This document shows, piece after piece, positions 1 through 64,000 of a stretch of 64,000 nucleotides of DNA. The stretch spans positions 124,001 to 188,000 of IMG/VR virus record IMGVR_UViG_3300042482_000702. One strand, 5' to 3'. Numbering within the stretch: the first letter of the stretch is position 1; each line of letters begins with the position of its first letter. The notes under the pieces were generated by a model. The model did no database searches. It was not told the DNA's origin and saw nothing but the letters and a program-made list of their open reading frames with translations. A program made the position numbers and the translations under genes.

Positions 1-3000
1 AGATTTCCTGACCCTGTTGACGCAAGCGATTGACTTGTAGACGTACCATCGTCCGATATGAGAAAAATACTAAAATTAGTATTTGCATGTAATGCGAAAC
101 TATTATCAATATTATCTTGGAGAGTAGTTGATGTCGGTAATCTATCCGACCTCATAACTATTTGAGTTCCAGATGTACCTAATCCAATATTCATTGTTAA
201 ACTACTTAAGTATTTTGGAGCGTAATAAAGATTCCTAGTTTCCACAGGTGATTGGACACCAGCTTGTTTAGCAATATCAACAACTTGATAAAATAAACTA
301 CCTCCATCCACGTTTTCACCAGGAAAATACCCTCTATTATTTGACCCCGAATTATAAACACCATATCGTCTATTTAGAGTATAACTAACATTATAAGTAA
401 TTGGATTAAAACTGAATACACTGTATACGTAAACTGTATACCCATCCACCCACTCAACTATGAATCCATTCTGCCCTTGGGTACCAATTCCACCACCTGA
501 ACCTTTCGTTCTGGAAACTTTATTACCACCTAAATTATTTAATAATAAATAATTATTGTTTAAAGATGACTGTGAATAAGTATTGGTGTTATAATTATTA
601 ACATTAAAGTAATAGGTTAATGATGATGTATATGGTATTGTTATATATCCAGCATACGCATTTTGAAAAAACACTGTAACAGTACTATTGTATTCAACAT
701 CTGCAAATATTTTTACAACAATTCTATCTAAACTATTATATGTTGTACCCATTATTGGAGCTATAAATGTATAGTCGTCAGGAATAGGGGTTGTTCCTAC
801 GGATGTATAAGGAATTCGTTTTCTTGAACTACGCCCCAAAAAAACTTCCTCACGAGTAACTGGATTAAATTTATATATACTAACATATAGGTATGTCTGA
901 GAGAATCTTCCCGTTTTTTTACTATTTGCATAAATCTTAATTGTTGCCACTGTACCCAATTGTGTTGAAGTTAAATTTGGAACTAAAGATGGCGTACTAA
1001 ATCCCGCAACAAAAATACCGAATTGTGGTGGTAAGTCGTTACTACTATTGTTTGACCAAGTATTACTAATTCTAAAATAATCACCAGATAACAGAGGGCT
1101 AGTTGTACTAGCAAGGTTTTGGGATGAACTACTAGGGGTAAACGATAAATTTTGTTTATCCAATCGAGAATAATGAGTATGTAAATTTGTTGAGAATCCA
1201 CTAAAACTAAACACACCACTCGTTGCAGGTTTAAAATGAAATGAATCGTAATATAAGTTCTGATTGGTTAAACCATCTACTAATGTGTTATTACTCAAAT
1301 TATGTGTGGTACATTTTAACCCCCCCTTTATAGGATGATTTAATTTAAATCCACCTATCTTATTACTCGTTACAATTGTTTGGTTATTACCAAAATCATA
1401 ACCAAATAAACGACTTAAATCATAAGACACATTAACTCTAGATGAATTGGGGTCAACCCCCCTAACCAAGAAAATAACCCTTTGTTTCTCTTGTTTTTTA
1501 TACTTAACTATTGGTGAAAAAAGTCTATTGGTACCGTTAAATTCAATACTTGAATTAGGCACTGGGTCTATACGATAAAACAACATTGAGTTACTTAAAA
1601 ATCTATTATTAAACGAATTAATATTACTCCAATCATTAGGTACTGATACTGTTGTTGTATTACACATACCCGTATATTCAGTATAAGTCATTCCTGTTAT
1701 AACTTGGAAATATTCAACATCCATTGGAAATTTAGCGTAAGTAGCATCTCCGGAGAATTGAATTATATCATACACCGTCGTAATTCCAGAAGGAATAATA
1801 AGAGACGGGTCAGCATATACAACATTTATTTTACTTCTATTATTAATTGTCTCTCCTGTTATTGAATATGTTCCATATTCATTTAATGATGTACCATCTC
1901 CGGCAATATTTATATCCTTTGATAATTCAAAATCTTGAAAACTAATTATACCCCCCGGGACCATACTTTTTGATGTTGCATCAGCAACAATTGCTATAAC
2001 ATTATCGTAATGAAATTTACCAGGATTTAGTTCCGGTTGAAAAGTCACTTTTATCCTATTAACCCCCCCTCCAGGATTACCAGGCGAATTGTTAAAATAT
2101 TTTCCTTTAGTATTAAAAAGATTTAATCTTTCCGACACTGTTAAGCTAGATGTAAAATAATTATATTCAGGTGCTTCTAAGGATGTTTCCGCATCTGGGT
2201 TGGTGTCATCTGATGTCGTAGGTATCATTTCCGGAACTCTAGTGTCCGCGACTAATGTTTCATCCTCAGCACTACCTAAAGGACGACCAGCAAACATACT
2301 CTGATACACTGCGTCTTGAGTATAAACACCCACATCACTTTTTTTTCGGTTATAATAATTACTCTGTATTTGATATTGAGTTAAAATTGATGTTCCAGCA
2401 CCTTCGACCGGCTCTTCTGCTCCCTCACCTTCTGCTAACACACCATCTTTATCGTCTTTTGGTAAACTATCTGGGTCACCGCAATCACAAAAAGAACAAT
2501 CAGGATAAGACAAATTAGGTACTTTAATATTTTTTAACTTATCAGGAAAAGAAATAATTTGTTGCCCAAGTTCTATTATATCCTTAGCTGACTGACATTT
2601 CAATGAATCATACTTTCGACGAAACCATTTACCACCAGCCCATCTAGGTAAACGAGCTAACGCACCTAATATAGCTTTAATAAGATTACAAATGAACGCT
2701 ACTATAAACAATACAGGAACAAGAACTATAGTGACAACAAATGCTAACACTTTTAAAACAAACCATAAAATATGTACAACAGGAATTAAAACAATAAAAA
2801 TTGGTCTAAATAAAAATAACATTATCCAAAAGATAAAATAAATTAAATCAAACCTAAATACCGAATCGTTAGTAGGAAATTTATTATTATCACTCTCACA
2901 CGCATCATCTAAAATATTTTTTATACTAATAATCTGATTAGGAAAACTACCATTCCTATATTGGTCAATTAATTGCGACACAGTGTAAACTTTATTATAC

Positions 3001-4325
3001 TGCATTAAATAAAATGTGTCCTCACAATTAATTGCTGATTGTATATCCGCATAATCATTCCAATCTAAACTAAATGAATAAGATTTCAACGCTTCTTTAT
3101 AATTAGTATTACTTGACCTTGATAATGGGTCTCGAGAACTATCATCCCAACCATATTCTCTAATATTAGGTACTAAAAAATATCCTCGTCTAACTGTTTC
3201 AGATAATGATGGCGATTGATTCCATTTTACTTTAAACCTATATTTGGCTTTAGTTGGTATTCCTTTTTTCGGGTCGTCCGATATTACTTGTTCACCAAAT
3301 TCATTGGTTATTAAATAATCCAAATTCATTGGAACATCCAATAACCAAGTACCATTCTCATCAATAACTTGACCGCCTTCTTCTAAATCAATAGTTTCAA
3401 GAGTTGGATATCCGTCAGTATCTTTAAATATGGTTTGCCGTATTGCTAATATTTCTCCCGGACCAGCAACTAAAGAACATTGAGCCCCTGATTTAACTCT
3501 TGGTTTACAATTTCGTTTTACAACATCATCATTAATTGACGACACAATTGAACCCATAAAAATAGACGTTGGTCTAATATCAACACTAGCCTCAGATGAT
3601 AAGTCAAAATCCGTTCTAGTTATACCCAAATTACATATTTCAGGTTGTCCCCATAATGGTTCAACCGTTATTACCTTATTAATAGATATAATTTGAGGTA
3701 ATTCCCGTAAATTAGTTGATGATTTAAAATCGACTCCCGCAACTTGATTTGGTGTTGCAATACCCATTCTAACTAAATCTTGTGGTGATAATGAAAATTC
3801 ACCTATATCAGATAAATCAACATCTAAAACTATTGTTTGAGAACCAGGTGGAACTCCAAAAATCATATAATCACCACTATTGTTAGTTGTTGTTGTATAC
3901 TTATAATACTTATCAAAAACCTCAATTAGTGTTGGGTCAGTTAATACATCTTGTCTAGTGAAAAAAGTTCCAGTCGGGTTATGACCACTATGTGATTTGG
4001 TATATGGTAATAAATTATATCTATACCCATCTTCGTTTAAATCAATTAATGATTTGTAAGGGTATAAATCAGATATAACAGGATTAGATTCATCCGCACT
4101 ATCTAACGGAATAAATACGGATACTTTAGCATTTGGAATACCAAATCCATTGTTAACACTTACACGACCAACAATTACCCCATAATCGGAGCATTGTCTA
4201 GTATAAATTTGACTTTGTAGTACTTTCAAAGAAAGTATTTCCAAATACTCAAATTCTTGGTCTATTAAAACTTTAATTGAGGTATCAACACCGGGTTTGG
4301 TTCTTATTCTAAATGAATTGGACAT
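1..4325 (-). CDS. Large virion/baseplate-associated protein, 3' truncated by the window edge (>1440 aa), with an internal long hydrophobic segment
   Basis: Missing from the ORF track because no stop falls inside the window. Manual translation from ATG at 4325 (MSNSFRIRTKPGVDTSIKVLIDQEFEYLEILSL...) stays open to position 3 (...STGSGN). It follows the baseplate wedge gene. Hydrophobic run FDLIYFIFWIMLFLFRPIFIVLIPVVHILWFVLKVLAFVVTIVLVPVLFIVAFIC at about 2685-2855. Confidence 0.85.
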   Translation of the reverse strand, partial: MSNSFRIRTKPGVDTSIKVLIDQEFEYLEILSLKVLQSQIYTRQCSDYGVIVGRVSVNNGFGIPNAKVSVFIPLDSADESNPVISDLYPYKSLIDLNEDGYRYNLLPYTKSHSGHNPTGTFFTRQDVLTDPTLIEVFDKYYKYTTTTNNSGDYMIFGVPPGSQTIVLDVDLSDIGEFSLSPQDLVRMGIATPNQVAGVDFKSSTNLRELPQIISINKVITVEPLWGQPEICNLGITRTDFDLSSEASVDIRPTSIFMGSIVSSINDDVVKRNCKPRVKSGAQCSLVAGPGEILAIRQTIFKDTDGYPTLETIDLEEGGQVIDENGTWLLDVPMNLDYLITNEFGEQVISDDPKKGIPTKAKYRFKVKWNQSPSLSETVRRGYFLVPNIREYGWDDSSRDPLSRSSNTNYKEALKSYSFSLDWNDYADIQSAINCEDTFYLMQYNKVYTVSQLIDQYRNGSFPNQIISIKNILDDACESDNNKFPTNDSVFRFDLIYFIFWIMLFLFRPIFIVLIPVVHILWFVLKVLAFVVTIVLVPVLFIVAFICNLIKAILGALARLPRWAGGKWFRRKYDSLKCQSAKDIIELGQQIISFPDKLKNIKVPNLSYPDCSFCDCGDPDSLPKDDKDGVLAEGEGAEEPVEGAGTSILTQYQIQSNYYNRKKSDVGVYTQDAVYQSMFAGRPLGSAEDETLVADTRVPEMIPTTSDDTNPDAETSLEAPEYNYFTSSLTVSERLNLFNTKGKYFNNSPGNPGGGVNRIKVTFQPELNPGKFHYDNVIAIVADATSKSMVPGGIISFQDFELSKDINIAGDGTSLNEYGTYSITGETINNRSKINVVYADPSLIIPSGITTVYDIIQFSGDATYAKFPMDVEYFQVITGMTYTEYTGMCNTTTVSVPNDWSNINSFNNRFLSNSMLFYRIDPVPNSSIEFNGTNRLFSPIVKYKKQEKQRVIFLVRGVDPNSSRVNVSYDLSRLFGYDFGNNQTIVTSNKIGGFKLNHPIKGGLKCTTHNLSNNTLVDGLTNQNLYYDSFHFKPATSGVFSFSGFSTNLHTHYSRLDKQNLSFTPSSSSQNLASTTSPLLSGDYFRISNTWSNNSSNDLPPQFGIFVAGFSTPSLVPNLTSTQLGTVATIKIYANSKKTGRFSQTYLYVSIYKFNPVTREEVFLGRSSRKRIPYTSVGTTPIPDDYTFIAPIMGTTYNSLDRIVVKIFADVEYNSTVTVFFQNAYAGYITIPYTSSLTYYFNVNNYNTNTYSQSSLNNNYLLLNNLGGNKVSRTKGSGGGIGTQGQNGFIVEWVDGYTVYVYSVFSFNPITYNVSYTLNRRYGVYNSGSNNRGYFPGENVDGGSLFYQVVDIAKQAGVQSPVETRNLYYAPKYLSSLTMNIGLGTSGTQIVMRSDRLPTSTTLQDNIDNSFALHANTNFSIFLISDDGTSTSQSLASTGSGN

Positions 4326-4396
4326 AATATTCTTTTTTAATAAATAGTTTATATACTATTTTCAAAAGATAGTCCATAATATTTTAAAATAAATCT

Positions 4397-6235
4397 CTAC
4401 GAAAAATTAACGGTTTTAAGATTTTTAACTCTAATGTTAATATCTTTACTAGGATATCTAACCTGATAAGTTTGTTTTGGTTCCGCAAAAATGGTGTCAT
4501 CAACCAATTCAATTTGTTTTGTTTCTGAATCAGAATACCTTTGAGATGTTTGAGATGAAGAATATTGTCCTCCCACTTTATTAAAGAAAAGTATATCTGA
4601 CAACGATATTACCCCATTCTCACTTTGAATTAATCTTCTTAATTCTGAAACATTAACATTTTCACCCATTTGTCTATTAGTTGGTGCGAAGTAATCCGAT
4701 ACAATGTTTATCACTTTAGAAATAATTGCTCCCTGATTTTGTGTATTATCTAATACAATATCAACATTAACCCCTAAATCAATTACATTGGCAACTTCAA
4801 TTGATATATAATCATTAATCATTCTATAGTTTGACAAATAGTTTGCAACATTATTTTTTAAAGTATCTGAAACAATTTCTGTAAGACTACCATTTTCATC
4901 ATAAGACAACATTTGGATTTTTATCTTATTATTTTCTTCAGTTATTGAGACTTTTGCCGGAGCCCCGAATTGTGACGGCATTAACCTAATTAATGATTCA
5001 TAATCATTTACTGTTACCGCTCTATTTTGAGCAGCAAAATTATATGTAACTAAATTTCTAACTTCTTCTGTTGTTGGGTAATTACCTCCTCCGATTGCTG
5101 CAGTAACATTCGTACATCTCAACGAATTAACAACACTAGTATTAATAGAATCTGATGGTCCATTAACACTAAACGAAACATTACCAATTTGAGTAATAAC
5201 ATTAACACCTAAATTAGAACCTGTCCCACCACCAATTCTATATTGGATAAAAATTGTACTATTAGATTTAAGAATACTACCTAACCCTAAATTATTGGAA
5301 TATTTATTTAAGTTCATTTCGTACCCATTTCTAGCAAACTCTCTTAATTGTTCGTCAGCAGATTGACTACCTCCACCAAATGTGATTTTAAAAAAACCTT
5401 CTGGTGTATATTCTGTTATGAACTTATCATTAGTTGACATATACTTACCAACTTTTATTCCCGGTTGGTCCGACACTTTAGTTGGGTCTTCTATAAAAAC
5501 TCTATCTTGAGCCAACGCTTGTACTTCATACCATCTATCGTCTAATCCTAAAAATTCTTGAGCGGACGGGATGTTTGCGTATTGAGTACCATCTTTTAAT
5601 AAAACACTTGTTACCCCCAAAACATTTTTTTCAGGTAAGAACATCTCAAAAAATGGTTTAACATCATTTGATGTTACGACTCTTTTAAATACTTTTGTAA
5701 TACCATTAACTATTGTTTCTCTTTTAGTTATTGTATAGTTCAATAATTTATTATTTGAATCAAAATTTGGTATTTTTAATCTATTAGGGTACCCATCGGC
5801 ATTTAATGGTGATGAAAAATCAATATCGTACACAGTTTCAAAAACTTGTCCCGCACCAATAACTTGTGAACCTCTTCTTAATATACCACAATATCTTAAA
5901 TCTTCTTTATCCCCATATGCAGGAACAGTAATTGAGAAATCAACTAAAGCAACTGATGGTCGTTGACCCGGAACTTTTAACCCATAAGTTCTTGCAATAT
6001 TATAAATTGATGACCTTTGTTGAGCATATTGTAATACTGTCTCTTGGATACTTCTATCAATATTAAATTGTAAGTTATCTGTTACCGCAGCATTTAAATC
6101 AATTAATACCGAAAATACGGAAGCATCGTTAAAATTTTCAATAGTATCCGGATAATAAGTTTTTGTAAAATTTATTAATTCCGTTCTGATTGATTGGAAG
6201 TCTCTTGTTGTGTATGAAATTTTCTTATTTGCCAT
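4397..6235 (-). CDS. Baseplate wedge subunit (T4 gp6 / baseplate J-like)
   Basis: N-terminal YTTRDFQSIRTELINF, YAQQRSS, and GG..PTTEEVR...AQNRAVTVNDY motifs typical of gp6/J wedge proteins; adjacent to gp25. Confidence 0.85.
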   Translation of the reverse strand: MANKKISYTTRDFQSIRTELINFTKTYYPDTIENFNDASVFSVLIDLNAAVTDNLQFNIDRSIQETVLQYAQQRSSIYNIARTYGLKVPGQRPSVALVDFSITVPAYGDKEDLRYCGILRRGSQVIGAGQVFETVYDIDFSSPLNADGYPNRLKIPNFDSNNKLLNYTITKRETIVNGITKVFKRVVTSNDVKPFFEMFLPEKNVLGVTSVLLKDGTQYANIPSAQEFLGLDDRWYEVQALAQDRVFIEDPTKVSDQPGIKVGKYMSTNDKFITEYTPEGFFKITFGGGSQSADEQLREFARNGYEMNLNKYSNNLGLGSILKSNSTIFIQYRIGGGTGSNLGVNVITQIGNVSFSVNGPSDSINTSVVNSLRCTNVTAAIGGGNYPTTEEVRNLVTYNFAAQNRAVTVNDYESLIRLMPSQFGAPAKVSITEENNKIKIQMLSYDENGSLTEIVSDTLKNNVANYLSNYRMINDYISIEVANVIDLGVNVDIVLDNTQNQGAIISKVINIVSDYFAPTNRQMGENVNVSELRRLIQSENGVISLSDILFFNKVGGQYSSSQTSQRYSDSETKQIELVDDTIFAEPKQTYQVRYPSKDINIRVKNLKTVNFS

Positions 6236-6241
6236 ATAACA

Positions 6242-6700
6242 TTAAATATTAATAATTACAAAATCTTTTTGATTAAACACATCATTGTTAAGTCTATAAT
6301 CAATTCTAACTTTAGCGGTATGTTCTTTAGTTCCTATACCAGGAACCCTATATACTCTATCATCATTACCATCAATATAAGAACCTTTATCCTCCTCACC
6401 TTCTGATGCAGCGGTAATACTAATATTGGTTATTGTGATATTAGGTATGTAATCTTCAACTGAAGACCTTATTTCAGCATCTATATCCGAAAATGTTGGA
6501 CCATCTAAAGGTTCAAAAATAAACTCATATAATCTAGTTCCAAAATCAGGTAAATAATATCTAGTTCCCTTTCTTGTCAATAATAAATGAACTAAACTAC
6601 TTCTAATCTCTTGGTCATTATAATCAGAAAGGTCTAAATACTTACCATCATACGAATCTCTAAAAGGAAAATTAATCCCATATGTTTTACCATCACTCAT
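6242..6700 (-). CDS. Baseplate wedge protein gp25-like (GPW/gp25 family)
   Basis: LLLTRKGTRYYLPDFGTRLYEFIFEP signature. The start is most likely ATG at 6700 (MSDGKTYGINFPF) rather than 6757, because the longer version overlaps a terminator and the TATTTATA motif. Confidence 0.9.
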   Translation of the reverse strand: MSDGKTYGINFPFRDSYDGKYLDLSDYNDQEIRSSLVHLLLTRKGTRYYLPDFGTRLYEFIFEPLDGPTFSDIDAEIRSSVEDYIPNITITNISITAASEGEEDKGSYIDGNDDRVYRVPGIGTKEHTAKVRIDYRLNNDVFNQKDFVIINI

Positions 6701-6743
6701 AACTATAAATATAATGCCACAATTATTTCTAATAAATACCCCA

Positions 6744-6774
6744 AAATAAAAAATCACGACATATGTCGTGATTT
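6744..6774 (-). terminator. Intrinsic terminator after nrdA
   Basis: Perfect stem AAATCACGAC-atat-GTCGTGATTT followed by a U-rich tract on the minus strand. Confidence 0.75.
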
Positions 6775-6793
6775 ATATCATAATTTATTTTAA

Positions 6794-9211
6794 TTAAGAA
6801 CCACATCCAAAACATTCAAAGTCTGAATCCTCCGGTTTTTTAACTAATTCAACTGTTGGTTTTTCAACAGTTATTTTTGGTTGTTGTATTTTTGATATAT
6901 CCATCGCCAAATGTTTAGCTCCGGTTGATATCGCTTTTGTTCTAACATAATAACAAAGAGTCTTTAATCCTTTACCCCAAGAATGGAAGTGAGACGATGA
7001 AATCTTTGATAATGTTGGTTCAGACATATAGATATTCATTGATTGTGATTGGTCAATGAACGGTGCTCTATCAGCTGCCATATCAATTAATTCTCTTTGA
7101 GATATCTCCCAAATTGTTTTATACTTTGGAATTAAATGTTCTACTCTCTTAACTTTCTTTTTATAATTTTTATCTTCAGGGTCAAGATAGTTATTAAAAT
7201 TAATATTTTGAATTGAGCCTTCGTTCATAATAATTTCATTTTTTAAGTCTTCTCCCCAAATACCTAATTTCTCAAAATCGTTGATTAAGTATTTATTAAC
7301 TATTAAAATTTCACCACCAACAACTCTACGATTAAATAATGCTGAATGAGCTGGTTCTGTCATTTCAAATGAACCGGTAATTTTAGCTGAAGATGCGACA
7401 GGCATCTGAGCGGTAAATAACGAATTACAAACACCATATTTAGACACTTCTAATTTAAGTGAATCCCAATCCCACATTTTTCCTAAACCTTCATAATCTA
7501 ACCCCCACATATCAAATTGGAAGACACTTTTGGACATTGGAGAACCTTCAAAAAATTGGTAAGGTTTATATTCACCTGATTTACATAACTCCATACTAGA
7601 AGTAATCGCCGCAAAATAGATAGTTTCAAATATATCTTTATTTAACTTTTTTGATTCTTCAGATGTGAAAATATAATCCATTAAGAAGAATACATCCGCA
7701 AGTCCTTGTGTTCCAATAGCTATCGCTCTTTGTTCTAACCCACCTTTTCTACCTTGTTCAGTAGAATAACTATTAATGTCAATAACCTTGTTAAGGGCTC
7801 TCACCACTTTTTTAACTTCACTATACAACCAATTAAAATCAAATTTACCATTAACAATAAAATTCTTTAATACCATTGATGATAAGGTACAAATTGCTGT
7901 CGTACTCTCATCCGTATATTGGTAAATTTCATTACATAGGTTAGATTGTTTAATCACCCCAATATTTTGATGGTTAGTTTTTCTATTCGCACTATCTTTA
8001 GAACATAAATAAGGAACACCAGTCTCAACTTGAGATTCAATGATTTTATTCCAAATATTTTGAGCTTTTACTTTTTTACCGAGACCTAACTCAACCGCTC
8101 TACCATAGTTATCTTCATATTCATCACCATAACATTCTTGTAATGGTTTAATACCCGCCTTAACAATGTCATTAGGACAAAACAAATACCAATCAGAATT
8201 GTTTTTAACAGCATTCATAAAATTATCCGGTAACCATATTGATGTGAATAAATCTTTAGCTCTTAATTCTTCGGACCCAGTGTTTTTCTTAATTTCAAGT
8301 AAATCAATAATGTCTTTATGCCAAGGTTCTATATATATCGCAGCGCTTCCAGGTCTTCTACCTTGTTGATTAAAGAAACGAAGAGATTCATTAACAATTT
8401 TAAGATATTTTAACAATCCACCCGCAAATCCACCTGAAGAATTAATACGACTCTCTTTACTACGAATATTAGACATACACAATCCAATTCCCGCGGCATC
8501 TGAAGAATATGTTGAAATGTCGTTTAATGTTTCCAACAATCCCTGTCTAGAATCACCATTGTTATAATGTAATACACAAGACGCCAATTGAGGTGTTTTT
8601 GTACCCGCATTAATCATAATAGGTGTCGCTGGTGATATTATCTGATTTGATAATGATTCGTAATATGATACAGCCTCTTCAAATGATTTTGTCACCCATA
8701 AAGCCACCCTCATATACATATGTTGTGGTCTTTCTATTACTTTACCTTGAGGTGTTTTTAACAAATACATTTCTTGTAATGACCTCCAAGCAAAATAGTC
8801 AAAATTGTAATCATTCTCGTGATTAATAACAGAATCAATATTTTCTGAACCATATTTTTCAATAGTCTCCATTAATTTATCATTTATCACACCATCAGTG
8901 TGTAATACACTCATTGTATTACAAAAACTTTCATCAGTCTCTTTATGGTAAGAAGAAATCGCCACAGAAGATGCTAAACGAGAATAATCGTGATGACTAC
9001 CGGTGTAAGCCGCAGCAATCTCATAAACTAGTTTATCAAGTTCTTTAGTTGTAATAAAACCCTCTGTTGGTACAGAGGTTATTACTTTAATGAATATCTC
9101 ATCAGAATTAACATTTAAACCTTTAGCCGCTCGTTTAACTCTATTGTATATTTTTTGGGGATTAAAGGAAACCTCTTCTCCCCCTCTTTTTTTAATCTTT
9201 AATGACATCAT
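6794..9211 (-). CDS. nrdA: Ribonucleotide reductase class Ia alpha subunit with N-terminal ATP cone
   Basis: SPATP, QLASC, QQGRRPGS, SNLCNEI, MPVASS, IDQSQS, KTLCYY and C-terminal CFGCGS. Confidence 0.97.
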   Translation of the reverse strand: MMSLKIKKRGGEEVSFNPQKIYNRVKRAAKGLNVNSDEIFIKVITSVPTEGFITTKELDKLVYEIAAAYTGSHHDYSRLASSVAISSYHKETDESFCNTMSVLHTDGVINDKLMETIEKYGSENIDSVINHENDYNFDYFAWRSLQEMYLLKTPQGKVIERPQHMYMRVALWVTKSFEEAVSYYESLSNQIISPATPIMINAGTKTPQLASCVLHYNNGDSRQGLLETLNDISTYSSDAAGIGLCMSNIRSKESRINSSGGFAGGLLKYLKIVNESLRFFNQQGRRPGSAAIYIEPWHKDIIDLLEIKKNTGSEELRAKDLFTSIWLPDNFMNAVKNNSDWYLFCPNDIVKAGIKPLQECYGDEYEDNYGRAVELGLGKKVKAQNIWNKIIESQVETGVPYLCSKDSANRKTNHQNIGVIKQSNLCNEIYQYTDESTTAICTLSSMVLKNFIVNGKFDFNWLYSEVKKVVRALNKVIDINSYSTEQGRKGGLEQRAIAIGTQGLADVFFLMDYIFTSEESKKLNKDIFETIYFAAITSSMELCKSGEYKPYQFFEGSPMSKSVFQFDMWGLDYEGLGKMWDWDSLKLEVSKYGVCNSLFTAQMPVASSAKITGSFEMTEPAHSALFNRRVVGGEILIVNKYLINDFEKLGIWGEDLKNEIIMNEGSIQNINFNNYLDPEDKNYKKKVKRVEHLIPKYKTIWEISQRELIDMAADRAPFIDQSQSMNIYMSEPTLSKISSSHFHSWGKGLKTLCYYVRTKAISTGAKHLAMDISKIQQPKITVEKPTVELVKKPEDSDFECFGCGS

Positions 9212-9222
9212 ATTTTATTTAA

Positions 9223-10170
9223 TTAGAAATCTTCGGTAAATGTTAATGATTCACCTAACTTAGCTTTTTGATATTCCATTGTTCTACTTTCAAAAAAGTT
9301 TCCTTTAGTCTCAATAGCAATTTGTTCCATAAATTTAAATGGTTGTTCTACATTAAAATGTTTTTTACAACCAAATTTAACCAATAAACCATCGGTAACA
9401 AATTCAAGGTATTGTTTCATTAGGTTTGAATTCATACCAATTAAAGATACAGGTAATGATTCAGTAATAAACTCTTTTTCAATCTCTAAAGCTGATAATA
9501 ATATTTCTTTAATTCTTTTTTCACTTGGTTTACTCTCAATATGATTGTTTATCAAATGAATAGCAAAATCACAATGTAAATTTTCATCTTTAAAAATAAG
9601 AGTATTAGCATTACATAATCCTTGCATAATACCTCTTGATTTTAACCAAAAAATAGAACAGAACGACCCTGAAAAGAATATCCCTTCAACCGCAGCAAAC
9701 GCAATTAATCTCTCTTGGAAAGAACTACTTTCTATCCATTTCAACGCCCAACTAGCCTTTTTCTGAACAGCCGGTAATCTATCAATAGCGTGAAAACATT
9801 CATCTTTTTCATCAGGGTCGGACACATAGGTATCAATCAATAATGAATACATTAATGAATGGATATTCTCCATCATAATTTGGAATCCGTAGAAAAACTT
9901 TGCTTCAGCATACTGAACTTCTTTTAAAAAGTTTTCCGCCAAATTTTCATTCACAATCCCATCTGACGCTGCGAAAAACGCCAATACATTTTTAATGAAA
10001 TATCTTTCATTATCAGATAAATTTTCCCAATCTCTAATATCATTTGATAAATCTACTTCTTCTGCCGTCCAAAACGCAGCTTGATGTTGTTTATAGTATT
10101 CCCAAATATCATCATGTTCAATTGGGAATATGACAAATCTGTCATTATTTGGTTTTAATATTTTTTCCAT
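9223..10170 (-). CDS. nrdB: Ribonucleotide reductase class Ia beta subunit
   Basis: [30 protein letters not shown] (radical Tyr), [18 protein letters not shown]. Confidence 0.97.
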
Positions 10171-10175
10171 TTTAT

Positions 10176-11558
10176 TTAATTTTTTTGTTGTTCTTTTTGT
10201 TTTCTCTTATCTAACAAATCTTTAATTCGTTGTCTGTTTCTTTCTTCCGTTTGTTCTTCCAACCCTAAAAAGGTTACAGAACTTTCTGTATCAATCTCTA
10301 ACATACCATTATCAAACTTACAATTTTCAAATACAACACCATCATCACCAATTCGTGATTTAGTAATCGCAATTGTTGCTAGTTTCATTTCTTTCTGTTG
10401 TAGTGATTTTGCCACCGAAATAATTACGTGTCCAACCTGAGCTTTCTTGATAGACCCACCCATTTGGTCAGTAGTTACAACATCTGATGAAATTGAACTT
10501 CTATTACCTTGTGTTGCTGTCCACCCAACCATATCCAATTCGTGACACATAGATTCAAACGCTCTCATTACAGAACCTTCTGATTTCCATTCATCACCTA
10601 AATTTCTATCAGGAACAACACAATCAATATAATCTAATAAAACCATATCAATTTTAACTCCCTCGGAAACCATTTTTCTAATTTGGTTTTTAATTTGCAT
10701 CATTGTCATTGTGTCAGATGGGAGTTTTTTCAAGATAAGTTTATTACTCATCGAGTCTTTAACCTCATTTACTTTAAGAATAACCTCATCTTTTCTAGTG
10801 GATAATTCATCCGGATGAATTTTAGTCCATAATGTAATGTGTTTTCTTTGAATAATTTTTGGATTATCCTCGAAAAATATTTGTAATACATTGTATCCCA
10901 AGTTAAATGCGTGATTAGCAACTTTGGTTAATAATGTAGATTTCCCAACACCTGTTGGTGCCAAAATAACCCCAATTTCTCCTTTAGCTAAACCCCCTTT
11001 TAAGAGTCTATCTATACCCGGAATACCCATTGGTATCGGATGACGATAATCTTCATTTAAAACATCGTCCAAGTTGTGAAAAACATCTTCAGTACCCTTG
11101 TCTAACTCACCCACTTGAAGGGCTTTACTAACCAATTGTTCTAAAGTGTCGTAATTCTCAAATTCACCACCATCGATGATTTTTTGAGCTTTAACCATAA
11201 CTTTTTGCAACTCTTGTTGTTTACAGAATTTCATAGATTTTTCCTGTACAAACTCTTCCCCTTCAGTTGGGGCTTCTTTCACTTTATTAAGTGTGTCAAT
11301 AACTATTTTTGACGCTGTAGCCTGTTGTAGCTCAGATTTGGTGATTTGTTCTAAAGTATCAAATGTTGGTGTATGTTCGTATTTTGAGTAATACTCCTTA
11401 ATCATTTGAATGATGATTTTGAAATATTTATTCTCAAAATAACTTGTTTCAATCACATCAATAATTGACCTAGAGAAGTCTTTATCGATGACGATTTGGT
11501 TTAATAATTGTAGCTGAAATGTGCTACCTAAGTAATCAAAATTTTTGTTTGAAGCCAT
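10176..11558 (-). CDS. Replicative DnaB-like (gp41-type) helicase
   Basis: Walker [26 protein letters not shown] arginine finger. Confidence 0.9.
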
Positions 11559-11587
11559 ATATTTTCTTTTAGTGTATTAGATAAATA

Positions 11588-12040
11588 CTATACACTTAGA
11601 CTAACTTCCATGTAGTCGTATGTTAAATTTTCGTCAGAAAAAATGTCAGTCAATGACATAAGTAAATTTTTTAGGTGTGGGCGTACATCCACAGTGTATC
11701 TTACCTTCGGAGGGTATATTTTAGCGTCCACCTGTCTATGACAAATTGTCACATCATTTTGTTTGATAAAAATATTAAAGTACTCCGGACCATCAATAAA
11801 TGATGTTTCTAAAATAGCCGGGTTGTTAATAATTTCGTACATATTGTCCGTCATATACGTCACCGTTTTCAATGATAATTGAGTTTGGATATCATCCTTA
11901 AAGTCACGAATTAATTCGTATAACTCTAACGAATACTTCGCCTTTTCGTTAAATTCTCTAACGTTAAAAAATCTCTGTACAATGATGTTATCATTTACCA
12001 TCATTAAGAATTCTAATTTTACCGATTCTTGGTCTTTCAT
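11588..12040 (-). CDS. Hypothetical protein in the replication operon
   Basis: 150-aa ORF tightly packed between the exonuclease and helicase genes. Confidence 0.75.
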   Translation of the reverse strand: MKDQESVKLEFLMMVNDNIIVQRFFNVREFNEKAKYSLELYELIRDFKDDIQTQLSLKTVTYMTDNMYEIINNPAILETSFIDGPEYFNIFIKQNDVTICHRQVDAKIYPPKVRYTVDVRPHLKNLLMSLTDIFSDENLTYDYMEVSLSV

Positions 12041-12048
12041 AATTTTAA

Positions 12049-13053
12049 TTAATTGTTTTTATAATTTCGTTTTTCTTTTCTTGTTAATTTCATAAAGGGC
12101 CTAACAAAATTCACCCATGCATCATCACCTTTTGGTAGATACTTAAAAAACCCGTCTTCCATCATCATTTTAATTAATCCCTTATAACCCCTACCATCAG
12201 GGTCTAAAGTTTCCTTATAATATAACTCAACAAGCTCTTTAGCATCATCAGTTATTAATGGAGAGGACAAATTTATGATTTTTTCGTTAATAACAAAAAA
12301 TTCTTCACCATAAATTCCACTTTTTGTTTTACCGGACAAAAGATTTTGTAATGTCTTGTTTCCTTTGTTCTCCTTTAATAGATTATCAGCCTTTTCTAAA
12401 ATATCGGTAATTGAAACCGGTTTTTCAAGTATCTCAGGAAAAAATTTTATAAGAGTTTTTTCTCCCAATCCTGAAATACCATCAATGTTGTCCGATTTAT
12501 CCCCCGACAATATTTTATAAGTTTTAATGTTTTCGTGGGGAAATTCATAAAAATCACATTTGATTTTACTCCCTAAATGATAAGTTTGTTTGGTTCTCGG
12601 ATAAAACACCGATACCTTGTCCGATATAAGTTGGGTAAGGTCTTTATCCCCCGAATAGATGGTCTTTTGTTCGTTTTCCGAGATTTGGCAGTAATAAGCA
12701 ATCAAATCATCCGCTTCGTTATTATCGATGTTGATTTGTCTTATATAACAGTCCTCCAAGTATTGTTTGATTCTTTCTTTCTGCTCAGTGAAAGAATCTA
12801 ACTTATACTCGTTTTCTCTGTCTCTACGATTTTCTTTATATTGGGGATAAATAAGTTTTCGAGCAGATGAATTATCATCACCATCCCACATAACAACAAC
12901 CTTATCAAAGTTTTGTTCGTCTATGAAACGCCTAACGGTATTGATGAAGTGCCATAGGGCACCTATATGCTTTCCGTTATGATAATAATCTTTTACTCCG
13001 TGGAATCCAATTTTTGTTAAATTGTTACCATCCACTAATAGGGTTTTAACCAC
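12049..13053 (-). CDS. 5'-3' exonuclease / flap endonuclease (phage RNase H, PolI N-terminal type)
   Basis: LLVDGNN, WDG, YKENR, EADDLIA, SGDKDLTQL, GDKSDNIDGISGLGEKT. Confidence 0.93.
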   Translation of the reverse strand: MVKTLLVDGNNLTKIGFHGVKDYYHNGKHIGALWHFINTVRRFIDEQNFDKVVVMWDGDDNSSARKLIYPQYKENRRDRENEYKLDSFTEQKERIKQYLEDCYIRQINIDNNEADDLIAYYCQISENEQKTIYSGDKDLTQLISDKVSVFYPRTKQTYHLGSKIKCDFYEFPHENIKTYKILSGDKSDNIDGISGLGEKTLIKFFPEILEKPVSITDILEKADNLLKENKGNKTLQNLLSGKTKSGIYGEEFFVINEKIINLSSPLITDDAKELVELYYKETLDPDGRGYKGLIKMMMEDGFFKYLPKGDDAWVNFVRPFMKLTRKEKRNYKNN

Positions 13054-13074
13054 TGGTTTTGTTTGTATTTGTTA

Positions 13075-14079
13075 CTACTCTTTTTCTTCTATCTCTTTCA
13101 AATCGTAATCACCATCTGTTCCGATGATGTTTTTCCAATATTCAGAGTATTCTTTTTTGTACTTCTCAATTGAAGCCTTTTCTTCTACTGTCTCTTTTCC
13201 TGCTAAAAATCCGTGAGGTGTTACAATAATTTTACCATCCTCGTAACCTAATCCATTGATGTGGTTTTTCATAACAGACACTTTAGTTCTTACAGCAAAT
13301 TTGATAGTTCTTTTGTCTTTAGTAGCCGTAATCTTTGTTGTTCCAGCACCTTTTTCATTTCCAAATCTAAATACTAATGAAGAGTTCAACCAAATCGCTT
13401 CTCCACCCTTAGCTTTAATTTTAGGTTGTCCGAATGGGTTATCCGGAAGTTCAACCCAAGGTTGGTTAACAATCACCAAAGTATTCTCATATTTGGAGTC
13501 GGATTTACGACTTCCCGATATTCTTTGGTTAATTCCCATACCAATTTTATCCGCTAACGCCGCCGCATTATGTTGTTTTCCACCCTTACCCTCAAAAGTC
13601 ATTTTACAAGGAACTGAACCAACAGAATCCCATAAAAATAATAAACTATAATCTAATTCGCCCTTCTCTTGAGCATCAAGTAAACTATTAATGTAATCGG
13701 TAATTTGTTCAATATAACTGAAGTTGTTATTAAAGATGTAGAACCCATCCCATTCTAACTCACCCGTCTCTTCATCAACCAATTCTTCACAATCAAAACC
13801 CATAAGTTTTGCGTGTTCAAATGACCATTTTTGTTCGGTAATGATGAATACTGGTAATATTTGTTTTTTCTGAGCATCAACCGCACATTTTACCAACGCA
13901 GTTGTTTTACCCGTATCGGAGTGACCCAAGAACATATTTAAATGTCCTATCGCTGGTCCCGGAATACCAACAGCATCCAAAAAGTCAGGACCTAAATCAA
14001 AAAACCTTTGTGGTTTGTATTTTGCAGATGTCGAGAATTTGTCCTTAATGGACTTAAAATCGTGTTTTTTAATCGCCAT
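13075..14079 (-). CDS. RecA/UvsX-like recombinase
   Basis: Walker A GHSDTGKTT, Walker B LFLWDSVGS, IVNQ, GG.A, KNH. Confidence 0.88.
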   Translation of the reverse strand: MAIKKHDFKSIKDKFSTSAKYKPQRFFDLGPDFLDAVGIPGPAIGHLNMFLGHSDTGKTTALVKCAVDAQKKQILPVFIITEQKWSFEHAKLMGFDCEELVDEETGELEWDGFYIFNNNFSYIEQITDYINSLLDAQEKGELDYSLLFLWDSVGSVPCKMTFEGKGGKQHNAAALADKIGMGINQRISGSRKSDSKYENTLVIVNQPWVELPDNPFGQPKIKAKGGEAIWLNSSLVFRFGNEKGAGTTKITATKDKRTIKFAVRTKVSVMKNHINGLGYEDGKIIVTPHGFLAGKETVEEKASIEKYKKEYSEYWKNIIGTDGDYDLKEIEEKE

Positions 14080-14110
14080 ATGTCTATGTTAATTTAATTT
14101 TTTAGTTTGT

Positions 14111-14160
14111 TTAGACAAGTTGAGCACCGAGTAATCCCGGTGCCCAAGTCATATGTCTAA
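14111..14160 (-). promoter_or_regulatory. Intergenic RNA stem-loop between ssb and recA
   Basis: Minus strand UUAGACA..UUGGGCACCGGG-AUUA-CUCGGUGCUCAA..UGUCUAA. The two G-U pairs form only on the mRNA strand. No U-tract follows. Confidence 0.6.
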
Positions 14161-14171
14161 GTTTTGTTTGA

Positions 14172-15035
14172 TTAGAATGGCATATCGTCTTCCGGTTCAA
14201 CTCCAGCTTGTGGGTCAACTGGAGCAGATGTTTTACCACTACCACCGAATGAAGACTCACTATCTTCAGCGTTTCCATATACATAACCACCTTTTTCAGT
14301 ACTCCATTTAGGACTTTCTCCTCTTGCAAGAGCTTCTAAATACTCAACAGGTTTTTTAGAATAAACATCTTCCCAAGTTAATTCATCATTAACCCATTCA
14401 TCACCAATAACTTTATTCTCATGAATTGCAGATGGGTCGTCATACATAACAGTTTGGATTACAGTGTAAAAAGCTCCTTTTGGTGTTTTTGCTTTAGTTA
14501 ATTCCAAAATAATATCTCTACCTTTTTCAGGGTCAGCAATATCACCTTTGTTTCTGTAGATAGGTATAATTTTATCTAAAATACCTTCGTTTTTGTAGTT
14601 GTCTTTAAATCTCCAAAATTTAACACCATCATCCTCATTATCTCTATCAATAACTTTTACAATGTAAAATTTACGAGATAAGTATTGTTTAGCTAATTCT
14701 TTATCAGAATCTCTACCTGTTGAACGTAATTCTTCGTAAACCTCATTTAAAGGTGAACGCTCATTATCGTTTTTTCCCGGGTCATAAAATTTTTGGAATT
14801 TTCCATCAACTTGGATTTCGTGATACCAAACAACTTTAAATGGTGAAGAACCATCTTTTGTTGGTAAAATCCTTAATCTTCGTTGCCCTTGAGTCTCCTT
14901 ATCTTGAAGGATTGCCGCGAAGTATTTTTTCATTCTTTCTTCTTGTGTGAATTTTGAGGTAGAAGAAGAACCTCCTTGTTTTGATTGCTCGTATTGAGCC
15001 AAAACTGCGTCTAATGAATTGTTGTTTGTCGCCAT
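14172..15035 (-). CDS. Single-stranded DNA-binding protein (T4 gp32-like)
   Basis: RLRILP, WYH, VIDRDNEDDGVKFWRF, DPEKGRDI, acidic C-terminal tail ending EDDMPF; next to recA. Confidence 0.8.
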   Translation of the reverse strand: MATNNNSLDAVLAQYEQSKQGGSSSTSKFTQEERMKKYFAAILQDKETQGQRRLRILPTKDGSSPFKVVWYHEIQVDGKFQKFYDPGKNDNERSPLNEVYEELRSTGRDSDKELAKQYLSRKFYIVKVIDRDNEDDGVKFWRFKDNYKNEGILDKIIPIYRNKGDIADPEKGRDIILELTKAKTPKGAFYTVIQTVMYDDPSAIHENKVIGDEWVNDELTWEDVYSKKPVEYLEALARGESPKWSTEKGGYVYGNAEDSESSFGGSGKTSAPVDPQAGVEPEDDMPF

Positions 15036-15064
15036 AGTGTTTAAAATGTTTTAAAGTTTATAAA

Positions 15065-15093
15065 AGTATAAGTGTCTACGAGTGGTTTGTCAA
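15065..15093 (-). promoter_or_regulatory. Sigma70-type promoter for the ssb-recA-exo-helicase-nrdBA operon
   Basis: TTGACA-17 bp-TATACT on the minus strand, 30 bp upstream of the ssb ATG and just downstream of a terminator. Confidence 0.75.
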
Positions 15094-15103
15094 ATTGTTT
15101 TGT

Positions 15104-15130
15104 AAAAAAAAAATGGTCCGAAGACCATTT
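15104..15130 (-). terminator. Intrinsic terminator with cUUCGg tetraloop
   Basis: Minus strand AAATGGTC-TTCG-GACCATTT then a T run; separates the structural operon from the replication operon. Confidence 0.85.
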
Positions 15131-15133
15131 TAA

Positions 15134-15793
15134 TTATCTAATCTCTTTAAATGAGGTAGCTTCGTCCTCAAAATTTCTAAATGTTTTTTTAATTTCATTT
15201 GGTGAATAGTCTTCTACCTCGTCTTGAGTTAAAATATATTCATTTTTTCCCGATTTGTCCATTTCTTCTTCTTTATCAACAAAAAAATCTGTTAATTTCT
15301 GATTAAAAGGACCCGAGTCTAGGCTTCTTAATTCTAATTTTTCTTGTGGAGTTTTTTCTCTGTATTTTTCAACTTTAGCTTCCAAGTCATTTAATTTATT
15401 CATAATACCATCCATTTCACCAAGTTTACTTTCTAAATCTGTTAAATGACTGAATAAATTATTAAAATACTCTTCTTGTTTTTGTTCAGTATTTTTTTGA
15501 GATTTCACTAAATCTGTAATATCGATTTCTTTTGTACTACTTTGTTCTTCACCCACTTTTTCAACATCAGGGTCAGCAGCAACATCAACAGGTTGTGGTT
15601 CAACTGGTGCTTCAGGTGCCGGTGGCATATTTGGGTCAATAGGTGGTAAAGCATTTGGGTCTTCAACCGGAGGAAGAGCATTTGGGTCTGTTCCTGGTGG
15701 TGGAGGTAAAACAGCCTCTTGTTCAGTGATATAATTATTAATTGAGTTATATCTAGCCAATTCCTCTAATATTTGATTATCTATTTTTTTCAT
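15134..15793 (-). CDS. Acidic, proline-rich/coiled-coil hypothetical protein (possibly virion-internal)
   Basis: DPNALPP repeated three times with variation, coiled-coil LESKLGEMDGIMNKLNDLEAKVEK, N-terminal ILEE/ITEQ motifs. Confidence 0.75.
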   Translation of the reverse strand: MKKIDNQILEELARYNSINNYITEQEAVLPPPPGTDPNALPPVEDPNALPPIDPNMPPAPEAPVEPQPVDVAADPDVEKVGEEQSSTKEIDITDLVKSQKNTEQKQEEYFNNLFSHLTDLESKLGEMDGIMNKLNDLEAKVEKYREKTPQEKLELRSLDSGPFNQKLTDFFVDKEEEMDKSGKNEYILTQDEVEDYSPNEIKKTFRNFEDEATSFKEIR

Positions 15794-15797
15794 TTTA

Positions 15798-16022
15798 TTA
15801 TCCGTTTAATAATTGTTTTACACCGGTCAATGTTTCAACCTGAATTTTTTTATTTGTTGTCATTGTATTATCTACTCTTTCGATTAGACCATCTTTCATT
15901 CTAATTGTATAACAATCACCTGTGTCTAAATCACAAACTTGTTTAGAACCATTTCCCAAATCTTTTTCGGTACTTCTAGCTTTTTTACCTAAATAGTTGT
16001 CTAATATTAATTTTGTGTCCAT
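15798..16022 (-). CDS. Small hypothetical protein
   Basis: 74-aa ORF preceded by the TATTTATA motif, tightly packed with its neighbours. Confidence 0.7.
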   Translation of the reverse strand: MDTKLILDNYLGKKARSTEKDLGNGSKQVCDLDTGDCYTIRMKDGLIERVDNTMTTNKKIQVETLTGVKQLLNG

Positions 16023-16068
16023 AATCTTTTATTTATAAATATCGTTTAATTGTGAAAAATTTAATCTT

Positions 16069-19000
16069 TTAACTTTTATTAGTAATCGCATTATAAAGTG
16101 AAATAGATTCGCCTATCTCAGATTCAATATTTTTTAATCGTACAGAATCAGTTGATTTTATAGAATCATAAACATTTTGATTATTACTCTTAGCATTAAA
16201 GTATAAAATATAGAATTTAGCTATATCAACAGGTGTTGTTTCCCCAAAAGCACTGGATTTACCTTCAAACCTAGCAATTAACATTTTAACATGATTATTA
16301 GCACTATCAAAATAAACATAGGGTATTTGTTTAGGTGAACAATAATAGTATTTTGAACTACTAAAAAACCCTGAACTACCATCACCCCAAAATTCACTAA
16401 TATCAATACCTGCGTAATTATGTTCATAAGATTCTAATCCTTGAGTTTTACTTGATTGTAAATACATTATTGCAAATATAATATACCTTAATTTAATATC
16501 GTTAGTATTTGCGTTTATTATCTGAATAATATTTTTATAGTTTATAACTGTTTTATTCGGGGTACCCGCTTTATATGTATTATATTTTGTTGACGCCGAA
16601 CAAGTCTGTTGTGCCGACGCAACGGTAGCGTCATTATCTAAACCTTTATCTAACGCCTCATTTCGTTGACTAATAATATCACCTTTTTTAACATTACTAT
16701 CAGACTTTTTAGGAACTTTATCCTCTTTAATTTTGTTTACTATCGTTGTTAATAAAGTAGTTTTTAATGATTGTATGTAAGCACTTATTTTAGGTAATGA
16801 CGCAATAGGTTGTCTAACCCCCTCTACAATGGTTTCAAACGAGCCCGGACTTATTATATGATTAACACTTGTAATCATATAAGGACCACTAAACATTGGA
16901 ACATATCGTAAATTAAAATACATTGTGGGTTGAATCATTGCATTACCCATCATATTCACCGTACAATTATAACTTCTGGTTTTATATAAATTAAATAAAG
17001 ACACATTTTGTGTTGACGCTTTTCTATTTCCGGATTGATTAGCCATTTGATTTAAAAGTTCTAATGATTCAGCAGTTGCTGTACTTCCTCTTTGGTCAAC
17101 TTGAAATCCGTGGAATATTGATTGATTTTGAGTTCCAATATCAACATTAAAACCAACAACCTTATTTGACATACCCCAATCCTTTTTACCTATCTGACTT
17201 TCAACTAATGGATTATCACTTGCTCGTCTTAAATCAAAAGCATCACTTCTAAACCTATAATCAATATTATCTTTTAAATCTAATTGTTCACTTGGCTTAC
17301 CACCATAAAAACAAACTAATTTTGGTGAAGAGTTTCTATAATCAACATTTAAAAATGTTCCAAACATTGTGTTGGCAAATTCTAATGAACCTTCCGCTCT
17401 TGGTTTAGGATTTTTAACAGCGTCTTGTACATTATAAAAATTAACATATGATGGTAAATTCATTACTACAAAATTGTTGTCGACCAATATTGATTGAACA
17501 AACACCAACATTGGCATTGTTGGCTTAATAGTTGCCAAATAATCCTTTAATTTTATAACATCCACCAATATTTTATCACCTACATCACGACTTGCTCTAT
17601 CAATTAACATAATATCTTCAAATAATGTTTTTGTTTTAAAATCATTTCCTGATATCCACTTATCATTTATTGCCTTAAACGATTCCCATAGTTCAACTTT
17701 GGTTGCCGGTCCTTCTAAAACCGAATTAATTGTTTGTTGAGACGATGTCACAATTTTTGGTAATTTTGTCTGTAATTTAGGCATTAAATTATTAATAACT
17801 TTACCTTTAAATGTTTCATTAGATGTGATATATTCATCCATCAACATAGTAAATTTTGAAATATTTAAAGTGGGGTCATTTAATTTTTGAGTTGTATAAA
17901 TTTTTATAATAGGTGCTAAATTCTTAATGTTATCAACATTAAAGGCAATATTTAAATCAATGAAAAAGTCAGTTATGTATGAACCATTATTACTATACAT
18001 TAATTTATCAACATCAGAAAATCCAACATAAGTCTCTAAAGTTTTCCATTGTTGGGGATAAGTTGCTTTAGAATTACTTAAAGTGATTGACCCACCACTA
18101 TACGGTAAAGAGTTTGGTGTGGCAAAACTATATTTTTCCCAAGTATAAGGGTCAGAAATTTGATATGTCGAAAAACTATAAAATAGTTTTTTATCAAAAT
18201 TAGACGGGTTACCATATTTAAAAACAACATCCGTATTAATAAATTTAGTTAAAGTATTAGATATCGTTGTTAGTTGTTCTTGTTGTTGTTTAATAATTGT
18301 GTCTGTCGGTGTTGTTCCAACAAGTTTTGTTGTTTTCATTAAACTAATCATCAACATCTGAAAATTCTTAAACGATTTTTCACTATCAGTTTCAAATTCA
18401 CTAATAGAAATGTTTGATAATGTTGATGATGAATTATCTTCAAAATCATACATTGATTTTGAAAATTTTAAAAACTCAGATTCAAACCCATCTAATATAT
18501 TTTTTTCAAAAACTGAAAATATCTCGTCAATACTAGTATAATCATTTGATGTTCCATTTATTGAAAAATTTTGTTGACCACTTTGACCTGAAAAGACTTG
18601 TTTCAAATATTGGAGAGGACTTGGTTTTACCACCTTACTATTATCAAAATACCCATAATTAGGAGCTGTCCAAAATAATCTAGTAGAACCATTATACATA
18701 GCAGTATTACCACTAATCTCATATTTTAATTTATTATTAGAAGTAATACATTCATCTTTGGTTTGATTAATCAAAGACCCTTGCGATGGTAATAGATATG
18801 TAAACTTACCATCAAAAGTATCAATAGCAACCGACCAAGGAATCACCCTTAAATTTCTATTAAGATTTTTTTCATCAAAACCTTTACCCATATCAATAAT
18901 TGCATCTTTAACATAGTTAAGAGTCACCCCTGAACTAAAACCCTTTTGAATATCGGTACTTGTATACGCCGAATAAATTTCAAAACCTTGGTAAAAAACA

Positions 19001-22000
19001 TTAAAATCGTTAATTAATTTAGGGTAAAAACCAGTATTAATTAATGTTGAGGTTTCTAACCCTAATGTACTATTTTTCTCTAATACAATATCAATGTTTG
19101 AATTATTTATGGTTAAACTATATGTTTTTGTTGGGTTGTTGGTTGTTGGGTCATAATTATCGACATATTTAAAATCAGACCAAGATGTGTTAATAATATC
19201 AACACCATTTTCCACATAATTTTTATATCTATGATAAACAGAACCAAATTTTAAAATCCAAGCATAAGGCATTTTATGGATGGCACCAAATTTCTTTAAT
19301 GATGCGAAAATATAATCTAAAGGTTTTTCACTTTTATTTTCATAAGTTTTATATTTTTCTTTTAAAGTAGATAGGGGTAAACTATTGATAAAAAGATACG
19401 CCGAACTCACATATGGGGTTATACTATCATTTCTAAAATTTTGTACACCTTCTTGTATAGAATTAACGAAATATGGTGTGTTAAACATTGAAACTGTTTG
19501 ATAAGATGTTACCAATCCACTATAGTTAATATAATTCAAATTACCTTCAGTTAATAATTGAGAAGTAAAATCTCTATCATTATAAAAAGTTTTTAAATCA
19601 GGCTTATCTAATATTGGCTGTTGAATATTTTTATAAGAAAAATTAGTAAACGGTCTTTTAGTATCGTCATTTGTCGTATCTAAAAAATTAGATATTACTT
19701 TTTTATTTAAATTATATGTTAACACTTTTCGAGTATCAAAAGACGATTTTGCATCTATAAGAGTTCCACCATCCGCTAATTTACTATTACACCAAGTTAA
19801 ATCGGTAAACGGATATATATCACCAAAATCAAAAGAATTAGTGGTTGTTGAATCCGAAATATAATCAACCAATGCCTTTTCATTTGACAACGAAACTAAT
19901 GGTTGTGAACTTGAATCACTCAGTATACCAGAATTAATAAATTCAAAACTTGAATTATTAACTATATTTTTGATATAAGATGTGTTGAAAATTCCTCGTA
20001 TATAATTTTGCCAACTTTCACCAACACCACCATTTGAAATATGTTTTAAAAGTATCTCAAAATTAGACGCGTTAATCCCATATTCAACTAATTTTTTAGT
20101 GATAAAAGGATTATCTGTTGATAAACTATTAATAATATTTATACTTTCACCTTCAGAAATAATATCTGAAATTTGATTAGATTCTGAAATAAAATTATTA
20201 CATCTACTTAATTTTGAATAATAAGATGTTAAAAATATCCTTTCATAAATTTCGTACATATATTTAATTTCTTCTTTATTACCAAAAACAACATTACTAA
20301 CCGGAAACTCAATTGCCGATAATGATATTCTTTTCACATCACTCAATTCATTTGAGTTTGGTGTCGATGGTAGTGGGTTTTCACTTCTTTGGACATACCC
20401 TTTAATAAATTCCTCAACAAATTCCACTTCAGGCCATAATTCAGGTAAATATGCTTTAGTCTGATTAATAACTGCCCTATCACCCGGATAAGTAATAATA
20501 AATTGTTCCTCTTTATCGGGTGTCATTGTTTCAACAATCATTTGAGGCCAAGGATATACTGGTTCCGTAGAGTTATTTCCGGATGTTAAATTATCAGAAC
20601 TAACACCTGTTAATATTGCTTTTTTTCTATCTTTATCGTCTCTAACACTCCACGCTTGAGTATGAACATCATCCATTAATCGTAAAAAGGCTTCACCATT
20701 TGCAAATATAACAGCAAGAACATTCCTAATACTAGGAACAAACCCAATACCATTATCTTTATTTTGTAATAATTCCGATAGAGCCTCAGTTAATTCATTT
20801 TCAATTTGTTCTCGGTAAGTTTTTAAATCCTTACCCATTTTATCTATAAAAAATTCAAAAGTACCATTACCCTCAAAAACAAAATAATTAGTAATAGGTG
20901 TTTGTTTTCCCGCATCATTTTTAATAACTAAACTATTCAAAACACTGTCTTTAGTTAATTCAGCTTGGAAATCTTCTAATTGTTGTTTTGACGGTTCAAC
21001 ATCTAATTTTTTTCTTTGTCTATAAGTTTCCTTAAGATTTATATCACCGGCTTGTAATGTTTTTGGGAAAATCTCGTATTTAATACTATTCGGTATTTGA
21101 ATTGATTTTTCCGTATTATTAATTTTATACTTCCCAAGTATCCCAAGAGTTTTATTATTTGCTAATTTTTCGGTATAACTTGTAATATATTCTTTTAATT
21201 TATTAATCGCCTCATCTTTCTTTTTAGCTGGTATATATTCTTTTTTAAAGGTATATACTTTAGTTTTTTCAGGATTGTCCATTACAAGAAAGTTATCAGT
21301 GTCTAAATATTTAGACCTCCAAGACTCACCATTCATAGCGAAAACATCTTTGTCGTATTCACCTAAAATTTTTGAATATTCGTTTAAATCTGTTAATGGG
21401 TCTAAATTTTGTTTAGTAAATGAATCTAAAACATTTTTAACAAAATTTTCAAGTCTATTTTGTAATTCCATTAAACTAATTTCCGGGAAATCATCAGATA
21501 TCATACCTTTTGACTTATATTCACTATACATTTCTTTTACTTTCTGAAAACCTCTTTCTACAACACTATCTGTTGTTTTAGTTGTTTTACTATCTGTCCC
21601 CGTTGAAGGTGTTACCACTTTGTTTTGAACACTAACTCTAGATTTATACATATGGGGGACAGCCAATAACGCACCCATAGTTATTTCACTCAATATTGTG
21701 TATTTATAAGTATAAAACACTAAATCAACAACAAAATTACCTGAATATGTGTCGTATCTTGATGTAAAGTTCTGTAACATTAAAGATAATTTAACCGCTT
21801 TACCGTAATATCCTTTAATTGTCAAACTAAACATTGGATATGGTAGATTAAAAAACGCCGCATAAGGTGAGTTATCACCCCCTTCAAATAAGGAACGACC
21901 TTTAACATCTTCTAATTTAACATTGATTTGTGGTAAGAAATCTAACCCTTGTCTGATAGTTATTTGAGTAATACCTAACATTCCATTATCAGTAGTACCT

Positions 22001-22389
22001 TTTAAAGTTTGTCGAATATAGGTATCATCACTTTTATTAGGGTTTTTTACTGATTCTAATTTTACTTGATTTTGACCTTCACCTTTTGTACTATCTTTAC
22101 CAGTTAATTCGTCGGTATAACTATTATCTAAAAACCCTTTATTACCAGGGTTTAAAAAATTAATCGCAGCAACAGATATTGTTTGTATTTGGTCATTATT
22201 TGCAACCCCAACAGCTAATTTAGTTCTTGGAATCACTTTACATTCTAAATTGGCATAAACAACCAAATCCTCTTGTTTAACTAACCTTTCACTAACTTTA
22301 CCATTAGAGTCAATAACCTTATTTGGGTCAATAATACTAATGTTATTGTAATCAAACTCTACTAATATATTTTCACCACTATCTACCAT
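16069..22389 (-). CDS. Very large baseplate hub / tail-associated protein (2106 aa) with a possible C-terminal lysozyme-like (GH73-like) domain
   Basis: Lies in the baseplate operon. MMGNAMIQPTMYFNLRYVPMFSGPYMITSVNHIIS resembles the C-terminal motif of gp27/late-control-D hubs. C-terminal IFAIMYLQS...HNYAGI...YFDS. Confidence 0.6.
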   Translation of the reverse strand: MVDSGENILVEFDYNNISIIDPNKVIDSNGKVSERLVKQEDLVVYANLECKVIPRTKLAVGVANNDQIQTISVAAINFLNPGNKGFLDNSYTDELTGKDSTKGEGQNQVKLESVKNPNKSDDTYIRQTLKGTTDNGMLGITQITIRQGLDFLPQINVKLEDVKGRSLFEGGDNSPYAAFFNLPYPMFSLTIKGYYGKAVKLSLMLQNFTSRYDTYSGNFVVDLVFYTYKYTILSEITMGALLAVPHMYKSRVSVQNKVVTPSTGTDSKTTKTTDSVVERGFQKVKEMYSEYKSKGMISDDFPEISLMELQNRLENFVKNVLDSFTKQNLDPLTDLNEYSKILGEYDKDVFAMNGESWRSKYLDTDNFLVMDNPEKTKVYTFKKEYIPAKKKDEAINKLKEYITSYTEKLANNKTLGILGKYKINNTEKSIQIPNSIKYEIFPKTLQAGDINLKETYRQRKKLDVEPSKQQLEDFQAELTKDSVLNSLVIKNDAGKQTPITNYFVFEGNGTFEFFIDKMGKDLKTYREQIENELTEALSELLQNKDNGIGFVPSIRNVLAVIFANGEAFLRLMDDVHTQAWSVRDDKDRKKAILTGVSSDNLTSGNNSTEPVYPWPQMIVETMTPDKEEQFIITYPGDRAVINQTKAYLPELWPEVEFVEEFIKGYVQRSENPLPSTPNSNELSDVKRISLSAIEFPVSNVVFGNKEEIKYMYEIYERIFLTSYYSKLSRCNNFISESNQISDIISEGESINIINSLSTDNPFITKKLVEYGINASNFEILLKHISNGGVGESWQNYIRGIFNTSYIKNIVNNSSFEFINSGILSDSSSQPLVSLSNEKALVDYISDSTTTNSFDFGDIYPFTDLTWCNSKLADGGTLIDAKSSFDTRKVLTYNLNKKVISNFLDTTNDDTKRPFTNFSYKNIQQPILDKPDLKTFYNDRDFTSQLLTEGNLNYINYSGLVTSYQTVSMFNTPYFVNSIQEGVQNFRNDSITPYVSSAYLFINSLPLSTLKEKYKTYENKSEKPLDYIFASLKKFGAIHKMPYAWILKFGSVYHRYKNYVENGVDIINTSWSDFKYVDNYDPTTNNPTKTYSLTINNSNIDIVLEKNSTLGLETSTLINTGFYPKLINDFNVFYQGFEIYSAYTSTDIQKGFSSGVTLNYVKDAIIDMGKGFDEKNLNRNLRVIPWSVAIDTFDGKFTYLLPSQGSLINQTKDECITSNNKLKYEISGNTAMYNGSTRLFWTAPNYGYFDNSKVVKPSPLQYLKQVFSGQSGQQNFSINGTSNDYTSIDEIFSVFEKNILDGFESEFLKFSKSMYDFEDNSSSTLSNISISEFETDSEKSFKNFQMLMISLMKTTKLVGTTPTDTIIKQQQEQLTTISNTLTKFINTDVVFKYGNPSNFDKKLFYSFSTYQISDPYTWEKYSFATPNSLPYSGGSITLSNSKATYPQQWKTLETYVGFSDVDKLMYSNNGSYITDFFIDLNIAFNVDNIKNLAPIIKIYTTQKLNDPTLNISKFTMLMDEYITSNETFKGKVINNLMPKLQTKLPKIVTSSQQTINSVLEGPATKVELWESFKAINDKWISGNDFKTKTLFEDIMLIDRASRDVGDKILVDVIKLKDYLATIKPTMPMLVFVQSILVDNNFVVMNLPSYVNFYNVQDAVKNPKPRAEGSLEFANTMFGTFLNVDYRNSSPKLVCFYGGKPSEQLDLKDNIDYRFRSDAFDLRRASDNPLVESQIGKKDWGMSNKVVGFNVDIGTQNQSIFHGFQVDQRGSTATAESLELLNQMANQSGNRKASTQNVSLFNLYKTRSYNCTVNMMGNAMIQPTMYFNLRYVPMFSGPYMITSVNHIISPGSFETIVEGVRQPIASLPKISAYIQSLKTTLLTTIVNKIKEDKVPKKSDSNVKKGDIISQRNEALDKGLDNDATVASAQQTCSASTKYNTYKAGTPNKTVINYKNIIQIINANTNDIKLRYIIFAIMYLQSSKTQGLESYEHNYAGIDISEFWGDGSSGFFSSSKYYYCSPKQIPYVYFDSANNHVKMLIARFEGKSSAFGETTPVDIAKFYILYFNAKSNNQNVYDSIKSTDSVRLKNIESEIGESISLYNAITNKS

Positions 22390-22705
22390 AATAAAAGAAA
22401 TAATTTTCTAACTCGTTTTTATAATCTTGTAGAGAAGCTATCAAAGGAAATGGAATTGTCAAGATAGAACCATCACTAATATTCCATTCTTGACCACCGA
22501 AGATTGGATTTGCTTGTAAAATCAACCAACCAAAACTCGCCGCACCATAATATTGTTGGGATAACTTATCTAATCTAGACTGTCCAACTTTATAGATATA
22601 TCTTTTATCTGTTGTTTTTGATGGCAAAGTAACATAGGGAACAACACTTTGTTCTCCATTGTTTAAAAACCCATTATATCTATTATAATACTGTTTATTT
22701 ACCAT
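22379..22705 (-). CDS. LysM-like baseplate protein (gp53 / tail X-like)
   Basis: SRLDKLSQQYYG...WLILQANP...GSILTIP pattern. Confidence 0.8.
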   Translation of the reverse strand: MVNKQYYNRYNGFLNNGEQSVVPYVTLPSKTTDKRYIYKVGQSRLDKLSQQYYGAASFGWLILQANPIFGGQEWNISDGSILTIPFPLIASLQDYKNELENYFFYYGR

Positions 22706-22707
22706 TT

Positions 22708-25700
22708 TTATTTAAATTTGATTTTACCATCATAGGATTTATTATCACTATTAGAATTTACACCACTATATAATTCCATAATATCTTTTTGTTGTTGAGC
22801 ATCTGTTGCCGTGTCCGGAATTGTTGTATATTCAAATTTTCTTAATTTACCTTTTGGATATACAAACTCATTAACATATTTAGTATATTCTGGAAATTTT
22901 TTAACATCTGTAATATATTTAATTTCATCCAACAATTCTTTATCAACAATTTTTTTAAAGTCTTCACAAATTTTTTCAAACTTATTTTTTAAATTAGAGG
23001 GTGTTTTAATGGTTAATAATTCACCAATAATAATTTTATTAATAAAATCATTAAATTTATTTTTATTATTAAAAATTTGAGCTAACACCATAAATTGTCT
23101 CTTATCTTCTATTGTTGATATTTTGGATGAAATAAATTCAAAACCACCAGGTTGAGTATAATTTGATGTTATTACATTAACATTTGATTGTCTTTTTAAG
23201 AATATATCAAAAGATTGTAACTGAGTCGCAATCTCATCATAATCTTTGGCTAATTCAATATATGTGTCTTGTGGAGCGCCTTGACTAGCCGAATTAACTT
23301 CTGTAGTACCTTTAATGTTATATACTCTAGGTTTACCACTTTCAAGTATTTTACCATCAGTTTTAGTCATTAATAAATTAATTTTTCTAAAAAATTGAAC
23401 CATGCTTTCTTCTTGAGTTGTAATCTCTTGTATTTTGGTAAAAATACCATTACTAAATTCTCCTTGATAACTATTAATATAGTTATTTAAATTTGTTTTA
23501 ACTTTTTGTATTATTGAATCTGTAAATGTATATTTAACTAATCGACTTATTATAAAGTTTTTATTAGATGGGTTATCAGCATTTATATCAGATAATAATG
23601 TTGAAAATAATAAGTTAATTTTATTCTCAACACTTACATTTCCATCTCCACCTGGTTTACCATATATTGGAACTATTTGTCTACCTGTTTTAGTAGTAAA
23701 ATGACCTGAACTATATAATCTATCTTGAGTCATCAATTGCCATATTCCATAATTGTAAGATTTTATTATAGATTCACATTGATTTGGAATATTAGTATAA
23801 TACTCTTTTGTTGCATCCAAAACTTTATCCATAATGACAGAATATTCAGTTTGACCTGTCTGTCCATCAGTTACCGGAATATTAGTTAATATATTTCCAA
23901 TAGTATTTCCACCATTATTTAAAAGACTATTATCAATATTATTTACTGTTGCAACAGGTTGAGAATCCAATATTGCTTGTACAACTCTTGCATCTAAAGC
24001 TGACGTATCTTCAGTAGCCGTAGCTCTTTCATCATATATTTCAGTATTAGCATAATAATTAAACGATAATGCGTTTTGTAATTGTTCCACCGGTCTAGCC
24101 AACCCTTGTCCTCCAATAAAATCAAAACTCATAGTAACATTCGCTAACATTGGTTGTACACCAATACCTTCAGGATTTAAATCATAAAGTAATGGTTCAT
24201 AAGTAAAGGCAACACTATTTGGGATTATTTTACTATTGTAAAAATCACCAATTCTTAAAACTAAAACCGGAGGTGCTCCAAAAGAAGTGTTAACCGCATC
24301 ATTATATCTTGGTTTGTTATCTGTTCCAATAACTGGTATAGTCTCACCAGGTCTAACACATTGATTTAAGAAGGTTAAACGAGAATTTAATCCTTCAGGT
24401 GTCATAGAGTGAAATGCTGGGTTAAAATACTTAATTTTCTCTTTTATTGAGTCATACACCATTGGAGAATTTTCCGCAATCACCTCAAAATAATCACATT
24501 CTGATAATAATTGTCTAATAATTTGTTTACTAATACCTTTTTTAATATTTTCTTCAATTCTAACATTTAACTCAGGTTTAACAGGTTTTATATTTTCAGT
24601 CTCTGATGGAGTCACTTTTTCTGGTTCTGCTGGTACCGGAGTTGGTGAAGGAGTTACATTAATCTCACCAATTTTTACTCTTCTACACGCCATCGCTGTT
24701 GCAGCAAAAATTTCAGAGGTTTGGTCTACTACCTTACCATTTTTATCCTTAATATTATCAGAACAATTTACTTGTTTTCCCAAACCCAATGAAGTTTTTG
24801 GTACTGGAGTTGTTTCACCCGCACCTTGTGGTGGGTTAATTATAAATGTTTTATCTTTAATAAAAGGACCTAAACAGGCTTCCCCTACAGTAAAATTCGT
24901 TAAAAACTGAACAACTGAATCGTTTCTTCTTAAAGATAAATTAGTATTATATGCCGGTTTAGCAAGAGCTGACGCCGAACCAACCATATTAATTGTTATT
25001 TTACCTTTTTTCTCTTTTAAAATATTATAAGCATCAATTATAAAATTACTTGTACCACCAGCAATTGTGTTAAAATTATCTATAACGACCTTATTAAAAA
25101 ATTCCGTCACATTTCTATTAAAATCCCCTTCATTAAAAAGCCCATCAGCAAAATTTTGATACTTTGTAATGTTGGCAGGATTTATATATGAATTGTATGT
25201 TTGTTCATAACTTACAGAAGATGTTGTTTTTGTTGTCTTTGGGTCGGGAGTATCGTTCTCAAAATAAAAAGCAAATTCTTTATATTTTTCTTTAAAATTG
25301 TCTATTGATGTATCAGGCGTTATTTTAGTTTCTTTAGTTGCTAAACTACCATTTGTTCCCGCATTATCAGCAGAAATTGATTTACTAATTCCTTTAAGTT
25401 CTTCATCTGTTAAATTAGGATTACTTAATATTGTTTGATAAGTATATAAATCTTTAGTTGGAATAGTATTAAATTTAATAGCCAATTCATATATATCGTA
25501 TTTAACACATCCAGCAAAAAATGAATCAATAATTGAGTTAATTCTATCTTTGTTTTTTCCTTTCAATTGTTGTTTAACAATTACATTCATTATTGAAGGA
25601 TGGTCAACAATCATTTTCCAACTTAAACTACCTGTTCTAGTCGTATCTTTATATGTATATATTGGTTCAGGTCTCCCTAAAAAAGTTTGTTTATTCCAAC

Positions 25701-27702
25701 TGGCGTTACTTGTATCACTAAATTTTAAATCATACGGAGGAAACCACATAACTCTACCCCCATTTGGACCTTTCTCACAAACAGGTAATTCATCATAAGT
25801 AAATCCAGGTTTACTTGATGTTCTCCAAGCCAAATTCTCAATAGAGAACATATATTTTTTAGCGTATCCACCTTTACCATTAACATCCGGAATAATATTT
25901 GTTGACCCATTTGAAAGTGGTGCAATATTTAGATTAAATGTACTATCTAAAACTGAATTGGTAAAACCTCTATTTTTTGTGGTAATACCTTCTGTTTTTT
26001 GTAAATCGGCATAAGTATAATATGGTGTATCTTTAGTAAACACACGACAATACTCAATACCAGCATTTTCACCGGTTGTTTTATCAGTATATGAAAGAAC
26101 CTGTGAACCTTTTGTTATTTCTTTATAACCATCGTGAAATACCTTACTAACTTGATTAATTGCATTACCAACATGCTTTAATCTAGCAATCCCCGAAACA
26201 TTATCAGCAGAATTAACTAATCGTTGTGTTTGGTCTAATATTGAGGTATCTTTAAAATCTATATTGGTAGATTCAGAACTACTAAAACTACTACTAATTT
26301 CATTAAACTCTGTATCTAAACTTCCACTTCCACCACCAGGTGTTGCGTGAAATCCGGCATTTGATTTGTATTTTGGAGATGTCCAAACTAATTGACCATC
26401 AATCCCCCCACCATCACTTGATGATTTTCCGGCTAAACCAAATTTTAAAATACCTTCATTACCCTCAAACAATATACCCAATTCAGAAGGTCCATAAACC
26501 GGAGAGGATTCTTGTTGTCCGAAAGCATTAACGGGAACTTTATTCGGAGGAGATGTTATTGATGAAGGTTCAGAATTTTTACTACCAACATAATAACCAC
26601 CAATTAATGTACCATTACTAGGGTTTATTAAATTAACCGCAAGATTTACTAAACCTTGAGCAACACCTAATAACCCACCGTAATTTTTATCATATGACGG
26701 TTGAAATCGATTATAGTCTATATTAGCAAATAATGCGGACCTTTGTCCATTACCAGTATTATTTAAAAATATTTCAGAGGGGTTTCTTTTTAAATTTAAA
26801 ATTGGACCTAAAAATCCACCCGTTAATTGATTAACTACATTTAACGCTGTTGATGTTTGTTTGGTTTGACTATTTTGATTGTTGTCATCAAAGTAATCAC
26901 CCGGAATTAATGAAACCGGCCAATAAGCCCCCGCCAATCTTGTTGCAAAATCAGCAGCCGCAATAACAGGGTTTTCCGGAACCGTAATTTTCCAATTTTT
27001 ATATATTAACGGTTGTTTCCCCGATACCATCATACTAACCTCAAAAGGGTCTTGTAATGATTGTAAATTTACTCGTCCAACAGTGTTTTTAATAAGTTCA
27101 GTGGCAATCCTTTCTTGAAAAAGATAATTTAATTGAGACGCACCTAATTTAGCTATGTAAGAGTCTTGAGATAATGAACCATTATCCCCATTTGGGTTTT
27201 TTGAAAATAATATATCATACGGACTGTATGTTGATGACACAAAACTACTCGGGTCCCAATATGGTAAATATAATTTATCGTTATTTTGTATGTCTGTAAC
27301 AATGAGCATATCGTTATAACCCCCTACCGGTCCATAAGAGTTTGTTATAAAAGCCGCATCAATATAAAATTCATTAACTAAATCTAATACCGTATCATTT
27401 GGTTTATATTCACCTTTATTTGAATCAATTGGTACTAATACTCTATTGTATGTGATTTCCGTATTAAAACCCCCATTTGGACCATATTCATTTAATGGAT
27501 ATAATAATTTTGCGTATGGGTCATTAGCGATTAAATCATTAGGGGAATCAATCACCGGAGATTGAGATAAAGTTACCTCATAATTTAAATCTGATGATGT
27601 GGGGGTATAAACACCCATAACACTATACGCGGCTAAATTTTTAGCCATAAGTATATTTCTAAATGATGATGATGAAGTAAAGGATAATGAACTATCTGAC
27701 AT
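22708..27702 (-). CDS. Large baseplate/tube-initiator-like protein (1664 aa) with an embedded OmpA-C-like domain
   Basis: Directly after the tape measure. W...FLGRPEPIYTY...R.GSLSW and PPVLVLRIGDFY resemble tube-initiator (gp48/54-like) motifs. FYFEND...VGSAS...YNTNLSLRR...RRVKI is OmpA-C-like. Confidence 0.6.
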   Translation of the reverse strand: MSDSSLSFTSSSSFRNILMAKNLAAYSVMGVYTPTSSDLNYEVTLSQSPVIDSPNDLIANDPYAKLLYPLNEYGPNGGFNTEITYNRVLVPIDSNKGEYKPNDTVLDLVNEFYIDAAFITNSYGPVGGYNDMLIVTDIQNNDKLYLPYWDPSSFVSSTYSPYDILFSKNPNGDNGSLSQDSYIAKLGASQLNYLFQERIATELIKNTVGRVNLQSLQDPFEVSMMVSGKQPLIYKNWKITVPENPVIAAADFATRLAGAYWPVSLIPGDYFDDNNQNSQTKQTSTALNVVNQLTGGFLGPILNLKRNPSEIFLNNTGNGQRSALFANIDYNRFQPSYDKNYGGLLGVAQGLVNLAVNLINPSNGTLIGGYYVGSKNSEPSSITSPPNKVPVNAFGQQESSPVYGPSELGILFEGNEGILKFGLAGKSSSDGGGIDGQLVWTSPKYKSNAGFHATPGGGSGSLDTEFNEISSSFSSSESTNIDFKDTSILDQTQRLVNSADNVSGIARLKHVGNAINQVSKVFHDGYKEITKGSQVLSYTDKTTGENAGIEYCRVFTKDTPYYTYADLQKTEGITTKNRGFTNSVLDSTFNLNIAPLSNGSTNIIPDVNGKGGYAKKYMFSIENLAWRTSSKPGFTYDELPVCEKGPNGGRVMWFPPYDLKFSDTSNASWNKQTFLGRPEPIYTYKDTTRTGSLSWKMIVDHPSIMNVIVKQQLKGKNKDRINSIIDSFFAGCVKYDIYELAIKFNTIPTKDLYTYQTILSNPNLTDEELKGISKSISADNAGTNGSLATKETKITPDTSIDNFKEKYKEFAFYFENDTPDPKTTKTTSSVSYEQTYNSYINPANITKYQNFADGLFNEGDFNRNVTEFFNKVVIDNFNTIAGGTSNFIIDAYNILKEKKGKITINMVGSASALAKPAYNTNLSLRRNDSVVQFLTNFTVGEACLGPFIKDKTFIINPPQGAGETTPVPKTSLGLGKQVNCSDNIKDKNGKVVDQTSEIFAATAMACRRVKIGEINVTPSPTPVPAEPEKVTPSETENIKPVKPELNVRIEENIKKGISKQIIRQLLSECDYFEVIAENSPMVYDSIKEKIKYFNPAFHSMTPEGLNSRLTFLNQCVRPGETIPVIGTDNKPRYNDAVNTSFGAPPVLVLRIGDFYNSKIIPNSVAFTYEPLLYDLNPEGIGVQPMLANVTMSFDFIGGQGLARPVEQLQNALSFNYYANTEIYDERATATEDTSALDARVVQAILDSQPVATVNNIDNSLLNNGGNTIGNILTNIPVTDGQTGQTEYSVIMDKVLDATKEYYTNIPNQCESIIKSYNYGIWQLMTQDRLYSSGHFTTKTGRQIVPIYGKPGGDGNVSVENKINLLFSTLLSDINADNPSNKNFIISRLVKYTFTDSIIQKVKTNLNNYINSYQGEFSNGIFTKIQEITTQEESMVQFFRKINLLMTKTDGKILESGKPRVYNIKGTTEVNSASQGAPQDTYIELAKDYDEIATQLQSFDIFLKRQSNVNVITSNYTQPGGFEFISSKISTIEDKRQFMVLAQIFNNKNKFNDFINKIIIGELLTIKTPSNLKNKFEKICEDFKKIVDKELLDEIKYITDVKKFPEYTKYVNEFVYPKGKLRKFEYTTIPDTATDAQQQKDIMELYSGVNSNSDNKSYDGKIKFK

Positions 27703-27741
27703 TTTTTATTATTTTATTATAAATAGACAAAATATTTATTT

Positions 27742-29679
27742 TTAAGCTTGCATTTGTTTTGTTCTAGACCCTGTTTTGCTACTTGTTAAATTATTATTTG
27801 GGTCTAATTTACCAATAGAATATATTGCTTGAACCATTTGTGGGTCTTTCAACGCCAATGCTAATTGAGCCGTGTCAATATTTGGATTGTTAGAATCTAT
27901 CTTAATATTTAAATTAACATTTGAATCAACCGTGTGTTTAGTGTTTGTTTCTGCTAACTGACTATTACCTACCCCAACCTTTTTTAAATCATCTTTATAT
28001 TGAGTTTCTAATTTTGTTGTGTTAACAACATTAGTCACATTAGTCACATTTGTTGTAGGATTATTCATATTATTAATTGCCTGTGTATTACCATTAACCT
28101 CATTGGATTTAAAAATTTCTTTTAATTCAGGTATAGATTCCATCTTTTCTTTTAACACTTTACCAGAATTAGTTAGTATTTCTAAAAATATATTTTGAGA
28201 TTTTGTTAAATTTTTCATTGATTCATCAGCCTTATCAACAGTATCTGTAAAGGCTGTTTTAGTTCCTTGTTGAATATTTTTACTTGCCGATTGTAAACTT
28301 TCCAAAACTTTAGACAATGAAGATTCTCCTTTAATAAACTTGTTGAAATCCTCTAAAACTCCCCCAATATTTTTATCAATTCCTTGTCTCATAGTTTTAA
28401 TAGAGGATGATTCAGCACTAAGAGTTTTTTCTAATTGTTTATACAATTCTCTCGGAGCATCTAATGCCGCTTGACCAACTTTTGTTCCCGCTATAGCTCT
28501 ACCAGTTCTATTTTTAATACTCTCCACCGAAGCATATATAGCTTCTTGTTGACTTAGTTGTGATTTTGCCACATCTTCAAGTGTTTTAGGTTGTTTAGAT
28601 AAAGCCTCAATATCAGGTTTACTTAATTCAGCAACACTTTTTGTCACTTTTTCACCTTTTTCACCTGTAAAACTAACTTCATATTTCCCCGTACCTTTAT
28701 TCATTTCCGCCATATTGGCAATCATAGTTCTTTGGTCTTCAGTTATATCACCGCCCGGAAACTTAATAGATTTCATTTTTTCCGCCAATTCAGCACTACC
28801 TAAAGCCATTTTAGCCAATTGTCCTACTGGTAATCCCATCGCGGATTCTATCTCCTTCATTTGACGTTTAGCACCCGGCATAATTTCAAAATTACCATCT
28901 TTATTCAGTCGAACAAATTGTTCACTCATTTTAGCAATTTGATTCTGAAGTTCTGCTGGGTCATTTTGAGCCAAATCCATTAATCGAAGAGGGTCTAATA
29001 AATCACCTTGAGCCACACCTAATCTTTGCATTGAAGCCGCCATTTTAATAGCTTCTTCAGGGTCAAACAATTTATCAGCAATACTTAAAGTACTTGACAT
29101 ATCAACTCTTAAACCGGTAGCTTGTGCCGCCATTTTTGCCAAACCATCAACACCATTAGCAAAATTAAATTTATTAAGAGCTGACATATTTTCAACAACT
29201 TGTTTAGAAACCGTTAAAGAATTAACACCTAAACTATTTGCCTTTAAAACAACTTTTTCCATTTGGGAAGATGCGTCATACATAGAAAATCCCGCATCTT
29301 TAAACCCTGATATAATACTATCAACGCCTTGACCTGAAACTTTTTGGGCCGCATATAATTTAGAGTAAGAATCCGAAGTAAGTATTAAATTTCTACCTAA
29401 AGTTGTTGCCGCTTTATTTTGTATATCAACAATTTCACTAAATTTACCACCTAAAATCGCAACACTAGTTGCCGCATCACCCATTGACGCTTTTATAGCA
29501 ATCAAATTTTGATTACTAACACCCATAGTTCTCATAACTTCAGATGCTGCGGTATCCACTTGATGTAAAATGTCTTTAATGTTTGCCGGGTCTAGATTAG
29601 TCCAAAAGGCATCACCAAGTTCTTTGATAGTTTGTTTGAATGAACCTATAATACCATCCTTATCGTCTATATCTGCCAT
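27742..29679 (-). CDS. Tape measure protein
   Basis: Ala/Met/Lys-rich alpha-helical protein in the canonical position after tube and chaperone. Confidence 0.7.
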   Translation of the reverse strand: MADIDDKDGIIGSFKQTIKELGDAFWTNLDPANIKDILHQVDTAASEVMRTMGVSNQNLIAIKASMGDAATSVAILGGKFSEIVDIQNKAATTLGRNLILTSDSYSKLYAAQKVSGQGVDSIISGFKDAGFSMYDASSQMEKVVLKANSLGVNSLTVSKQVVENMSALNKFNFANGVDGLAKMAAQATGLRVDMSSTLSIADKLFDPEEAIKMAASMQRLGVAQGDLLDPLRLMDLAQNDPAELQNQIAKMSEQFVRLNKDGNFEIMPGAKRQMKEIESAMGLPVGQLAKMALGSAELAEKMKSIKFPGGDITEDQRTMIANMAEMNKGTGKYEVSFTGEKGEKVTKSVAELSKPDIEALSKQPKTLEDVAKSQLSQQEAIYASVESIKNRTGRAIAGTKVGQAALDAPRELYKQLEKTLSAESSSIKTMRQGIDKNIGGVLEDFNKFIKGESSLSKVLESLQSASKNIQQGTKTAFTDTVDKADESMKNLTKSQNIFLEILTNSGKVLKEKMESIPELKEIFKSNEVNGNTQAINNMNNPTTNVTNVTNVVNTTKLETQYKDDLKKVGVGNSQLAETNTKHTVDSNVNLNIKIDSNNPNIDTAQLALALKDPQMVQAIYSIGKLDPNNNLTSSKTGSRTKQMQA

Positions 29680-29696
29680 ATCAAATTGTGTTTATA

Positions 29697-29704
29697 TATA
29701 AATA
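29697..29704 (-). promoter_or_regulatory. TATTTATA putative late-promoter motif (representative minus-strand copy)
   Basis: 18 bp upstream of the tape measure ATG; the same motif precedes about 15 genes (see findings). Confidence 0.65.
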
Positions 29705-29721
29705 CGCCAACAACAATTTTA

Positions 29722-29883
29722 TTATTCTTGTTTTGGCGTATTGTCTTCGATTATTCTATCAATTAAATATTTTCTCATATAGGTTGGCATGATGTTAAAA
29801 TCATTATATGATGTTCTAATAAATTTAGCGAGTAAATAATACTCTTCGACTAGAAGTTGTCGATAATTAGAAGAAAGGCCGAA
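29722..29883 (-). CDS. Overlapping +1-frame extension of the tail assembly chaperone (GT/gp51-like segment)
   Basis: Unlisted 53-codon frame FGLSSNYRQLLVEEYYLLAKFIRTSYNDFNIMPTYMRKYLIDRIIEDNTPKQE* that fills the gap to the tape measure gene. It has no ATG at its 5' end and begins at the T6 run in GAG TTT TTT CGG. Confidence 0.7.
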   Translation of the reverse strand, partial: FGLSSNYRQLLVEEYYLLAKFIRTSYNDFNIMPTYMRKYLIDRIIEDNTPKQE

Positions 29884-30622
29884 AAAACTCCACCCCAAAG
29901 GTAATCTCGAAAGTTACCAAGTCTCCTGAAGGGGCTTTTACTGTTTGTTTTAAGTCTAATGATGGTTGGTTTTCTTTGATGAAATTACGAACATATTTTG
30001 AGTCCATAATTGGTAATGAATCAACAAATAATGAAATGTCCCCCGGATTTGAATTACCGTCAATTTCTACTATTTGTTTTGATAATCTCCAAGTAACAAC
30101 AGGAGCTGTTCTACCTACTGGGTAAGACTCCTCTAATGTTGAAAGATTAAGGATATCTCCGTAAGATAATGGTTTTAGTTTTACGGTATGCCCCGTTTTA
30201 GGTAGTTTTGTTGTAAACAACCCATTTTCATCTGGTTGGGCACTAGTTTTTTTAATGTTTAATTCATCAAGAATTACCGTATACGGGAATTGTTTAGATG
30301 TCTTTGGGTCAACTAAATTTACATTATATTCAGGACCAAACGAAGTATTTCTTAAGAAAATTAAAATAGCCTCAACATCACCATCTAATAACTCTTCAGG
30401 TTTTAAATCGTGCTCATAAATTTTATTTCTTAATAAAGTCATAATAATATTACTATTATTTTGAGACGCTCCCATCAAAAAATTCTCATCATTAGCTGTT
30501 AAATAACCAACTTTGATTGATTTCTTTTTTGATTTATAAAATATTCCACCAGAGGGTAACATTACTATATCGTGTGGTAATGAAAAATTTTCAGTTGCTG
30601 CGTTAATTAAATCTTGTTCCAT
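29867..30622 (-). CDS. Tail/baseplate assembly chaperone (T4 gp26-like)
   Basis: LPSGGIFY, LTANDE, LLDGDVEAILIFLRNTSFGPEY, LPKTG, D..Y.R, C-terminal FGVEFFRP; between tube and tape measure. Confidence 0.75.
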   Translation of the reverse strand: MEQDLINAATENFSLPHDIVMLPSGGIFYKSKKKSIKVGYLTANDENFLMGASQNNSNIIMTLLRNKIYEHDLKPEELLDGDVEAILIFLRNTSFGPEYNVNLVDPKTSKQFPYTVILDELNIKKTSAQPDENGLFTTKLPKTGHTVKLKPLSYGDILNLSTLEESYPVGRTAPVVTWRLSKQIVEIDGNSNPGDISLFVDSLPIMDSKYVRNFIKENQPSLDLKQTVKAPSGDLVTFEITFGVEFFRPFF

Positions 30623-30754
30623 ATAACTTATTGTTTATATATAATTATAGTTAACATCTTTTTTTAATAAACATTAAATATTTTAAAAAATAAAACCCAT
30701 ACATCATTTATATGACATATGGATTTCATTTTAATTATATAGATATTTTGAAAA

Positions 30755-31243
30755 TTAGTAAACTAATATACAACGGTCCATACGAATTGTTGCCGTAATA
30801 GACGCTAACGCATCGGTAGAATAACCTAATGAATCAAAATTAACATCACTTAAGAAAGAACCTTCTAAAATCCATTTTTCCACAACAACACCAGTTGGGT
30901 CTAACATCTCAAGGTCAATGTTTTTCTTATATCCGGCAGCATAACCCATTCTACCTGTTACAGATTCAGCACATAATCTAACCCACTCCATAAGAGCTTG
31001 AGATGCTGAAGGCCCGATTGGGTCTCTGAACTTAACATTTATGGTTCCCCAAGTAAATCTACCTGCAACATATGTTGAAGTATTTAGAAAAGGAATTTCT
31101 GTTGCGTTAATTGTAATATGTGGTCTAGCCGCGGTTTCAACAAACCATTCATTAATTCCCAAAGAAGATGGAAAACGAACAATAAACCTATTCTGTCTTT
31201 TAGGTTCATACGGTATGGGCATTTTCATTAATAAATCAGCCAT
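30755..31243 (-). CDS. Tail tube protein (gp19-like)
   Basis: YEPKRQNRF, AGRFTWGTI, YKKNIDLEMLDPTGVVVEKWILEG. Confidence 0.88.
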   Translation of the reverse strand: MADLLMKMPIPYEPKRQNRFIVRFPSSLGINEWFVETAARPHITINATEIPFLNTSTYVAGRFTWGTINVKFRDPIGPSASQALMEWVRLCAESVTGRMGYAAGYKKNIDLEMLDPTGVVVEKWILEGSFLSDVNFDSLGYSTDALASITATIRMDRCILVY

Positions 31244-31398
31244 TTTAAATTGTTTTTAATTTTATTTTATTTTATTGTTATTCTTATAAATATCCTCAAT
31301 TAAAATTTTTTCTATTTACTTTTAAAACTTTAAAAATTATAATTAAGCATAACTAACTAGATTTTTATTACTAGTTTTTTTTATTACTAGTTTTTTAT

Positions 31399-32220
31399 TT
31401 AATATTCTTTTTTTATTCCTCCTGCTGTTGAATAAGTTTTAATTATGTTTTCTGGTTCTTTTTCAAAATGTTTTTTTACTACATCTACATTTTTTATATC
31501 ATCATCTGAAAATCCTACTTTAGGTATAAAATAATTGCTTATCTTATTTTTTAAAAATGCTTTTTTCTGGATATGATTAGAAACTTTTTTAACATATTCT
31601 ACAAATTCTTTTAACGCCTTAATTTTACCTTCTTCTGGGTTGACAGCAGAACCCTCACCAAAAGTCACTGGGTAAAATTTACATAAATTTAAATATTCCC
31701 TAATCATCTCACTTTTAGAAATTTCTTCTTCATCAGCTAAGTCTCTATATTTTTCTAAATTTTTTATTAATTCTTCAGAATCAATTCCATTAAAATTAGA
31801 AACAATATAATTATAACAACCCTCTTTTAGTACTGACGGAGTATGTCCTCTAGCAGTCACGATTGAAAAAATTGACCCGTTGTTAATTGCTTCAGCAAAA
31901 TCAGGCCAAGCTGGTCCTGGTTTAGCTAACATAGCGTCAACAATAAATTGTTTATCACCTTTTATACCAAAATATCTAAATGGTTCGTCGGCAAACCCAA
32001 CAATTTTATGTCCATCATATTCAAATGGCTCTTTACCAATTTGTTCTCTATATTCAGCAAAATCTTCAGTTGACATACCTACCTCATCACCATCTTCATC
32101 TTTTAATATGATTTTAGTTGGCATAGATACAATATTGTCGTCCCAATCAAATGCATAGTATTTTTCATCAGGGGCTCCTGTTTCATCAATACCTTCTATT
32201 AATTTTCTATTTTTTAACAT
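31399..32220 (-). CDS. HAD-superfamily phosphatase-like protein
   Basis: Motif I FDWDDN, motif II IVTARG, Lys in GKIKA, motif IV FSDDD..N. Confidence 0.7.
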   Translation of the reverse strand: MLKNRKLIEGIDETGAPDEKYYAFDWDDNIVSMPTKIILKDEDGDEVGMSTEDFAEYREQIGKEPFEYDGHKIVGFADEPFRYFGIKGDKQFIVDAMLAKPGPAWPDFAEAINNGSIFSIVTARGHTPSVLKEGCYNYIVSNFNGIDSEELIKNLEKYRDLADEEEISKSEMIREYLNLCKFYPVTFGEGSAVNPEEGKIKALKEFVEYVKKVSNHIQKKAFLKNKISNYFIPKVGFSDDDIKNVDVVKKHFEKEPENIIKTYSTAGGIKKEY

Positions 32221-32240
32221 ATGTTTTTGTATGGCTATAT

Positions 32241-32272
32241 TACAACCGACCGGAATTCACCGGTCAGTCATA
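32241..32272 (-). promoter_or_regulatory. RNA stem-loop directly after the sheath stop codon
   Basis: Minus strand UAUGACUGACCGG-UGAAUU-CCGGUCGGUUGUA with G-U pairs specific to the mRNA strand; no clear U-tract. Confidence 0.55.
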
Positions 32273-32282
32273 ACAATTTTAA

Positions 32283-35200
32283 TTATATATTCTCAAAAGA
32301 AGCTCCGGTTGGAGTAATATAGAATGTGATATCTATAAATTCTAATGATTTGGTTGGTTTGATATAAATCTTACCAGTCATTTGATTTCTGTCTAAATCA
32401 GCAGCATCTGACGATACTGTTACACGGAAATCATATAAACCTCTATCTCTTCTGATAGCGTCCAAAATAGGGTTAACAGCGTCCAAGAAGTCTTGTCTTA
32501 CTTTAGCATCGTTTTGTTCAAACAGTAATCTTACAGATACCGCAGAAATCAATTTACGAGCTTGAAGTAATAATCTTCTAACATTGATTCTATCTAAAGC
32601 CGATTGTCTTATTTGAAGAGTTTTATTACCCCAAATTACAGTACCAACATCAGAGAAAGTAGCAATTGGGTTAATACGACCTTGATAAAGTGTGTCTCTA
32701 TCTTCTTGGGTTAGTTTACGTCTCGCTTTAACCGCATTTACAATACCTCTTGTGTAACCCGCCGCAGCGAACCAAGGGAAAGCAATGTTATCAGTTAATG
32801 CTAAATTTCTCGTAACCTCAGCCGTTGCCGGTAAGTAGATTTGAGTATTGTTAACACTATCTCTTGTTAATACCCAAGGGTAGTAAGTAGCCGTGTAGTT
32901 TGAATCAACACCTATTTGGTCTAAATTATCGACAGCTCGTTGAGGGTAAATTAAATCTGATTGGTCTCCGGTAGAAGGTACAAACATATTATAATCAGGT
33001 GTTGTACAAATATACAACGAATCCGCTCTATCGTTCTCAATCATATCAATAGCACTTTCAACTAAATCTGAATTGTTAAGATAATCAATTCCAGGTGTTA
33101 CAAAAACATTGATGTTAACCGCCTCAGGATTAGAAAATGTTCTTTGTCCTAATTTATATGCGTAATAATCGGTGTTAGCCCAATCTTCACTATTATCGCC
33201 AACAGAAATTTGTTTAAATGCTCCCCAACCTGTTGCCGCAGGATATTTAATTGATACCGCCGCTCCGTGTAAGTAACCGTTTCTACCTAAAACAAATGTA
33301 TCACCATTTGTTCTATATTCTCTATAGATATCCCACCCGTCAAAACCTCCTTGAACAAGGAAACTAAATTTACGAGAATATAGTCTATAATAAGGACTTG
33401 ATTCACTATCAGGGTCTTTTGTAAATGTTGCATCTCCAACATAAAATGCTGGTGTACCACTTGTAGTAAAAGTATTAGGAATTAAGATACTATTAGCATC
33501 TATATCCATATGGAAACCTTTAGTTCTAGTTGACCACTCATCACCTGTAGTATCATTACCAACATCTAAAGGTAATTGTTTTCCTTTATAACCAAAGAAA
33601 TTAGCATCAATACCAATACTATCAGATATACCAAGATAAGTTCTTCTAACATTGTCACCACCACTTCTAGTTGAATCGTCAGCACCTGACGCTAAACCAA
33701 ATGGGGGGTTATAAACAACCTCACCAGGATAATCGTATTTAGTTTTTATAATTGGGAATGGTGATTTAACACCTGCATAATCTCTTGAATTAAATCCTAA
33801 AAATCCACAAGGAAGAGCGTCTATAGGTGCATCTTCATTAAGTTCTAACATAACATATTTAGAATTCAATTCATATTCTCCATCTATAGAACCAACTTTC
33901 TTAGCTATAAATGAATTATCGTTAGGATTCATATTACAATTTGTAAATTTCTCAAGAACAACAGGGGCACTATCAGAATCATAAAAATCTCTAACTAATA
34001 CATCAAAAGTTCCGTTATTAAATGAAATGTTTGCTATAGATATTTTAACTTCTGTGTTAGCGGAGTCACCATCAGCTATTGTTGTAAATTTAAATAAGTT
34101 ATAAACTTTATTACCTCTTAATTCAGACACAACCCAAGGAGATGTCGGTGATTGATATTTTTCTAAATACCAAGCAATGGATGTTGCGTCGGTTTGTTGT
34201 CTTGCATCAGGTAATGCGGTTAAATTACAATTTAAACCTCTAATAAATCCTTTTCTATAACCATATGTTAATAATGTTTGATATCTTTCTTCTACAAACA
34301 ATGGTACTGTTGTTCTTGGTTTTGCAAAATTAGAAGAACCAAATACTTTACTAATATATTTAGAATCAGAATTAGATAACGAAGTTTCAAAGAAAAATTC
34401 TTCACCATCTTTATTTGTAACATTTAATCCAAAAGTAGAGAATGGATTTTTAGTAACTCCTGAATAAGTTGATGAACAATCCATTGAAACGTCTGTTAAA
34501 CCTGAAACTTCATAAACCGCACCGTCATCACTACCATAAGTCGCGATACCTCTTGAACGAAGTGTTGCAATAACTAAATCATCAAAATCGGTATAAGCAG
34601 TTCCTGAATAAACATATATTTCACCTGTAATAACCCCCAAATAACAATTTATCAATCCCCCCTCATTAGGCACACCTATGTTACCAACAACAACCGGATT
34701 ACAAACAGATTCAACCATGACAGTAACAATCCAATTTGTTGGGTTACTTCCATCTTCAGATAATAATTGATATGTTAAACTTCCACTTGAAAAATTATTA
34801 ACGGTTTCCCCACTTATTTGAGTAGAAAGTCCAATCGAAACATATCCATATGGAACACAAGTATCGAACCCACAAACGATTTTTGATAAATCAGTCCCAA
34901 CAGGTACTACAACATTTATTGTGTTGGTATTATAGTTAATACTACCAATTGTGGTTGTACCTATATCATCAACAAGAATTCTACCGAGACTACCTCCATT
35001 GATAAAAATTATATCACCAATTTGATATCCGGTACCAGGTGTATTAATCGTTACATCAGTTATGACACCTGCATCAACAGATATATCAACCGTTAATCCT
35101 TCACCAAAACCATCGGTTGTTGTTGTATAACCATTACCACCAACATATCCTGTTCCTCCTGTGAGTCCATCCAACAATGATACATATCCACCAACAGTGA

Positions 35201-36077
35201 ACCCATAGAAAGTTGAACAATCTGATGTTGTAGATATATTTGATATCTCTTCAACAATACCATAAAAAGATGAACCACTATATGAACCCCCTCCATTATT
35301 ATCAAATAATGAATAATACCAAGGGTCATTTTCTGGTGCTGTGTAATCCGCTAAATCTGAACTAACATTATTAACACCAAAAACATTTGTTGAAGCAGTA
35401 TATGATGTTAATTCTGAATAACTATCTGCTGGGATTGTACCAAAATAAGATATACCAGAATATGATTCGTCAAAATTAATTATTGAATTAAATGCCAAAT
35501 TATTAATATCTGAACGAAGTGTTGAGATACTACCATTAAATAATTCATATGGTAAATCAATTTTATTTAATAAAAATTCAGGTAAATCTGTCTCAATCAT
35601 AGTGATAGATGATATATCATTATCACAACCCGAAAATATGTAAGAATACACATATCTTTCATATTCTTCACACACAGATTCACATCCTGGTGTTAAAGTT
35701 AGACAATTAAAATCGATTGTTGTTGAATCAACATTTGCTTTTGTCGTAATTGACCAAGATGGTCCCGCATCATAACCTGAAAGTCCTAAAACTCTGGTTA
35801 CAAATAATTGATTAGATTGTTGTAAATACGCTTTAGCAATATAAGACGCCTCATATTTTGGTATTTGTGTGTTTATAAATTTTTCAGGGGAAGTTCCTCC
35901 AAAATACGCTGAGAATTCATCAAAATTTCGTATAAAAATAGGTTCGAAGGCTGGACCTTTTAAGGTTTCACCAACAATACCTAATGTAGTTACTCCCACA
36001 CTTTGGGCTACGAAACTTAAATCAACTTCAGAAGTATATACTCCAGGAGATACGAATACTTTACTGTTTGATGCCAT
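32283..36077 (-). CDS. Contractile tail sheath protein with large insertions (1264 aa)
   Basis: N-terminal FVSPGVYTSEVDLS...GETLKGP; C-terminal PWFAAAGYTRG, INPIATF, WGNKT, RINVRRLL, FEQND, IKPTKSLEFI. Confidence 0.95.
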   Translation of the reverse strand: MASNSKVFVSPGVYTSEVDLSFVAQSVGVTTLGIVGETLKGPAFEPIFIRNFDEFSAYFGGTSPEKFINTQIPKYEASYIAKAYLQQSNQLFVTRVLGLSGYDAGPSWSITTKANVDSTTIDFNCLTLTPGCESVCEEYERYVYSYIFSGCDNDISSITMIETDLPEFLLNKIDLPYELFNGSISTLRSDINNLAFNSIINFDESYSGISYFGTIPADSYSELTSYTASTNVFGVNNVSSDLADYTAPENDPWYYSLFDNNGGGSYSGSSFYGIVEEISNISTTSDCSTFYGFTVGGYVSLLDGLTGGTGYVGGNGYTTTTDGFGEGLTVDISVDAGVITDVTINTPGTGYQIGDIIFINGGSLGRILVDDIGTTTIGSINYNTNTINVVVPVGTDLSKIVCGFDTCVPYGYVSIGLSTQISGETVNNFSSGSLTYQLLSEDGSNPTNWIVTVMVESVCNPVVVGNIGVPNEGGLINCYLGVITGEIYVYSGTAYTDFDDLVIATLRSRGIATYGSDDGAVYEVSGLTDVSMDCSSTYSGVTKNPFSTFGLNVTNKDGEEFFFETSLSNSDSKYISKVFGSSNFAKPRTTVPLFVEERYQTLLTYGYRKGFIRGLNCNLTALPDARQQTDATSIAWYLEKYQSPTSPWVVSELRGNKVYNLFKFTTIADGDSANTEVKISIANISFNNGTFDVLVRDFYDSDSAPVVLEKFTNCNMNPNDNSFIAKKVGSIDGEYELNSKYVMLELNEDAPIDALPCGFLGFNSRDYAGVKSPFPIIKTKYDYPGEVVYNPPFGLASGADDSTRSGGDNVRRTYLGISDSIGIDANFFGYKGKQLPLDVGNDTTGDEWSTRTKGFHMDIDANSILIPNTFTTSGTPAFYVGDATFTKDPDSESSPYYRLYSRKFSFLVQGGFDGWDIYREYRTNGDTFVLGRNGYLHGAAVSIKYPAATGWGAFKQISVGDNSEDWANTDYYAYKLGQRTFSNPEAVNINVFVTPGIDYLNNSDLVESAIDMIENDRADSLYICTTPDYNMFVPSTGDQSDLIYPQRAVDNLDQIGVDSNYTATYYPWVLTRDSVNNTQIYLPATAEVTRNLALTDNIAFPWFAAAGYTRGIVNAVKARRKLTQEDRDTLYQGRINPIATFSDVGTVIWGNKTLQIRQSALDRINVRRLLLQARKLISAVSVRLLFEQNDAKVRQDFLDAVNPILDAIRRDRGLYDFRVTVSSDAADLDRNQMTGKIYIKPTKSLEFIDITFYITPTGASFENI

Positions 36078-36171
36078 TTTTTTTGTTGTTTTTATTTGTT
36101 AATTTATTTTTATTGATAAATATTCTGAAAAAAAACAAAAGACTTTACTTTGTGCGAACTATTTATATTTT

Positions 36172-36202
36172 AGGTAGACTTTTTTCTACCTTTTTTCTAC
36201 CT
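36172..36202 (+). promoter_or_regulatory. Putative operator: one AGGTAGA plus two TCTACCT boxes upstream of the RHH gene
   Basis: AGGTAGA at 36172-36178; TCTACCT at 36185-36191 and 36196-36202 (11 bp period), ending at the ATG. Confidence 0.5.
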
Positions 36203-36367
36203 ATGGATAAAGACATTAAAAAGATTAAAAATTTGAAAATTTCAGTTGAAACTCACGAAATTCTTAAAACTTATTGCGAAAAAAACGGAATCAAAATGTA
36301 TAGATTCTTGGAAAGATTAATTGTCGAAAAGTGTTCCCCTAAAAAGGATATCTACGGTGAGGACTAA
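36203..36367 (+). CDS. Ribbon-helix-helix (Arc/CopG-like) DNA-binding protein, 54 aa
   Basis: KNLKISVETHEILKTYCEKNGIKMYRFLERLI fits the beta-alpha-G-alpha RHH pattern. ATG at 36203 is preferred over 36068, which would overlap the divergent sheath start. Confidence 0.75.
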   Translation: MDKDIKKIKNLKISVETHEILKTYCEKNGIKMYRFLERLIVEKCSPKKDIYGED

Positions 36368-37389
36368 TTTATGTGGTTTTTGAATATTATTAACCCCTCT
36401 TTAGTTTCGTCATTTTTTATCACAATAAATTTTAAAACATCATTTGTGTTGATTTGAATATGAGATAAATCAGACCCATAAAATTCACTATTAATATACA
36501 CATCAAAGGTGTGAATATTGGTTTTTTTATGTAAATCTAAATTAGTTGAATAATTAAAAAGTTGTGAAATAATATTATTTTTTTCGTTAAATAAAACAGT
36601 AAGTTCAGGATTAATTACTTTTGGCTTTTTCTTTGTTGTTTTATTGTCCAATTCAACCACTTGTAATAATCGAGAAATTGCCGGAGAAACCTCAAATTCA
36701 TTTTCATCAATTAAAAATCCAAGTACTGTAAAATCATAACTTTGGATGTAATATTTTCTTTTTTCAAGTTCCATTACTGATTCATCTGAAATGTTTCCCA
36801 TAACAATTGGAATGTAATGTCCTTTGATAGATGTATATGCTTGTTTTGATGCAAACTTTCCAAGTACATTTTTATTGAACTCGTTTAATTCCCTCATTCT
36901 ATTACAGATAATTTTCACAACAAAAGAAATATCGACAGGAACCGGTTGAGGAATCTTATAAACATCTGACCCGTGTCTTTGTCCGTCCCAAGTTGGTACT
37001 TGAGCGTAAAAGAATTGTTTTCTATTTGGGATGTTATAAACTATTGCAGGGTTAGTGCCATATTTAACTTCAGGTACTCTAACTACGGTTATAAATGGGG
37101 TCTCAACATTTTTATCTATATTTTGTAAATTCCAAGTTTCAGTAAACTGTGACCAATTTTGAGTTGTTACCAAAATATCAACCATTGATATAGTTTTACC
37201 CTCAACAACGGTTTTTAAATCATTTTTAACAAAATCCAAAAACCCTCTATCTAAATCCGCATGTAAAATTGACTTCGGTAAAAAAGTCCCATCTTTGTTT
37301 ATCTTATCTAAAAGTTCTTCCCTTCTCGGTAAAAGAGTTTTTGATTGAGTTAACGGAATATGTTTTTTTATTTTATTTGGTAATGGCAT
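36364..37389 (-). CDS. Tail completion / sheath terminator-like protein
   Basis: PFITVVR, IPQPVPVDISF, YDFTVLGFL pattern; upstream of the sheath in the neck-tail cluster. Confidence 0.55.
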   Translation of the reverse strand: MPLPNKIKKHIPLTQSKTLLPRREELLDKINKDGTFLPKSILHADLDRGFLDFVKNDLKTVVEGKTISMVDILVTTQNWSQFTETWNLQNIDKNVETPFITVVRVPEVKYGTNPAIVYNIPNRKQFFYAQVPTWDGQRHGSDVYKIPQPVPVDISFVVKIICNRMRELNEFNKNVLGKFASKQAYTSIKGHYIPIVMGNISDESVMELEKRKYYIQSYDFTVLGFLIDENEFEVSPAISRLLQVVELDNKTTKKKPKVINPELTVLFNEKNNIISQLFNYSTNLDLHKKTNIHTFDVYINSEFYGSDLSHIQINTNDVLKFIVIKNDETKEGLIIFKNHIN

Positions 37390-37391
37390 CT

Positions 37392-37826
37392 TTATTTTGT
37401 TATAAAAATTTTATTTTTTAAATTAATCATCTCCACTTCATTGGCATGAAATATAGGTTCTTCGGTGTCTTTCATAACATAAGAATTATATTTGTATGGA
37501 TTGTAGGTGACAATATTATTGTTAGGTTCTTCTGGTAAATTCTCACAAGGGAACTCACAATAATCCATTAAAGTTCCAATAACAAATGAATGTACATTTT
37601 TACTTTTTTCTCTAACCACTCTTTCTCTACCACCTTGTCTAACTCTAAATTCGACATCTTCTAATTTAACATAATCGGAGTGTGAAATTAATCTACCCTT
37701 GTATGTTACCGAAAAGGTGTGTTTATGTAGGTTATAATAAACCATTACTTTTTTACCAATATAATCGTCATCTGAATAAATTTCAAATAATCTTTTTGCT
37801 TGAGATTCTGTTATTAATATTTTCAT
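37392..37826 (-). CDS. Phage hypothetical protein with MKILITE leader
   Basis: VYYNLHK...FRVRQGGRERV..EK.KNVH.F.IG...YNPY core; N-terminus MKILITESQ. Confidence 0.75.
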   Translation of the reverse strand: MKILITESQAKRLFEIYSDDDYIGKKVMVYYNLHKHTFSVTYKGRLISHSDYVKLEDVEFRVRQGGRERVVREKSKNVHSFVIGTLMDYCEFPCENLPEEPNNNIVTYNPYKYNSYVMKDTEEPIFHANEVEMINLKNKIFITK

Positions 37827-38215
37827 TAGTCGGCTACGATTGTTTTTACTGGTAAATCAAAGTTATCTTTAAACCATTCTTTCATAGGTTCTATCCAATA
37901 ACTACCAAACATATTGGTTAATTTTTCATAATCATTAACAATTAATATCGGTGTCTTTTCTTTAAAAGATTTACTCGAAGGTTCATCGCTATAATATTCC
38001 TTTTGAATATATACAAAAGCAACACCATCTTGGTCGTAATCACCTTCATATATATGATAAAAATACTCTCGTATATATGGGTTTTCCTCATCATCATATT
38101 CATCATCATTCCATGTGGTTGGATGAAAATAATCTATGTTACTTACATCAAAAGTATCTTCAAGATAATTATATATTGTTCTATATAATTTATTTTCTGT
38201 TATTAATATTTTCAT
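37826..38215 (-). CDS. Acidic aromatic-rich hypothetical protein, paralog B
   Basis: Tandem paralog of 38215-38601; TAATG stop/start overlap. Confidence 0.8.
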   Translation of the reverse strand: MKILITENKLYRTIYNYLEDTFDVSNIDYFHPTTWNDDEYDDEENPYIREYFYHIYEGDYDQDGVAFVYIQKEYYSDEPSSKSFKEKTPILIVNDYEKLTNMFGSYWIEPMKEWFKDNFDLPVKTIVAD

Positions 38216-38601
38216 TAGTCGGCTACGATTGTTTTTACGGGTAATTTATAATTATCTTCGAACCATTTTTTCATAGGGTCTTTCCAATAATTTCCAAACA
38301 TACTTGACAAATTTTGCCAATCATGTCCATTAACTGATAATATTGGTGATTTATCTTTCAAAGGGTTTGATGAAGGTTCATTACTGTAGTATTCATAAGA
38401 ATAATAACTAAAAACCCACTTTTCATCCTCACCCCACGTATCGTAATAAAAATCTGTAATATATGGATTTTCAATCTCACTCATTTCCTCATCATCCCAA
38501 ACTTCAGGATGAGACGGTTCTAAATTAGATATGTCAAAAGTATCTTCAATATAATTATATATTGTTCTATATAATTTATTTTCTGTTATTAATATTTTCA
38601 T
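38215..38601 (-). CDS. Acidic aromatic-rich hypothetical protein, paralog A
   Basis: Shares MKILITENKLYRTIYNY and LPVKTIVAD termini with its neighbour. Confidence 0.8.
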   Translation of the reverse strand: MKILITENKLYRTIYNYIEDTFDISNLEPSHPEVWDDEEMSEIENPYITDFYYDTWGEDEKWVFSYYSYEYYSNEPSSNPLKDKSPILSVNGHDWQNLSSMFGNYWKDPMKKWFEDNYKLPVKTIVAD

Positions 38602-39113
38602 TATAGACCTCTAAATTCATTATTCATTACCGGTGAAGCAATAATACTACGATAAAAAGGTTTATACCCCCCTATTGTGTGTTTATTATCGGAAGTTACC
38701 CTTCCATCATTATTAACCGTATAATATCTTACTTTATCTTCCGTTTCATAATATCCGATGTAATCACCAAAATTAATATCTACTTCCAAATTATCTAAAT
38801 CTCTCTGATATACCGACACTTTAAGATTGCCCGGCTCAAATTGGTCAATTCTTGATGTCCCAACAAATTTGTTTTCAGGTGGTAAAATTTGAACATATCC
38901 TTTGAACTCAACTGGTGGTAAGAATTTCACACCATCAGATACAGTCTCACCATAGACAGAGTCAGTCTTGGTCTTATATCTATCAACACGATATAGAACT
39001 AATGTAAAGTTCATATCTCCGTGTAACCATTCAGTTCCAAAATCTTGTTCTAACTTGAAATCTTCAGCTCCAAAGAATTTACCTATTCTTGTAATTGGTA
39101 CTTTATTATTCAT
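38601..39113 (-). CDS. Head completion / neck protein (gp14-like)
   Basis: YRVD...DSVYGE...KFLPPVE...GD pattern and cluster context. Confidence 0.55.
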   Translation of the reverse strand: MNNKVPITRIGKFFGAEDFKLEQDFGTEWLHGDMNFTLVLYRVDRYKTKTDSVYGETVSDGVKFLPPVEFKGYVQILPPENKFVGTSRIDQFEPGNLKVSVYQRDLDNLEVDINFGDYIGYYETEDKVRYYTVNNDGRVTSDNKHTIGGYKPFYRSIIASPVMNNEFRGL

Positions 39114-39435
39114 AATTTTTTCGTCTTTTGTATTCTGATTCCGAGCGAGTACCTGAATTATTAATTATAACATTAATACCAAAATAATCTTTTATAGTCT
39201 TTTGTATTTCACGATTCCACCCACTTCTGTAATTTACAGAAACTTCACGACCCTGATATGAAACTTTCAGATATTTACTATCGTCAGGGACAACATATGT
39301 TACCTTCATATAATATTCTTCACCAGTATCATCAGTTGGTTCTAATGTATAAATAAGTTCAGACACACCATTAGGTTTAATGTGTTTAATCATTTTATTT
39401 ATTAATTTGTCTAATATCTCTTGTCTCATTCTCAT
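39106..39435 (-). CDS. Hypothetical protein
   Basis: 109-aa ORF preceded by the TATTTATC motif and overlapping the next start. Confidence 0.7.
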   Translation of the reverse strand: MRMRQEILDKLINKMIKHIKPNGVSELIYTLEPTDDTGEEYYMKVTYVVPDDSKYLKVSYQGREVSVNYRSGWNREIQKTIKDYFGINVIINNSGTRSESEYKRRKNYE

Positions 39436-39485
39436 ATGTTGATAAATATTATAAAATATGTTATATTTCTATTAAAAGAATAAAA

Positions 39486-41261
39486 TTGGAAAACAATATA
39501 CCTGAAAATTCTAATTTAACAGTAGAACAACGAGCAATATCTCTTCTTGAAACTTATCAAGGGGCAAACAACTACATCCTAAAATTAAAATTTCAAAAGG
39601 AAACAAATAAAAGATTCTTCCCCACAAGAGCTCAATCGGACTATATAATAAATTATCACGAAGTGACTCCAAAGGTTGCTAAAAGATGGGTTGATTTAGA
39701 CCCGTACTTCGCCAAAAAAATTGCTGACGAAAAATTATTACTTACAATTCCTGAACAAATATGGGTGGAAAAGTTGTTAGTTGAGAAAGAAAAATCATAT
39801 CATGTTTGGGGTAAAGTTCTATCCGGTGAAACTATCCACGATTTTTGGTTACCAAAAGGTGCGTTAATTAAAACACATACTATTAAAGATGTTGTTGTTG
39901 ATTATGATAAATACTCTAATCGTCCACCACTTGAACATCAAAAACTTGCAATTGAGAAACTTGCCGGGTCTAAAAGATTTATTTTAGCTGATGATATGGG
40001 ACTTGGTAAAACCACGGCAACGATTATTGCGGCTTTAGAGACGGGAGCAAAGAAAATATTAATTGTTTGTCCGGCATCTTTAAAGATTAACTGGCAGAGA
40101 GAGATTGAGAACTATACCGACAGAAGTGTTTATATCTCTGAAGGTAAGAATTTCTCAATAGAACACGATTTTGTTATTGTTAATTACGATATTCTTAAAA
40201 ACTTTTATGATTTAAAAAATAAAGACAATTCTTTAATCACTCAAGGAAATTTTGATTTAATTATCTTGGATGAAGCGCATTATGTGAGTAATGGACAAGC
40301 CGCGAGAACCAAACTTGTTAATAGTTTTTCTAAAAATTGTGAAAGAGTGTGGTTGTTAACGGGGACACCTATGACAAATCGTCCGATGAATTATTTTAAT
40401 TTATTATCTCTTATTGAGAGTCCTGTTTCACAAAATTGGATGGCTTACGCTATTAGATATTGTCAAGGTTATCAATTTATGGCGGGGAAAAGAAAAATAT
40501 GGAATGTTTCGGGAGCATCAAATTTAGAAGAATTAAGAGACAGAACATCAAGGCAAGTATTGAGAAGATTAAAGACTGAAGTTTTAGATTTACCTGAAAA
40601 AATTATTACACCAATTTATTTAAGATTAAAATCAAAACTTTATGAAGGGTTGATGGGAGAATACTATGATTGGTATAATAAAAACCCTGACGAATCAACA
40701 TCGCTTACCGTTCAGTTCAGTAAGTTAATGAAAGTTCGTCAAGTGATTGCCGAAGAAAAAGTTAAGGACACAATAGAATTAGCTGAAAATATTTTGGAAC
40801 AAGATAAAAAAGTTATCATCTTCACCAATTTTACTGAAACATTAAATCAAATTGCTGACCATTTTGGTAAACAAGCGGTTAAATTAGACGGCTCAACATC
40901 AAAACCTCAACGACAATATGCTGTTGACCAATTCCAAGATAATGAGAAAATTAAAGTGTTTGTTGGGAATGTTAAGGCTGCCGGTGTAGGAATTACTTTA
41001 ACCGCCGCTGAAGCTGTAATCATTAATGACCTATCTTTTGTTCCGGGAGACCTAGCTCAAGCAGAAGATAGAGCATACAGATATGGACAAAAAAATTCGG
41101 TATCAGTTTATTACCCAATATTCGATAATAGTATAGAAGGAATCATTTATGATATGGTAAATCATAAGAAACAAAATATTGGAACCGTAATGGGTGATAA
41201 TATAGAAGAGAAGGGTGATTTCATCGGAGAACTTATGAATAAAATTAACAACCGAGGTTAA
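39486..41261 (+). CDS. SNF2-family (SMARCAL1/HARP-like) helicase
   Basis: LADDMGLGKT, CPASL, DEAH, TGTP, RRLK, GITLT, QAEDRAYRYGQ. TTG start with TTGATA-17-TATATT upstream. Confidence 0.93.
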   Translation: MENNIPENSNLTVEQRAISLLETYQGANNYILKLKFQKETNKRFFPTRAQSDYIINYHEVTPKVAKRWVDLDPYFAKKIADEKLLLTIPEQIWVEKLLVEKEKSYHVWGKVLSGETIHDFWLPKGALIKTHTIKDVVVDYDKYSNRPPLEHQKLAIEKLAGSKRFILADDMGLGKTTATIIAALETGAKKILIVCPASLKINWQREIENYTDRSVYISEGKNFSIEHDFVIVNYDILKNFYDLKNKDNSLITQGNFDLIILDEAHYVSNGQAARTKLVNSFSKNCERVWLLTGTPMTNRPMNYFNLLSLIESPVSQNWMAYAIRYCQGYQFMAGKRKIWNVSGASNLEELRDRTSRQVLRRLKTEVLDLPEKIITPIYLRLKSKLYEGLMGEYYDWYNKNPDESTSLTVQFSKLMKVRQVIAEEKVKDTIELAENILEQDKKVIIFTNFTETLNQIADHFGKQAVKLDGSTSKPQRQYAVDQFQDNEKIKVFVGNVKAAGVGITLTAAEAVIINDLSFVPGDLAQAEDRAYRYGQKNSVSVYYPIFDNSIEGIIYDMVNHKKQNIGTVMGDNIEEKGDFIGELMNKINNRG

Positions 41262-41303
41262 TTCAGTTGTTAAGATATTTATAAGAATAACAAAATAAGC
41301 CAA

Positions 41304-42842
41304 ATGAAAAAGATTGAAAAAAAAATCAATCTCATAACAGAAGAACTAAAAAAAGTTGAAACCCACGAAAATCAACAAATGTTCATTAATGAGATGAAAA
41401 AAATAGGGATAGAAAAATTACCCTACGCCTATTCAGCACTAAAACAATTTATTGATGCTGAAACAATGGATTACCATTACAATAAACACTATAAAGGATA
41501 TGTTGATAAACTAAATTCCGCTCTTAAAAAGAAAGATTATGGTGATTTAGAATTAGAAGAAATTATTAAATCAATAAGTAGATTTGATAAGACAATTAGG
41601 AACAATGCCGGAGGAGCCTTTAACCACGCATTGTTTTGGAAAATGTTAACTCCAAAAAAACAAACACCAAATGGTGAAATTATTAGGCAAATTAAAAAAG
41701 ATTTTACTACCTTTGTCAAGTTTAAAAATAAGTTTGAGGAAATTGCTCAAGAAAAATTTGGTTCAGGTTGGGTTTGGTTAGTTTTAACAAAACGAAATAC
41801 CTTAAAAATCGTAACCACAGAAAATCAAGACAATCCTCTTATGAATGTTATAGATGATGGTGGTTATCCAATACTAGGATTAGATTTATGGGAACACGCA
41901 TATTATTTAAAATATAGAAACAAAAAAAATGACTATGTTAAGAATTTTTGGAAATGTGTTAATTGGGAATTTGTTAATAAACTATATACAATGAGAATTG
42001 AAACTAAATTAAATGAAAGTTTAAATTTTAAGTCTGTTATTTCTGAAGGTAAGTCTGAAAGATGTGGTAGAGAAGAGAACGAAGCTATTCGTATGGTTTT
42101 TAATATTAACCCAAAAATTAAACAAATTTTTATGGAAGGTATTAACCACATCCTTAAAGAAGTTTTTCCGGATAACTATTATGGGTATGGTGAATACGCT
42201 AAAGGTGAAATGTCTGGTGTGTATGATTTAGAAAGAGATGGTCGTTCTGTATTAAATAAATTAAACACAAACTATAGTTGTTTCTGTGTTCTTCTTAACG
42301 ACACAAATCAAGTTTTAAAATCTACAAATTTACCTGAAATTAAAATTGTTGGTTTAAAACCATTGGAACAAATTGAAGAAACTAAAAAATTACTTATTTT
42401 CTTACACGAATATAAATTTAGAATATTCAAACAAACCTCCGCAACATTTCAAAACATTATGAAAGTTTTAACCCAAACAGATACTTGGGGTCAATCTCGT
42501 GAAGATAAAACTATTGAGATTTTAAAGAAAAAATTTGGAAAAGATAATGTTAACGCCATCGGTAAATTAGGTAGTAAAGCTGATATGATTGGTGGTATAG
42601 ATTGTGAAGTTATTATTAATGGTAGAAAATTAAGTAGTCAAATTAAACCTTTTGGAAGTATTGAAACAACCGGTGAAGAAATTACTGTTATTGGTTCAGG
42701 AGCCGTTAAAAAATACTATACAGATTGGTTAATTTTCACTAGAAATAATAAAGATGTTTTAATTTTCAGAAATAAAAATTCAAAAATTGTTAATGGACAA
42801 TATGTTTTTCCTAAAGGAGATTTAATTTATTCATTAAATTGA
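41304..42842 (+). CDS. Mn/Fe superoxide dismutase fused to a C-terminal PD-(D/E)XK-like domain
   Basis: SOD ligands intact: LPY...HYNKH, NNAGGAFNHALFW, FGSGWVWL, NQDNP, DLWEHAYY. About 280 extra residues with G..RE...D...GID...QIK. Confidence 0.9.
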   Translation: MKKIEKKINLITEELKKVETHENQQMFINEMKKIGIEKLPYAYSALKQFIDAETMDYHYNKHYKGYVDKLNSALKKKDYGDLELEEIIKSISRFDKTIRNNAGGAFNHALFWKMLTPKKQTPNGEIIRQIKKDFTTFVKFKNKFEEIAQEKFGSGWVWLVLTKRNTLKIVTTENQDNPLMNVIDDGGYPILGLDLWEHAYYLKYRNKKNDYVKNFWKCVNWEFVNKLYTMRIETKLNESLNFKSVISEGKSERCGREENEAIRMVFNINPKIKQIFMEGINHILKEVFPDNYYGYGEYAKGEMSGVYDLERDGRSVLNKLNTNYSCFCVLLNDTNQVLKSTNLPEIKIVGLKPLEQIEETKKLLIFLHEYKFRIFKQTSATFQNIMKVLTQTDTWGQSREDKTIEILKKKFGKDNVNAIGKLGSKADMIGGIDCEVIINGRKLSSQIKPFGSIETTGEEITVIGSGAVKKYYTDWLIFTRNNKDVLIFRNKNSKIVNGQYVFPKGDLIYSLN

Positions 42843-42850
42843 TATTTATA
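42843..42850 (+). promoter_or_regulatory. TATTTATA putative late-promoter motif (representative plus-strand copy)
   Basis: 13 bp upstream of the neck gene ATG; orientation flips with gene strand. Confidence 0.65.
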
Positions 42851-42863
42851 AATAAAAAGAACT

Positions 42864-43976
42864 ATGTCAATAATTCCAGAACCTCAAAGAACCGCGTTAT
42901 ACACAAGAATTAAACATTTACTTGGAGCACCACTTCGTTCAATAGAAATTGAAGACGAAATGATGGATAGTTTATTAGAATTATCTATCGGTGATTATTC
43001 TCAATATGTCCAAGATTGGTTAATAGAATCTCAATGGACATCCTTATATAATCTTAATCTTGATACTCAATCATTATCAAAAGCTTTTATAACAAAAAGT
43101 TTAGATTTTGAAACGAGATACACTTATGCGTATTCTAAAATTGTTGGATTACAGGCTGGTGGAGATTGGGAACTTAAAAAAGATTACATTCAACTTGAGC
43201 GTTACCAACAAATATATGAAATTCCAGCAAATAGAGAAATTAATGAAGTTTTATGGTTTACACCTGCAGAACTTAATAATTTATTGTTTGACCCTTGGAC
43301 TTTTGGGGCTTTAGGTGCCGGTGGTTTAGGTGGTCCGGGTGGTTTTTCACAAATGGGTATGTCGGGTTCATTTTTTATGATGCCAGCGTTTGATATGTTA
43401 TTGAGAATGCAAGAAATTAATATTCAAAGAAGAATAATTGCGGGTGACTTAACATATAGAATTACAGCTCTTCCTGAAGGTAAAAAGGCATTACACTTAA
43501 TGAATACACCTGGTGGTAAATTTGACTTCGGTAATGCAACCTTAACAAGAGGTAAAGTATGGTATTGGTATTATGATGTTGGTCCGGCGGATAGGGATAA
43601 GTGTTTGAAAGCAAACCCTGATATTATTACACTTCCATCTGATGTTCCATTTGAAGAAATTTCTTGGTCTGATTTAAATAATCCTGCACAACAATGGGTT
43701 AGAAGATGGTTCACGGCGTATGTTAAACAAACATTGGCGAGAGTTAGAGGTAAATTTAGTGGAAATGTTAAAACACCGGATAGTGAATTAACTATGGATT
43801 ACGCATCATTAGCAACAGAAGGTGCTGACGAAAAATCAAAACTTGAAGAAGAATTAAAATTAAGGTTGGAGAGATTACGACCTGATAAAATGATGGAAAG
43901 GGAAGCTTTATTAGCGGAGAATTTAAATAAATCTTTGAAATTTAGAGCAATGCCAAGACAAATTTATGTAATTTAA
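42864..43976 (+). CDS. Neck / head-tail adaptor protein (gp13-like)
   Basis: RIKHLLGAP...IEIED, WVRRWFTA.VK..LARVRGKF, L..EG..EK..LEEEL. Confidence 0.7.
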   Translation: MSIIPEPQRTALYTRIKHLLGAPLRSIEIEDEMMDSLLELSIGDYSQYVQDWLIESQWTSLYNLNLDTQSLSKAFITKSLDFETRYTYAYSKIVGLQAGGDWELKKDYIQLERYQQIYEIPANREINEVLWFTPAELNNLLFDPWTFGALGAGGLGGPGGFSQMGMSGSFFMMPAFDMLLRMQEINIQRRIIAGDLTYRITALPEGKKALHLMNTPGGKFDFGNATLTRGKVWYWYYDVGPADRDKCLKANPDIITLPSDVPFEEISWSDLNNPAQQWVRRWFTAYVKQTLARVRGKFSGNVKTPDSELTMDYASLATEGADEKSKLEEELKLRLERLRPDKMMEREALLAENLNKSLKFRAMPRQIYVI

Positions 43977-43981
43977 ATAAT

Positions 43982-44341
43982 ATGATAAATTTAAATAGAC
44001 AGACAGAAAAAAAAGTTGTTGGAGATAAACGATTTTATAATGAAGTTTATGAAACTAATGCTCAAGATATAAAAAAAGTTATCACGGATGAGGTTTATAA
44101 TACTAAAGGTGAGGTTTTAATTTTAGCTAAAGGTGTTAGTGAATGTAGAATAGTTTTAGATTCAGAAACCACGGAACATATAATAATTAAAGCATTAACA
44201 AAAGTTTATATAACACCAAGCTCAAATAAAATTGATGAGTATTATGATGAAATTTTTATTGATAAAGGTGCTTGTGTTGAATTTTATTTAATTGAAGATA
44301 ATTGGTATATAGTCTCAAGTGATGGACTAAAATTAGAATAA
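43982..44341 (+). CDS. Hypothetical beta-rich protein
   Basis: 119-aa ORF ending at a terminator. Confidence 0.7.
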   Translation: MINLNRQTEKKVVGDKRFYNEVYETNAQDIKKVITDEVYNTKGEVLILAKGVSECRIVLDSETTEHIIIKALTKVYITPSSNKIDEYYDEIFIDKGACVEFYLIEDNWYIVSSDGLKLE

Positions 44342-44372
44342 AAAAAAGGTGTCGTATTCGACACCTTTTCTG
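44341..44372. terminator. Bidirectional intrinsic terminator between convergent genes
   Basis: AAAAGGTGTCG-tatt-CGACACCTTTT with A and T tracts on both sides. Confidence 0.85.
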
Positions 44373-44374
44373 TT

Positions 44375-47164
44375 TTAACTAATATGTTCTTCCCACCCTG
44401 GTTCTGCCAATTCATAAATATATTCTGAACTAACACCAACTCTATCCCAAAATTTTAATTCTAAATCGGTGATAGTTAATAAATCCTCAATCGTATCTTG
44501 GTCTTCTTCTTTATTTGGGACACCCCCAATTAATTCACATTGTGTTTTAGTGAAAAATCCTCTGTCTTCCGGATTAGCAATTAACAAACTTTCTCTTAAT
44601 TCTTTATTAAAAACAATCAATAATGGTTCCACTTTTTTATTAAATGTTGAGATTGCTCTCGGAACATTATAATCACCTGTTAAATCGGGATTGTTCTCAA
44701 TTTCTGTTTGGTCTAACATATAACAATTTAATTGTATTGTTGAGGTTGATTTATCCTCCGGTTCTTTACCATTTACAGATGTAAATAAATCTAATTCTTT
44801 TTTAGTATAATTATTTTTAGTTATTTTCTGAACATCACCGTGAGACGCCTTCAATCCATTGTTAACATAACTAATAACATCACCTAAAGAGACTTTTAAA
44901 TTATGTTTGATAGCTAATTCCATATGTGCCATTCTACTCATAAGTGAACCCGCCTTTGTTTTTTGAGTACATCGTTTTTTATAATCATCGATAGATAGTT
45001 TAACTCTCGCTCTTTGGGCGATTTGTTTTAATGGGATTTGTTGGTCAAAGATTCTTTGGTGATATTCAAAATACCACTCAATAAACTCTTGTCCTTTTCC
45101 TTCCAATAACAATTTCACACCTTTATCTAAAAACACCTCAATATATAGTGGTAATTTTTTAGATTTAATTGAGTTCCCCGTTAATTTAATTTTACCATTG
45201 GATTCCATCGTGGCGTAATTCTTTCTACTTAAATTAATACAAGAATCCCAAGTTCCATCACAATCAAGCCCCATTTCGCCTTTCATAAACAAATCGTTAT
45301 ACTCGGCAGTATCAGCGTAATACCCACGATATTCTTTACCCTCTTTAACCAACCAATTTAACCCTTTTCCGATATAAACTCTATCATCAACACCACCTTC
45401 AGGTAAACTAAAGTTAACACCGTCAGTATCAAGTACAAGAGGTGTATACCCTCTTTTAACGAAGTATTTTACCATCTGACGAAGATATTGTCGTCCGGTA
45501 CAAGTAATTCGTTCTCCACTATTCATTTCACCCCATTCATAAACATGGGGAGCTGATAATCCACCAAACATTGAGTTAATGAAGATTTTTAATGGCAATT
45601 GTTTTCTATCAAAAGATAATGATTTTTTAGAATCGATTGATTTATACTCGGAAGCTAAATTCTTATACATAATACGAGCATTACGGAAATAAGTTAACAT
45701 ACCTTTCATTCCACCCATTACATCACACTCGGGAAACACATCGTGTACCAACTGAATTGATGGATATAAGGAAGAGTAGTCAAGTTTTAATACATTGGTA
45801 GAGTACCCCACTTTAAGTAGTCTTGAAAGTCCTCCTACGAAGTCCGTCTTCTCTTCTTTAGCGGGAATAGCCAATTTATTCTTATAAGACCAAGCCAACA
45901 TAATCATTCTCCATAGAGTTGCGGTTCCCATTGTGGAAACTCTCTCATATGTTGTTGGTACCATTGATGCGAGTAGAAACGTTCCTTGGTTGAATTCATC
46001 ATCCACTGTCAACGTCTCCTCTAAATCGTCGTCAAGATATCTCTCCACAATATTATCACCTGTCACCTTTAAGTATTTTCCGGGGAATCTTGTGTCTAAA
46101 TTATTGAAATCCGGATTATCGGCTCTCTTATATTTTCCATTCTCAACATTTAACCAATATTCTTCTTTTTTAGCGTACATTGGACCAATCTCTAAATGGT
46201 CAATATAAACTCGGTCGGGAGCTTCAGCTTTAATGTATTGAGTTATGTATTTAAGACCCGCTGATTTAATACTTGAGTTAATCGCTTGAGCTCTACGAAC
46301 AGAGTGAATAATATCAATAACATTATAACCCCACAATTGAGTTTGAGAGAATCTCTCTACTTCATTAGCAAGTTTTAACATACCATCTTTTTGTCCAATA
46401 GGTCTTGCCGGGTTTAAAGATTTTGCAATCTTTTTGATATCTAAGTTAAGTGCTTTACATCTCTCAAATATCCAAAACCAGTCGAAGTTTGCTGAATTAT
46501 ATCCACCGATAATGGATGGTTTAAGTTCGTCTATAATATTGAAGAATTCTACTAACCCTTTTCTCTCTTGGTCTTCATCGGAACACTCAATAACTTTTTG
46601 GTATCCTTTATTGGTTTTAATTCCAATCATAAATATACGACCATCTTTAGGTTCTAAAGCGGTCGTCTCCAAGTCAAATCCGAGTCGGGTGATGTCGTTG
46701 TATTCTTCATACCCTTTGAATAATCTTTTTTCTCTTGAAATCAGGAATTGTTCTACCGGTGGAAGTACCGTTAATTTTCCTTTTGTTTTTTCACCCCATG
46801 GGTCAACACCACCATCTCTAAAGAATTGGATAAGTGAACGATAACCCTTCATTGATTTAACCATATATTTGAGACCTTTTTCTAATCTCTCATTACCTTT
46901 GGTTTCTAACTTCTCAATGATGATTCCGTGTTTTTTCATTGCGTCTCGTTGTTGGTCTTTGGATTTTGAATAAAAATTCAAATCCCTCAAATCACCAACC
47001 CAAGCAAATGCCGTAAATGTATCTTTTTTGATTATTTTTCCCTGACCAGGGATTTCTTTAATTTTGTAGATTGAATCTGATGCGTAATCATACTCAATAG
47101 CGACGATGTGTTCTTCAGGGTCATTCCCTTCTAGGAACGCCTTAATTTCTTCTTGTGTAACCAT
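44375..47164 (-). CDS. Family B DNA polymerase
   Basis: Exo I FDLET, Exo II YNSANFD, Exo III YLDDD; motif A LDYSSLYPS, motif B K...NSMFG, motif C DTDG. No intein seen. Confidence 0.95.
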   Translation of the reverse strand: MVTQEEIKAFLEGNDPEEHIVAIEYDYASDSIYKIKEIPGQGKIIKKDTFTAFAWVGDLRDLNFYSKSKDQQRDAMKKHGIIIEKLETKGNERLEKGLKYMVKSMKGYRSLIQFFRDGGVDPWGEKTKGKLTVLPPVEQFLISREKRLFKGYEEYNDITRLGFDLETTALEPKDGRIFMIGIKTNKGYQKVIECSDEDQERKGLVEFFNIIDELKPSIIGGYNSANFDWFWIFERCKALNLDIKKIAKSLNPARPIGQKDGMLKLANEVERFSQTQLWGYNVIDIIHSVRRAQAINSSIKSAGLKYITQYIKAEAPDRVYIDHLEIGPMYAKKEEYWLNVENGKYKRADNPDFNNLDTRFPGKYLKVTGDNIVERYLDDDLEETLTVDDEFNQGTFLLASMVPTTYERVSTMGTATLWRMIMLAWSYKNKLAIPAKEEKTDFVGGLSRLLKVGYSTNVLKLDYSSLYPSIQLVHDVFPECDVMGGMKGMLTYFRNARIMYKNLASEYKSIDSKKSLSFDRKQLPLKIFINSMFGGLSAPHVYEWGEMNSGERITCTGRQYLRQMVKYFVKRGYTPLVLDTDGVNFSLPEGGVDDRVYIGKGLNWLVKEGKEYRGYYADTAEYNDLFMKGEMGLDCDGTWDSCINLSRKNYATMESNGKIKLTGNSIKSKKLPLYIEVFLDKGVKLLLEGKGQEFIEWYFEYHQRIFDQQIPLKQIAQRARVKLSIDDYKKRCTQKTKAGSLMSRMAHMELAIKHNLKVSLGDVISYVNNGLKASHGDVQKITKNNYTKKELDLFTSVNGKEPEDKSTSTIQLNCYMLDQTEIENNPDLTGDYNVPRAISTFNKKVEPLLIVFNKELRESLLIANPEDRGFFTKTQCELIGGVPNKEEDQDTIEDLLTITDLELKFWDRVGVSSEYIYELAEPGWEEHIS

Positions 47165-47255
47165 AATTATGTTTTTTAGAATGACATATTAGCTCTGATT
47201 AATTTCAGGTTTGTCTTGTTTCTATAAATATAATTATTTAAAATAAAGAAGTCAA

Positions 47256-48359
47256 TTAGGACCTAATTTCTGTGGCAAAACAAATTTCACCTCGTTCTCT
47301 TATCAATCTTTCCATATCGGCAAATGATATATACGCGTGTCCCGATTGACCCCAAGATTGACCCCAACTATTTTTAATTCTAAATAGTCGTGTAACGGTA
47401 TTCACACCATTAATAACATAAGCGTGTCCACCGGCAATACGACCACTAATTTTAATTAAACCATTTCTATTAGGGTAAAACATTCCATTATACCAATTAG
47501 TTCCAACTACAACAGGACCTAAATTTAAAACGGAATTTATTAAAGTTGTTAAATTAAATCCCCAATAATAAGAAGAAACTTTACCAACACTTTGTAAGTA
47601 TTTAACACCTCCTCTAACTGAAGTTCCAGCGTAGTTTTCACCTACCCATTCATCAAGTTTTTGAGCGTTTTCATATATAATTCTAGGTGGTATTATTGGA
47701 GCAATTCCACTTTGAGGTACCGGACCATCTTCTAACCAATGAGCCCAAGCGTACCCAACACATTGGGGTGTATTACCTTGATTACCCCACCATCCATTAT
47801 CATCCCAATATCTGTTGGTAATTCTAACAGGTGCGGCGGTTAAAATATTATTAATTGAATATTTGTGGTCTCTTTCATCAGGAACATATTGTCTACCCAA
47901 TTGATATGTTCTATTAATACTTTCCACCAAAACTGTTGGTTCGTTAACACAACAAGGAAATTCTGAAACATAACAACTATCATAAACCAAATCATCAGCA
48001 ATGAAGGATTCCTGAACATTAATATTAAGTTTTTCTCTAATTGGTAAGATAAGTACACCATCAGAATTTCTTAACATAAACTCACCCTCATATCTACCAA
48101 CACGATTAGTGTCTTTGGATGTGAATTGGTAGTATATGTAATATTCTGGTTCGGCGTTGGGGTCCATTGAGGTTTTCTCAACAAATCCGCCCGGTCTTGA
48201 AGTAATTTTTGGTATTCCCGTTTCTACATCTACCATTGAAAAGAAAATTGACGATAACTCTATGGTTTTCATAAAATTATTGTAATCACTTCTTCCATCT
48301 TTTACGACTTGGAATTTTAAAACAGGTAAAGTCGAGTTTTTCTTAATAAAAAAATCCAT
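47256..48359 (-). CDS. BppU-like N-terminal domain fused to a papain-family (C1) cysteine peptidase
   Basis: N-term FIKKNSTLP...YQFT..DT...G.YEGEF...ILP; C-term NQGNTPQCVGYA, GPVVVG, GGHAY, IKNSWGQSWG. Confidence 0.85.
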   Translation of the reverse strand: MDFFIKKNSTLPVLKFQVVKDGRSDYNNFMKTIELSSIFFSMVDVETGIPKITSRPGGFVEKTSMDPNAEPEYYIYYQFTSKDTNRVGRYEGEFMLRNSDGVLILPIREKLNINVQESFIADDLVYDSCYVSEFPCCVNEPTVLVESINRTYQLGRQYVPDERDHKYSINNILTAAPVRITNRYWDDNGWWGNQGNTPQCVGYAWAHWLEDGPVPQSGIAPIIPPRIIYENAQKLDEWVGENYAGTSVRGGVKYLQSVGKVSSYYWGFNLTTLINSVLNLGPVVVGTNWYNGMFYPNRNGLIKISGRIAGGHAYVINGVNTVTRLFRIKNSWGQSWGQSGHAYISFADMERLIRERGEICFATEIRS

Positions 48360-48405
48360 CTATTATTTTTTATTATAAATAGTTGGATTTTTAAAAATAA
48401 ATGAT

Positions 48406-50757
48406 TTAACTCTCTTTTCTTAATGAACCATCATAATGTTCAAAGCGATTGTGTTCTGTTGGTGTTAACAATAATAATCCCGGATTGATTTTCCCTTTGA
48501 CGGTTTCTTGATAACTATAAGACATTAATGTTTGTTCGTAAGGATGAGACCATTTAGTTTCTAAATAACATCTGTAATTACCCTCTCTCGATAAGACAAT
48601 CGGCCAATTTGAAAGATAAACTTCTCCAGTAACATACGGTAATCCTTTGTGAATATGAATTTCGTTAAATTTTGTTTTTGGAGAATTGGGGTCTAAACCT
48701 TGTACGGGTAATTTAGGGTTATTTGGCCAATGTTTTTGTCTGAAATCTTGGGGTACATTATACCAACTCCATTGTACACTATTATCACCAAAAAATTCAC
48801 TAAAATTAAGTTTAAGGAAATCAAAATTTTCTTTAGAAAGTATATCTAACGATTTCTGATATAAGTTATCTACAAATCTTGGGAATCCATTTCTACAAAC
48901 CTCACCTTTTTTAGGGTAAAACGCCATGTCATCCTCAAACCACCAGTAACAATCCAAATCAGTTTCATCGAAATGTTCAGCAACAAATACTCTACCACCA
49001 ACAATACCAATATTATCCTTCTTAATGTGTTCAAAACCATATTGTTCACATAATTCAATATATCTCGGTGTTGTGGTTAAATCAGTTGAATTATCTAATA
49101 AGAATTTCTTTGGTTTCTCAACAAAATCTTTATCATAGTCCAACATAGATTGGATAAGAACCTCTAATTGTTTTGGTGAATTAAATGTGATTACATAAAG
49201 ACCCACTTTTGAAGTGTCCAATTTATTCACAACAACATCTTTAGACACTTCTGATTTAACCTCAACTGTCATATCTTTTAAATCCTCAAAGAATTTACCC
49301 ATTAATCCATTACCCTCAATTTCTGAATAACTAATTAAATTAGGATATTTGTAAGTCATAATCGTAAATAACGACTCTTCAGTTCCCATTAATCCTTGTG
49401 ATAAAGTATCATTCATTAACCCATAATAGATTGAATTAATTTCAGATATTGTATCTTTTTTACCTCCGAAGAAACCTGCTCTGGCAACCATATTAACAGG
49501 TTTGCCAGCTAATTCACATAACTCTTGATACTTAAATCCATGAATTTCACTATTGGCATCATACGGGAAACAAACAAAGTGAAAATTCTTAATTAATTTA
49601 GGTAATTTATCTAAAACTTTGTCGTGGGTAAAATATCCAGGATGAATTGTATTGGTTAATCCGGCATCAATCCAAAACATATATTCTGAATCAAATTTAT
49701 CTAATATTTTCGCATCGTGTAAAAGATAAATTTTAGACATAACCAAAGGGTTGTACATTTCTAATTTAGCTTGAGTTGATTCTGTTAACCAACCAACTTG
49801 ATTATACCAATCAGGGTTAGTTCTTATTTTTTGAATTTTATCGTAAAAATCATTATTTTTAAACCAAGATAAATCTCTACGAACAAATTGAGTGTTTTCA
49901 CTACGTCTGTTGTTTAATACAAATTTTTCTAACTCTTCATCACCAAAAATTATCATATTTACATCAACTTGTAATAGTTGTTGGAATTTATCTAAATAAT
50001 GTTGGAATGAACGAGACCATCCTTCTTGGAGGTCTCCCCTACCTATATCCCATAACCCTGTTACTAATGTTGTTATATTGTTAGACTTAGTTGTCTCAAC
50101 CTTTACAACATCATTCTTAACTATTATTGAATTTTTTTTATATCCACCCACTTGAGTAACAACTTCAATCACATTATTCTCAATACCTCTTAATTCAAAG
50201 AAGTCCTTAATTGCCGCTTCAACACCTGGTAAATCATTTCTTTTGTAATCGTGGAAAAATATATAACCACCATCAACAACTCTATCATAAACCTTAACTA
50301 AACTATCATATATTGAATCATAAAAATCTCCATCAAGAAATGCGAATGAAATTTTTTCAGGTAATCTATCGTTTGGAATATCACAAAACCAACCTTTTGT
50401 TATTATTGGTGGAGGTAAATTATTTTCAATAAAATTACTTGTTAAAACGTCTTCACTGGTTACTAATGTTCTAGGTCTCCAACCCGTATTAATTTCCCAT
50501 TTAGATAAATCCGGCAACCCTTCAAAAGAATCATATACATATAATTTTTTATCAGAATTAGTTTCAATTAGGGTTTTCATTAGGTATTTACTTGATTCAC
50601 CAACGTAACAACCTAGTTCAACAACATCTCCGTCTATATCATTCTCAATTGCATCTAACAAATATTCAACTAATTTTTTTATTTGTTCACCATTAATTAT
50701 TGATGAGTCCACTTGTTTATTGTGGAAATTCATTATTTCATTTAAAAAATTTTTCAT
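48406..50757 (-). CDS. Three-domain enzyme: TylF/MycF-type sugar O-methyltransferase + HtrL/WlaTC-like glycosyltransferase + GT-A (GT2-like) domain
   Basis: GDVVELGC.VG, YDSFEGLP, KGWF, FLDGDFY, GG...HDY; TLVTGLWDIGR...RS...YL, WIDAG, GFFGG, TEES; VITFN, LDNS, NIG, FEDD. Confidence 0.8.
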   Translation of the reverse strand: MKNFLNEIMNFHNKQVDSSIINGEQIKKLVEYLLDAIENDIDGDVVELGCYVGESSKYLMKTLIETNSDKKLYVYDSFEGLPDLSKWEINTGWRPRTLVTSEDVLTSNFIENNLPPPIITKGWFCDIPNDRLPEKISFAFLDGDFYDSIYDSLVKVYDRVVDGGYIFFHDYKRNDLPGVEAAIKDFFELRGIENNVIEVVTQVGGYKKNSIIVKNDVVKVETTKSNNITTLVTGLWDIGRGDLQEGWSRSFQHYLDKFQQLLQVDVNMIIFGDEELEKFVLNNRRSENTQFVRRDLSWFKNNDFYDKIQKIRTNPDWYNQVGWLTESTQAKLEMYNPLVMSKIYLLHDAKILDKFDSEYMFWIDAGLTNTIHPGYFTHDKVLDKLPKLIKNFHFVCFPYDANSEIHGFKYQELCELAGKPVNMVARAGFFGGKKDTISEINSIYYGLMNDTLSQGLMGTEESLFTIMTYKYPNLISYSEIEGNGLMGKFFEDLKDMTVEVKSEVSKDVVVNKLDTSKVGLYVITFNSPKQLEVLIQSMLDYDKDFVEKPKKFLLDNSTDLTTTPRYIELCEQYGFEHIKKDNIGIVGGRVFVAEHFDETDLDCYWWFEDDMAFYPKKGEVCRNGFPRFVDNLYQKSLDILSKENFDFLKLNFSEFFGDNSVQWSWYNVPQDFRQKHWPNNPKLPVQGLDPNSPKTKFNEIHIHKGLPYVTGEVYLSNWPIVLSREGNYRCYLETKWSHPYEQTLMSYSYQETVKGKINPGLLLLTPTEHNRFEHYDGSLRKES

Positions 50758-50763
50758 ATTTTA

Positions 50764-51393
50764 CTATTTTTTTTGTCTACAAGTCCATACAACATTTTCA
50801 AAAATGTCTTTATCGTAATATTCTAAATTATGTTCGACACAAGATAAATTTATATCATTATTTGAAATTTCAAACCAATTCCATAATTTTTTATTAATTT
50901 TTTCTTCAAAAATTTCTTTATTTTCTGAATAATCATGGGCCATAATAAAATCACCAACTTTAATATATTTTGATAAAATATTAAATTCCCTAATTTTATC
51001 ACCACCATCACATAAAACTAAAGTTAACCCATCTTGTTGAATAAAATCAATAACTTCTTGGTCCACATTTTGATAATTTTCATAAAAAACATTTTTAATT
51101 CTTATATCAATACCAGTTTTTATTATATCCTTATACCAACTATGTTCCACAATATCATACGATAAAATATCAATAGGGTGTTTAAGTTCGTTTGATGACC
51201 ATTGTAAAAATTGTGTAAATCCACCAAGAGCGGTACCAATTTCTAAAATTCTTTTTGGTTTTGTTTTATTTAAAAAGTTATAAAATACTTCATAAACTTT
51301 ATCGGTTTGTTGGGAACTTAATCCCATAAATGATGATAACCCATCATTTTGGTCTAAATTAATTCTTCGAGTAATGTTGTCGTTTAAACTCAT
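50764..51393 (-). CDS. Class I SAM-dependent methyltransferase (CmcI/Methyltransf_24-like)
   Basis: RILEIGTALGG, SYDI, LCDGG, GD..MAHDY. Confidence 0.75.
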   Translation of the reverse strand: MSLNDNITRRINLDQNDGLSSFMGLSSQQTDKVYEVFYNFLNKTKPKRILEIGTALGGFTQFLQWSSNELKHPIDILSYDIVEHSWYKDIIKTGIDIRIKNVFYENYQNVDQEVIDFIQQDGLTLVLCDGGDKIREFNILSKYIKVGDFIMAHDYSENKEIFEEKINKKLWNWFEISNNDINLSCVEHNLEYYDKDIFENVVWTCRQKK

Positions 51394-51394
51394 T

Positions 51395-52252
51395 CTATAA
51401 CGTTATAATTTTTTTTAATAGATTATTTTCTTGGAAATATCTTTTTTTAATTTCTCTTAATCCAATTATTTTTTGTTGATATATTTCATCACTATTTTCA
51501 ATTATAGTTTTTAATAATTGTTCTATAGAATCAACATCATTTATATCATCAATTAAAATATAACCATCTTCCGGGTATATTTCTTTAATATTTTTACAAC
51601 CAAAATAAATAGGTATAGTATCGGTTAATATGTTGTCATAAAATTTTTCAGTAATCCAATTTTTTTCATATGAATTTTCAATTGAAATATTAAATTTATA
51701 ATCTACTAATGCGTCTTTACGTTTTGGGCTAATATTGCCATCATAAACATCTATTCCGTTTATTTCTTTAATTCTTTCTAAAATATTAACTCTTTGAGGG
51801 TATAAACAAGTTCCTCCATAATCAGTATTTAATCTTGTGATTGAACTAGATATTATCTTAGTTTTATTAAATGTTGATTTTAATAGATTATCGTAACACC
51901 AAAAATCTAATGTGTCAACCCAAGGGCCTCTACCACCATAAAAAGTATGTGCAATAGATTCTTTAAAATTACCAACATATAATTCTTTTGAAAATCCACA
52001 AATAACAGTATCACTTATAAAATGTTTTTGATGTGTACCAATCCAGGAAGGTTCGTGGGGAAATACAAATGATTTAGAATTTGGTTTAATCTCAACATTA
52101 GTGTAATTAAAAAAAACTATAGTATCGTAAGAGTCGTCATAAACAAACTCTATATTAGTCAAATCAATTTCCGGTGTTTTAAACTGCTTAAGTAATCTTT
52201 CTGTTAAATTTTCCGAAGAATCGTAATTTGCGGATATTTTTATTTTTTTCAT
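51395..52252 (-). CDS. GT10-family (alpha-1,3/4-fucosyltransferase-like) glycosyltransferase
   Basis: K..ALVDYKFNISIENS....WITEKFYD......PIYFG. Start probably ATG 52252, an ATGA overlap with the upstream stop. Confidence 0.85.
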   Translation of the reverse strand: MKKIKISANYDSSENLTERLLKQFKTPEIDLTNIEFVYDDSYDTIVFFNYTNVEIKPNSKSFVFPHEPSWIGTHQKHFISDTVICGFSKELYVGNFKESIAHTFYGGRGPWVDTLDFWCYDNLLKSTFNKTKIISSSITRLNTDYGGTCLYPQRVNILERIKEINGIDVYDGNISPKRKDALVDYKFNISIENSYEKNWITEKFYDNILTDTIPIYFGCKNIKEIYPEDGYILIDDINDVDSIEQLLKTIIENSDEIYQQKIIGLREIKKRYFQENNLLKKIITL

Positions 52253-53031
52253 CGTTTTATATTTTCCCAATTATTATAGTTAAAACTAACTTTAAAAACC
52301 CCAGATTCATTACCAAAACCTAATTCACCAACATTATATCCGCTTATTAATGCTGACACACCAATTTCAAATGCCTCCATATCAAAAGTAATAACGTTAT
52401 TCGGTTGTTGAGTTTCAAATAGAGTACAAAATTTTTCAAATTCATTACACATTATTGGTAATTTTTCATTATTTTTAATTAACAATATGTGTTCACTTGG
52501 TAAAGACGCTTGTCTCCATTCAGGGTTAATACCGTAAAATGTAAATTTATCGTCAAATAATGCTTTATAAGTTCCGTTTTTAATTGTTTCTAAATATTGA
52601 TTTTCAGCCCATTCATAAGTCCTATTTGCCAATAAAACTAACATATCAAAACCATTACTTTCCCACTCATTTATTTTAGAATCAATAACATCTGTATTAA
52701 CTTCACTATTTAATCCCGCATCACAATCTAAATAAAGAACCCAATCATATTTTTGATTGATATCTTTAATTGCTGAAAATTTTAAAAGTTGATTAAACGC
52801 ACCAACGTGAGTTTTATGGTTTTCTAATTTATTTTCAGTAATAATAACACGGTTAGGGTTATTATTATACTCATCGTCAAAATGTGATGGAGCGTTTGTT
52901 GTTACCATAATGTCATATGGTGTTTTTGTTAAAACATCATTAATTAATCTTTTAGCAAAAGTTGTGTAAATTTCCGACCCTTCTCTTTCTGAATTAACAT
53001 ATGATATTGCCGATACTAATATATTTTTCAT
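52249..53031 (-). CDS. Putative GT-A fold glycosyltransferase
   Basis: K......YDWVLYLDCD DxD motif; inside the glycosylation cluster. Confidence 0.65.
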   Translation of the reverse strand: MKNILVSAISYVNSEREGSEIYTTFAKRLINDVLTKTPYDIMVTTNAPSHFDDEYNNNPNRVIITENKLENHKTHVGAFNQLLKFSAIKDINQKYDWVLYLDCDAGLNSEVNTDVIDSKINEWESNGFDMLVLLANRTYEWAENQYLETIKNGTYKALFDDKFTFYGINPEWRQASLPSEHILLIKNNEKLPIMCNEFEKFCTLFETQQPNNVITFDMEAFEIGVSALISGYNVGELGFGNESGVFKVSFNYNNWENIKR

Positions 53032-53041
53032 ATTTAAATTT

Positions 53042-53782
53042 TTAAAACCATCTTGGGTGATAGTAAGTTGTTTTATTACTTGTTATTCTATAGTATTTAT
53101 TGTTTTTTAAAAAAGATGAAACTCTCTTTTCAAATGAGTCCCCAGCATATTGGGGGTATTGAATCTCTGATAGAGTATTTTCTTCATTATAAATTTGAGA
53201 TTTAAAAATATTTGTGGGTATTAAAAAACATTGGTCAGAAAATCCCATCCCATATGACCAATCAGGATGTTTATTTATTAACTCATTACCATTTAATATA
53301 TAATATTTTTCATCATCTTCCGCTGCATTATATTGTAAATTCCAAATAGGGTTAACAACTTTAACCTTATCATTTGTGTTTAATATTTCAATACCATTTG
53401 TTATCCAATCATACCCACTTTTATCTGTTAATGAATCACCGGTTAAATAAACCATATAATCTGATTCACACAAATACACCGATAATAAAGGGGCTATTGA
53501 ATACCAATACCCACCATTAAATGATTCTTTATTAATATTAAAATATTCTAATACTTTATCACTATAATCATCAGTAAAAAAATAGTTGTCGATGACTTTA
53601 TTAACTATTAATTTGGTTAAGGAGTTTTCAACTAACTCTCTATCATTAACATTAGTTATTATTAATGTTTTTTTATGAAAGTCATAATTAAGATTTTCAA
53701 ATTTTCTTAATAACCCACCTTGATTTATTATTGCGTACCAATCTCCTTCATAACATTGAGTGAAGAAACTAACATTATTCAT
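53042..53782 (-). CDS. Putative glycosyltransferase-like protein
   Basis: DYMVYLTGD, WI..GI..L, FSDQCFL, YYH pattern reminiscent of GT-A; cluster context. Confidence 0.5.
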   Translation of the reverse strand: MNNVSFFTQCYEGDWYAIINQGGLLRKFENLNYDFHKKTLIITNVNDRELVENSLTKLIVNKVIDNYFFTDDYSDKVLEYFNINKESFNGGYWYSIAPLLSVYLCESDYMVYLTGDSLTDKSGYDWITNGIEILNTNDKVKVVNPIWNLQYNAAEDDEKYYILNGNELINKHPDWSYGMGFSDQCFLIPTNIFKSQIYNEENTLSEIQYPQYAGDSFEKRVSSFLKNNKYYRITSNKTTYYHPRWF

Positions 53783-53783
53783 A

Positions 53784-54341
53784 TTATTTTACTTTTTTAT
53801 AAGTCCAACAAGTACTTGTTGGGGATATATTCTCAACACCAAAAATATCATTTACCGCGTTTGAAACTGGTATGTGATAATAATCGTGACCAGATATTAA
53901 CCCATTAATTTTAAGTTTTGGTAACCAAGCGTTAATATCTTTTTTAACGCTTTCATAGTCGTGACTAGCATCAATAAAAATAAAATCAAGGGATTCATCC
54001 TCATAATCTAAAGCAGCCTCCCAAGATATTTTTTTAATAACATTAACGTAATCTTTAACAGGTTCAATGTTGTTTAAAAAAGTATCATATAACCCTTCAA
54101 AACTTTCTTTACTTATATCTGTAAACCAATCAAAAAATTGCCAAGTGTCAACACAATCAAATTTTATCTTTTTACCTGAATTAATTATTTCTACCGCCAT
54201 AAAACAAGCACTCATACCTTTCCAAACCCCAACTTCAACAAAATGAAAACCATCTGCTGATGTATCGACCATATTTTTATATATGTCTTGAAAATCAAAC
54301 CAATTTTCTCCACTAATTATTTTATCGTAAAAATGTTCCAT
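53784..54341 (-). CDS. Class I SAM methyltransferase (Methyltransf_24 type)
   Basis: FVEVGVWKG.S, VDTW, DFIFIDASHDYE.VK.DI..W.PKLK..G.ISGHDY. Confidence 0.88.
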   Translation of the reverse strand: MEHFYDKIISGENWFDFQDIYKNMVDTSADGFHFVEVGVWKGMSACFMAVEIINSGKKIKFDCVDTWQFFDWFTDISKESFEGLYDTFLNNIEPVKDYVNVIKKISWEAALDYEDESLDFIFIDASHDYESVKKDINAWLPKLKINGLISGHDYYHIPVSNAVNDIFGVENISPTSTCWTYKKVK

Positions 54342-54344
54342 ATT

Positions 54345-55592
54345 TTATAAATTACCCGTTATTCTTTCACACCAACCTTTTGACGTACTAAACGGCCAAA
54401 CAACCCAGTATTTTGGTTTATGAACTGTCTGAAATTCTCTCCAAACTTTACAATACCCATCAGGGTCTCTCATCATGTTATTAATCTCATTGATGTCAGC
54501 ATCTTTCCTATTTAAAGTTTCATCATTCTCATCGTGGAAAGCCACAACCCAAAATTCGTAATCTTTTTCTGGTACTTGAGTAAATCCAATATCTATACAA
54601 TGTTTAAAGATACTAGCGTAACTTGCCAACCATTCTTCTTCGGTTTCATAAATTGTTGGATTTGGTGCGTAATGTTTGTCTAAAGTATATTGTTGGACAG
54701 CTCTCGTTGAAAATTTAAGACCTGAATAGATTTCATAATCTTTTAATGTTCTTTCAGTCCCAAAACCGTAATAACTAAAATCCATAGTCACTTCTTCACC
54801 ATCCATACCAAATAATTGACGATTCTTTAAATGAGATAATTCGTTTTTCTTACCCCACTCTTTATCATCATCCCATTGTTTTGTTCTACCCTTACGAGTA
54901 TATTCGTGCCAAATAACAGTTTTATGTGGGTGGAATAAATCATATCCGTGGGTAAATGCTCTAACGGCAATAGATATTTCTTCACCGTGAAAATAGAACT
55001 CAGGGTCATGTTGAACCTCAACACTAAATTGTCCTACTGTAAATGCCATGTGGGCGGAGTAAAATCTTGAGGTAACGGGTTCTTTAAGGTTTTCCCACCC
55101 CGGAATTGTTTCAGGTAAGAAAAAGACAGCGCCTTCAGGTATGAATCTATCAAACGCCATTCTCCATGGGTCTCTAACTCTCCCTGCTGGGTCATTGTCG
55201 GGGTCAAATGAAGAAACATACCCCGTTAATAAAGGTTTCTTAAATCCTTTCTTTTGAAGTTGTTTAACCATTTTGATTAAGGTGTCATCCCAATCTTTCT
55301 CAAATCTCATATGAGAATCGATTTGTAGAGTATATTCTTCACCTTTATATAATTGTTGTACTTGGTTTCTTGCCCAACAAACACCTTTGGACTCTGTGTA
55401 TAAAACATCAACAACTCTAAATCTTTTATCTTTTGCGTATTCGGATAAATCATCAAACCCATCTTCCGGGTGATATTGACGACAGATTCCAATTACCAAA
55501 TTTTTAGGTTTTTTTGCATTCTCCAACATTGACTTAATTGTTGGAATAAGTTGGGGGTCCCGATAGGAAGCGATTTGTACAAAAATTTTCAT
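54345..55592 (-). CDS. GT60-family polypeptide N-acetylglucosaminyltransferase (Skp1-HyPro / mucin-type Gnt-like)
   Basis: IFVQIASYRD, GVCWAR, LQIDSHMRF..WD, F.GEE...AVRAFTHGYD, WH.Y.R. Confidence 0.85.
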   Translation of the reverse strand: MKIFVQIASYRDPQLIPTIKSMLENAKKPKNLVIGICRQYHPEDGFDDLSEYAKDKRFRVVDVLYTESKGVCWARNQVQQLYKGEEYTLQIDSHMRFEKDWDDTLIKMVKQLQKKGFKKPLLTGYVSSFDPDNDPAGRVRDPWRMAFDRFIPEGAVFFLPETIPGWENLKEPVTSRFYSAHMAFTVGQFSVEVQHDPEFYFHGEEISIAVRAFTHGYDLFHPHKTVIWHEYTRKGRTKQWDDDKEWGKKNELSHLKNRQLFGMDGEEVTMDFSYYGFGTERTLKDYEIYSGLKFSTRAVQQYTLDKHYAPNPTIYETEEEWLASYASIFKHCIDIGFTQVPEKDYEFWVVAFHDENDETLNRKDADINEINNMMRDPDGYCKVWREFQTVHKPKYWVVWPFSTSKGWCERITGNL

Positions 55593-55659
55593 ATTTATCT
55601 TAATTTATTTAAATAATAATATTTAAACGAAAAAGATAAATATGAAAATAATTAATTTA

Positions 55660-58600
55660 TTAATCTTTTATTAATCTTACCGAGAAACCAGATTTTTTAT
55701 CATAACCTAGGTAGAATCTGTTAACATCATCGTAGTCCCAAGTCAGTTCTCGTGTATAAGCGTTTGTTATACTCCAGTCTGTCGAACTCCACCATCCACA
55801 CCTACCGTTACCACTTGGGAAGAAATTACCATAACTATAGATATAAGATGCTGGAAGAGCTGAAAACCCACTGCTGTTGGTAGCCCCCGCATTAGGTTGC
55901 CTCCAAAGTATACTCGTCGATTTCATCTTGCCTCCTGCTAAACCATCTCCACCTAAATTATTTATTAAAATTGTCCATTCATCATCAGTAGGTATATGAT
56001 AACCAGCTGGGGCTAACCCTTTATAGTCATTCACAGCAAACCAATTATAAAGTTTTCCATAAATAGCGTCATTAGCTGGGTTATCATCAAGGTGACGCCA
56101 GGTCCCTATTTTATTATTACCGTAACTTACCCATTCTGCTTCAGTGGTTGATTGAGGTATTCGTGTTCCATCTCTGTAAGTACTTACATTGAGATTAACG
56201 CTTGACCATTCCTGATTATATATAGGTACACTAGGTATCGTTGGTCTTATTGTGCTAGTTGGTGTTGGGGTGTTAGTTGGTGTTTTAGTTGGCGTTTTAG
56301 TTGGTGTTGGTGTTTTAGTTGGTGTTAAGCTTGGTGATGGAGGTATGGTACCTTTTGTTGGTGTTGGTGTTTGTGTAGGTGTGGGTAACGAAGATAATTC
56401 GTATCTTCCTTTTGTTGCGTCATAGTTTTGTATTACTTCTTGTGAGGAAAGTCCTCTATTATAAATAAGTACTTGAGAAATTTTACCATTAAAAAATCTT
56501 TCTACAGTATTTGGACCCAAAGTCGGATTAGCACCTATTAATAATGGCATAAAATAAGTATATGTGATATTCCCTACCTTAGAAGTGCTCTGTATTAAAT
56601 TTCCATTTCTATAAAAGTTAATAACTCCTCCATTAAAAGTTGTTGTTATATTAACCCACGAAGTTGTATTATATGCCGACATAGTTTCTCCTGCTGTGGG
56701 TGTAAAACTACCATTTATCCAAAAGTGAGTTTCTAATTGACTAGGTGATAGGTAATTGGCAACTATTCCATATCCAGCATTTTCTTTACAAGAAATTATT
56801 GTTTGAGGGTTTAATAATGAGTTAAATTTTAACCAAATAGTAATTGTAAAATTATTTGTAAATCTTAAAGCAGCTGGTACTATACCAAAAGTGACACGAT
56901 TATTAATTCCATTAAATACGATACTACCACCACTTTCAGAATCAAAAGTTTGAGGATTTGCAAATGTTCCATTATATCCATTTCCGGTTAAATCTGTCCA
57001 TGTTGTTCCATTCCCAGGATAGGAGTTTGTATTTCCAGCATCTAAATGAACTAATAATCCCGAAGTAACTATTTCGTATCTTCTTTTTGTTAAGTTATAA
57101 TTTTGTATTACTTCTTGTGAGGAAAGTGCTTTGTTGTATATAAGTACTTGAGAAATTTTACCATTAAAAAATCTTTCTACAGTATTTGGCCCCAAAGTCG
57201 GATTAGCACCTATTAATAATGGCATAAGAATAGAGTACGCAATATTTCCTACCTTAGAAGTACTTTGTATTAAATTTCCATTTCTATAAAAGTTAATAAC
57301 TCCTCCATTAAAAGTTGTTGTTATATTATACCATGATGTTGTATTATAATTTAATATACTTTCTCCAGCTGTAGGTGTAAAACTACCATTTATCCAAAAG
57401 TGAGTTTCTAATTGACTAGGTGATAGGTAATTGGCAACTATTCCATATCCAGCATTTTCTTTACAAGAAATTATTGTTTGAGGGTTTAATAATGAGTTAA
57501 ATTTTAACCAAATAGTAATTGTAAAATTATTTGTAAATCTTAAAGCAGCTGGTACTATACCAAAAGTGACACGATTATTAATTCCATTAAATACGATACT
57601 ACCACCACTTCCAGAATCAAAAGTTTGAGGATTTGCAAATGTTCCGTTATGTCCATTTCCGGTTAAATCTTTCCATATTGTTCCAGTACCTGGATAGGAA
57701 TCTGTATTTCCAGCATCTAAATGAACTACTAACCCCGAAGGAACTATATCATCCACTACACAGCGAACTGATAGACCGTTCATTTTATTAGATGAATAGT
57801 AGTTTGATAAAATTCTATTATTATAAGAGTTAATTGTGAAAGTATCGTTATTACCATCAATTTTTTGGGATGCCCAAAATGATGCGGAATATTTAAAAGA
57901 ATCGGTGTAATTTACGAAACCAAGTGTGTTATTTACACTTCTATTTCCAGCTGGTAAAATAGTTAACCCTGTTGTATTTGTTGGTCTAAATAAATCATTT
58001 TGAATCCAATATAAATCTCCCTCAGCACTCATTTTAACACCTGAAGATTCTCCACCTAATGACGTAATTAAATTATTCCATTCAGTTTCTGTTGGGATAC
58101 GGAATCCGACAGGTGCTAATCCTCTTGGGTCATTTACCGCATATGAATTATAAAGTCTACCATACGGTAATTTATTACCAAATTCATCGTAATTTATTTG
58201 ATTATTTGGGTAACACCAAGCACCTTCAGTTAATGCGAACCACTGTTGATTGGTATAATTACTAGCGTCGATAAGTGGGTTACCGTTTCGATAAGTTGTT
58301 ACATCTAAATTCTTACCAGCCCAACGATTACCAACGGAATATGTACCGTCAGATTGATTAATTTTCCCTAATATAGGTATTATTACTTTATTAGGCGTTT
58401 CAGTTAGAGGTATTACAACTGTTATTGTCACCGCACCTCCAGGCGTTTGAATAGTAAAAAATTCCCCATTGTATCGTCTAACAAAAGGGAGAATCCAATT
58501 TGTTCCGTCCCAAGTGGAGATATCCACATAATTATCTCTAATATAGATGTCGTCATTAGTGTCAACAGCCGCAACAGTACTACCTCTATTTATCATCGGT

Positions 58601-60621
58601 AACGTAAAACTAACGGAATCCAATAACCCTATTTCATCACCTACATCCATATTAGATTGATTCCATGTTCTATGGAATACCACTTGGTCCCCTGGGTTAG
58701 AGTTACGAACAGACCATCGAGATATTTTAATAGACCCCTGTATTGGGTCTGATAATGTCCAAGTACCGGTTCTAACGTTTGTTGTTCCGTCAACAATACG
58801 ACAATCGTAACTAGCAAATGTTAGTGTTGAAGTACTTGAATATGATTTTGGTGGTGTTGATGTAGGTGTTGGGGTGTTTGTTGGTGTTTTAGTTGGTGTT
58901 TTAGTTTGGGTAGGTGTTTGAGTTGGTGTTTTAGTTTGTGTTGGTGTTGGAGTTTGTGTTCTAGTTTGTGTTGGAGTTTGTGTTGGAGTTTGTGTTGGTG
59001 TTTGTGTTTGAGTTGGTGTCGGAGTTTGTGTTTTAGTTGGTGTGTTAGTTGGGGTTTGTGTTCTAGTTGGTGTGTTAGTTGGTGTTTGTGTTCTAGTTTG
59101 TGTTGGAGTTTGTGTTTGTGTTGGTGTTTGTGTTCTAGTTGAAGTGTTAGTTGGTGTTTGTGTTCTAGTTTGTGTTGGAGTTTGGGTAGGTGTTTTAGTT
59201 GGTGTTGGGGAAGCGTTTGGGGTTACTGTGGGTGTTTTAGTTGGGGTGTTAGTTGGTGTTGAACTTGGGGATAATCCAGGTGTTGGAGTTACAGTTGGAG
59301 TTTGGGTAGGAGTTTGGGTAGGGGTTTGGGTAGGTGTTTTAGTTTGTGTTGGTGTTGGAGTTTGTGTTCTAGTTTGTGTTGGTGTTTGAGTTTGTGTTGG
59401 AGTTTGTGTTCTAGTTTGTGTAGGTGTTTGTGTTGGTGTTTTAGTTTGTGTTGGTGTTTGAGTTGGTGTTGGAGTTTGTGTTCTAGTTGGAGTTTGTGTT
59501 CTAGTTGGTGTTGGAGTTTGTGTTCTAGTTGGAGTTTGTGTTCTAGTTGGTGTTGGAGTTTGTGTTCTAGTTGGAGTTTGTGTTCTAGTTGGTGTTGGTG
59601 TTTTAGTTGGCGTTTTAGTTGGTGTTGGTGTTTTAGTTGGTGTTTTAGTTGGGGTAGGTGTAGGTGTTGGTGATTCAATCCAAATAGTTGTGTCGCACTC
59701 AAAAGATACGGGACCTGATGCTAAATATTGTTTTCTAGGTGATGTTCCATTGTCGGCAATATACATTGTAGTGTATAAGCTTAAATCCGGACTCGTATAT
59801 CGACCAGTTATTAGTGTACTAAAAAATAATGTACTACTATATTCAAAAGATGATGTTGATGATATTTTAAAAGTATACACATCAAGAGGGTTTACAAAAA
59901 ACCCGTCCGTTGGATATATCATATCGCTATCGGTTATTAAATCATGACCCCAAATTGGATATTTGTCACCCATTGCCGTACAACACACCCATGTGGTGTC
60001 AGCATACCATCCGCTATCCGCGTCGCCTTTATTAATCGGGTTAGTTCCGAGAAACCAATGTTTATAATTATTTATGGGTACATTGGAAGTATTACCCGAA
60101 TCATTTGTTGATTTAACTGTCGGATACCCATTTGGGTTAATAGATGCTGTTACTACAATTGTTTTAGAAGAGGAAATAATTTCAACACCATTTTTAAACA
60201 AATGTATTTTAAATGTTAATGACTTATTTGACCAAACACTAATATCTAACCCAACTTCTCTAAGACGATAAATATCCAACGGAGCAAATGAAAAACTATC
60301 ATTAACATTGTTAAAACTAAAACCATTATCATTAGATGTATAATTCGGACTTTTATAATAATTTGTAAATGTTAATTGTGATTTACCATCAAGAGTTGTT
60401 TTTTCAACAACAAATCTTGAAACATTGTCGGGGGATTCAACTCTAACCCCATTGTCTAATGATAATTCTGAATATGATAAATTTGTTGCTAATAATGTTG
60501 ATACACCAGTTGGATTGTATTTTTTGGCAATAGATTTTGTATTACCTATATAATAATAAATGGTATAAATACCATCAACTCCTAATTGGCCATTGGTTAA
60601 TTTTATGTCAAAGTGTCTCAT
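55660..60621 (-). CDS. Multidomain fibre/adhesin-like protein: N-domain, Thr/Pro mucin-like stalk, FISUMP domain, 2x LamG/ConA-like, short TP linker, second FISUMP domain
   Basis: FISUMP motifs W...NL.V..YRNG/DG, YG.LYN, LAP.G..IPT..EW, GF/LSVR; LamG modules LVVHLDAG...SYPG.GT.W.DL.GNG...F.GKI.QV.IYN..LS..EV.QNY. Confidence 0.85.
56398..57740. repeat. 675-bp tandem duplication encoding two LamG-like domains
   Basis: TATTACTTCTTGTGAGGAAAG occurs at 56431 and 57106; long stretches are identical between the copies. Confidence 0.92.
58853..59675. repeat. Low-complexity tandem repeat encoding (T-P/T-Q/T-R/T-K)n
   Basis: Units such as GTTGGAGTTTGTGTTCTA recur many times; the protein has Thr at every second residue for about 270 aa. 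Confidence 0.95.
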
Positions 60622-60645
60622 TTTATTTTAATTCTTTTTATTATT

Positions 60646-60672
60646 TTATTATTATTATTATTATTATTATTA
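60646..60672 (-). repeat. (TAA)9 microsatellite forming nine in-frame stop codons
   Basis: tta x9 on the plus strand, starting at the stop codon of the upstream gene. Confidence 0.9.
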
Positions 60673-63600
60673 CCAAATACCACCACTTAAATCATTATAT
60701 GTGTTTGAACTCGCTGATTCATTACCTGATATATCAATAGATTTTACTGACCAACTCATAGGTGCCCCAAAATGGTATCCCCAAGTGTTAATTTGTACTG
60801 TATAAGTATTCCCGAATAGTGTTGGTACAGTTCCACGTGCTGGTACTAAGTGATATACATATGTTTTAAATTCGCCGGGTTCAGTGTAAGATATGATGTA
60901 GTGATGAATCATGTCATTGTCAGTTGAAGCGTTCCAAGAAAAATTAAAATATCTACCAGTTCCGGTTCCAACCTTTGTTCCTGTAAAACTAGTAGGTGCG
61001 GTCGGAAGGACATTAGGGTTTTCATAAAAAGAAGTTTGGATGTCTAAAATTATACCATTGGAACCTATTTTAAATACTAATGGATTAGTTCCTGCTCCAT
61101 ATTGTTGATACCATAGAGAATTTCCATTAAATACTGTAGGACCAGTTTGACCTATATATAATGTCGCCCCTACAACAGCAGTTGAACTGTTGGACCATAA
61201 TGCGGCGAATCTAGAATCGTTGTCGAGTAAGGACGAACCACTGACATTATTGTAACTTTGAAAAATAAAAGATGCGTATTTTGCACTACCCCCACTATTT
61301 GTTGTGTCAATTGAATAAGCATATCTTACGTCAGAGATTAATGGTACTGGTATTTGTTGGACAATGTGGAAAGAATAGTTTTGGTTAGTTAAGTATTGTC
61401 CTGAAGTATTTGTATAACTATGTTGAATGGACATTACAATTCTAGCAGAATAAGTTATTACTTTACTAGGTTCAACACCAAATGTATAAATATCATTAGG
61501 GTCCATATTAACACCGGATAATAGAAACCTAATTGGGGACCAATCATTTGCCACAGTTGATGACGTTACACTATGAAAACGAACATTATTTTTATATATT
61601 ATTAATGTAATTGGGACACCTCCTGTTGCGGATTTTATTTGCAAACCAGCTGTTCTTATACCATAAGTATCTGAACTAAATTCACCATATGGTGAGAATG
61701 AAATAGAATCTTTACTATCATTAAACACAAATCCGTACCTATTTTCAATTGCCGGAGTAAAGTTGTCTGGTTCTAGTCTATATTTAAAGCTTATAATAGT
61801 AGGTGGTGCTGTTAAACATACGGAAGAATTACCAATTGAATATGTGTAATTATTTAATGGACTTTGTGTTATTATTTTGGAAATATACATTTCATTTATA
61901 GTAGTTCCATTAAAAATGGTACCAAAAGGTATTAATGTTTTAAATAATGATGGTGAAGTTGTTGCTGTAAATGTTTTAATGAAATTATTAGTATTTTTAA
62001 CAACGACTTCTAATTTAACAGAATTATATGTTGGTATTGCAGAATTTGTTAATTTATTTACACCAGAAATATAAAATCCTCTTTCAGTTAATGTATCACA
62101 ATTTTCAGAAATATTTAACATTATATCAACCTGTTTTTTATATAAAAATGGGTCATGTCTAATCCAATCAATTAATGGTTGGTAATACCCGTCTGGTGCG
62201 GGAACATAAGTACCACCTGATAATATTAAAAAATCCGTAACACCTGAATAATTGGTTGTTGATGTTTTTTTAATTAAACCCTGATAACATTTTGGGTTAT
62301 TTTCTAATGTTAATGGGTTAAAAACTCTAGAATTATCCATATCTTTACGTAATATATCTAAAGGTATAGGGGAATTAATGTCAAATAAAAACCAATTACT
62401 AATATATGATGGGTAAGGTGATTTAGTTTTAACCTCATTACTTATAGATTTAATTTTTCCGGATTCTATTTGATATGTTTTAATTGGTTGGTTAATCAAT
62501 TTTGATGGGGTTTCTTCATCAAAACCACCGGTCGGAGCTCCCGTATAGTATCCTTTTAAGACTTTTTTACACCCAGAAACATCAAAATAAACAGTTTTAC
62601 CAATAGTTAAACCTAAACTATCTGTATTATTAAAATATAGGGTAGTACTTTCAGATTTAGCAGGAAAAGTAGATGTACCTTCTTCATTCCACGAAAAATT
62701 TGTGTAAATTGACTCTAAAATCCCTATATTTACATCTGGTATAGATACTGAATAATTTCCGACCGTTGTTGCGTATTCGTAAGATGCGTTAAGTAAAAGT
62801 GTTGCCTTATTATCGGCATCTAATTGACTAACGCAACTAAATTCTTGTTTAGCGGGTATACTAATTTTCGTTTGAGTAGGTATTTCTAATTCACAACACT
62901 TATTTGGAACGGCTTTTTCCATTAATGTGCTATAATATATTTGACCTAAACATGTTGGTTCTGGTTTACCGGATGTATATATTAAGATGATTAATCTTAA
63001 AAAATCAGTTATTAATATTGGGTTATCAGGTTGTATCCCTGTTTGTTGGATGTAATTTGAATTTTCAAACGACTCATCAATATAATCGTAAAATACTCCT
63101 GAACATAGTGTTTTAGAGGATATTAAACCATTACTTACTTGGTAGTAATAAATTCCTTCAGAATAAAACCCATTGGGTACTTTTGAGTATTCATTTTTTA
63201 ATAACGATTGGTTTATTTCCATATATGGTGTTGGAACATATCTATGAAGGAACATTTTACAATCTTCAATTAAAGGAGTTACAGTTTTTTTAAAAAAGGC
63301 TTTCAATATCAGGTATACGGCGATTGCCCCAGCAAGAATAGCTAATAGAGGTCCGAGACCTAAACCGAATAAAAGTTTTGCCCCTAAATCTATTGACAAG
63401 GCTTGTCCTGTTATTATTCGGGTGACCCAACCAACACCTTTGTCAAATATCTGAGTTGCAATAAAATTCACCACTTGGGAGTTCTCAAATGCGATAAGTA
63501 GAGCACCTATTAAGGCTACCGTAGCAACATAATTATTTCCGTTTTTCCATGTAAATATCCCTGATAATCCTGCGTTACCCATGATTAACCGCCAATTAGT

Positions 63601-64000
63601 TAAGGTCGGGTCGTAACCGTTTACAATAGCCGAACCCATTTTAATTAATGCGTGGAGAGAACCAATAATTTTATAATGTTCTAATTTAGCAAAGTTGAAT
63701 ACTGTAAAAACATTTTTACTTGAATCATCTCTAATGTTATCGTCATACCCAAGGTAATAACGATAACGAGAAGGTTTGGCTAAATTTGTTTTAAAATATA
63801 TTTCTTTAATTTTACCCACATCACGCAATTTTGGTGTAACACAAGCAGGCGATTCATCTTTAATTGGGTCATAAAATGATTTGGGCCCATCAGTTAATAT
63901 TGTTTGTTCTGTTTTGTTAAATACTCCACCCCATGTCACAATTCTTCGAGAAGTTACTCTATAATTAGTTGTGGTACCAAAGGCTCTATCAATTGGACCA
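60670..64000 (-). CDS. Large virion-associated protein, 5' truncated, with hydrophobic segments and a C-terminal fibronectin type III-like domain
   Basis: The frame stays open from 63939 to the window edge, so the true start is outside. PTAPTSF...FSWNASTDN...VKSIDISGNESASS is FN3-like; FSCVSQLDADNKA resembles DUF5977 repeats. Confidence 0.75.
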   Translation of the reverse strand, partial: GPIDRAFGTTTNYRVTSRRIVTWGGVFNKTEQTILTDGPKSFYDPIKDESPACVTPKLRDVGKIKEIYFKTNLAKPSRYRYYLGYDDNIRDDSSKNVFTVFNFAKLEHYKIIGSLHALIKMGSAIVNGYDPTLTNWRLIMGNAGLSGIFTWKNGNNYVATVALIGALLIAFENSQVVNFIATQIFDKGVGWVTRIITGQALSIDLGAKLLFGLGLGPLLAILAGAIAVYLILKAFFKKTVTPLIEDCKMFLHRYVPTPYMEINQSLLKNEYSKVPNGFYSEGIYYYQVSNGLISSKTLCSGVFYDYIDESFENSNYIQQTGIQPDNPILITDFLRLIILIYTSGKPEPTCLGQIYYSTLMEKAVPNKCCELEIPTQTKISIPAKQEFSCVSQLDADNKATLLLNASYEYATTVGNYSVSIPDVNIGILESIYTNFSWNEEGTSTFPAKSESTTLYFNNTDSLGLTIGKTVYFDVSGCKKVLKGYYTGAPTGGFDEETPSKLINQPIKTYQIESGKIKSISNEVKTKSPYPSYISNWFLFDINSPIPLDILRKDMDNSRVFNPLTLENNPKCYQGLIKKTSTTNYSGVTDFLILSGGTYVPAPDGYYQPLIDWIRHDPFLYKKQVDIMLNISENCDTLTERGFYISGVNKLTNSAIPTYNSVKLEVVVKNTNNFIKTFTATTSPSLFKTLIPFGTIFNGTTINEMYISKIITQSPLNNYTYSIGNSSVCLTAPPTIISFKYRLEPDNFTPAIENRYGFVFNDSKDSISFSPYGEFSSDTYGIRTAGLQIKSATGGVPITLIIYKNNVRFHSVTSSTVANDWSPIRFLLSGVNMDPNDIYTFGVEPSKVITYSARIVMSIQHSYTNTSGQYLTNQNYSFHIVQQIPVPLISDVRYAYSIDTTNSGGSAKYASFIFQSYNNVSGSSLLDNDSRFAALWSNSSTAVVGATLYIGQTGPTVFNGNSLWYQQYGAGTNPLVFKIGSNGIILDIQTSFYENPNVLPTAPTSFTGTKVGTGTGRYFNFSWNASTDNDMIHHYIISYTEPGEFKTYVYHLVPARGTVPTLFGNTYTVQINTWGYHFGAPMSWSVKSIDISGNESASSNTYNDLSGGIW

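What the first reader, a model, noticed from the sequence alone, without database searches (positions are those of the whole stretch)
37392..38601. Shared MKILITE leader on unrelated cargo: possible capsid-targeting / prohead-protease signal
Seen: three consecutive genes begin with the identical DNA ATGAAAATATTAATAACAGAA (MKILITE), although the 37392 protein is otherwise unrelated to the other two. Similar hydrophobic-x-E motifs open the SOD fusion (NLITEE, FINE), the 15134 protein (ILEE, YITE) and the HAD protein (KLIEG). Established: the T4 prohead protease cleaves after (L/I)-x-E and T4 internal proteins carry short N-terminal capsid-targeting peptides. Inference: a portable tag that routes diverse proteins into the head for injection.
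Basis: inference. Interest (0 to 1): 0.6.

Follow-up and report, generated by a model that had tools for sequence, protein, structure and literature searches.

The report
Shared N-terminal tag on phage proteins
About twenty unrelated small proteins of this uncultured T4-like jumbo phage start with the same short peptide (M-K-I-L-I-T-E), which copies the cutting site of the phage's own capsid-maturation protease, so it is probably an address tag that loads them into the phage head, although packaging and cleavage have not been shown.

Summary
Three adjacent minus-strand genes start with the identical 21 nt, with about 0.04 copies expected by chance. A1 and A2 are paralogs. B shares only its first ~20 residues with them, and its cargo is a complete Phage_L5_gp82 domain.

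The leader M-K-φ-φ-φ-(T/N/S)-E opens at least 21 of ~400 ORFs in this 322-kb genome. ITE is the most enriched N-terminal tripeptide (p≈2e-19). Three related 270–320-kb genomes carry 17–18 copies each.

Selection acts on the peptide: Thr6 and Ser8 use synonymous codons, and Ser8 uses both codon families. E7 is the only invariant leader residue besides Met1 in the B family, and the only invariant N-terminal residue in the A family. In AlphaFold models residues 1–6 are an unstructured overhang.

The genome encodes a T4 gp21-type prohead protease. Its capsid protein has a conserved F-L-I-N-E|A site where T4 gp23 has F-L-T-E|A, and packaged T4 Alt begins M-E-L-I-T-E.

The local DNA identity comes from cassette duplication or recombination in a variable slot of a structural operon. 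A protease-cleaved, capsid-targeting propeptide is the best explanation (~0.5) but is unproven.

The parts
38581..38601 (-). Leader copy 1: first seven codons (MKILITE) of A1
   Evidence: Exact match to the 21-mer; start of the ORF
38195..38215 (-). Leader copy 2: first seven codons of A2
37806..37826 (-). Leader copy 3: first seven codons of B
38215..38601 (-). A1, 128 aa, acidic (net charge about -14), ITENK-type leader. Its stop overlaps the next start (TAATG).
   Evidence: member of the A family (alignment A4)
37826..38215 (-). A2, 129 aa, paralog of A1 (58% identity). In the model residues 1-6 are coil and helix 7-21 is part of a confident alpha/beta fold.
   Evidence: AlphaFold model, pLDDT 88, pTM 0.80; no PDB match
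37392..37826 (-). B, 144 aa: leader (residues 1-14), linker (15-23), then cargo
37422..37757 (-). Cargo domain of B (residues 24-135): Phage_L5_gp82, PF25735, also phrog_586
   Evidence: Pfam E 7.5e-31, 107 bits against a cut-off of 27; phrog_586 E 6.6e-32; homologs in 380 cultured phages all lack the leader
38195..38238 (-). 44-nt junction repeat, copy 1: last 23 nt of A1 plus the leader of A2
   Evidence: Identical to 37806-37849
37806..37849 (-). 44-nt junction repeat, copy 2: last 23 nt of A2 plus the leader of B
38601..39113 (-). Conserved 170-aa gene that forms the upstream border of the variable cassette slot
   Evidence: Present next to the slot in all 12 relatives inspected; no family assignment
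36364..37389 (-). Conserved 341-aa gene that forms the downstream border of the slot and lies next to the sheath gene. A T4 gp15-like identity is only a lead.
   Evidence: Synteny; atlas score 0.80 to gp15 tail-sheath-stabiliser clusters; PF16724 finds nothing in the genome
32283..36077 (-). Tail sheath gene (1264 aa), downstream on the same strand
   Evidence: Phage_sheath_1 and Phage_sheath_1C, phrog_23; TATAAATA at 36160-36167 upstream
39442..39448 (-). TATTTAT box 6 nt before the first gene of the co-directional string (39106-39435). The same box precedes head and tail genes and many leader genes.
41304..41408 (+). 35-residue N-terminal extension of the SOD fusion, containing KINLITE and MFINE
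   Evidence: The SOD domains start at residue 36

Best explanation
MKILITE is the local copy of a genome-wide N-terminal leader, M-K-φ-φ-φ-(T/N/S)-E, usually followed by (S/N)-(Q/K)-φ-x-x-φ-φ. This T4-like jumbo phage and its close relatives attach it to about 20 otherwise unrelated small proteins.

The most likely function is a short propeptide recognised by the phage's gp21-type prohead protease, which would cut after Glu7. The propeptide may also serve as, or form part of, a signal that holds the protein in the prohead core, like the capsid-targeting sequences of the T4 internal proteins and the MELITE propeptide of T4 Alt. On this reading the tagged proteins are candidate internal head proteins ejected into the host with the DNA.

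The exact DNA identity of the three copies in this window is a separate, local effect. The genes sit in a variable cassette slot of a structural operon. There, cassettes are duplicated, lost and exchanged with breakpoints at the leader (the TAATG stop/start overlap), and neighbouring leaders are homogenised.

Shown here: the leader family, its modularity, peptide-level selection, the invariant Glu, the presence of the protease, the resemblance to the MCP site, and the cassette dynamics. Inferred: cleavage, packaging and ejection.
For: (1) Enrichment and position. 18 to 22 ORFs of ~400 start with the leader. The strict core occurs 16 of 18 times directly after Met-Lys. ITE, IITE and LITE are the top N-terminal words.

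(2) Peptide-level selection. Thr6 uses all four ACN codons and Ser8 uses both AGY and TCN. Distant relatives keep the peptide with only 6-11 nt of identity.

(3) Modularity. B's cargo is a complete PF25735 domain that is leaderless in 380 cultured phages. m314649 is the leader plus a full phrog_7595 domain. In relatives the same B cargo carries MKVVITE, MKIIINE, MSRLINE or MSKLIKE..MMGLINE, with or without a zinc ribbon.

(4) E7 is the only invariant leader residue besides Met1 in 17 B homologs, and the only invariant N-terminal residue in 14 A homologs.

(5) Residues 1-6 are coil in both models, and a helix starts at E7.

(6) The genome has Peptidase_S77 (E 8e-25) and a gp23-type MCP. The MCP carries (F/H/Y)-L-I-N-E|A, conserved in 58 relatives and followed by a variable spacer. 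This parallels T4 gp23 F-L-T-E65|A. The leader core φ-L-I-T/N-E mimics that site.

(7) T4 Alt starts MELITE, and six of seven T4 cleaved core proteins have L/I-x-E within 10 residues. Reviews state that gp21 cuts after L/I-X-E, that Alt loses a very short N-terminal propeptide, and that the IP propeptides are portable capsid-targeting sequences.

(8) Context. The cassette lies in a co-directional string with the sheath gene. The TATTTAT box found before scaffold, protease, portal and sheath genes precedes 10 of 21 leader genes against 58 of 347 others (p 0.0016).

(9) Copy number is conserved: 17-18 per genome in three relatives, 0 for the control pattern.
Against: There is no direct evidence of cleavage or of presence in virions. 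The phage is uncultured and no proteome was available.

The generic L/I-x-E motif is common: 20% of non-core T4 proteins in the sampled stretch have it near the N-terminus.

Residues after the presumed cut (S/N-Q/K-φ-x-x-φ-φ) are also conserved, and in the A family helix 7-21 is part of the fold. The conserved element is therefore not simply a removable propeptide.

Twenty or more packaged proteins would far exceed the T4 precedent.

Some cargos are not obvious head passengers: a region like the DNA-binding part of homing endonucleases, and a peptidoglycan-binding domain on a looser leader.

The tagged proteins are not biased towards basic pI as T4 IPII and IPIII are (median pI 5.6). The comparison with the T4 IPs rests on my own knowledge.

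The timing argument depends on reading the TATTTAT box as a structural-gene promoter, which is an inference.

The protease-leader complex prediction gave no verdict.
Confidence: 0.5

Rival explanations
1. The leader is a portable docking peptide for a different common partner or destination, not the capsid. Candidates include a phage or host chaperone, a host target shared by many takeover proteins, a membrane or assembly site, or a tag for regulated degradation. The resemblance to the protease site would then be coincidental.
For: All the evidence for modularity, peptide-level selection and clade-wide conservation fits this equally well. The conserved amphipathic stretch after E7 looks like a binding helix. 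The cargos are heterogeneous in size and charge.
Against: It does not explain why the one invariant residue is a Glu two positions after an invariant hydrophobic residue. It does not explain why the core matches the phage's own MCP maturation site, why the same layout occurs in T4 core proteins and Alt, or why the genes share an upstream box and an operon with virion genes.
Confidence: 0.25
2. There is no tag function. The shared N-terminus reflects common ancestry within a fast-evolving multigene family of small proteins, plus local tandem duplication and gene conversion that copied the start of A onto B.
For: A1 and A2 are tandem paralogs. The junction repeat is 44 nt, and neighbouring leaders are homogenised within loci, including a shared G variant in L023. 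In the A fold helix 7-21 is integral. The A2 model matches eight uncharacterised proteins of one uncultured phage. There are faint profile hits to two further small tagged proteins.
Against: B's cargo belongs to a family that is leaderless in Mycobacterium and Bacillus phages. The same holds for the phrog_7595 cargo. With the leader removed, B and all ESQY-type proteins show no similarity to the A profile. Leaders are kept at the peptide level where the DNA has diverged. Different leaders that share only φ-φ-x-E replace one another on the same cargo. Gene conversion cannot maintain copies scattered over 300 kb and across genomes.
Confidence: 0.15
3. The conserved element is a nucleotide-level signal, and the peptide is a by-product. 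The signal could be a translation-initiation or coupling context at TAATG overlaps, an AT-rich unstructured start region, or a recombination or homing site.
For: There is exact DNA identity in this window and in four close relatives. Stop/start overlaps (TAATG) occur at the junctions. The codons are AT-rich. Cassette breakpoints coincide with the leader.
Against: Synonymous variation at Thr6, Glu7 and especially Ser8 (AGY and TCN codons) with the amino acids kept. In L039 and L041 only 6-11 nt are identical while the peptide is conserved. Many leader genes are not in overlapping junctions.
Confidence: 0.07

Closest known systems
[quoted passage not shown]
   Same: A short N-terminal peptide shared by otherwise unrelated proteins, ending in φ-x-E, in a phage with a gp21-family protease. 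The genes sit in a variable locus. [quoted passage not shown]
   Different: About 20 tagged proteins per genome rather than a handful. The presumed removed part is 7 residues rather than 10-19. I saw no sequence similarity to the T4 CTS beyond the general layout; the T4 CTS sequence was not retrieved with a tool. There is also a conserved stretch after the Glu. Function is untested here.
N-terminal propeptide of T4 Alt (MELITE...)
   Same: A near-identical core (L-I-T-E) at the extreme N-terminus. Alt is packaged in the head, ejected with the DNA, and loses a very short N-terminal propeptide to gp21. alt.-1 shows that the leader is duplicated along with gene fragments in T4 too.
   Different: In T4 this is a single protein, and no targeting role has been shown for that propeptide. 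Here a whole family carries it.
Propeptides of inner-body and ejection proteins in phiKZ, 201phi2-1 and SPN3US, cleaved by gp175/gp245-type proteases
   Same: Jumbo phages that package dozens of proteins, many as paralog families, processed after Glu by a diverged gp21 homolog.
   Different: The motif there is S/A/G-x-E with long propeptides that often carry several sites, and there is no single short shared leader. That is a different phage lineage; here the head module is T4-type.
Cargo-loading peptides of encapsulins (from my own knowledge, not tested here)
   Same: A short portable peptide that loads diverse cargo into an HK97-fold shell.
   Different: It is usually C-terminal, is not removed by a protease, and is not part of a virus.

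Membership tests
T4-type gp21-cleaved N-terminal propeptide / capsid targeting sequence | The phage encodes a gp21-family (Peptidase_S77) prohead protease and a T4-type head module | tested here: met
   PF03420 E 7.9e-25 at genome 242155-242646; Gp23 PF07068 E 1.1e-64; scaffold and portal-like genes adjacent
T4-type gp21-cleaved N-terminal propeptide / capsid targeting sequence | The peptide lies at the extreme N-terminus (first ~10-20 residues) and ends in L/I-x-E | tested here: met
   I/V-(T/N/S)-E at residues 5-7 in all members; E7 invariant
T4-type gp21-cleaved N-terminal propeptide / capsid targeting sequence | The peptide is shared by proteins whose mature parts are unrelated | tested here: met
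   BLASTP and hhalign on cargos; PF25735 and phrog_7595 cargos
T4-type gp21-cleaved N-terminal propeptide / capsid targeting sequence | The site resembles bona fide substrates of the same phage's protease | tested here: met
   MCP F-L-I-N-E|A is conserved in 58 relatives, and the protease N-terminus keeps G-I-L-I/V-E. The MCP cut itself is inferred by analogy with T4 gp23.
T4-type gp21-cleaved N-terminal propeptide / capsid targeting sequence | The propeptide is actually removed by the prohead protease | not testable with these tools
   No proteome is available. The complex prediction gave no verdict.
T4-type gp21-cleaved N-terminal propeptide / capsid targeting sequence | The tagged protein is present in proheads or virions, and the peptide is sufficient for packaging | not testable with these tools
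   The phage is uncultured. No virion proteomics was found even for the nearest cultured relative.
T4-type gp21-cleaved N-terminal propeptide / capsid targeting sequence | Expression when proheads assemble | tested here: inconclusive
   The cassette lies in a co-directional string with the sheath gene. The TATTTAT box is shared with head and tail genes, odds ratio 4.5, p 0.0016. TATAAATA precedes one leader gene. The promoter classes are inferred, not measured.
Phage_L5_gp82 (PF25735), for the cargo of B only | Match to the family model above the curated cut-off over the whole domain | tested here: met
   107 bits against 27, profile positions 5-114 of 120, residues 24-135
phiKZ-type inner-body propeptides | S/A/G-x-E cleavage motif and a phiKZ-type head module | tested here: not met
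   The motif here is φ-x-E with I or V at the first position. The head module is T4-type.

The most novel reading that the evidence does not exclude
An abundant, uncultured clade of T4-like jumbo phages (probably infecting Bacteroidota) uses a seven-residue address tag that mimics its capsid maturation site to load twenty or more different effector proteins into the head for co-injection. The tag-encoding DNA doubles as the recombination joint through which effector cassettes are duplicated and exchanged. A cultured relative (Flavobacterium phage immuto) runs the same scheme with different tags, so the principle would be general in this branch and directly testable.
Probability: 0.4. Interest if true: 0.8.

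Novelty: new variant of a known kind. Interest (0 to 1): 0.62.

Why it matters
If the tag works as proposed, it identifies from sequence alone the set of proteins that a large, environmentally abundant phage group injects into its host. No cultured member of this group exists. Injected proteins are where anti-defence and takeover functions concentrate in T4 (the IPs and Alt). It would extend the capsid-targeting principle from a few T-even proteins to a repertoire of about 20 per genome. It would also show how such repertoires diversify, through cassette exchange at the tag. And it would provide a minimal tag for packaging foreign proteins into phages of Bacteroidota. The prediction is sharp: mature N-termini should begin at residue 8.

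Tried and rejected
- Protease (alignment A3) with residues 1-40 of B (alignment A2) in complex prediction: score 0.00, 'no answer'. It counts neither for nor against.
- Foldseek of the B model against PDB: no match. The same for A2 against PDB: no match. BFVD gave only uncharacterised proteins.
- Pfam on 26 other tagged or loosely tagged proteins: no families apart from SOD, a PG_binding_1 domain and weak LRR/EF-hand hits. PHROGs: only phrog_7595, HNH-like and two weak hits.
- Flanking genes: no PDB sequence match. The gp15-like lead from the atlas (0.80) was not confirmed by PF16724.
- Megablast of 15 kb of the window against cultured phages: no match.
- Literature: no paper holds MKILITE, MKIIITE or MKLIITE. 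An earlier search was swamped by 'melitensis'. No virion proteomics for phage immuto.
- Toprim- or Rossmann-like beta1 strand as an explanation of MK-φφφ-TE: rejected, because residues 1-6 are coil in both models and no such family matched.
- Signal peptide or lipoprotein signal: rejected on sequence. The hydrophobic run is only 3 residues and is followed by Glu, and there is no Cys.
- Co-variation between leader and MCP site across clades: only anecdotal. Immuto's KQILSE leader resembles its MCP site KQIVSE|A, but in just 2 proteins, and immuto's other two leader classes do not resemble its MCP site.
- Not used: the large representative protein search, sequencing-run search and read laying.

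Full report
**The observation**

The 21-mer ATGAAAATATTAATAACAGAA occurs exactly three times in the 64-kb window. All three copies are on the minus strand and each forms the first seven codons of one of three consecutive ORFs. Shuffles give a mean of 0.04 copies.

- A1 (38215-38601, 128 aa) and A2 (37826-38215, 129 aa) are paralogs, 58% identical.
- B (37392-37826, 144 aa) resembles them only over its first 20 residues.
- The identical stretch at the A1/A2 and A2/B junctions is 44 nt, because it also includes the last 23 nt of the preceding A gene. The stop and start codons overlap as TAATG.

**Scale**

The window lies in a single 322,477-bp viral contig of 31.5% GC. The leader is genome-wide.

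- In a crude set of 400 ORFs, 18 start with M-K-[ILVF]-[ILV]-[ILV]-T-E. A profile search and a relaxed pattern raise this to 21-22.
- The strict core occurs 18 times in 100,651 residues, and 16 of those directly follow Met-Lys.
- An unbiased count of words in residues 2-15 puts ITE first among tripeptides (26 proteins, 12x, p 1.7e-19). IITE is enriched 79x, LITE 55x and ESQY 255x.
- A looser core, φ-φ-[TSN]-E, is 4.9x enriched at residues 1-12. About 50 ORFs carry it near the N-terminus against about 17 expected. They include further recurrent leaders such as MNLQENxxRIxxMMGxI-x-E.
- Three complete or nearly complete relatives (318, 309 and 272 kb) hold 17-18 copies of the leader pattern each, and none of a reversed control pattern.

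**What is under selection**

Selection acts on the peptide, not the DNA.

- Across the 18 genes Thr6 uses ACA, ACC, ACG and ACT. Ser8 uses AGT, AGC, TCT, TCC and TCA.
- In more distant relatives adjacent leaders share only 6-11 nt while the peptide is kept.
- In an alignment of 17 B homologs whose N-terminal extensions differ widely, the only invariant leader residues are M1 and E7.
- In 14 A-family members E7 is the only invariant residue in the N-terminal part.
- AlphaFold models of B (pLDDT 70) and A2 (pLDDT 88) both leave residues 1-6 as coil and start a helix at residue 7. In B this is a short separate helix followed by a low-confidence linker. In A2 it is part of the fold.

**Modularity**

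- B's cargo (residues 24-135) is a complete Phage_L5_gp82 domain (PF25735, E 7.5e-31). Its 380 homologs in cultured Mycobacterium and Bacillus phages align only from about residue 21-30. Two that I inspected start directly at the domain.
- A second tagged protein is the leader plus a full phrog_7595 domain. A third carries a region like the DNA-binding part of homing endonucleases.
- With the leader removed, only four of 21 tagged proteins match the A-family profile. Two show faint hints. B and all ESQY-type members show nothing.
- Some small ITENK-type proteins may still be remote paralogs, because the A2 model matches several uncharacterised proteins of one uncultured phage.

**The cassette slot**

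In relatives, the interval between a conserved 170-aa gene and a conserved 341-aa gene next to the sheath holds one to four leader genes in different combinations.

- The B cargo is always present, but its N-terminal extension varies: MKILITE, MKVVITE, MKIIINE, MSRLINE or MSKLIKE...MMGLINE.
- Some versions have a CxxC...CxxC zinc ribbon inserted between leader and cargo.
- In close relatives neighbouring leaders are DNA-identical over 20-22 nt even on unrelated cargos. In L023 both neighbours share the same A-to-G variant, which points to recombination or conversion at the leader.

This explains the exact repeat in the window as a local consequence of cassette duplication and exchange, separate from the function of the peptide.

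**Link to head maturation**

- The genome has a T4-type head module: Peptidase_S77 (gp21 family, E 8e-25), a gp23-type MCP, an acidic scaffold and a portal-like gene.
- In 58 relatives the MCP keeps (F/H/Y)-L-I-N-E|A at residues 56-61. A variable spacer follows, and then the conserved FETVVFPIVRR. The protease N-terminus keeps G-I-L-(I/V)-E.
- The T4 record shows gp23 ...F-L-T-E65|AEIGG and gp21 MNEPQLLIE. Alt starts MELITE. gp67, gp68, gp22 and gp24 also have L/I-x-E within ten residues of the start.
- Reviews state that gp21 cuts after L/I-X-E. They also state that N-terminal propeptides range from 7 residues (Alt) to 65 (gp23), and that the IP propeptides are portable capsid-targeting sequences.
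- The leader core φ-L-I-T/N-E thus mimics this phage's own presumed maturation site. One variant (MSRLINE) is identical to it over four residues.

**Expression context**

- The cassette lies in a co-directional gene string with the sheath gene.
- An ATATTTAT box, 17x enriched upstream of ORFs, precedes scaffold, protease, portal, sheath and large virion genes. It precedes 10 of 21 leader genes against 58 of 347 others (p 0.0016).
- TATAAATA, the T4 late-promoter consensus, precedes the protease, several structural genes and one leader gene.
- These promoter assignments are inferences.

**Limits**

- Nothing here shows cleavage or packaging.
- The bare L/I-x-E rule also hits 9 of 45 non-core T4 proteins.
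- Residues after the Glu are conserved too.
- The tagged proteins span pI 4.1 to 9.8.
- The complex prediction gave no verdict.

**Wider pattern**

The nearest cultured phages by MCP (about 41% identity), Flavobacterium phage immuto and Microcystis phage Mel-JY01, lack this leader. Immuto has its own shared leaders on unrelated cargos: MENFDLKKFLVEN (5 copies), MKKQILSEQF...AGIITES (2 copies) and MKKSxLxxxIKE (4 copies). One of these, KQILSE, resembles immuto's own MCP site KQIVSE|A. This is only a hint of co-variation, but it offers a cultured system for a test.

**Verdict**

The 'portable tag' reading is well supported. The capsid-targeting and protease-signal function is the best-supported mechanism, at about 0.5, and remains to be shown. 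It is a new variant of a known kind, the T4 capsid-targeting sequence and Alt propeptide.

Noticed in passing
G000 genome-wide; ORFs listed: TATCTTTG / TAnnTTTG is about 18x enriched upstream of ORFs (21-38 genes, mostly non-structural). It matches the Bacteroidota -7 promoter box as I know it. Together with the nearest cultured relative being a Flavobacterium phage, this suggests a Bacteroidota host.
   Followed up: partly
window 39442-39448 (-), and 14 ORFs genome-wide: The ATATTTAT(A) box is 17x enriched upstream of ORFs. In 14 cases TATTTAT is separated from the ATG by exactly 4 nt, which would leave almost no 5' leader on the mRNA if it is a -10-like element. Unexplained.
   Followed up: partly
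G000 28023-28586, 30505-30972, 30974-31747, 319096-319989; L065:9935-10390: A second recurrent N-terminal leader, MNLQENxxRIxxMMGxI(T/N/S)E, sits on different proteins. A related version replaces the MKILITE leader on the B cargo in locus L065.
   Followed up: partly
L048:9833-10390, L070:9827-10384, L055:450-995, L041:9845-10375: Some B homologs have a CxxC...CxxC zinc-ribbon module of about 30 residues inserted between leader and cargo.
   Followed up: no
window 41304-42842 (+): A 512-aa protein: a 35-residue leader-like extension, a complete Fe/Mn superoxide dismutase (residues 36-226) and about 285 further residues of unknown function.
   Followed up: partly
window 36068-36367 (+), hairpin 36172-36191: A small opposite-strand ORF (99 aa from the first start codon) lies between the 341-aa gene and the sheath gene, with a terminator-like hairpin inside the interval. 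TATAAATA at 36160-36167 on the minus strand lies upstream of the sheath gene.
   Followed up: no
window 52249-53031 (-) and 13075-14079 (-): There are two internal copies of the strict core: RVIITENK at about residue 62 of a 260-aa protein, and VFIITEQK at about residue 78 of a 334-aa protein. These might be internal processing sites after longer propeptides.
   Followed up: no
G000 316676-317767 (L004:4677-5768, -): A leader-bearing 363-aa protein matches HNH/homing-endonuclease PHROGs only over their DNA-binding part (profile 188-410 of 607). No nuclease domain was detected.
   Followed up: no
W01 (NC_055915.1) 1803, 103806, 117631, 118632, 125241; 25061, 111675; 81525, 102294, 113188, 123355: The cultured Flavobacterium phage immuto has three shared N-terminal leaders of its own on unrelated cargos, each containing φ-φ-x-E. 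One copy lies directly beside its prohead protease gene.
   Followed up: partly
G000 79695-80129 and 80163-80588: Adjacent ORFs share a Pro/Thr-rich stretch (..PPVTSGTTPVTSAAT..) after different N-termini. One of them carries the leader variant MKIIINESQY.
   Followed up: no
window 32283-36077 (-): The tail sheath is unusually long at 1264 aa. Only about the last 280 residues match sheath families, so most of the protein is unassigned.
   Followed up: no
The prohead protease has more than 7,700 clusters of relatives (clustered at 90% identity) in the metagenome protein collection; the 120 best hits listed are 83-100% identical. More than 600 IMG/VR contigs also carry it. This uncultured phage clade is very abundant.
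   Followed up: no

What the first reader, a model, noticed from the sequence alone, without database searches (positions are those of the whole stretch)
41304..42842. Superoxide dismutase fused to a restriction-endonuclease-like domain, possibly a protease-processed polyprotein
Seen: a complete SOD with Mn-type signatures (GG before NH, NQD), preceded by a ~35-aa leader (LITEE, FINE) and followed by a linker (KLNES...VISE) and a ~270-aa domain with WGQSRE...DMIGGID.....SQIKP. That pattern fits PD-(D/E)XK nucleases with a QxK variant. SODs are normally standalone ~200-aa proteins. The gene sits beside the neck gene and has the late-type motif. Inference: a packaged protein cut into SOD and nuclease-like moieties and delivered on infection, for oxidative protection plus host-DNA attack or anti-defence.
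Basis: partly seen in the sequence, partly recalled or inferred. Interest (0 to 1): 0.7.

Follow-up and report, generated by a model that had tools for sequence, protein, structure and literature searches.

The report
Phage SOD–nuclease precursor with protease sites
A large freshwater T4-like phage encodes one late protein made of a short leader, a complete manganese-type superoxide dismutase and a Holliday-junction-resolvase-like nuclease domain, joined by flexible linkers carrying the cutting motif of the phage's own head protease; this suggests, but does not prove, that both enzymes are packed into the capsid and released as separate proteins.

Summary
ORF 41304-42842 (+, 512 aa) is real and unbroken in independent metagenomes. 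About half of 80 related viral contigs carry it, always between an SNF2 helicase gene and the T4 gp13-type neck gene.

- **SOD:** residues 36-226 are a complete Fe/Mn SOD with all four metal ligands invariant.
- **C-terminal part:** residues ~249-512 match no Pfam or PHROG family but fold confidently (pLDDT 92.5) into a helical lobe plus a PD-(D/E)XK lobe closest to Hjc resolvases. E400, D433, Q446 and K448 are invariant or nearly so.
- **SOD as an insert:** orthologues without the SOD keep the same ~30-aa leader joined directly to the C-domain, so the SOD is an optional module.
- **Cleavage-type motifs:** four (L/I)-x-E motifs sit only in the leader and linker, the least conserved and lowest-confidence segments, and exactly flank the SOD.
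- **Protease link:** the genome encodes a T4-type (S77) prohead protease, and its capsid protein carries "INE|A" at the T4 gp23 cleavage position.
- **Promoter:** the gene shares a promoter motif with the protease, scaffold and neck genes.

Best reading (about 0.5): a capsid-targeted precursor cut into free SOD and a nuclease. Packaging, cleavage and both activities are untested. Main rival: a cytoplasmic late resolvase.

The parts
41274..41284 (+). Promoter-like motif A (GATATTTATAA), 28 nt upstream of the ATG
   Evidence: Most enriched upstream 8-mer family in the 322-kb genome (12x). It also precedes the prohead protease, scaffold, gp13, a baseplate wedge gene and a virion structural protein gene. 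Late timing is inferred, not measured.
41304..42842 (+). Whole ORF, 512 aa plus stop: leader - SOD - linker - two-lobed C-domain
   Evidence: Continuous in independent assemblies. Orthologous locus in 80 IMG/VR contigs.
41304..41393 (+). N-terminal leader, residues 1-30, predicted helix; candidate capsid-targeting propeptide
   Evidence: Helix 2-31 with low to moderate confidence. The same leader is present on SOD-less orthologues such as P0055 and P0006. No other protein of the genome shares it.
41334..41342 (+). Site A: I11-T12-E13, an (L/I)xE motif inside the leader
   Evidence: 86% [LI]xE across 63 fused sequences; P2 variable.
41385..41393 (+). Site B: I28-N29-E30, an (L/I)xE motif immediately before the SOD N-terminus (M31-KKIGIEKLPY)
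   Evidence: E is 62/62 and P3 is L/I in 61/62, with P2 variable. Same tripeptide as the capsid protein's INE|A. Lies in the pLDDT<50 segment 19-42.
41394..42017 (+). Fe/Mn-family superoxide dismutase module, residues 31-238 (Pfam domains at 36-115 and 122-226)
   Evidence: Pfam 1e-23 and 2.6e-39. Ligands H58, H108, D194 and H198 plus H62, Y66 and Q175 are invariant in 29 sequences down to 44% identity. Most conserved part of the protein, mean column conservation 0.87.
42009..42017 (+). Site C: L236-N237-E238, an (L/I)xE motif at the SOD C-terminus
   Evidence: E is 62/62 and P3 is L/I in 60/63. Lies in the pLDDT<50 segment 235-249.
42018..42047 (+). Ten-residue spacer (239-248) ending in site D, I246-S247-E248
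   Evidence: E is 62/63 and P3 is L/I in 60/63, with P2 variable. Orthologous to the site at the end of the leader in SOD-less forms (VLSE|SKAEKC). Retained in 30/30 of the 294/309-aa forms but only 3/8 of the 277-278-aa forms.
42069..42476 (+). Helical N-lobe of the C-domain, residues ~256-391, with the conserved motif GRSxLNxxNTNY; function unknown
   Evidence: pLDDT above 90. No convincing structural or sequence match.
42477..42839 (+). PD-(D/E)XK nuclease-like lobe, residues ~392-512, closest to Hjc resolvases
   Evidence: VIA: Hjc 2wcw Z 8.0, I-Ssp6803I 7.3, NhoI 7.3, HhaI 6.9. Foldseek PDB, AFDB and Swiss-Prot searches return the same class.
42501..42647 (+). Putative catalytic residues E400, D427, D433, Q446 and K448
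   Evidence: G396, D433, Q446 and K448 are invariant; E400 and D427 are at least 90% conserved in 62 family members down to ~22% identity. They sit on the long helix (E400), at the start of a strand (D433) and on the next strand (Q446-x-K448), which is the canonical placement.
39486..41261 (+). Upstream neighbour: SNF2-family helicase
   Evidence: Pfam and PHROG hits. Upstream in 66/66 related loci.
42864..43976 (+). Downstream neighbour: distant T4 gp13-type neck protein with its own motif A promoter
   Evidence: phrog_211. PF26809 on orthologues. Directly downstream in 69/71 related loci.
44342..44371 (.). Bidirectional terminator-like hairpin closing the four-gene plus-strand block

Best explanation
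The gene encodes a late precursor of a freshwater/aquatic T4-like jumbo myovirus, built as leader (1-30) - Mn-type SOD (31-238) - 10-aa spacer - two-lobed protein whose last ~120 aa are an Hjc-like PD-(D/E)XK nuclease.

The ancestral gene was leader plus nuclease-like protein, at a fixed locus between the SNF2 helicase and gp13 neck genes. The SOD was inserted behind the leader and is present in about half of the relatives.

The most likely mechanism (inferred, not shown) has three steps:
1. The leader acts like a T4 capsid-targeting propeptide and brings the precursor into the prohead.
2. The phage's T4-type prohead protease cuts after Glu at the conserved (L/I)xE sites: E30|M31, E238|S239 and E248|G249. 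This releases a normal-sized SOD of 208 aa and a ~264-aa nuclease-like protein inside the capsid.
3. Both travel with the DNA into the next host. The SOD would lower superoxide at the onset of infection, and the nuclease would act on DNA (target unknown).

Shown here: the domain identities, the fold, residue conservation, motif placement, synteny, the optional nature of the SOD, and the presence of the protease. Inferred: packaging, cleavage, ejection and both activities.
For: 1. The fusion is real. Contigs from four independent runs span both junctions, 42 of 79 related loci are fused, and there are very many ~512-aa homologues.
2. The SOD is intact and under the strongest constraint. All ligands are invariant and column conservation is 0.87, against 0.73 for the C-domain and 0.63 for leader and linker.
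3. The C-lobe has a PD-(D/E)XK fold by two independent aligners and four libraries, with E400, D433, Q446 and K448 conserved.
4. Across all 512 columns only five triplets are at least 80% [LI]xE. One is the SOD active-site DLWEH. The other four are the leader and linker sites, with variable P2 and variable neighbours. Proteome background for [LI]xE is 0.0127 per residue.
5. Sites B and C sit exactly at the native N- and C-termini of the SOD fold. The boundary segments 19-42 and 235-249 are the only pLDDT<50 stretches, and pTM 0.52 indicates independent modules.
6. The genome encodes Peptidase_S77 at 84.9 bits and a gp23-type capsid protein. The capsid protein reads ASFLINE|ATSDG where T4 gp23 reads GSFLTE65|AEIGG. 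T4 IPI's leader ends STITE|A. The protease itself has GILIE18, like T4 gp21's LIE-9 (PMC9026906).
7. T4 leaders of 10-20 aa target even foreign proteins, nucleases included, into heads, where gp21 removes them (PMC9026906; PMC9958956; PMC5694885).
8. SOD-less orthologues keep leader plus site D plus C-domain. P0006 keeps a SOD stub (EMKKIEIEKL), which shows deletion of the module.
9. Promoter motif A is shared with the protease, scaffold, gp13, baseplate and virion-protein genes. Motif B precedes a primase and a DNA-binding protein gene.
10. There is a precedent for a late-expressed, virion-packaged SOD in chlorovirus PBCV-1 (PMC7019647).
Against: - There are no proteomic, expression or biochemical data. 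No cultured relative exists: the nearest capsid proteins are 42-44% identical.
- The leader is not shared with any other protein of the genome, unlike the T4 IPII/IPIII leaders.
- In the short-leader 277-278-aa orthologues, 5 of 8 have lost the Glu at site D, so cleavage there cannot be essential to the C-domain's function.
- Distant family members lack a leader altogether.
- A nuclease packed next to the phage's own DNA needs some form of restraint, and none is identified.
- Q replaces the usual acidic residue in the (D/E)xK motif, so catalysis is not assured.
- Motif A also precedes a DNA methyltransferase gene and lies 66 nt before polB, so 'late' is an inference.
- The protease-linker docking job gave no verdict.
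Confidence: 0.5

Rival explanations
1. A cytoplasmic (non-virion) late enzyme. The Hjc-like lobe would be the phage's Holliday-junction or branch-resolving nuclease, needed to clear branched DNA before or during packaging, which is the role of T4 gp49. The helical lobe would provide DNA binding or dimerisation. The SOD would be a covalently attached accessory with no proteolytic release, and the leader would be an oligomerisation helix.
For: - The best structural matches are consistently Hjc resolvases: Z 8.0 and 10 of the top 22 Swiss-Prot models.
- No endonuclease VII, RuvC, RusA or Hjc Pfam family reaches threshold anywhere in the genome, so a resolvase function is otherwise unassigned.
- The late-type promoter and position beside head-completion genes fit a packaging-linked enzyme.
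- Short-leader orthologues that lost site D and leaderless distant members show the C-domain works without cleavage.
Against: - It does not explain why four (L/I)xE motifs with invariant Glu are maintained only in the flexible leader and linkers, exactly at the SOD boundaries.
- It does not explain why the motif matches the capsid protein's own maturation site.
- It does not explain why an SOD would be tethered to a resolvase in about half of the lineages.
- Hjc family membership fails at the sequence level, and the ExK Glu is Gln.
- Absence of other resolvase families was tested with only four Pfam models.
Confidence: 0.25
2. A catalytically inactive, nuclease-derived DNA-binding or head-completion component. 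It would be packaged or neck-associated and would bind DNA, for example DNA ends in the manner of T4 gp2, rather than cutting it. The SOD would be cargo.
For: - Invariant adjacency to the gp13 neck gene: 69/71 loci.
- Q in place of the acidic residue of (D/E)xK.
- No T4 gp2 homologue detectable in the genome.
- An inert protein avoids the problem of a live nuclease stored with the genome.
Against: - No profile similarity to T4 gp2: hhalign probability 0.06%.
- E400, D427, D433 and K448 remain invariant or nearly so across ~22-75% identity, which is typical of retained catalysis.
- QxK and NxK variants are active in some type II enzymes (HinP1I, MspI; from my own knowledge).
Confidence: 0.12
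3. A mobile homing endonuclease (like the PD-(D/E)XK enzyme I-Ssp6803I or the PDDEXK_5 intron-associated nucleases) that happened to land next to, or fuse with, an SOD gene; or an assembly or frameshift artefact.
For: I-Ssp6803I and PDDEXK_5 proteins are among the structural matches.
Against: - Fixed synteny in every relative: SNF2 upstream in 66/66 and gp13 downstream in 69/71 loci.
- No intron or intein context.
- The variable element is the SOD, not the nuclease.
- Independent reads and assemblies confirm the open frame.
Confidence: 0.02

Closest known systems
T4 internal head proteins and Alt (IPI, IPII, IPIII, gpAlt) with capsid-targeting propeptides removed by the gp21 prohead protease
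   Same: - A short N-terminal leader ending in (L/I)xE.
- A T4-type S77 protease and gp23-type capsid protein in the same genome.
- A non-essential cargo that varies between related phages.
- In T4, foreign enzymes placed behind the leader, nucleases included, are packaged, processed and delivered (PMC9026906, PMC9958956).
   Different: - No sequence similarity to any T4 internal protein.
- The leader is ~30 aa and unique in its genome.
- The proposed substrate is a two-cargo polyprotein with internal cleavage sites, which is not described for T4.
- Packaging and cleavage are not demonstrated here.
Fe/Mn superoxide dismutases (SodA type; Pfam PF00081 + PF02777)
   Same: Both domains, all four metal ligands and the second-shell residues are present. 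Identity to cellular SODs is 44-48%.
   Different: The SOD is embedded in a 512-aa protein between a leader and a nuclease-like domain. Cellular and most phage SODs are free-standing proteins of ~200 aa.
Hjc archaeal Holliday-junction resolvases and related small PD-(D/E)XK nucleases (I-Ssp6803I, NhoI, PDDEXK_5)
   Same: The same core fold over ~100 residues (Z 6-8), with Glu on the first helix, Asp at the strand start and x-K on the next strand.
   Different: - No sequence-family membership.
- Gln replaces the Glu of ExK.
- There is an extra, unmatched ~140-aa helical lobe.
- Substrate and activity are unknown.
Virion-packaged Cu/Zn SOD of chlorovirus PBCV-1 (A245R)
   Same: A virus-encoded SOD expressed late and carried in the particle, proposed to lower superoxide early in the next infection (PMC7019647).
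   Different: It is a different SOD family (Cu/Zn, not Fe/Mn), a eukaryotic virus and a free-standing protein, with no protease-site architecture. Packaging is shown there and only inferred here.

Membership tests
Fe/Mn superoxide dismutase | Both Pfam domains (Sod_Fe_N, Sod_Fe_C) above the gathering threshold | tested here: met
   84.0 and 133.8 bits against cut-offs of 27 and 20.9.
Fe/Mn superoxide dismutase | Four metal ligands (His, His, Asp, His) and the gateway His/Tyr | tested here: met
   H58, H108, D194, H198, H62 and Y66 are invariant in 29 fused sequences. The mapping to E. coli SodA H26/H81/D167/H171 is from my own knowledge.
Fe/Mn superoxide dismutase | Mn-type discriminators (Gly-Gly before the second His; Gln in the N-Q-D motif) | tested here: met
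   A102-G103-G104 and N174-Q175-D176 are present and invariant or nearly so. The rule itself is from my own knowledge. Metal specificity is not testable here.
Fe/Mn superoxide dismutase | Superoxide dismutase activity | not testable with these tools
   Needs an enzyme assay.
PD-(D/E)XK nuclease superfamily | Core alpha-beta-beta-beta-alpha-beta fold | tested here: met
   Model pLDDT 92.5. All of the top 16 VIA matches (Z 5.4-8.0) belong to this superfamily. Foldseek PDB, AFDB and Swiss-Prot searches agree.
PD-(D/E)XK nuclease superfamily | Catalytic signature: Glu on helix 1, Asp on strand 2, (D/E)-x-K on strand 3 | tested here: inconclusive
   E400, D433 and K448 are conserved and placed canonically, but the (D/E) position is an invariant Gln, Q446.
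PD-(D/E)XK nuclease superfamily | Nuclease activity | not testable with these tools
   Needs biochemistry.
Hjc resolvase family (PF01870) | Match to the family profile | tested here: not met
   No Pfam hit for the protein or for 62 family members. PF01870 finds nothing in the genome.
Hjc resolvase family (PF01870) | Small (~120-140 aa) single-domain protein with an E-D-E-K catalytic set | tested here: not met
   An extra 140-aa helical lobe, and Gln in place of the second Glu.
T4-type capsid-targeted, protease-processed head proteins | N-terminal propeptide ending in the protease motif (L/I)-x-E | tested here: met
   Sites A and B in the leader, and site D in SOD-less orthologues. Conservation is 86-97% with variable P2.
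T4-type capsid-targeted, protease-processed head proteins | Cognate T4-type prohead protease, with the same motif used by the capsid protein | tested here: met
   Peptidase_S77 at 84.9 bits. Capsid protein INE|A aligns with T4 gp23 LTE65|A.
T4-type capsid-targeted, protease-processed head proteins | Late expression | tested here: inconclusive
   The promoter motif is shared with the protease, scaffold, neck and baseplate genes, but also with a methyltransferase gene. There are no timing data.
T4-type capsid-targeted, protease-processed head proteins | Physical presence in the head and actual cleavage | not testable with these tools
   Needs virion proteomics. The docking attempt gave no verdict.
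T4 gp2 DNA-end protector | Sequence or profile similarity to gp2 | tested here: not met
   hhalign probability 0.06%.
Homing endonuclease (I-Ssp6803I / PDDEXK_5 type) | Sporadic, mobile distribution or intron/intein association | tested here: not met
   Fixed locus: SNF2 upstream in 66/66 and gp13 downstream in 69/71 loci.

The most novel reading that the evidence does not exclude
A natural capsid-targeted polyprotein. A clade of aquatic T4-like jumbo phages would use a propeptide and their head-maturation protease to load, separate and later inject two enzymes, a manganese SOD and an Hjc-like nuclease. The SOD would be a plug-in module inserted behind an existing targeting leader. This would be the first phage shown to carry an antioxidant enzyme in its capsid. 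It would also be a natural counterpart of the engineered T4 leader-cargo packaging system.
Probability: 0.45. Interest if true: 0.75.

Novelty: new variant of a known kind. Interest (0 to 1): 0.62.

Why it matters
- **Cargo beyond T4 internal proteins.** If the precursor is packaged and cut as the motifs suggest, T4-type phages would be shown to diversify their injected cargo by inserting whole enzymes behind a targeting leader and bracketing them with protease sites. That would be a modular, evolvable delivery system, so far known only from laboratory engineering of T4.
- **Oxidative stress at the start of infection.** An injected SOD would mean that superoxide at the first moments of infection is a selective pressure on phages of oxygenated, sunlit waters. 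This parallels the packaged SOD of chloroviruses.
- **A new nuclease family.** The C-domain is a widespread family, about 180 clusters at 50% identity and exclusively viral in the Atlas clusters listed. It has no annotation, a confident model and a clear candidate active site, so it is an easy target for biochemistry.
- **Annotation.** Hundreds of database entries named only 'superoxide dismutase' are really three-part proteins.

Tried and rejected
- **Sequence searches of the C-domain.** Pfam, PHROGs and a PDB sequence-profile search found nothing significant. Only single-member sub-threshold hits to Mrr_cat_2 and RE_EcoO109I appeared.
- **tblastn against 50,697 phage records.** Only the SOD part matched. 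No catalogued phage carries the C-domain.
- **Leader HMM against the genome's own ORFs.** No other protein shares the leader. There is no C-domain paralogue either.
- **T4 gp2 as a homologue.** Rejected.
- **The 119-aa downstream ORF as gp14.** No similarity.
- **Atlas feature search for the helical N-lobe.** No usable hit.
- **Docking of the prohead protease with linker residues 224-262.** 'No answer'; this is not evidence either way.
- **First C-domain tree.** It suggested about 11 SOD gains or losses. Part of that was an artefact: P0004, P0022, P0124 and P0140 are gene calls truncated at contig ends. On 80 complete loci only two changes are needed. Further changes rest on more distant leader-bearing forms (P0123, P0129, P0132).
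- **The search for related loci with the divergent alignment.** Failed; repeated with the single protein.
- **Contexts of distant leaderless members (P0198, P0203, P0207).** They lie on short contigs and are uninformative.
- **Model coordinates.** Not exposed, so catalytic residues could not be superposed on Hjc.
Full report
**Setting.** The window is bases 124001-188000 of a 322,477-bp viral contig rated complete, with about 30% G+C. The genome encodes a T4 gp23-type major capsid protein and a Peptidase_S77 (T4 gp21-type) prohead protease. It also encodes a contractile sheath, a baseplate hub and a family-B DNA polymerase. Its capsid protein is only 42-44% identical to the nearest cultured phages, Microcystis phage Mel-JY01 and Flavobacterium phage immuto. 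The gene's DNA occurs almost unchanged in more than a dozen lake, freshwater and estuary metagenomes from different studies. So this is an uncultured aquatic T4-like jumbo myovirus.

ORF 41304-42842 (+) encodes 512 residues. Residues 36-115 and 122-226 match the two Fe/Mn SOD Pfam domains far above threshold. Contigs from four independent runs, one of them a metatranscriptome library, bridge the leader-SOD and SOD-linker junctions with no indel inside the frame. The fusion is therefore not an assembly or frameshift artefact.

**The SOD looks functional.** In 29 fused proteins down to 44% identity, the four metal ligands (H58, H108, D194, H198) are invariant. So are the gateway residues H62 and Y66 and the Gln of N-Q-D. 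The Gly-Gly and NQD features point to the Mn type; that rule is from my own knowledge. The SOD is the most conserved part of the protein, with mean column conservation 0.87 against 0.73 for the C-domain and 0.63 for leader and linker.

**The C-terminal part.**
- Residues ~249-512 match nothing in Pfam, PHROGs or PDB sequences.
- They do define a family: 284 hits in the word-indexed search and 182 clusters at 50% identity in the exhaustive search. In the Atlas clusters listed the family is exclusively viral.
- A 62-member alignment has G396, D433, Q446 and K448 invariant, and E400, D427, G431 and Y471 at least 90% conserved.
- AlphaFold2 gives a confident model (pLDDT 92.5, pTM 0.87): a helical lobe followed by an alpha/beta lobe.
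- Foldseek against PDB, an independent all-against-all aligner, AFDB clusters and Swiss-Prot models all place the last ~120 residues in the PD-(D/E)XK superfamily. The closest matches are Hjc junction resolvases (Z 8.0), then I-Ssp6803I, NhoI, HhaI, DpnI and PvuII.
- The conserved residues fall on the canonical elements: Glu on the long helix, Asp at a strand start, and Q-x-K on the next strand.
- The Q-for-acid substitution leaves activity open, although QxK and NxK enzymes such as HinP1I and MspI are active (from my own knowledge).
- The helical lobe (about residues 256-391, with the motif GRSxLNxxNTNY) has no match.

**The SOD is an optional insert at a fixed locus.**
- Across 80 related IMG/VR loci, the SNF2 helicase gene lies upstream in 66/66 and a gp13-type neck gene directly downstream in 69/71. 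Forty-two genes carry the SOD and 38 do not.
- The SOD-less orthologues keep the same N-terminal leader joined directly to the C-domain. The 294-aa form reads MKNTENKVNLIIEEIKK...TLVLSE|SKAEKC.
- The 309-aa form still contains the first residues of the SOD (EMKKIEIEKL), which shows deletion of the module.
- On complete genes two state changes suffice. More are implied by distant leader-bearing forms interleaved with fused ones. An initial higher count was inflated by gene calls truncated at contig ends.

**Protease-type motifs mark the module boundaries.**
- In 63 fused sequences, four (L/I)-x-E triplets are conserved: I11-x-E13 (86%), L/I28-x-E30 (97%; Glu 62/62), L/I236-x-E238 (95%; Glu 62/62) and L/I246-x-E248 (95%). 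The middle residue and the neighbouring columns are variable.
- Over all 512 columns, the only other triplet conserved at this level is the SOD active-site DLWEH. Proteome background for the motif is 0.0127 per residue.
- E30|M31 and E238|S239 lie exactly at the natural ends of an SOD fold, so cutting there would release a 208-aa SOD.
- In the full-length model the only segments below pLDDT 50 are 19-42 and 235-249, which carry these sites. pTM 0.52 indicates independent modules.

**Link to the phage's own protease.**
- T4 gp21 cuts C-terminal to Glu after a short motif. It removes 10-20-residue targeting propeptides from the internal proteins and Alt, and 65 residues from gp23 (PMC9958956, PMC9026906 and PMC5694885).
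- T4 gp23 reads GSFLTE65|AEIGG. This phage's capsid protein reads ASFLINE|ATSDG at the corresponding place, the same I-N-E that precedes the SOD.
- T4 IPI's leader ends STITE|A.
- The protease here has GILIE18 near its N-terminus, like T4 gp21's LIE-9.
- In T4, foreign proteins placed behind such a leader, including EcoRI and staphylococcal nuclease, are packaged, processed and delivered. That offers a direct rationale for inserting an SOD behind an existing leader.

**Expression signal.**
- The most enriched upstream motif in the genome, (G)ATATTTATAA(ATAAA), lies 28 nt before this gene. It also lies before the prohead protease, scaffold, gp13, a baseplate wedge connector and a virion structural protein gene.
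- A second motif, TAtcTTTG, precedes a primase and a DNA-binding protein gene. It resembles the Bacteroidota -7 element (my own knowledge).
- This fits late transcription but does not prove it. The first motif also precedes a DNA methyltransferase gene.

**Weighing the explanations.** The capsid-targeted, protease-processed precursor explains the leader, the motif placement, the flexible boundaries, the optional SOD, the promoter and the neighbourhood. I give it about 0.5.

The main rival, at about 0.25, is a cytoplasmic late junction-resolving nuclease.
- For it: the closest fold is Hjc, and no endonuclease VII, RuvC, RusA or Hjc family is detectable in the genome.
- For it: five of eight short-leader orthologues have lost the Glu at the last site, and distant family members have no leader. 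The C-domain therefore does not depend on cleavage.
- Against it: it leaves the boundary motifs and the SOD tether unexplained.

An inert DNA-binding or head-completion role is less likely, at about 0.12, given the conserved acidic and lysine residues and no similarity to T4 gp2. A homing endonuclease or an artefact is excluded by synteny and reads.

**Novelty.** I found no paper on a phage SOD fused to a nuclease or packaged in a phage capsid. The closest precedent is the late-expressed, virion-packaged Cu/Zn SOD of chlorovirus PBCV-1. Database entries for this family are named only 'superoxide dismutase' or 'hypothetical protein'. I rate it a new variant of a known kind, namely T4-type processed head cargo, pending proteomic proof.

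Noticed in passing
L038:4780-4900 and L039 (relatives of the P0154 lineage): In two independent samples the fused gene is interrupted at an A9 run (TTCAAAAAAAAACTTTTGTAA). The leader-SOD ORF stops after 287 aa, and the intact C-domain continues in another frame. This could be a real frameshift, or a slippage site giving both an SOD-only and a full-length product.
   Followed up: partly
Whole genome G000; in the window e.g. 41274-41284 and upstream of 42864: There are two distinct upstream motifs. ATATTTATAA(ATAAA) precedes about 50 genes, many of them structural. TAtcTTTG(T) precedes about 19 genes, including a primase and a DNA-binding protein gene, and resembles the Bacteroidota sigma-A -7 element. 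That suggests a Bacteroidota host and host-RNAP-driven early genes.
   Followed up: partly
IMG/VR loci L109-L117: A third orthologue class of 277-278 aa has the leader shortened to ~13 residues (MNNNENKVSLVLSE|TKAEKC). Five of eight copies have lost the Glu of the motif (LVLIQ, LILST).
   Followed up: partly
window 37826-38215 and 38215-38601 (minus strand): Two tandem paralogous genes of 129 and 128 aa begin with the identical MKILITENKLYRTIYNY... and end in ...LPVKTIVAD. They have no family match.
   Followed up: no
window 48406-55592 (minus strand): A cluster of sugar- and methyl-transfer genes: TylF-type O-methyltransferase fused to HtrL/YibB, an FtsJ-like methyltransferase, a GT10 fucosyltransferase-like protein and a GlcNAc-transferase. 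These could be for DNA or virion glycan modification. That would be relevant if the packaged nuclease has to spare phage DNA.
   Followed up: no
window 47256-48359 (minus strand): A 367-aa protein with a papain-family (Peptidase_C1) cysteine protease region and phrog_16701 'peptidase'. It is preceded by the structural-type promoter motif.
   Followed up: no
window 32283-36077 (minus strand): The tail sheath protein is unusually long at 1264 aa. The sheath homology is confined to the last ~210 residues.
   Followed up: no
P0206 (1109 aa) and BFVD A0A8D9CCA0 (1113 aa, uncultured marine phage): The same two-lobed C-domain also occurs at the C-terminus of a ~1100-aa protein with no Pfam domains, so the domain has other fusion partners.
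   Followed up: no
Genome G000:C1:242014-242739 (minus strand): The prohead protease carries GILIE18 near its N-terminus, matching its own presumed cleavage motif. T4 gp21 has LIE-9 in the same way.
   Followed up: no
Whole genome G000: No endonuclease VII, RuvC, RusA or Hjc Pfam family reaches threshold. The only trace is a 14-bit endonuclease VII-like hit at C1:29336-29416. The phage's junction resolvase is therefore unassigned.
   Followed up: partly
window 44342-44371: A bidirectional terminator-like hairpin with an 11-13 bp stem lies between the end of the plus-strand block and the convergent DNA polymerase gene.
   Followed up: no

What the first reader, a model, noticed from the sequence alone, without database searches (positions are those of the whole stretch)
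48406..60621. Candidate phage-encoded mucin-type O-glycosylation system: GT60 initiator, elongating GTs and O-methyl caps next to a Thr/Pro stalk substrate
Seen: a fibre-like gene with about 270 aa of Thr-X repeats ([15 protein letters not shown], including PTVT) is immediately followed, on the same strand, by a GT60-type enzyme, a methyltransferase, two GT-A-like proteins, a GT10, another methyltransferase and a TylF-HtrL-GT2 fusion, nearly all abutting. Established: eukaryotic GT60 enzymes transfer alpha-GlcNAc to protein, either to Skp1 hydroxyproline or to Thr of mucin-like repeats in Dictyostelium (Gnt2/modB) and Trypanosoma cruzi; GT10 enzymes are fucosyltransferases; TylF enzymes O-methylate sugars. 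Inference: the phage builds a methyl-capped O-glycan on its own mucin-like stalk in the host cytoplasm, giving a stiff, protease-resistant bottle-brush that spaces lectin domains or shields the virion. No nucleotide-sugar synthesis genes are in this window, so donors would come from the host or elsewhere in the genome.
Basis: partly seen in the sequence, partly recalled or inferred. Interest (0 to 1): 0.92.

Follow-up and report, generated by a model that had tools for sequence, protein, structure and literature searches.

The report
Phage mucin-like fibre glycosylation locus
A giant freshwater phage carries a fibre-like gene with a long threonine-proline "mucin-like" stalk, followed directly by sugar-adding and sugar-methylating enzymes led by a relative of the enzymes that start mucin-type glycosylation in protists; the same pairing recurs in hundreds of phages and in some bacteria, so the phage most likely sugar-coats its own fibre.

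Summary
On the minus strand, a 1653-aa fibre-like protein with about 280 aa of Thr-X repeats is followed by eight abutting genes. These are a strong GT60 (PF11397, 8e-70), two methyltransferases, two small unclassified proteins, a GT10, and a TylF-HtrL-GT-A fusion.

In 47 distinct relatives from IMG/VR, GT60 sits directly behind a TP-repeat protein in 36 (41 counting short linkers). The fibre genes themselves are otherwise unrelated. The link recurs in distant phage lineages and in bacterial genomes. It also holds in reverse: 10 of 120 (TP)6 loci carry GT60 or its partner, against 0 of 118 (GS)6 controls.

The modelled GT60 most resembles mucin-type ppGalNAc-transferases. The conserved core is GT60 plus a tandem two-GT-A enzyme. 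Between them lies a hypervariable cassette (61 families). XacN1, an isolate with a GT60 homologue, has Schiff-positive virion proteins.

Best reading (about 0.6): cytoplasmic, phage-encoded mucin-type O-glycosylation of TP linkers in fibre proteins. No biochemistry exists. I rate it a new variant of a known kind (virus-encoded virion glycosylation).

The parts
55660..60621 (-). Fibre-like protein, 1653 aa. Layout: N-terminal domain, long Thr-X/TP stalk, FISUMP domain, two LamG-like domains, short TP linker, second FISUMP domain. This is the proposed glycosylation substrate.
   Evidence: ORF. Pfam Fib_succ_major x2 and Laminin_G_3 x2. TIGR02145. phrog_8510 'virion structural protein' on the LamG region. 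No hydrophobic segment or signal peptide.
58852..59673 (-). Main Thr-X / Thr-Pro repeat block (aa ~316-597). Thr sits at every second position; T is 36-50% and P 20-24% per 50-aa window.
   Evidence: At DNA level it is a degenerate 12/30/42-nt tandem array.
56224..56391 (-). Second, short TP linker (aa ~1411-1466) in front of the C-terminal FISUMP domain.
54345..55592 (-). GT60-family glycosyltransferase, 415 aa. Proposed initiating polypeptide HexNAc-transferase. It has a GT-A catalytic domain plus a conserved ~110-aa C-terminal beta domain.
   Evidence: PF11397, 8e-70. phrog_24687, 9e-168. Model pLDDT 90.3. The top 27 PDB fold matches are all mucin-type ppGalNAc-Ts. BFVD matches are 'Glycosyltransferase, GlcNAc' of uncultured phages, Megaviridae and Pandoravirus.
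55311..55319 (-). Codons for D92-S93-H94, a DxH motif that is invariant in 20 homologues down to 39% identity.
   Evidence: Alignments A2 and A3.
53784..54341 (-). Class I SAM methyltransferase, 185 aa (Methyltransf_24). Part of the variable cassette.
   Evidence: Absent at this position in almost all relatives.
53042..53782 (-). 246-aa protein of an unnamed family. Part of the variable cassette; function unknown.
   Evidence: No Pfam, NCBIfam, PHROG or PDB hit. 69 homologues, several from Bacteroidota, one fused to a Methyltransf_24 domain.
52249..53031 (-). 260-aa protein. Possibly a GT-A-type transferase (invariant DxD at D102/D104). Part of the variable cassette.
   Evidence: Sub-threshold DUF273 hit. 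Family alignment A7. No PDB hit.
51395..52270 (-). GT10-family (fucosyltransferase-type) enzyme, 291 aa. Part of the variable cassette.
   Evidence: PF00852, 60 bits against a cut-off of 23.9. An ENS....W.TEK motif can be read in the translation.
50764..51393 (-). Methyltransferase, 209 aa (FtsJ-like, with weak CmcI/rhamnosyl-O-methyltransferase similarity). Common cassette member.
   Evidence: Homologues in 16 relatives.
50158..50703 (-). TylF-type O-methyltransferase domain (aa 19-200 of the 783-aa fusion). An optional N-terminal add-on.
   Evidence: PF05711, 96 bits. Missing from the ~557-aa forms that are the majority in relatives.
48409..50085 (-). Conserved tandem glycosyltransferase (aa 225-783): HtrL_YibB domain plus a second GT-A domain with invariant N556-S557 and E608-D609-D610. 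This is the second core enzyme of the module.
   Evidence: PF09612, 72 bits. Alignments A4 and A5. Model pLDDT 84.6. Best fold matches are two-GT-A enzymes: LH3, LARGE1, K4CP and PmHS2. Conserved next to GT60 in phages and bacteria.
47256..48359 (-). Papain-like (C1) peptidase-domain protein, 367 aa, directly downstream. In most relatives the homologous protein carries a TP linker, so it is a second candidate substrate class.
   Evidence: PF00112. phrog_16701. TP content of homologues.
60670..63939 (-). Upstream large protein. It is cut by the window end (1329 aa in the full contig). It has hydrophobic helices near aa 110-215 and a domain weakly similar to the fibre N-terminus. Context only.

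Best explanation
This is a phage-encoded, cytoplasmic, mucin-type protein O-glycosylation module.

**Steps that are inferred.**
1. The fibre-like protein is made in the host cytoplasm. Its Thr-X/Thr-Pro stalk is the acceptor.
2. The GT60 enzyme is a soluble retaining GT-A with a DxH metal site. It transfers a HexNAc, most likely GlcNAc from the host's UDP-GlcNAc pool, onto Thr hydroxyls of the repeats.
3. The conserved tandem HtrL/GT-A enzyme adds the next sugar or sugars. In this phage its fused TylF domain O-methylates one.
4. The swappable cassette decorates and caps the chains. Here it holds a GT10 fucosyltransferase-type enzyme, two methyltransferases and two unclassified proteins. The result is a strain-specific glycan.
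5. The outcome is a densely glycosylated, extended linker that carries the LamG and FISUMP lectin-like domains on the virion.

**What is shown.** The gene content, the families and folds, the soluble nature of the enzymes, and the comparative association.

**What is not shown.** The acceptor, the donor, the linkage, the order of steps and the physical role.
For: **1. The initiator family is right.**
- PF11397 at 8e-70.
- DxH invariant in 20 homologues.
- The AlphaFold model (pLDDT 90) hits only mucin-type ppGalNAc-Ts in its top 27 PDB matches.
- Characterised GT60 enzymes are polypeptide alpha-GlcNAc-transferases for mucin-like Ser/Thr domains, or for Skp1 hydroxyproline (PMC8724618; PMC6939170).

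**2. Association in close relatives.**
- Among 80 IMG/VR relatives (77-100% GT60 identity), the ORF directly upstream is TP-rich in 64. Positions +1 and +2 score 0 of 80.
- After de-replication to 47 architectures: 36 of 47, rising to 41 with short TP linkers and 42 within three upstream ORFs. A TP-rich ORF also lies downstream in 36 of 47.
- For most of these relatives BLAST finds no match to the window's fibre, or only a short partial one. The link is therefore to the repeat, not to one gene.

**3. Independent lineages.**
- A 38%-identity lineage has a TP121 ORF directly upstream.
- Further lineages at 29-72% identity have TP-rich ORFs within 0-4 genes in nine of ten loci (about 12 kb away in the tenth).
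- In XacN1-like phages, TP-rich ORFs are seen in five of the 13 distinct gene arrangements fetched, 2-8 kb away.

**4. Bacteria.** TP-rich ORFs make up 19 of 351 ORFs within 3 genes of GT60, against 2 of 336 farther away (Fisher p = 2e-4).

**5. Reverse test.** 10 of 120 viral loci picked only for a (TP)6 pattern hold GT60 or its partner, against 0 of 118 (GS)6 loci (p = 0.0016).

**6. Enzyme location.** All enzymes are soluble. No lipid-carrier machinery appears in the cluster or in 36 cassette family representatives.

**7. Core architecture.** An initiator plus a bifunctional tandem GT parallels Gnt1 + PgtA of the cytoplasmic Skp1 pathway.

**8. Isolate evidence.** XacN1 virions contain Schiff-stained glycoproteins, and its ORF334 is the GT60 homologue at 47% identity.
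Against: - There is no biochemical or proteomic evidence for this phage or its close relatives.
- Adjacency could simply reflect a shared hypervariable 'host-interaction' region.
- At least 90% of (TP)6-containing viral loci show no GT60 in the fragment held. TP linkers therefore do not need GT60.
- A few relatives have no TP-rich neighbour: L077/L078 have a Gly-rich protein and L060 a collagen-like G-T-S repeat.
- In XacN1-like phages the TP linkers are short and not adjacent to GT60. The glycoprotein bands of XacN1 were not identified.
- GT10, HtrL, TylF and FkbM-type genes are also typical of LPS and O-antigen loci.
- Only about 20% of the 322-kb genome is in the window.
Confidence: 0.6

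Rival explanations
1. The cluster builds or alters a host-cell surface polysaccharide (LPS, capsule) or a free glycan during infection. It sits beside the fibre genes only because both lie in the phage's variable host-interaction region.
For: - Cassette families are typical of O-antigen and LPS loci: GT10, GT11, GT25, GT2, FkbM, HtrL, carbamoyltransferase, NDP-sugar enzymes.
- Jumbo-phage GT clusters have been read as capsule or O-antigen modification systems (PMC7824862).
- HtrL/YibB is named from the E. coli LPS core region.
Against: - The cluster has no membrane protein, phosphoglycosyl-transferase, flippase or polymerase, and neither do the 36 cassette representatives.
- The one invariant first gene is a polypeptide-HexNAc-transferase relative.
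- This rival does not explain the two-way statistical link to TP repeats across unrelated fibre genes, distant phages and bacteria.
Confidence: 0.15
2. The enzymes glycosylate other virion proteins (capsid, sheath, other fibres). The Thr-Pro stalk is an ordinary unglycosylated flexible linker.
For: - In mycobacteriophages the glycosylated proteins are the capsid and tail-tube subunits (cited in PMC12619734).
- XacN1 shows only 'at least two' glycoprotein bands of unknown identity, and has only short TP linkers.
- PT linkers are common without GT60.
Against: - GT60 family acceptors are Ser/Thr-rich mucin-like repeats or Hyp.
- The positional link is specifically to TP-rich ORFs.
- The link also holds in bacteria, where no capsid exists.
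Confidence: 0.12
3. Skp1-type chemistry: GT60 modifies hydroxyproline in the Pro-rich repeats rather than threonine.
For: - One branch of GT60 (Gnt1) is specific for hydroxyproline and is cytoplasmic. It is followed by a bifunctional di-glycosyltransferase, the same two-enzyme logic as here.
- Pro makes up 20-24% of the stalk.
Against: - No 2OG-Fe(II) or prolyl-4-hydroxylase domain occurs in the window or among the 36 cassette family representatives.
- Thr, not Pro, is the invariant repeat position. Many repeat units are TQ, TR or TK, without Pro.
Confidence: 0.05
4. DNA hypermodification: the glycosyltransferases and methyltransferases decorate hydroxymethylated bases of phage DNA to evade restriction.
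For: - Phage GT clusters often do this (reviewed in texts cited).
- The cluster lies next to PolB and other replication genes.
Against: - No thymidylate-synthase-like hydroxymethylase is found in the 64-kb window.
- I found no report of PF11397 as a DNA glycosyltransferase.
- Sugar O-methyltransferases, a GT10 and 61 interchangeable cassette families are unlike known DNA-sugar systems.
- This rival gives no reason for the TP-repeat link.
Confidence: 0.05

Closest known systems
Protist mucin-type O-GlcNAc initiation by GT60 polypeptide alpha-GlcNAc-transferases (Dictyostelium, Trypanosoma cruzi)
   Same: Same Pfam/CAZy family (PF11397) and the same kind of acceptor, Thr/Pro-rich tandem repeats.
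   Different: - The protist enzymes are Golgi membrane proteins. This one is a soluble protein made in a bacterial cytoplasm.
- It has an extra ~110-aa C-terminal beta domain.
- Activity, donor and acceptor are untested.
Cytoplasmic Skp1 hydroxyproline glycosylation (Gnt1 GT60, then the bifunctional PgtA)
   Same: It is cytoplasmic. A GT60 initiator is followed by a two-domain bifunctional glycosyltransferase.
   Different: - No prolyl hydroxylase and no Skp1-like target is present.
- The repeat-invariant residue is Thr.
- The tandem enzyme here is HtrL + GT-A. It has not been shown to be GT2 + GT74.
Metazoan and apicomplexan GT27 ppGalNAc-transferases
   Same: These are the closest solved folds: the top 27 Foldseek hits, E about 3e-10. 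They share a DxH motif. That GalNAc-T2 also reads D-S-H is from memory.
   Different: Only 11-18% identity. No ricin-type lectin domain was recognised. The family is different (GT60, not GT27).
Mycobacteriophage virion O-glycosylation (Freeman et al. 2023; known here only through citing papers)
   Same: Phage-encoded glycosyltransferases modify the phage's own structural proteins inside the host.
   Different: The targets there are the C-termini of capsid and tail-tube subunits, with actinobacterial hosts. I could not read the paper, so its GT families are unchecked.
Xanthomonas jumbo phage XacN1 (ORF334 and neighbours)
   Same: - It has a GT60 homologue (47% identity) and an HtrL/GT-A homologue (42%), with a cassette between them.
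- Its virions hold Schiff-positive glycoproteins.
   Different: - The module lies beside PolB and RNaseH, and 4 genes from a 3313-aa baseplate-adjacent protein with only short TP linkers.
- The authors did not link ORF334 to GT60 or to any substrate.
Giant-virus self-glycosylation (chlorovirus PBCV-1 capsid, mimivirus fibrils)
   Same: Virus-encoded, ER/Golgi-independent glycosylation of surface structures, including multi-domain GT-plus-methyltransferase enzymes. PBCV-1 is cited; the details are from memory.
   Different: The hosts are eukaryotic, the GT families differ, and PBCV-1 uses N-linked chemistry.

Membership tests
CAZy GT60 / Pfam PF11397 | Sequence match to the family model above its curated threshold | tested here: met
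   236.4 bits against a cut-off of 21, E = 8e-70.
CAZy GT60 / Pfam PF11397 | GT-A fold with a DxH metal-binding motif, related to the ppGalNAc-T catalytic domain | tested here: met
   D92-S93-H94 is invariant in 20 sequences. Model pLDDT is 90.3. The top 27 PDB matches are ppGalNAc-Ts.
CAZy GT60 / Pfam PF11397 | Transfers alpha-GlcNAc from UDP-GlcNAc to a polypeptide Thr/Ser or Hyp | not testable with these tools
   Needs an enzyme assay or glycoproteomics.
Mucin-type O-glycosylation system | Acceptor protein with dense Ser/Thr/Pro tandem repeats | tested here: met
   About 280 aa with Thr at every second position, plus a 55-aa second linker.
Mucin-type O-glycosylation system | Initiating enzyme and acceptor functionally coupled | tested here: inconclusive
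   There is a strong, two-way genomic association. Association is not proof of modification.
Skp1-type hydroxyproline glycosylation | Partner prolyl 4-hydroxylase (2OG-Fe(II) oxygenase) | tested here: not met
   None is found in the window or in the 36 cassette family representatives. The rest of the genome was not seen.
CAZy GT10 (alpha-1,3/4-fucosyltransferase type) | PF00852 C-terminal domain above threshold, with the ENS...TEK motif | tested here: met
   60.1 bits against a cut-off of 23.9. The motif can be read in the translation; what it means is recalled from memory.
TylF sugar O-methyltransferase | PF05711 match above threshold | tested here: met
   95.9 bits against a cut-off of 23. 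The substrate is untested.
HtrL/YibB | Membership of the YibB equivalog (TIGR02192 / PRK11346) | tested here: not met
   74 bits against a cut-off of 264.9, and 49 against 342. The Pfam domain PF09612 is met (72 against 24.1). So it is a domain relative, not a YibB orthologue.
Lipid-linked polysaccharide (O-antigen/capsule) pathway | Membrane initiating transferase, flippase or ABC exporter, polymerase | tested here: not met
   No enzyme has a hydrophobic segment. No such family appears among the cluster genes or the cassette representatives.
Phage DNA base glycosylation | Hydroxymethylase that makes the base acceptor | tested here: inconclusive
   None is found in the 64-kb window, but about 80% of the genome is outside it.

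The most novel reading that the evidence does not exclude
GT60 plus the tandem HtrL/GT-A enzyme may be a general prokaryotic cytoplasmic mucin-type O-glycosylation system for Thr-Pro linkers.
- It would serve phage fibres, type VI secretion spikes (VgrG proteins with (TP)n tails) and Tat-exported TP-rich proteins.
- In phages, the exchangeable cassette would give virions glycan 'serotypes' under diversifying selection. Candidate roles are protection, spacing of lectin domains, or bait for host glycan receptors.
Probability: 0.35. Interest if true: 0.9.

Novelty: new variant of a known kind. Interest (0 to 1): 0.78.

Why it matters
- **Novelty of the chemistry.** If true, mucin-type O-glycosylation would operate in the bacterial cytoplasm under phage control. 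It is usually treated as a eukaryotic secretory-pathway process started by GT27 or GT60 enzymes.
- **Abundance.** At least 7,493 clusters at 90% identity match the GT60, and 432 IMG/VR contigs carry close relatives.
- **Explanatory reach.** It would explain why Thr-Pro linkers and glycan gene cassettes travel together in jumbo phages. It would add a variable glycan coat to the factors that shape phage-host recognition and virion stability. It would assign a function to the large prokaryotic branch of PF11397, for which I found no literature.
- **Testability.** It can be tested directly, because a cultured relative (XacN1) already shows virion glycoproteins.

Tried and rejected
- **Megablast of 12 kb of the window against GenBank phages:** no match. 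The lineage is known only from metagenomes.
- **Sequence search of PDB** with GT60, the tandem GT profile, the 246-aa and the 260-aa proteins and their profiles: nothing meaningful.
- **Profile-profile comparison** of the 246-aa family with the tandem GT: no relation. Its function stays open.
- **First structure job:** I repeated it without that row.
- **My first assumption, that TylF + HtrL is the conserved partner:** wrong. The conserved part starts at the HtrL domain.
- **Promoter and terminator scan:** uninformative. Counts were at or below the shuffle expectation.
- **tRNA scan:** none found, so it gives no host clue.
- **Literature searches** ('bacteriophage' + 'GT60'; 'PF11397'; HtrL/GT74; phage + O-glycosylation + threonine-rich): no prior description of this module.
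- **Freeman et al. 2023:** not in the library.
- **DNA-modification and Hyp-glycosylation readings:** considered and down-weighted, because the needed partner enzymes are absent from the window and the cassettes.

Full report
**What the window is.**
The 64-kb window is about 31% G+C and belongs to a jumbo myovirus.
- It encodes a tail sheath, baseplate wedge and gp25-like proteins, a T4-type baseplate protein, both RNR subunits, DnaB- and SNF2-type helicases, gp32-like and UvsX-like proteins, a 5'-3' exonuclease and a family B DNA polymerase.
- All eleven proteins of the region are 100% identical to those of IMGVR_UViG_3300042482_000702, a 322-kb contig.
- No GenBank phage matches at the DNA level.
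- Three hints point to a Bacteroidota host. GT60 copies at 66-84% identity, and the 41%-identical homologues of the 246-aa protein, sit in Bacteroidota MAGs or genomes. The fibre carries FISUMP domains. This is inference only.

**The observation.**
All genes of the finding lie on the minus strand, exactly as described.
- The 1653-aa fibre-like protein has an N-terminal domain, then about 280 residues with Thr at every second position (TP, TQ, TK, TR and TN units, including PTVT).
- After the stalk come a FISUMP domain, two LamG-like domains, a second 55-residue TP linker and a second FISUMP domain.
- Its LamG region matches a PHROG annotated as a virion structural protein.
- It is the only TP-repeat stretch in any frame of the window.
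- Eight genes follow, separated by 67 nt or less, with no terminator-like site on that strand: GT60 (PF11397, 8e-70), a Methyltransf_24 enzyme, a 246-aa protein, a 260-aa protein, a GT10, an FtsJ/CmcI-like methyltransferase, a 783-aa fusion, and then a papain-like peptidase-domain protein.
- The 246-aa protein belongs to no described family.
- The 260-aa protein has only a sub-threshold DUF273 hit and an invariant DxD.
- None of the enzymes has a hydrophobic segment, so all should be soluble in the host cytoplasm.

**The two core enzymes.**
- *GT60.* An alignment of 20 GT60 homologues down to 39% identity keeps D92-S93-H94 invariant, along with several His/Trp positions. It also shows a conserved extra C-terminal domain of about 110 residues.
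- The AlphaFold model (pLDDT 90.3) finds only mucin-type polypeptide GalNAc-transferases among its top 27 solved structures. Among viral models it finds 'Glycosyltransferase, GlcNAc' proteins of uncultured phages, Megaviridae and Pandoravirus.
- Characterised GT60 enzymes are polypeptide alpha-GlcNAc-transferases. They start mucin-type glycans in protists or modify Skp1 hydroxyproline.
- *The 783-aa protein.* It has three parts. The TylF methyltransferase domain is an N-terminal add-on found only in some relatives. The part conserved everywhere is HtrL plus a second domain with NS and EDD motifs.
- Its model (pLDDT 84.6) best matches enzymes with two GT-A domains in tandem: LH3, LARGE1, the K4CP chondroitin polymerase and heparosan synthase.
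- The core is therefore an initiator plus a bifunctional transferase. This is the same logic as Gnt1 + PgtA on Skp1.

- GT60 relatives are very common: 432 IMG/VR contigs, and at least 7,493 protein clusters at 90% identity.
- In the 80 closest loci the layout is always the same. One or more TP-repeat proteins come first (up to 3315 aa, with about 1,700 TP residues). Then come GT60, a cassette of 1 to about 10 small genes, the tandem GT, a peptidase-domain protein that usually has a TP linker, and PolB.
- The ORF directly upstream of GT60 is TP-rich in 64 of 80 loci. The two ORFs after GT60 never are.
- After de-replication to 47 architectures the figures are 36 of 47 (41 with short linkers, 42 within three ORFs), and 36 of 47 downstream.
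- BLAST detects either no similarity or only a short partial match between these upstream proteins and the window's fibre. What is conserved is the repeat, not the gene.
- Most apparent exceptions still hold short TP linkers. One has collagen-like G-T-S repeats and one a Gly-rich protein.
- The cassette is extremely variable. Its 304 genes fall into 61 families, including FkbM methyltransferases, GT2, GT7, GT10, GT11, GT25, GT61, a PLOD-type GT, carbamoyltransferase, UDP-GlcNAc 2-epimerase, nucleotidyltransferases and epimerases.

**Independent lineages, bacteria and the reverse test.**
- XacN1-like jumbo phages (about 45% identity) keep GT60, cassette and tandem GT together beside PolB. Five of the 13 distinct gene arrangements fetched show a TP-rich ORF 2-8 kb away.
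- XacN1's 3313-aa protein, which follows the baseplate genes, has short TP linkers near its end.
- A 38%-identity lineage has a TP-rich ORF directly upstream.
- In bacterial genomes, TP-rich ORFs make up 19 of 351 ORFs within three genes of GT60, against 2 of 336 farther out (p = 2e-4).
- Bacterial examples include Tat-signal TP-rich proteins in Jiulongibacter and Arcticibacterium. These sit next to GT60, a carbamoyltransferase and a TylF-HtrL-GT enzyme.
- Another example is a Ralstonia type VI secretion cluster whose VgrG ends in about 150 residues of (TP)n.
- In the reverse direction, 10 of 120 viral loci chosen only for a (TP)6 DNA pattern contain GT60 or its partner, against 0 of 118 loci chosen for (GS)6 (p = 0.0016). 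In nine of those ten positives the TP-rich ORF is 0-4 genes from GT60 or its partner; in L204 it is about 12 kb away.
- Most TP-repeat loci nevertheless lack GT60 in the fragment held. TP linkers do not depend on it.

**Experimental hint.**
The XacN1 paper reports Schiff-stained glycoprotein bands in purified virions. It suggested that the phage's two annotated glycosyltransferases, ORF328 and ORF334, make them. ORF334 is the GT60 homologue. The bands were not identified.

**Interpretation.**
- The best-supported reading is a cytoplasmic, phage-encoded mucin-type O-glycosylation of Thr-Pro linkers in fibre-like proteins.
- In this reading GT60 initiates, the tandem GT extends, and a swappable cassette provides fucosyl-type additions and O-methyl caps.
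- The families, folds, solubility and genomic coupling are shown. The acceptor, donor, linkage, order of action and physical role are inferred.
- I put this at about 0.6.
- The rivals are host surface-glycan modification, glycosylation of other virion proteins, hydroxyproline chemistry and DNA modification. Each lacks either its required partner enzymes or an explanation for the TP association. None is excluded by experiment.

**Novelty.**
- Virus-encoded glycosylation of a virus's own structural proteins is known from mycobacteriophages, chloroviruses and mimiviruses. GT60 is a known eukaryotic family.
- I found no paper that connects prokaryotic or phage PF11397 enzymes with TP-repeat proteins, or that describes this module.
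- I therefore rate it a new variant of a known kind, of high interest. It is abundant, unexpected for bacterial cytoplasm, and directly testable in a cultured relative.

Noticed in passing
L166 (Ralstonia sp. 25C chromosome 1) 10267-13131; similar layouts in L177, L164, L134: A bacterial GT60 homologue lies inside a type VI secretion cluster (TssF and ImpA/TssA nearby). It is close to a VgrG spike protein whose C-terminus is about 150 residues of pure (TP)n.
   Followed up: partly
L119 6944-7729 (Jiulongibacter sediminis); L149 6645-7625; L158 9563-10243: Small proteins sit directly beside bacterial GT60 genes. Each has a twin-arginine-like signal, a long TP/SP-rich region and a short C-terminal domain. 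This suggests glycosylation in the cytoplasm before Tat export.
   Followed up: partly
window 41304-42842 (+): A 512-aa phage protein has a complete Fe/Mn superoxide dismutase domain (aa 36-226) followed by about 290 residues with no family match.
   Followed up: no
window 60670-63939 (-): The protein upstream of the fibre is cut by the window end (1329 aa in L005). It has strongly hydrophobic helices around aa 110-215. It shares a weakly similar domain (E = 2e-4) with the fibre's N-terminal region.
   Followed up: partly
window 60623-60672: A (TTA)17 microsatellite fills the short spacer between the upstream protein and the fibre start codon.
   Followed up: no
window 47256-48359 (-); homologues in L002-L081: A papain-like peptidase domain recurs in this region of relatives. 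It appears either as a small protein behind a TP linker or inside ~946-aa proteins upstream of the TP-repeat genes.
   Followed up: partly
L093 9995-11716: One GT60 homologue (574 aa) carries the ~110-aa C-terminal beta domain twice. This suggests the domain is an independent module, possibly for substrate targeting.
   Followed up: no
L060 2-2407; L077 9059-9940: In two relatives the gene before GT60 is not TP-rich. One is a collagen-like (G-T/S-S)n protein and the other a Gly-rich protein.
   Followed up: partly
window 16069-22389 and 22708-27702 (-): Two very large ORFs (2106 and 1664 aa) lie between the replication and tail genes. Neither has any Pfam match.
   Followed up: no
L100-L108 (Saprospiraceae and other Bacteroidota MAG contigs, G+C 0.31-0.39 except L102 at 0.50): GT60 copies at 66-84% identity sit on short low-G+C contigs binned into bacterial MAGs. 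These are probably phage contigs mis-binned with their host, which would point to Saprospiraceae-like hosts.
   Followed up: no
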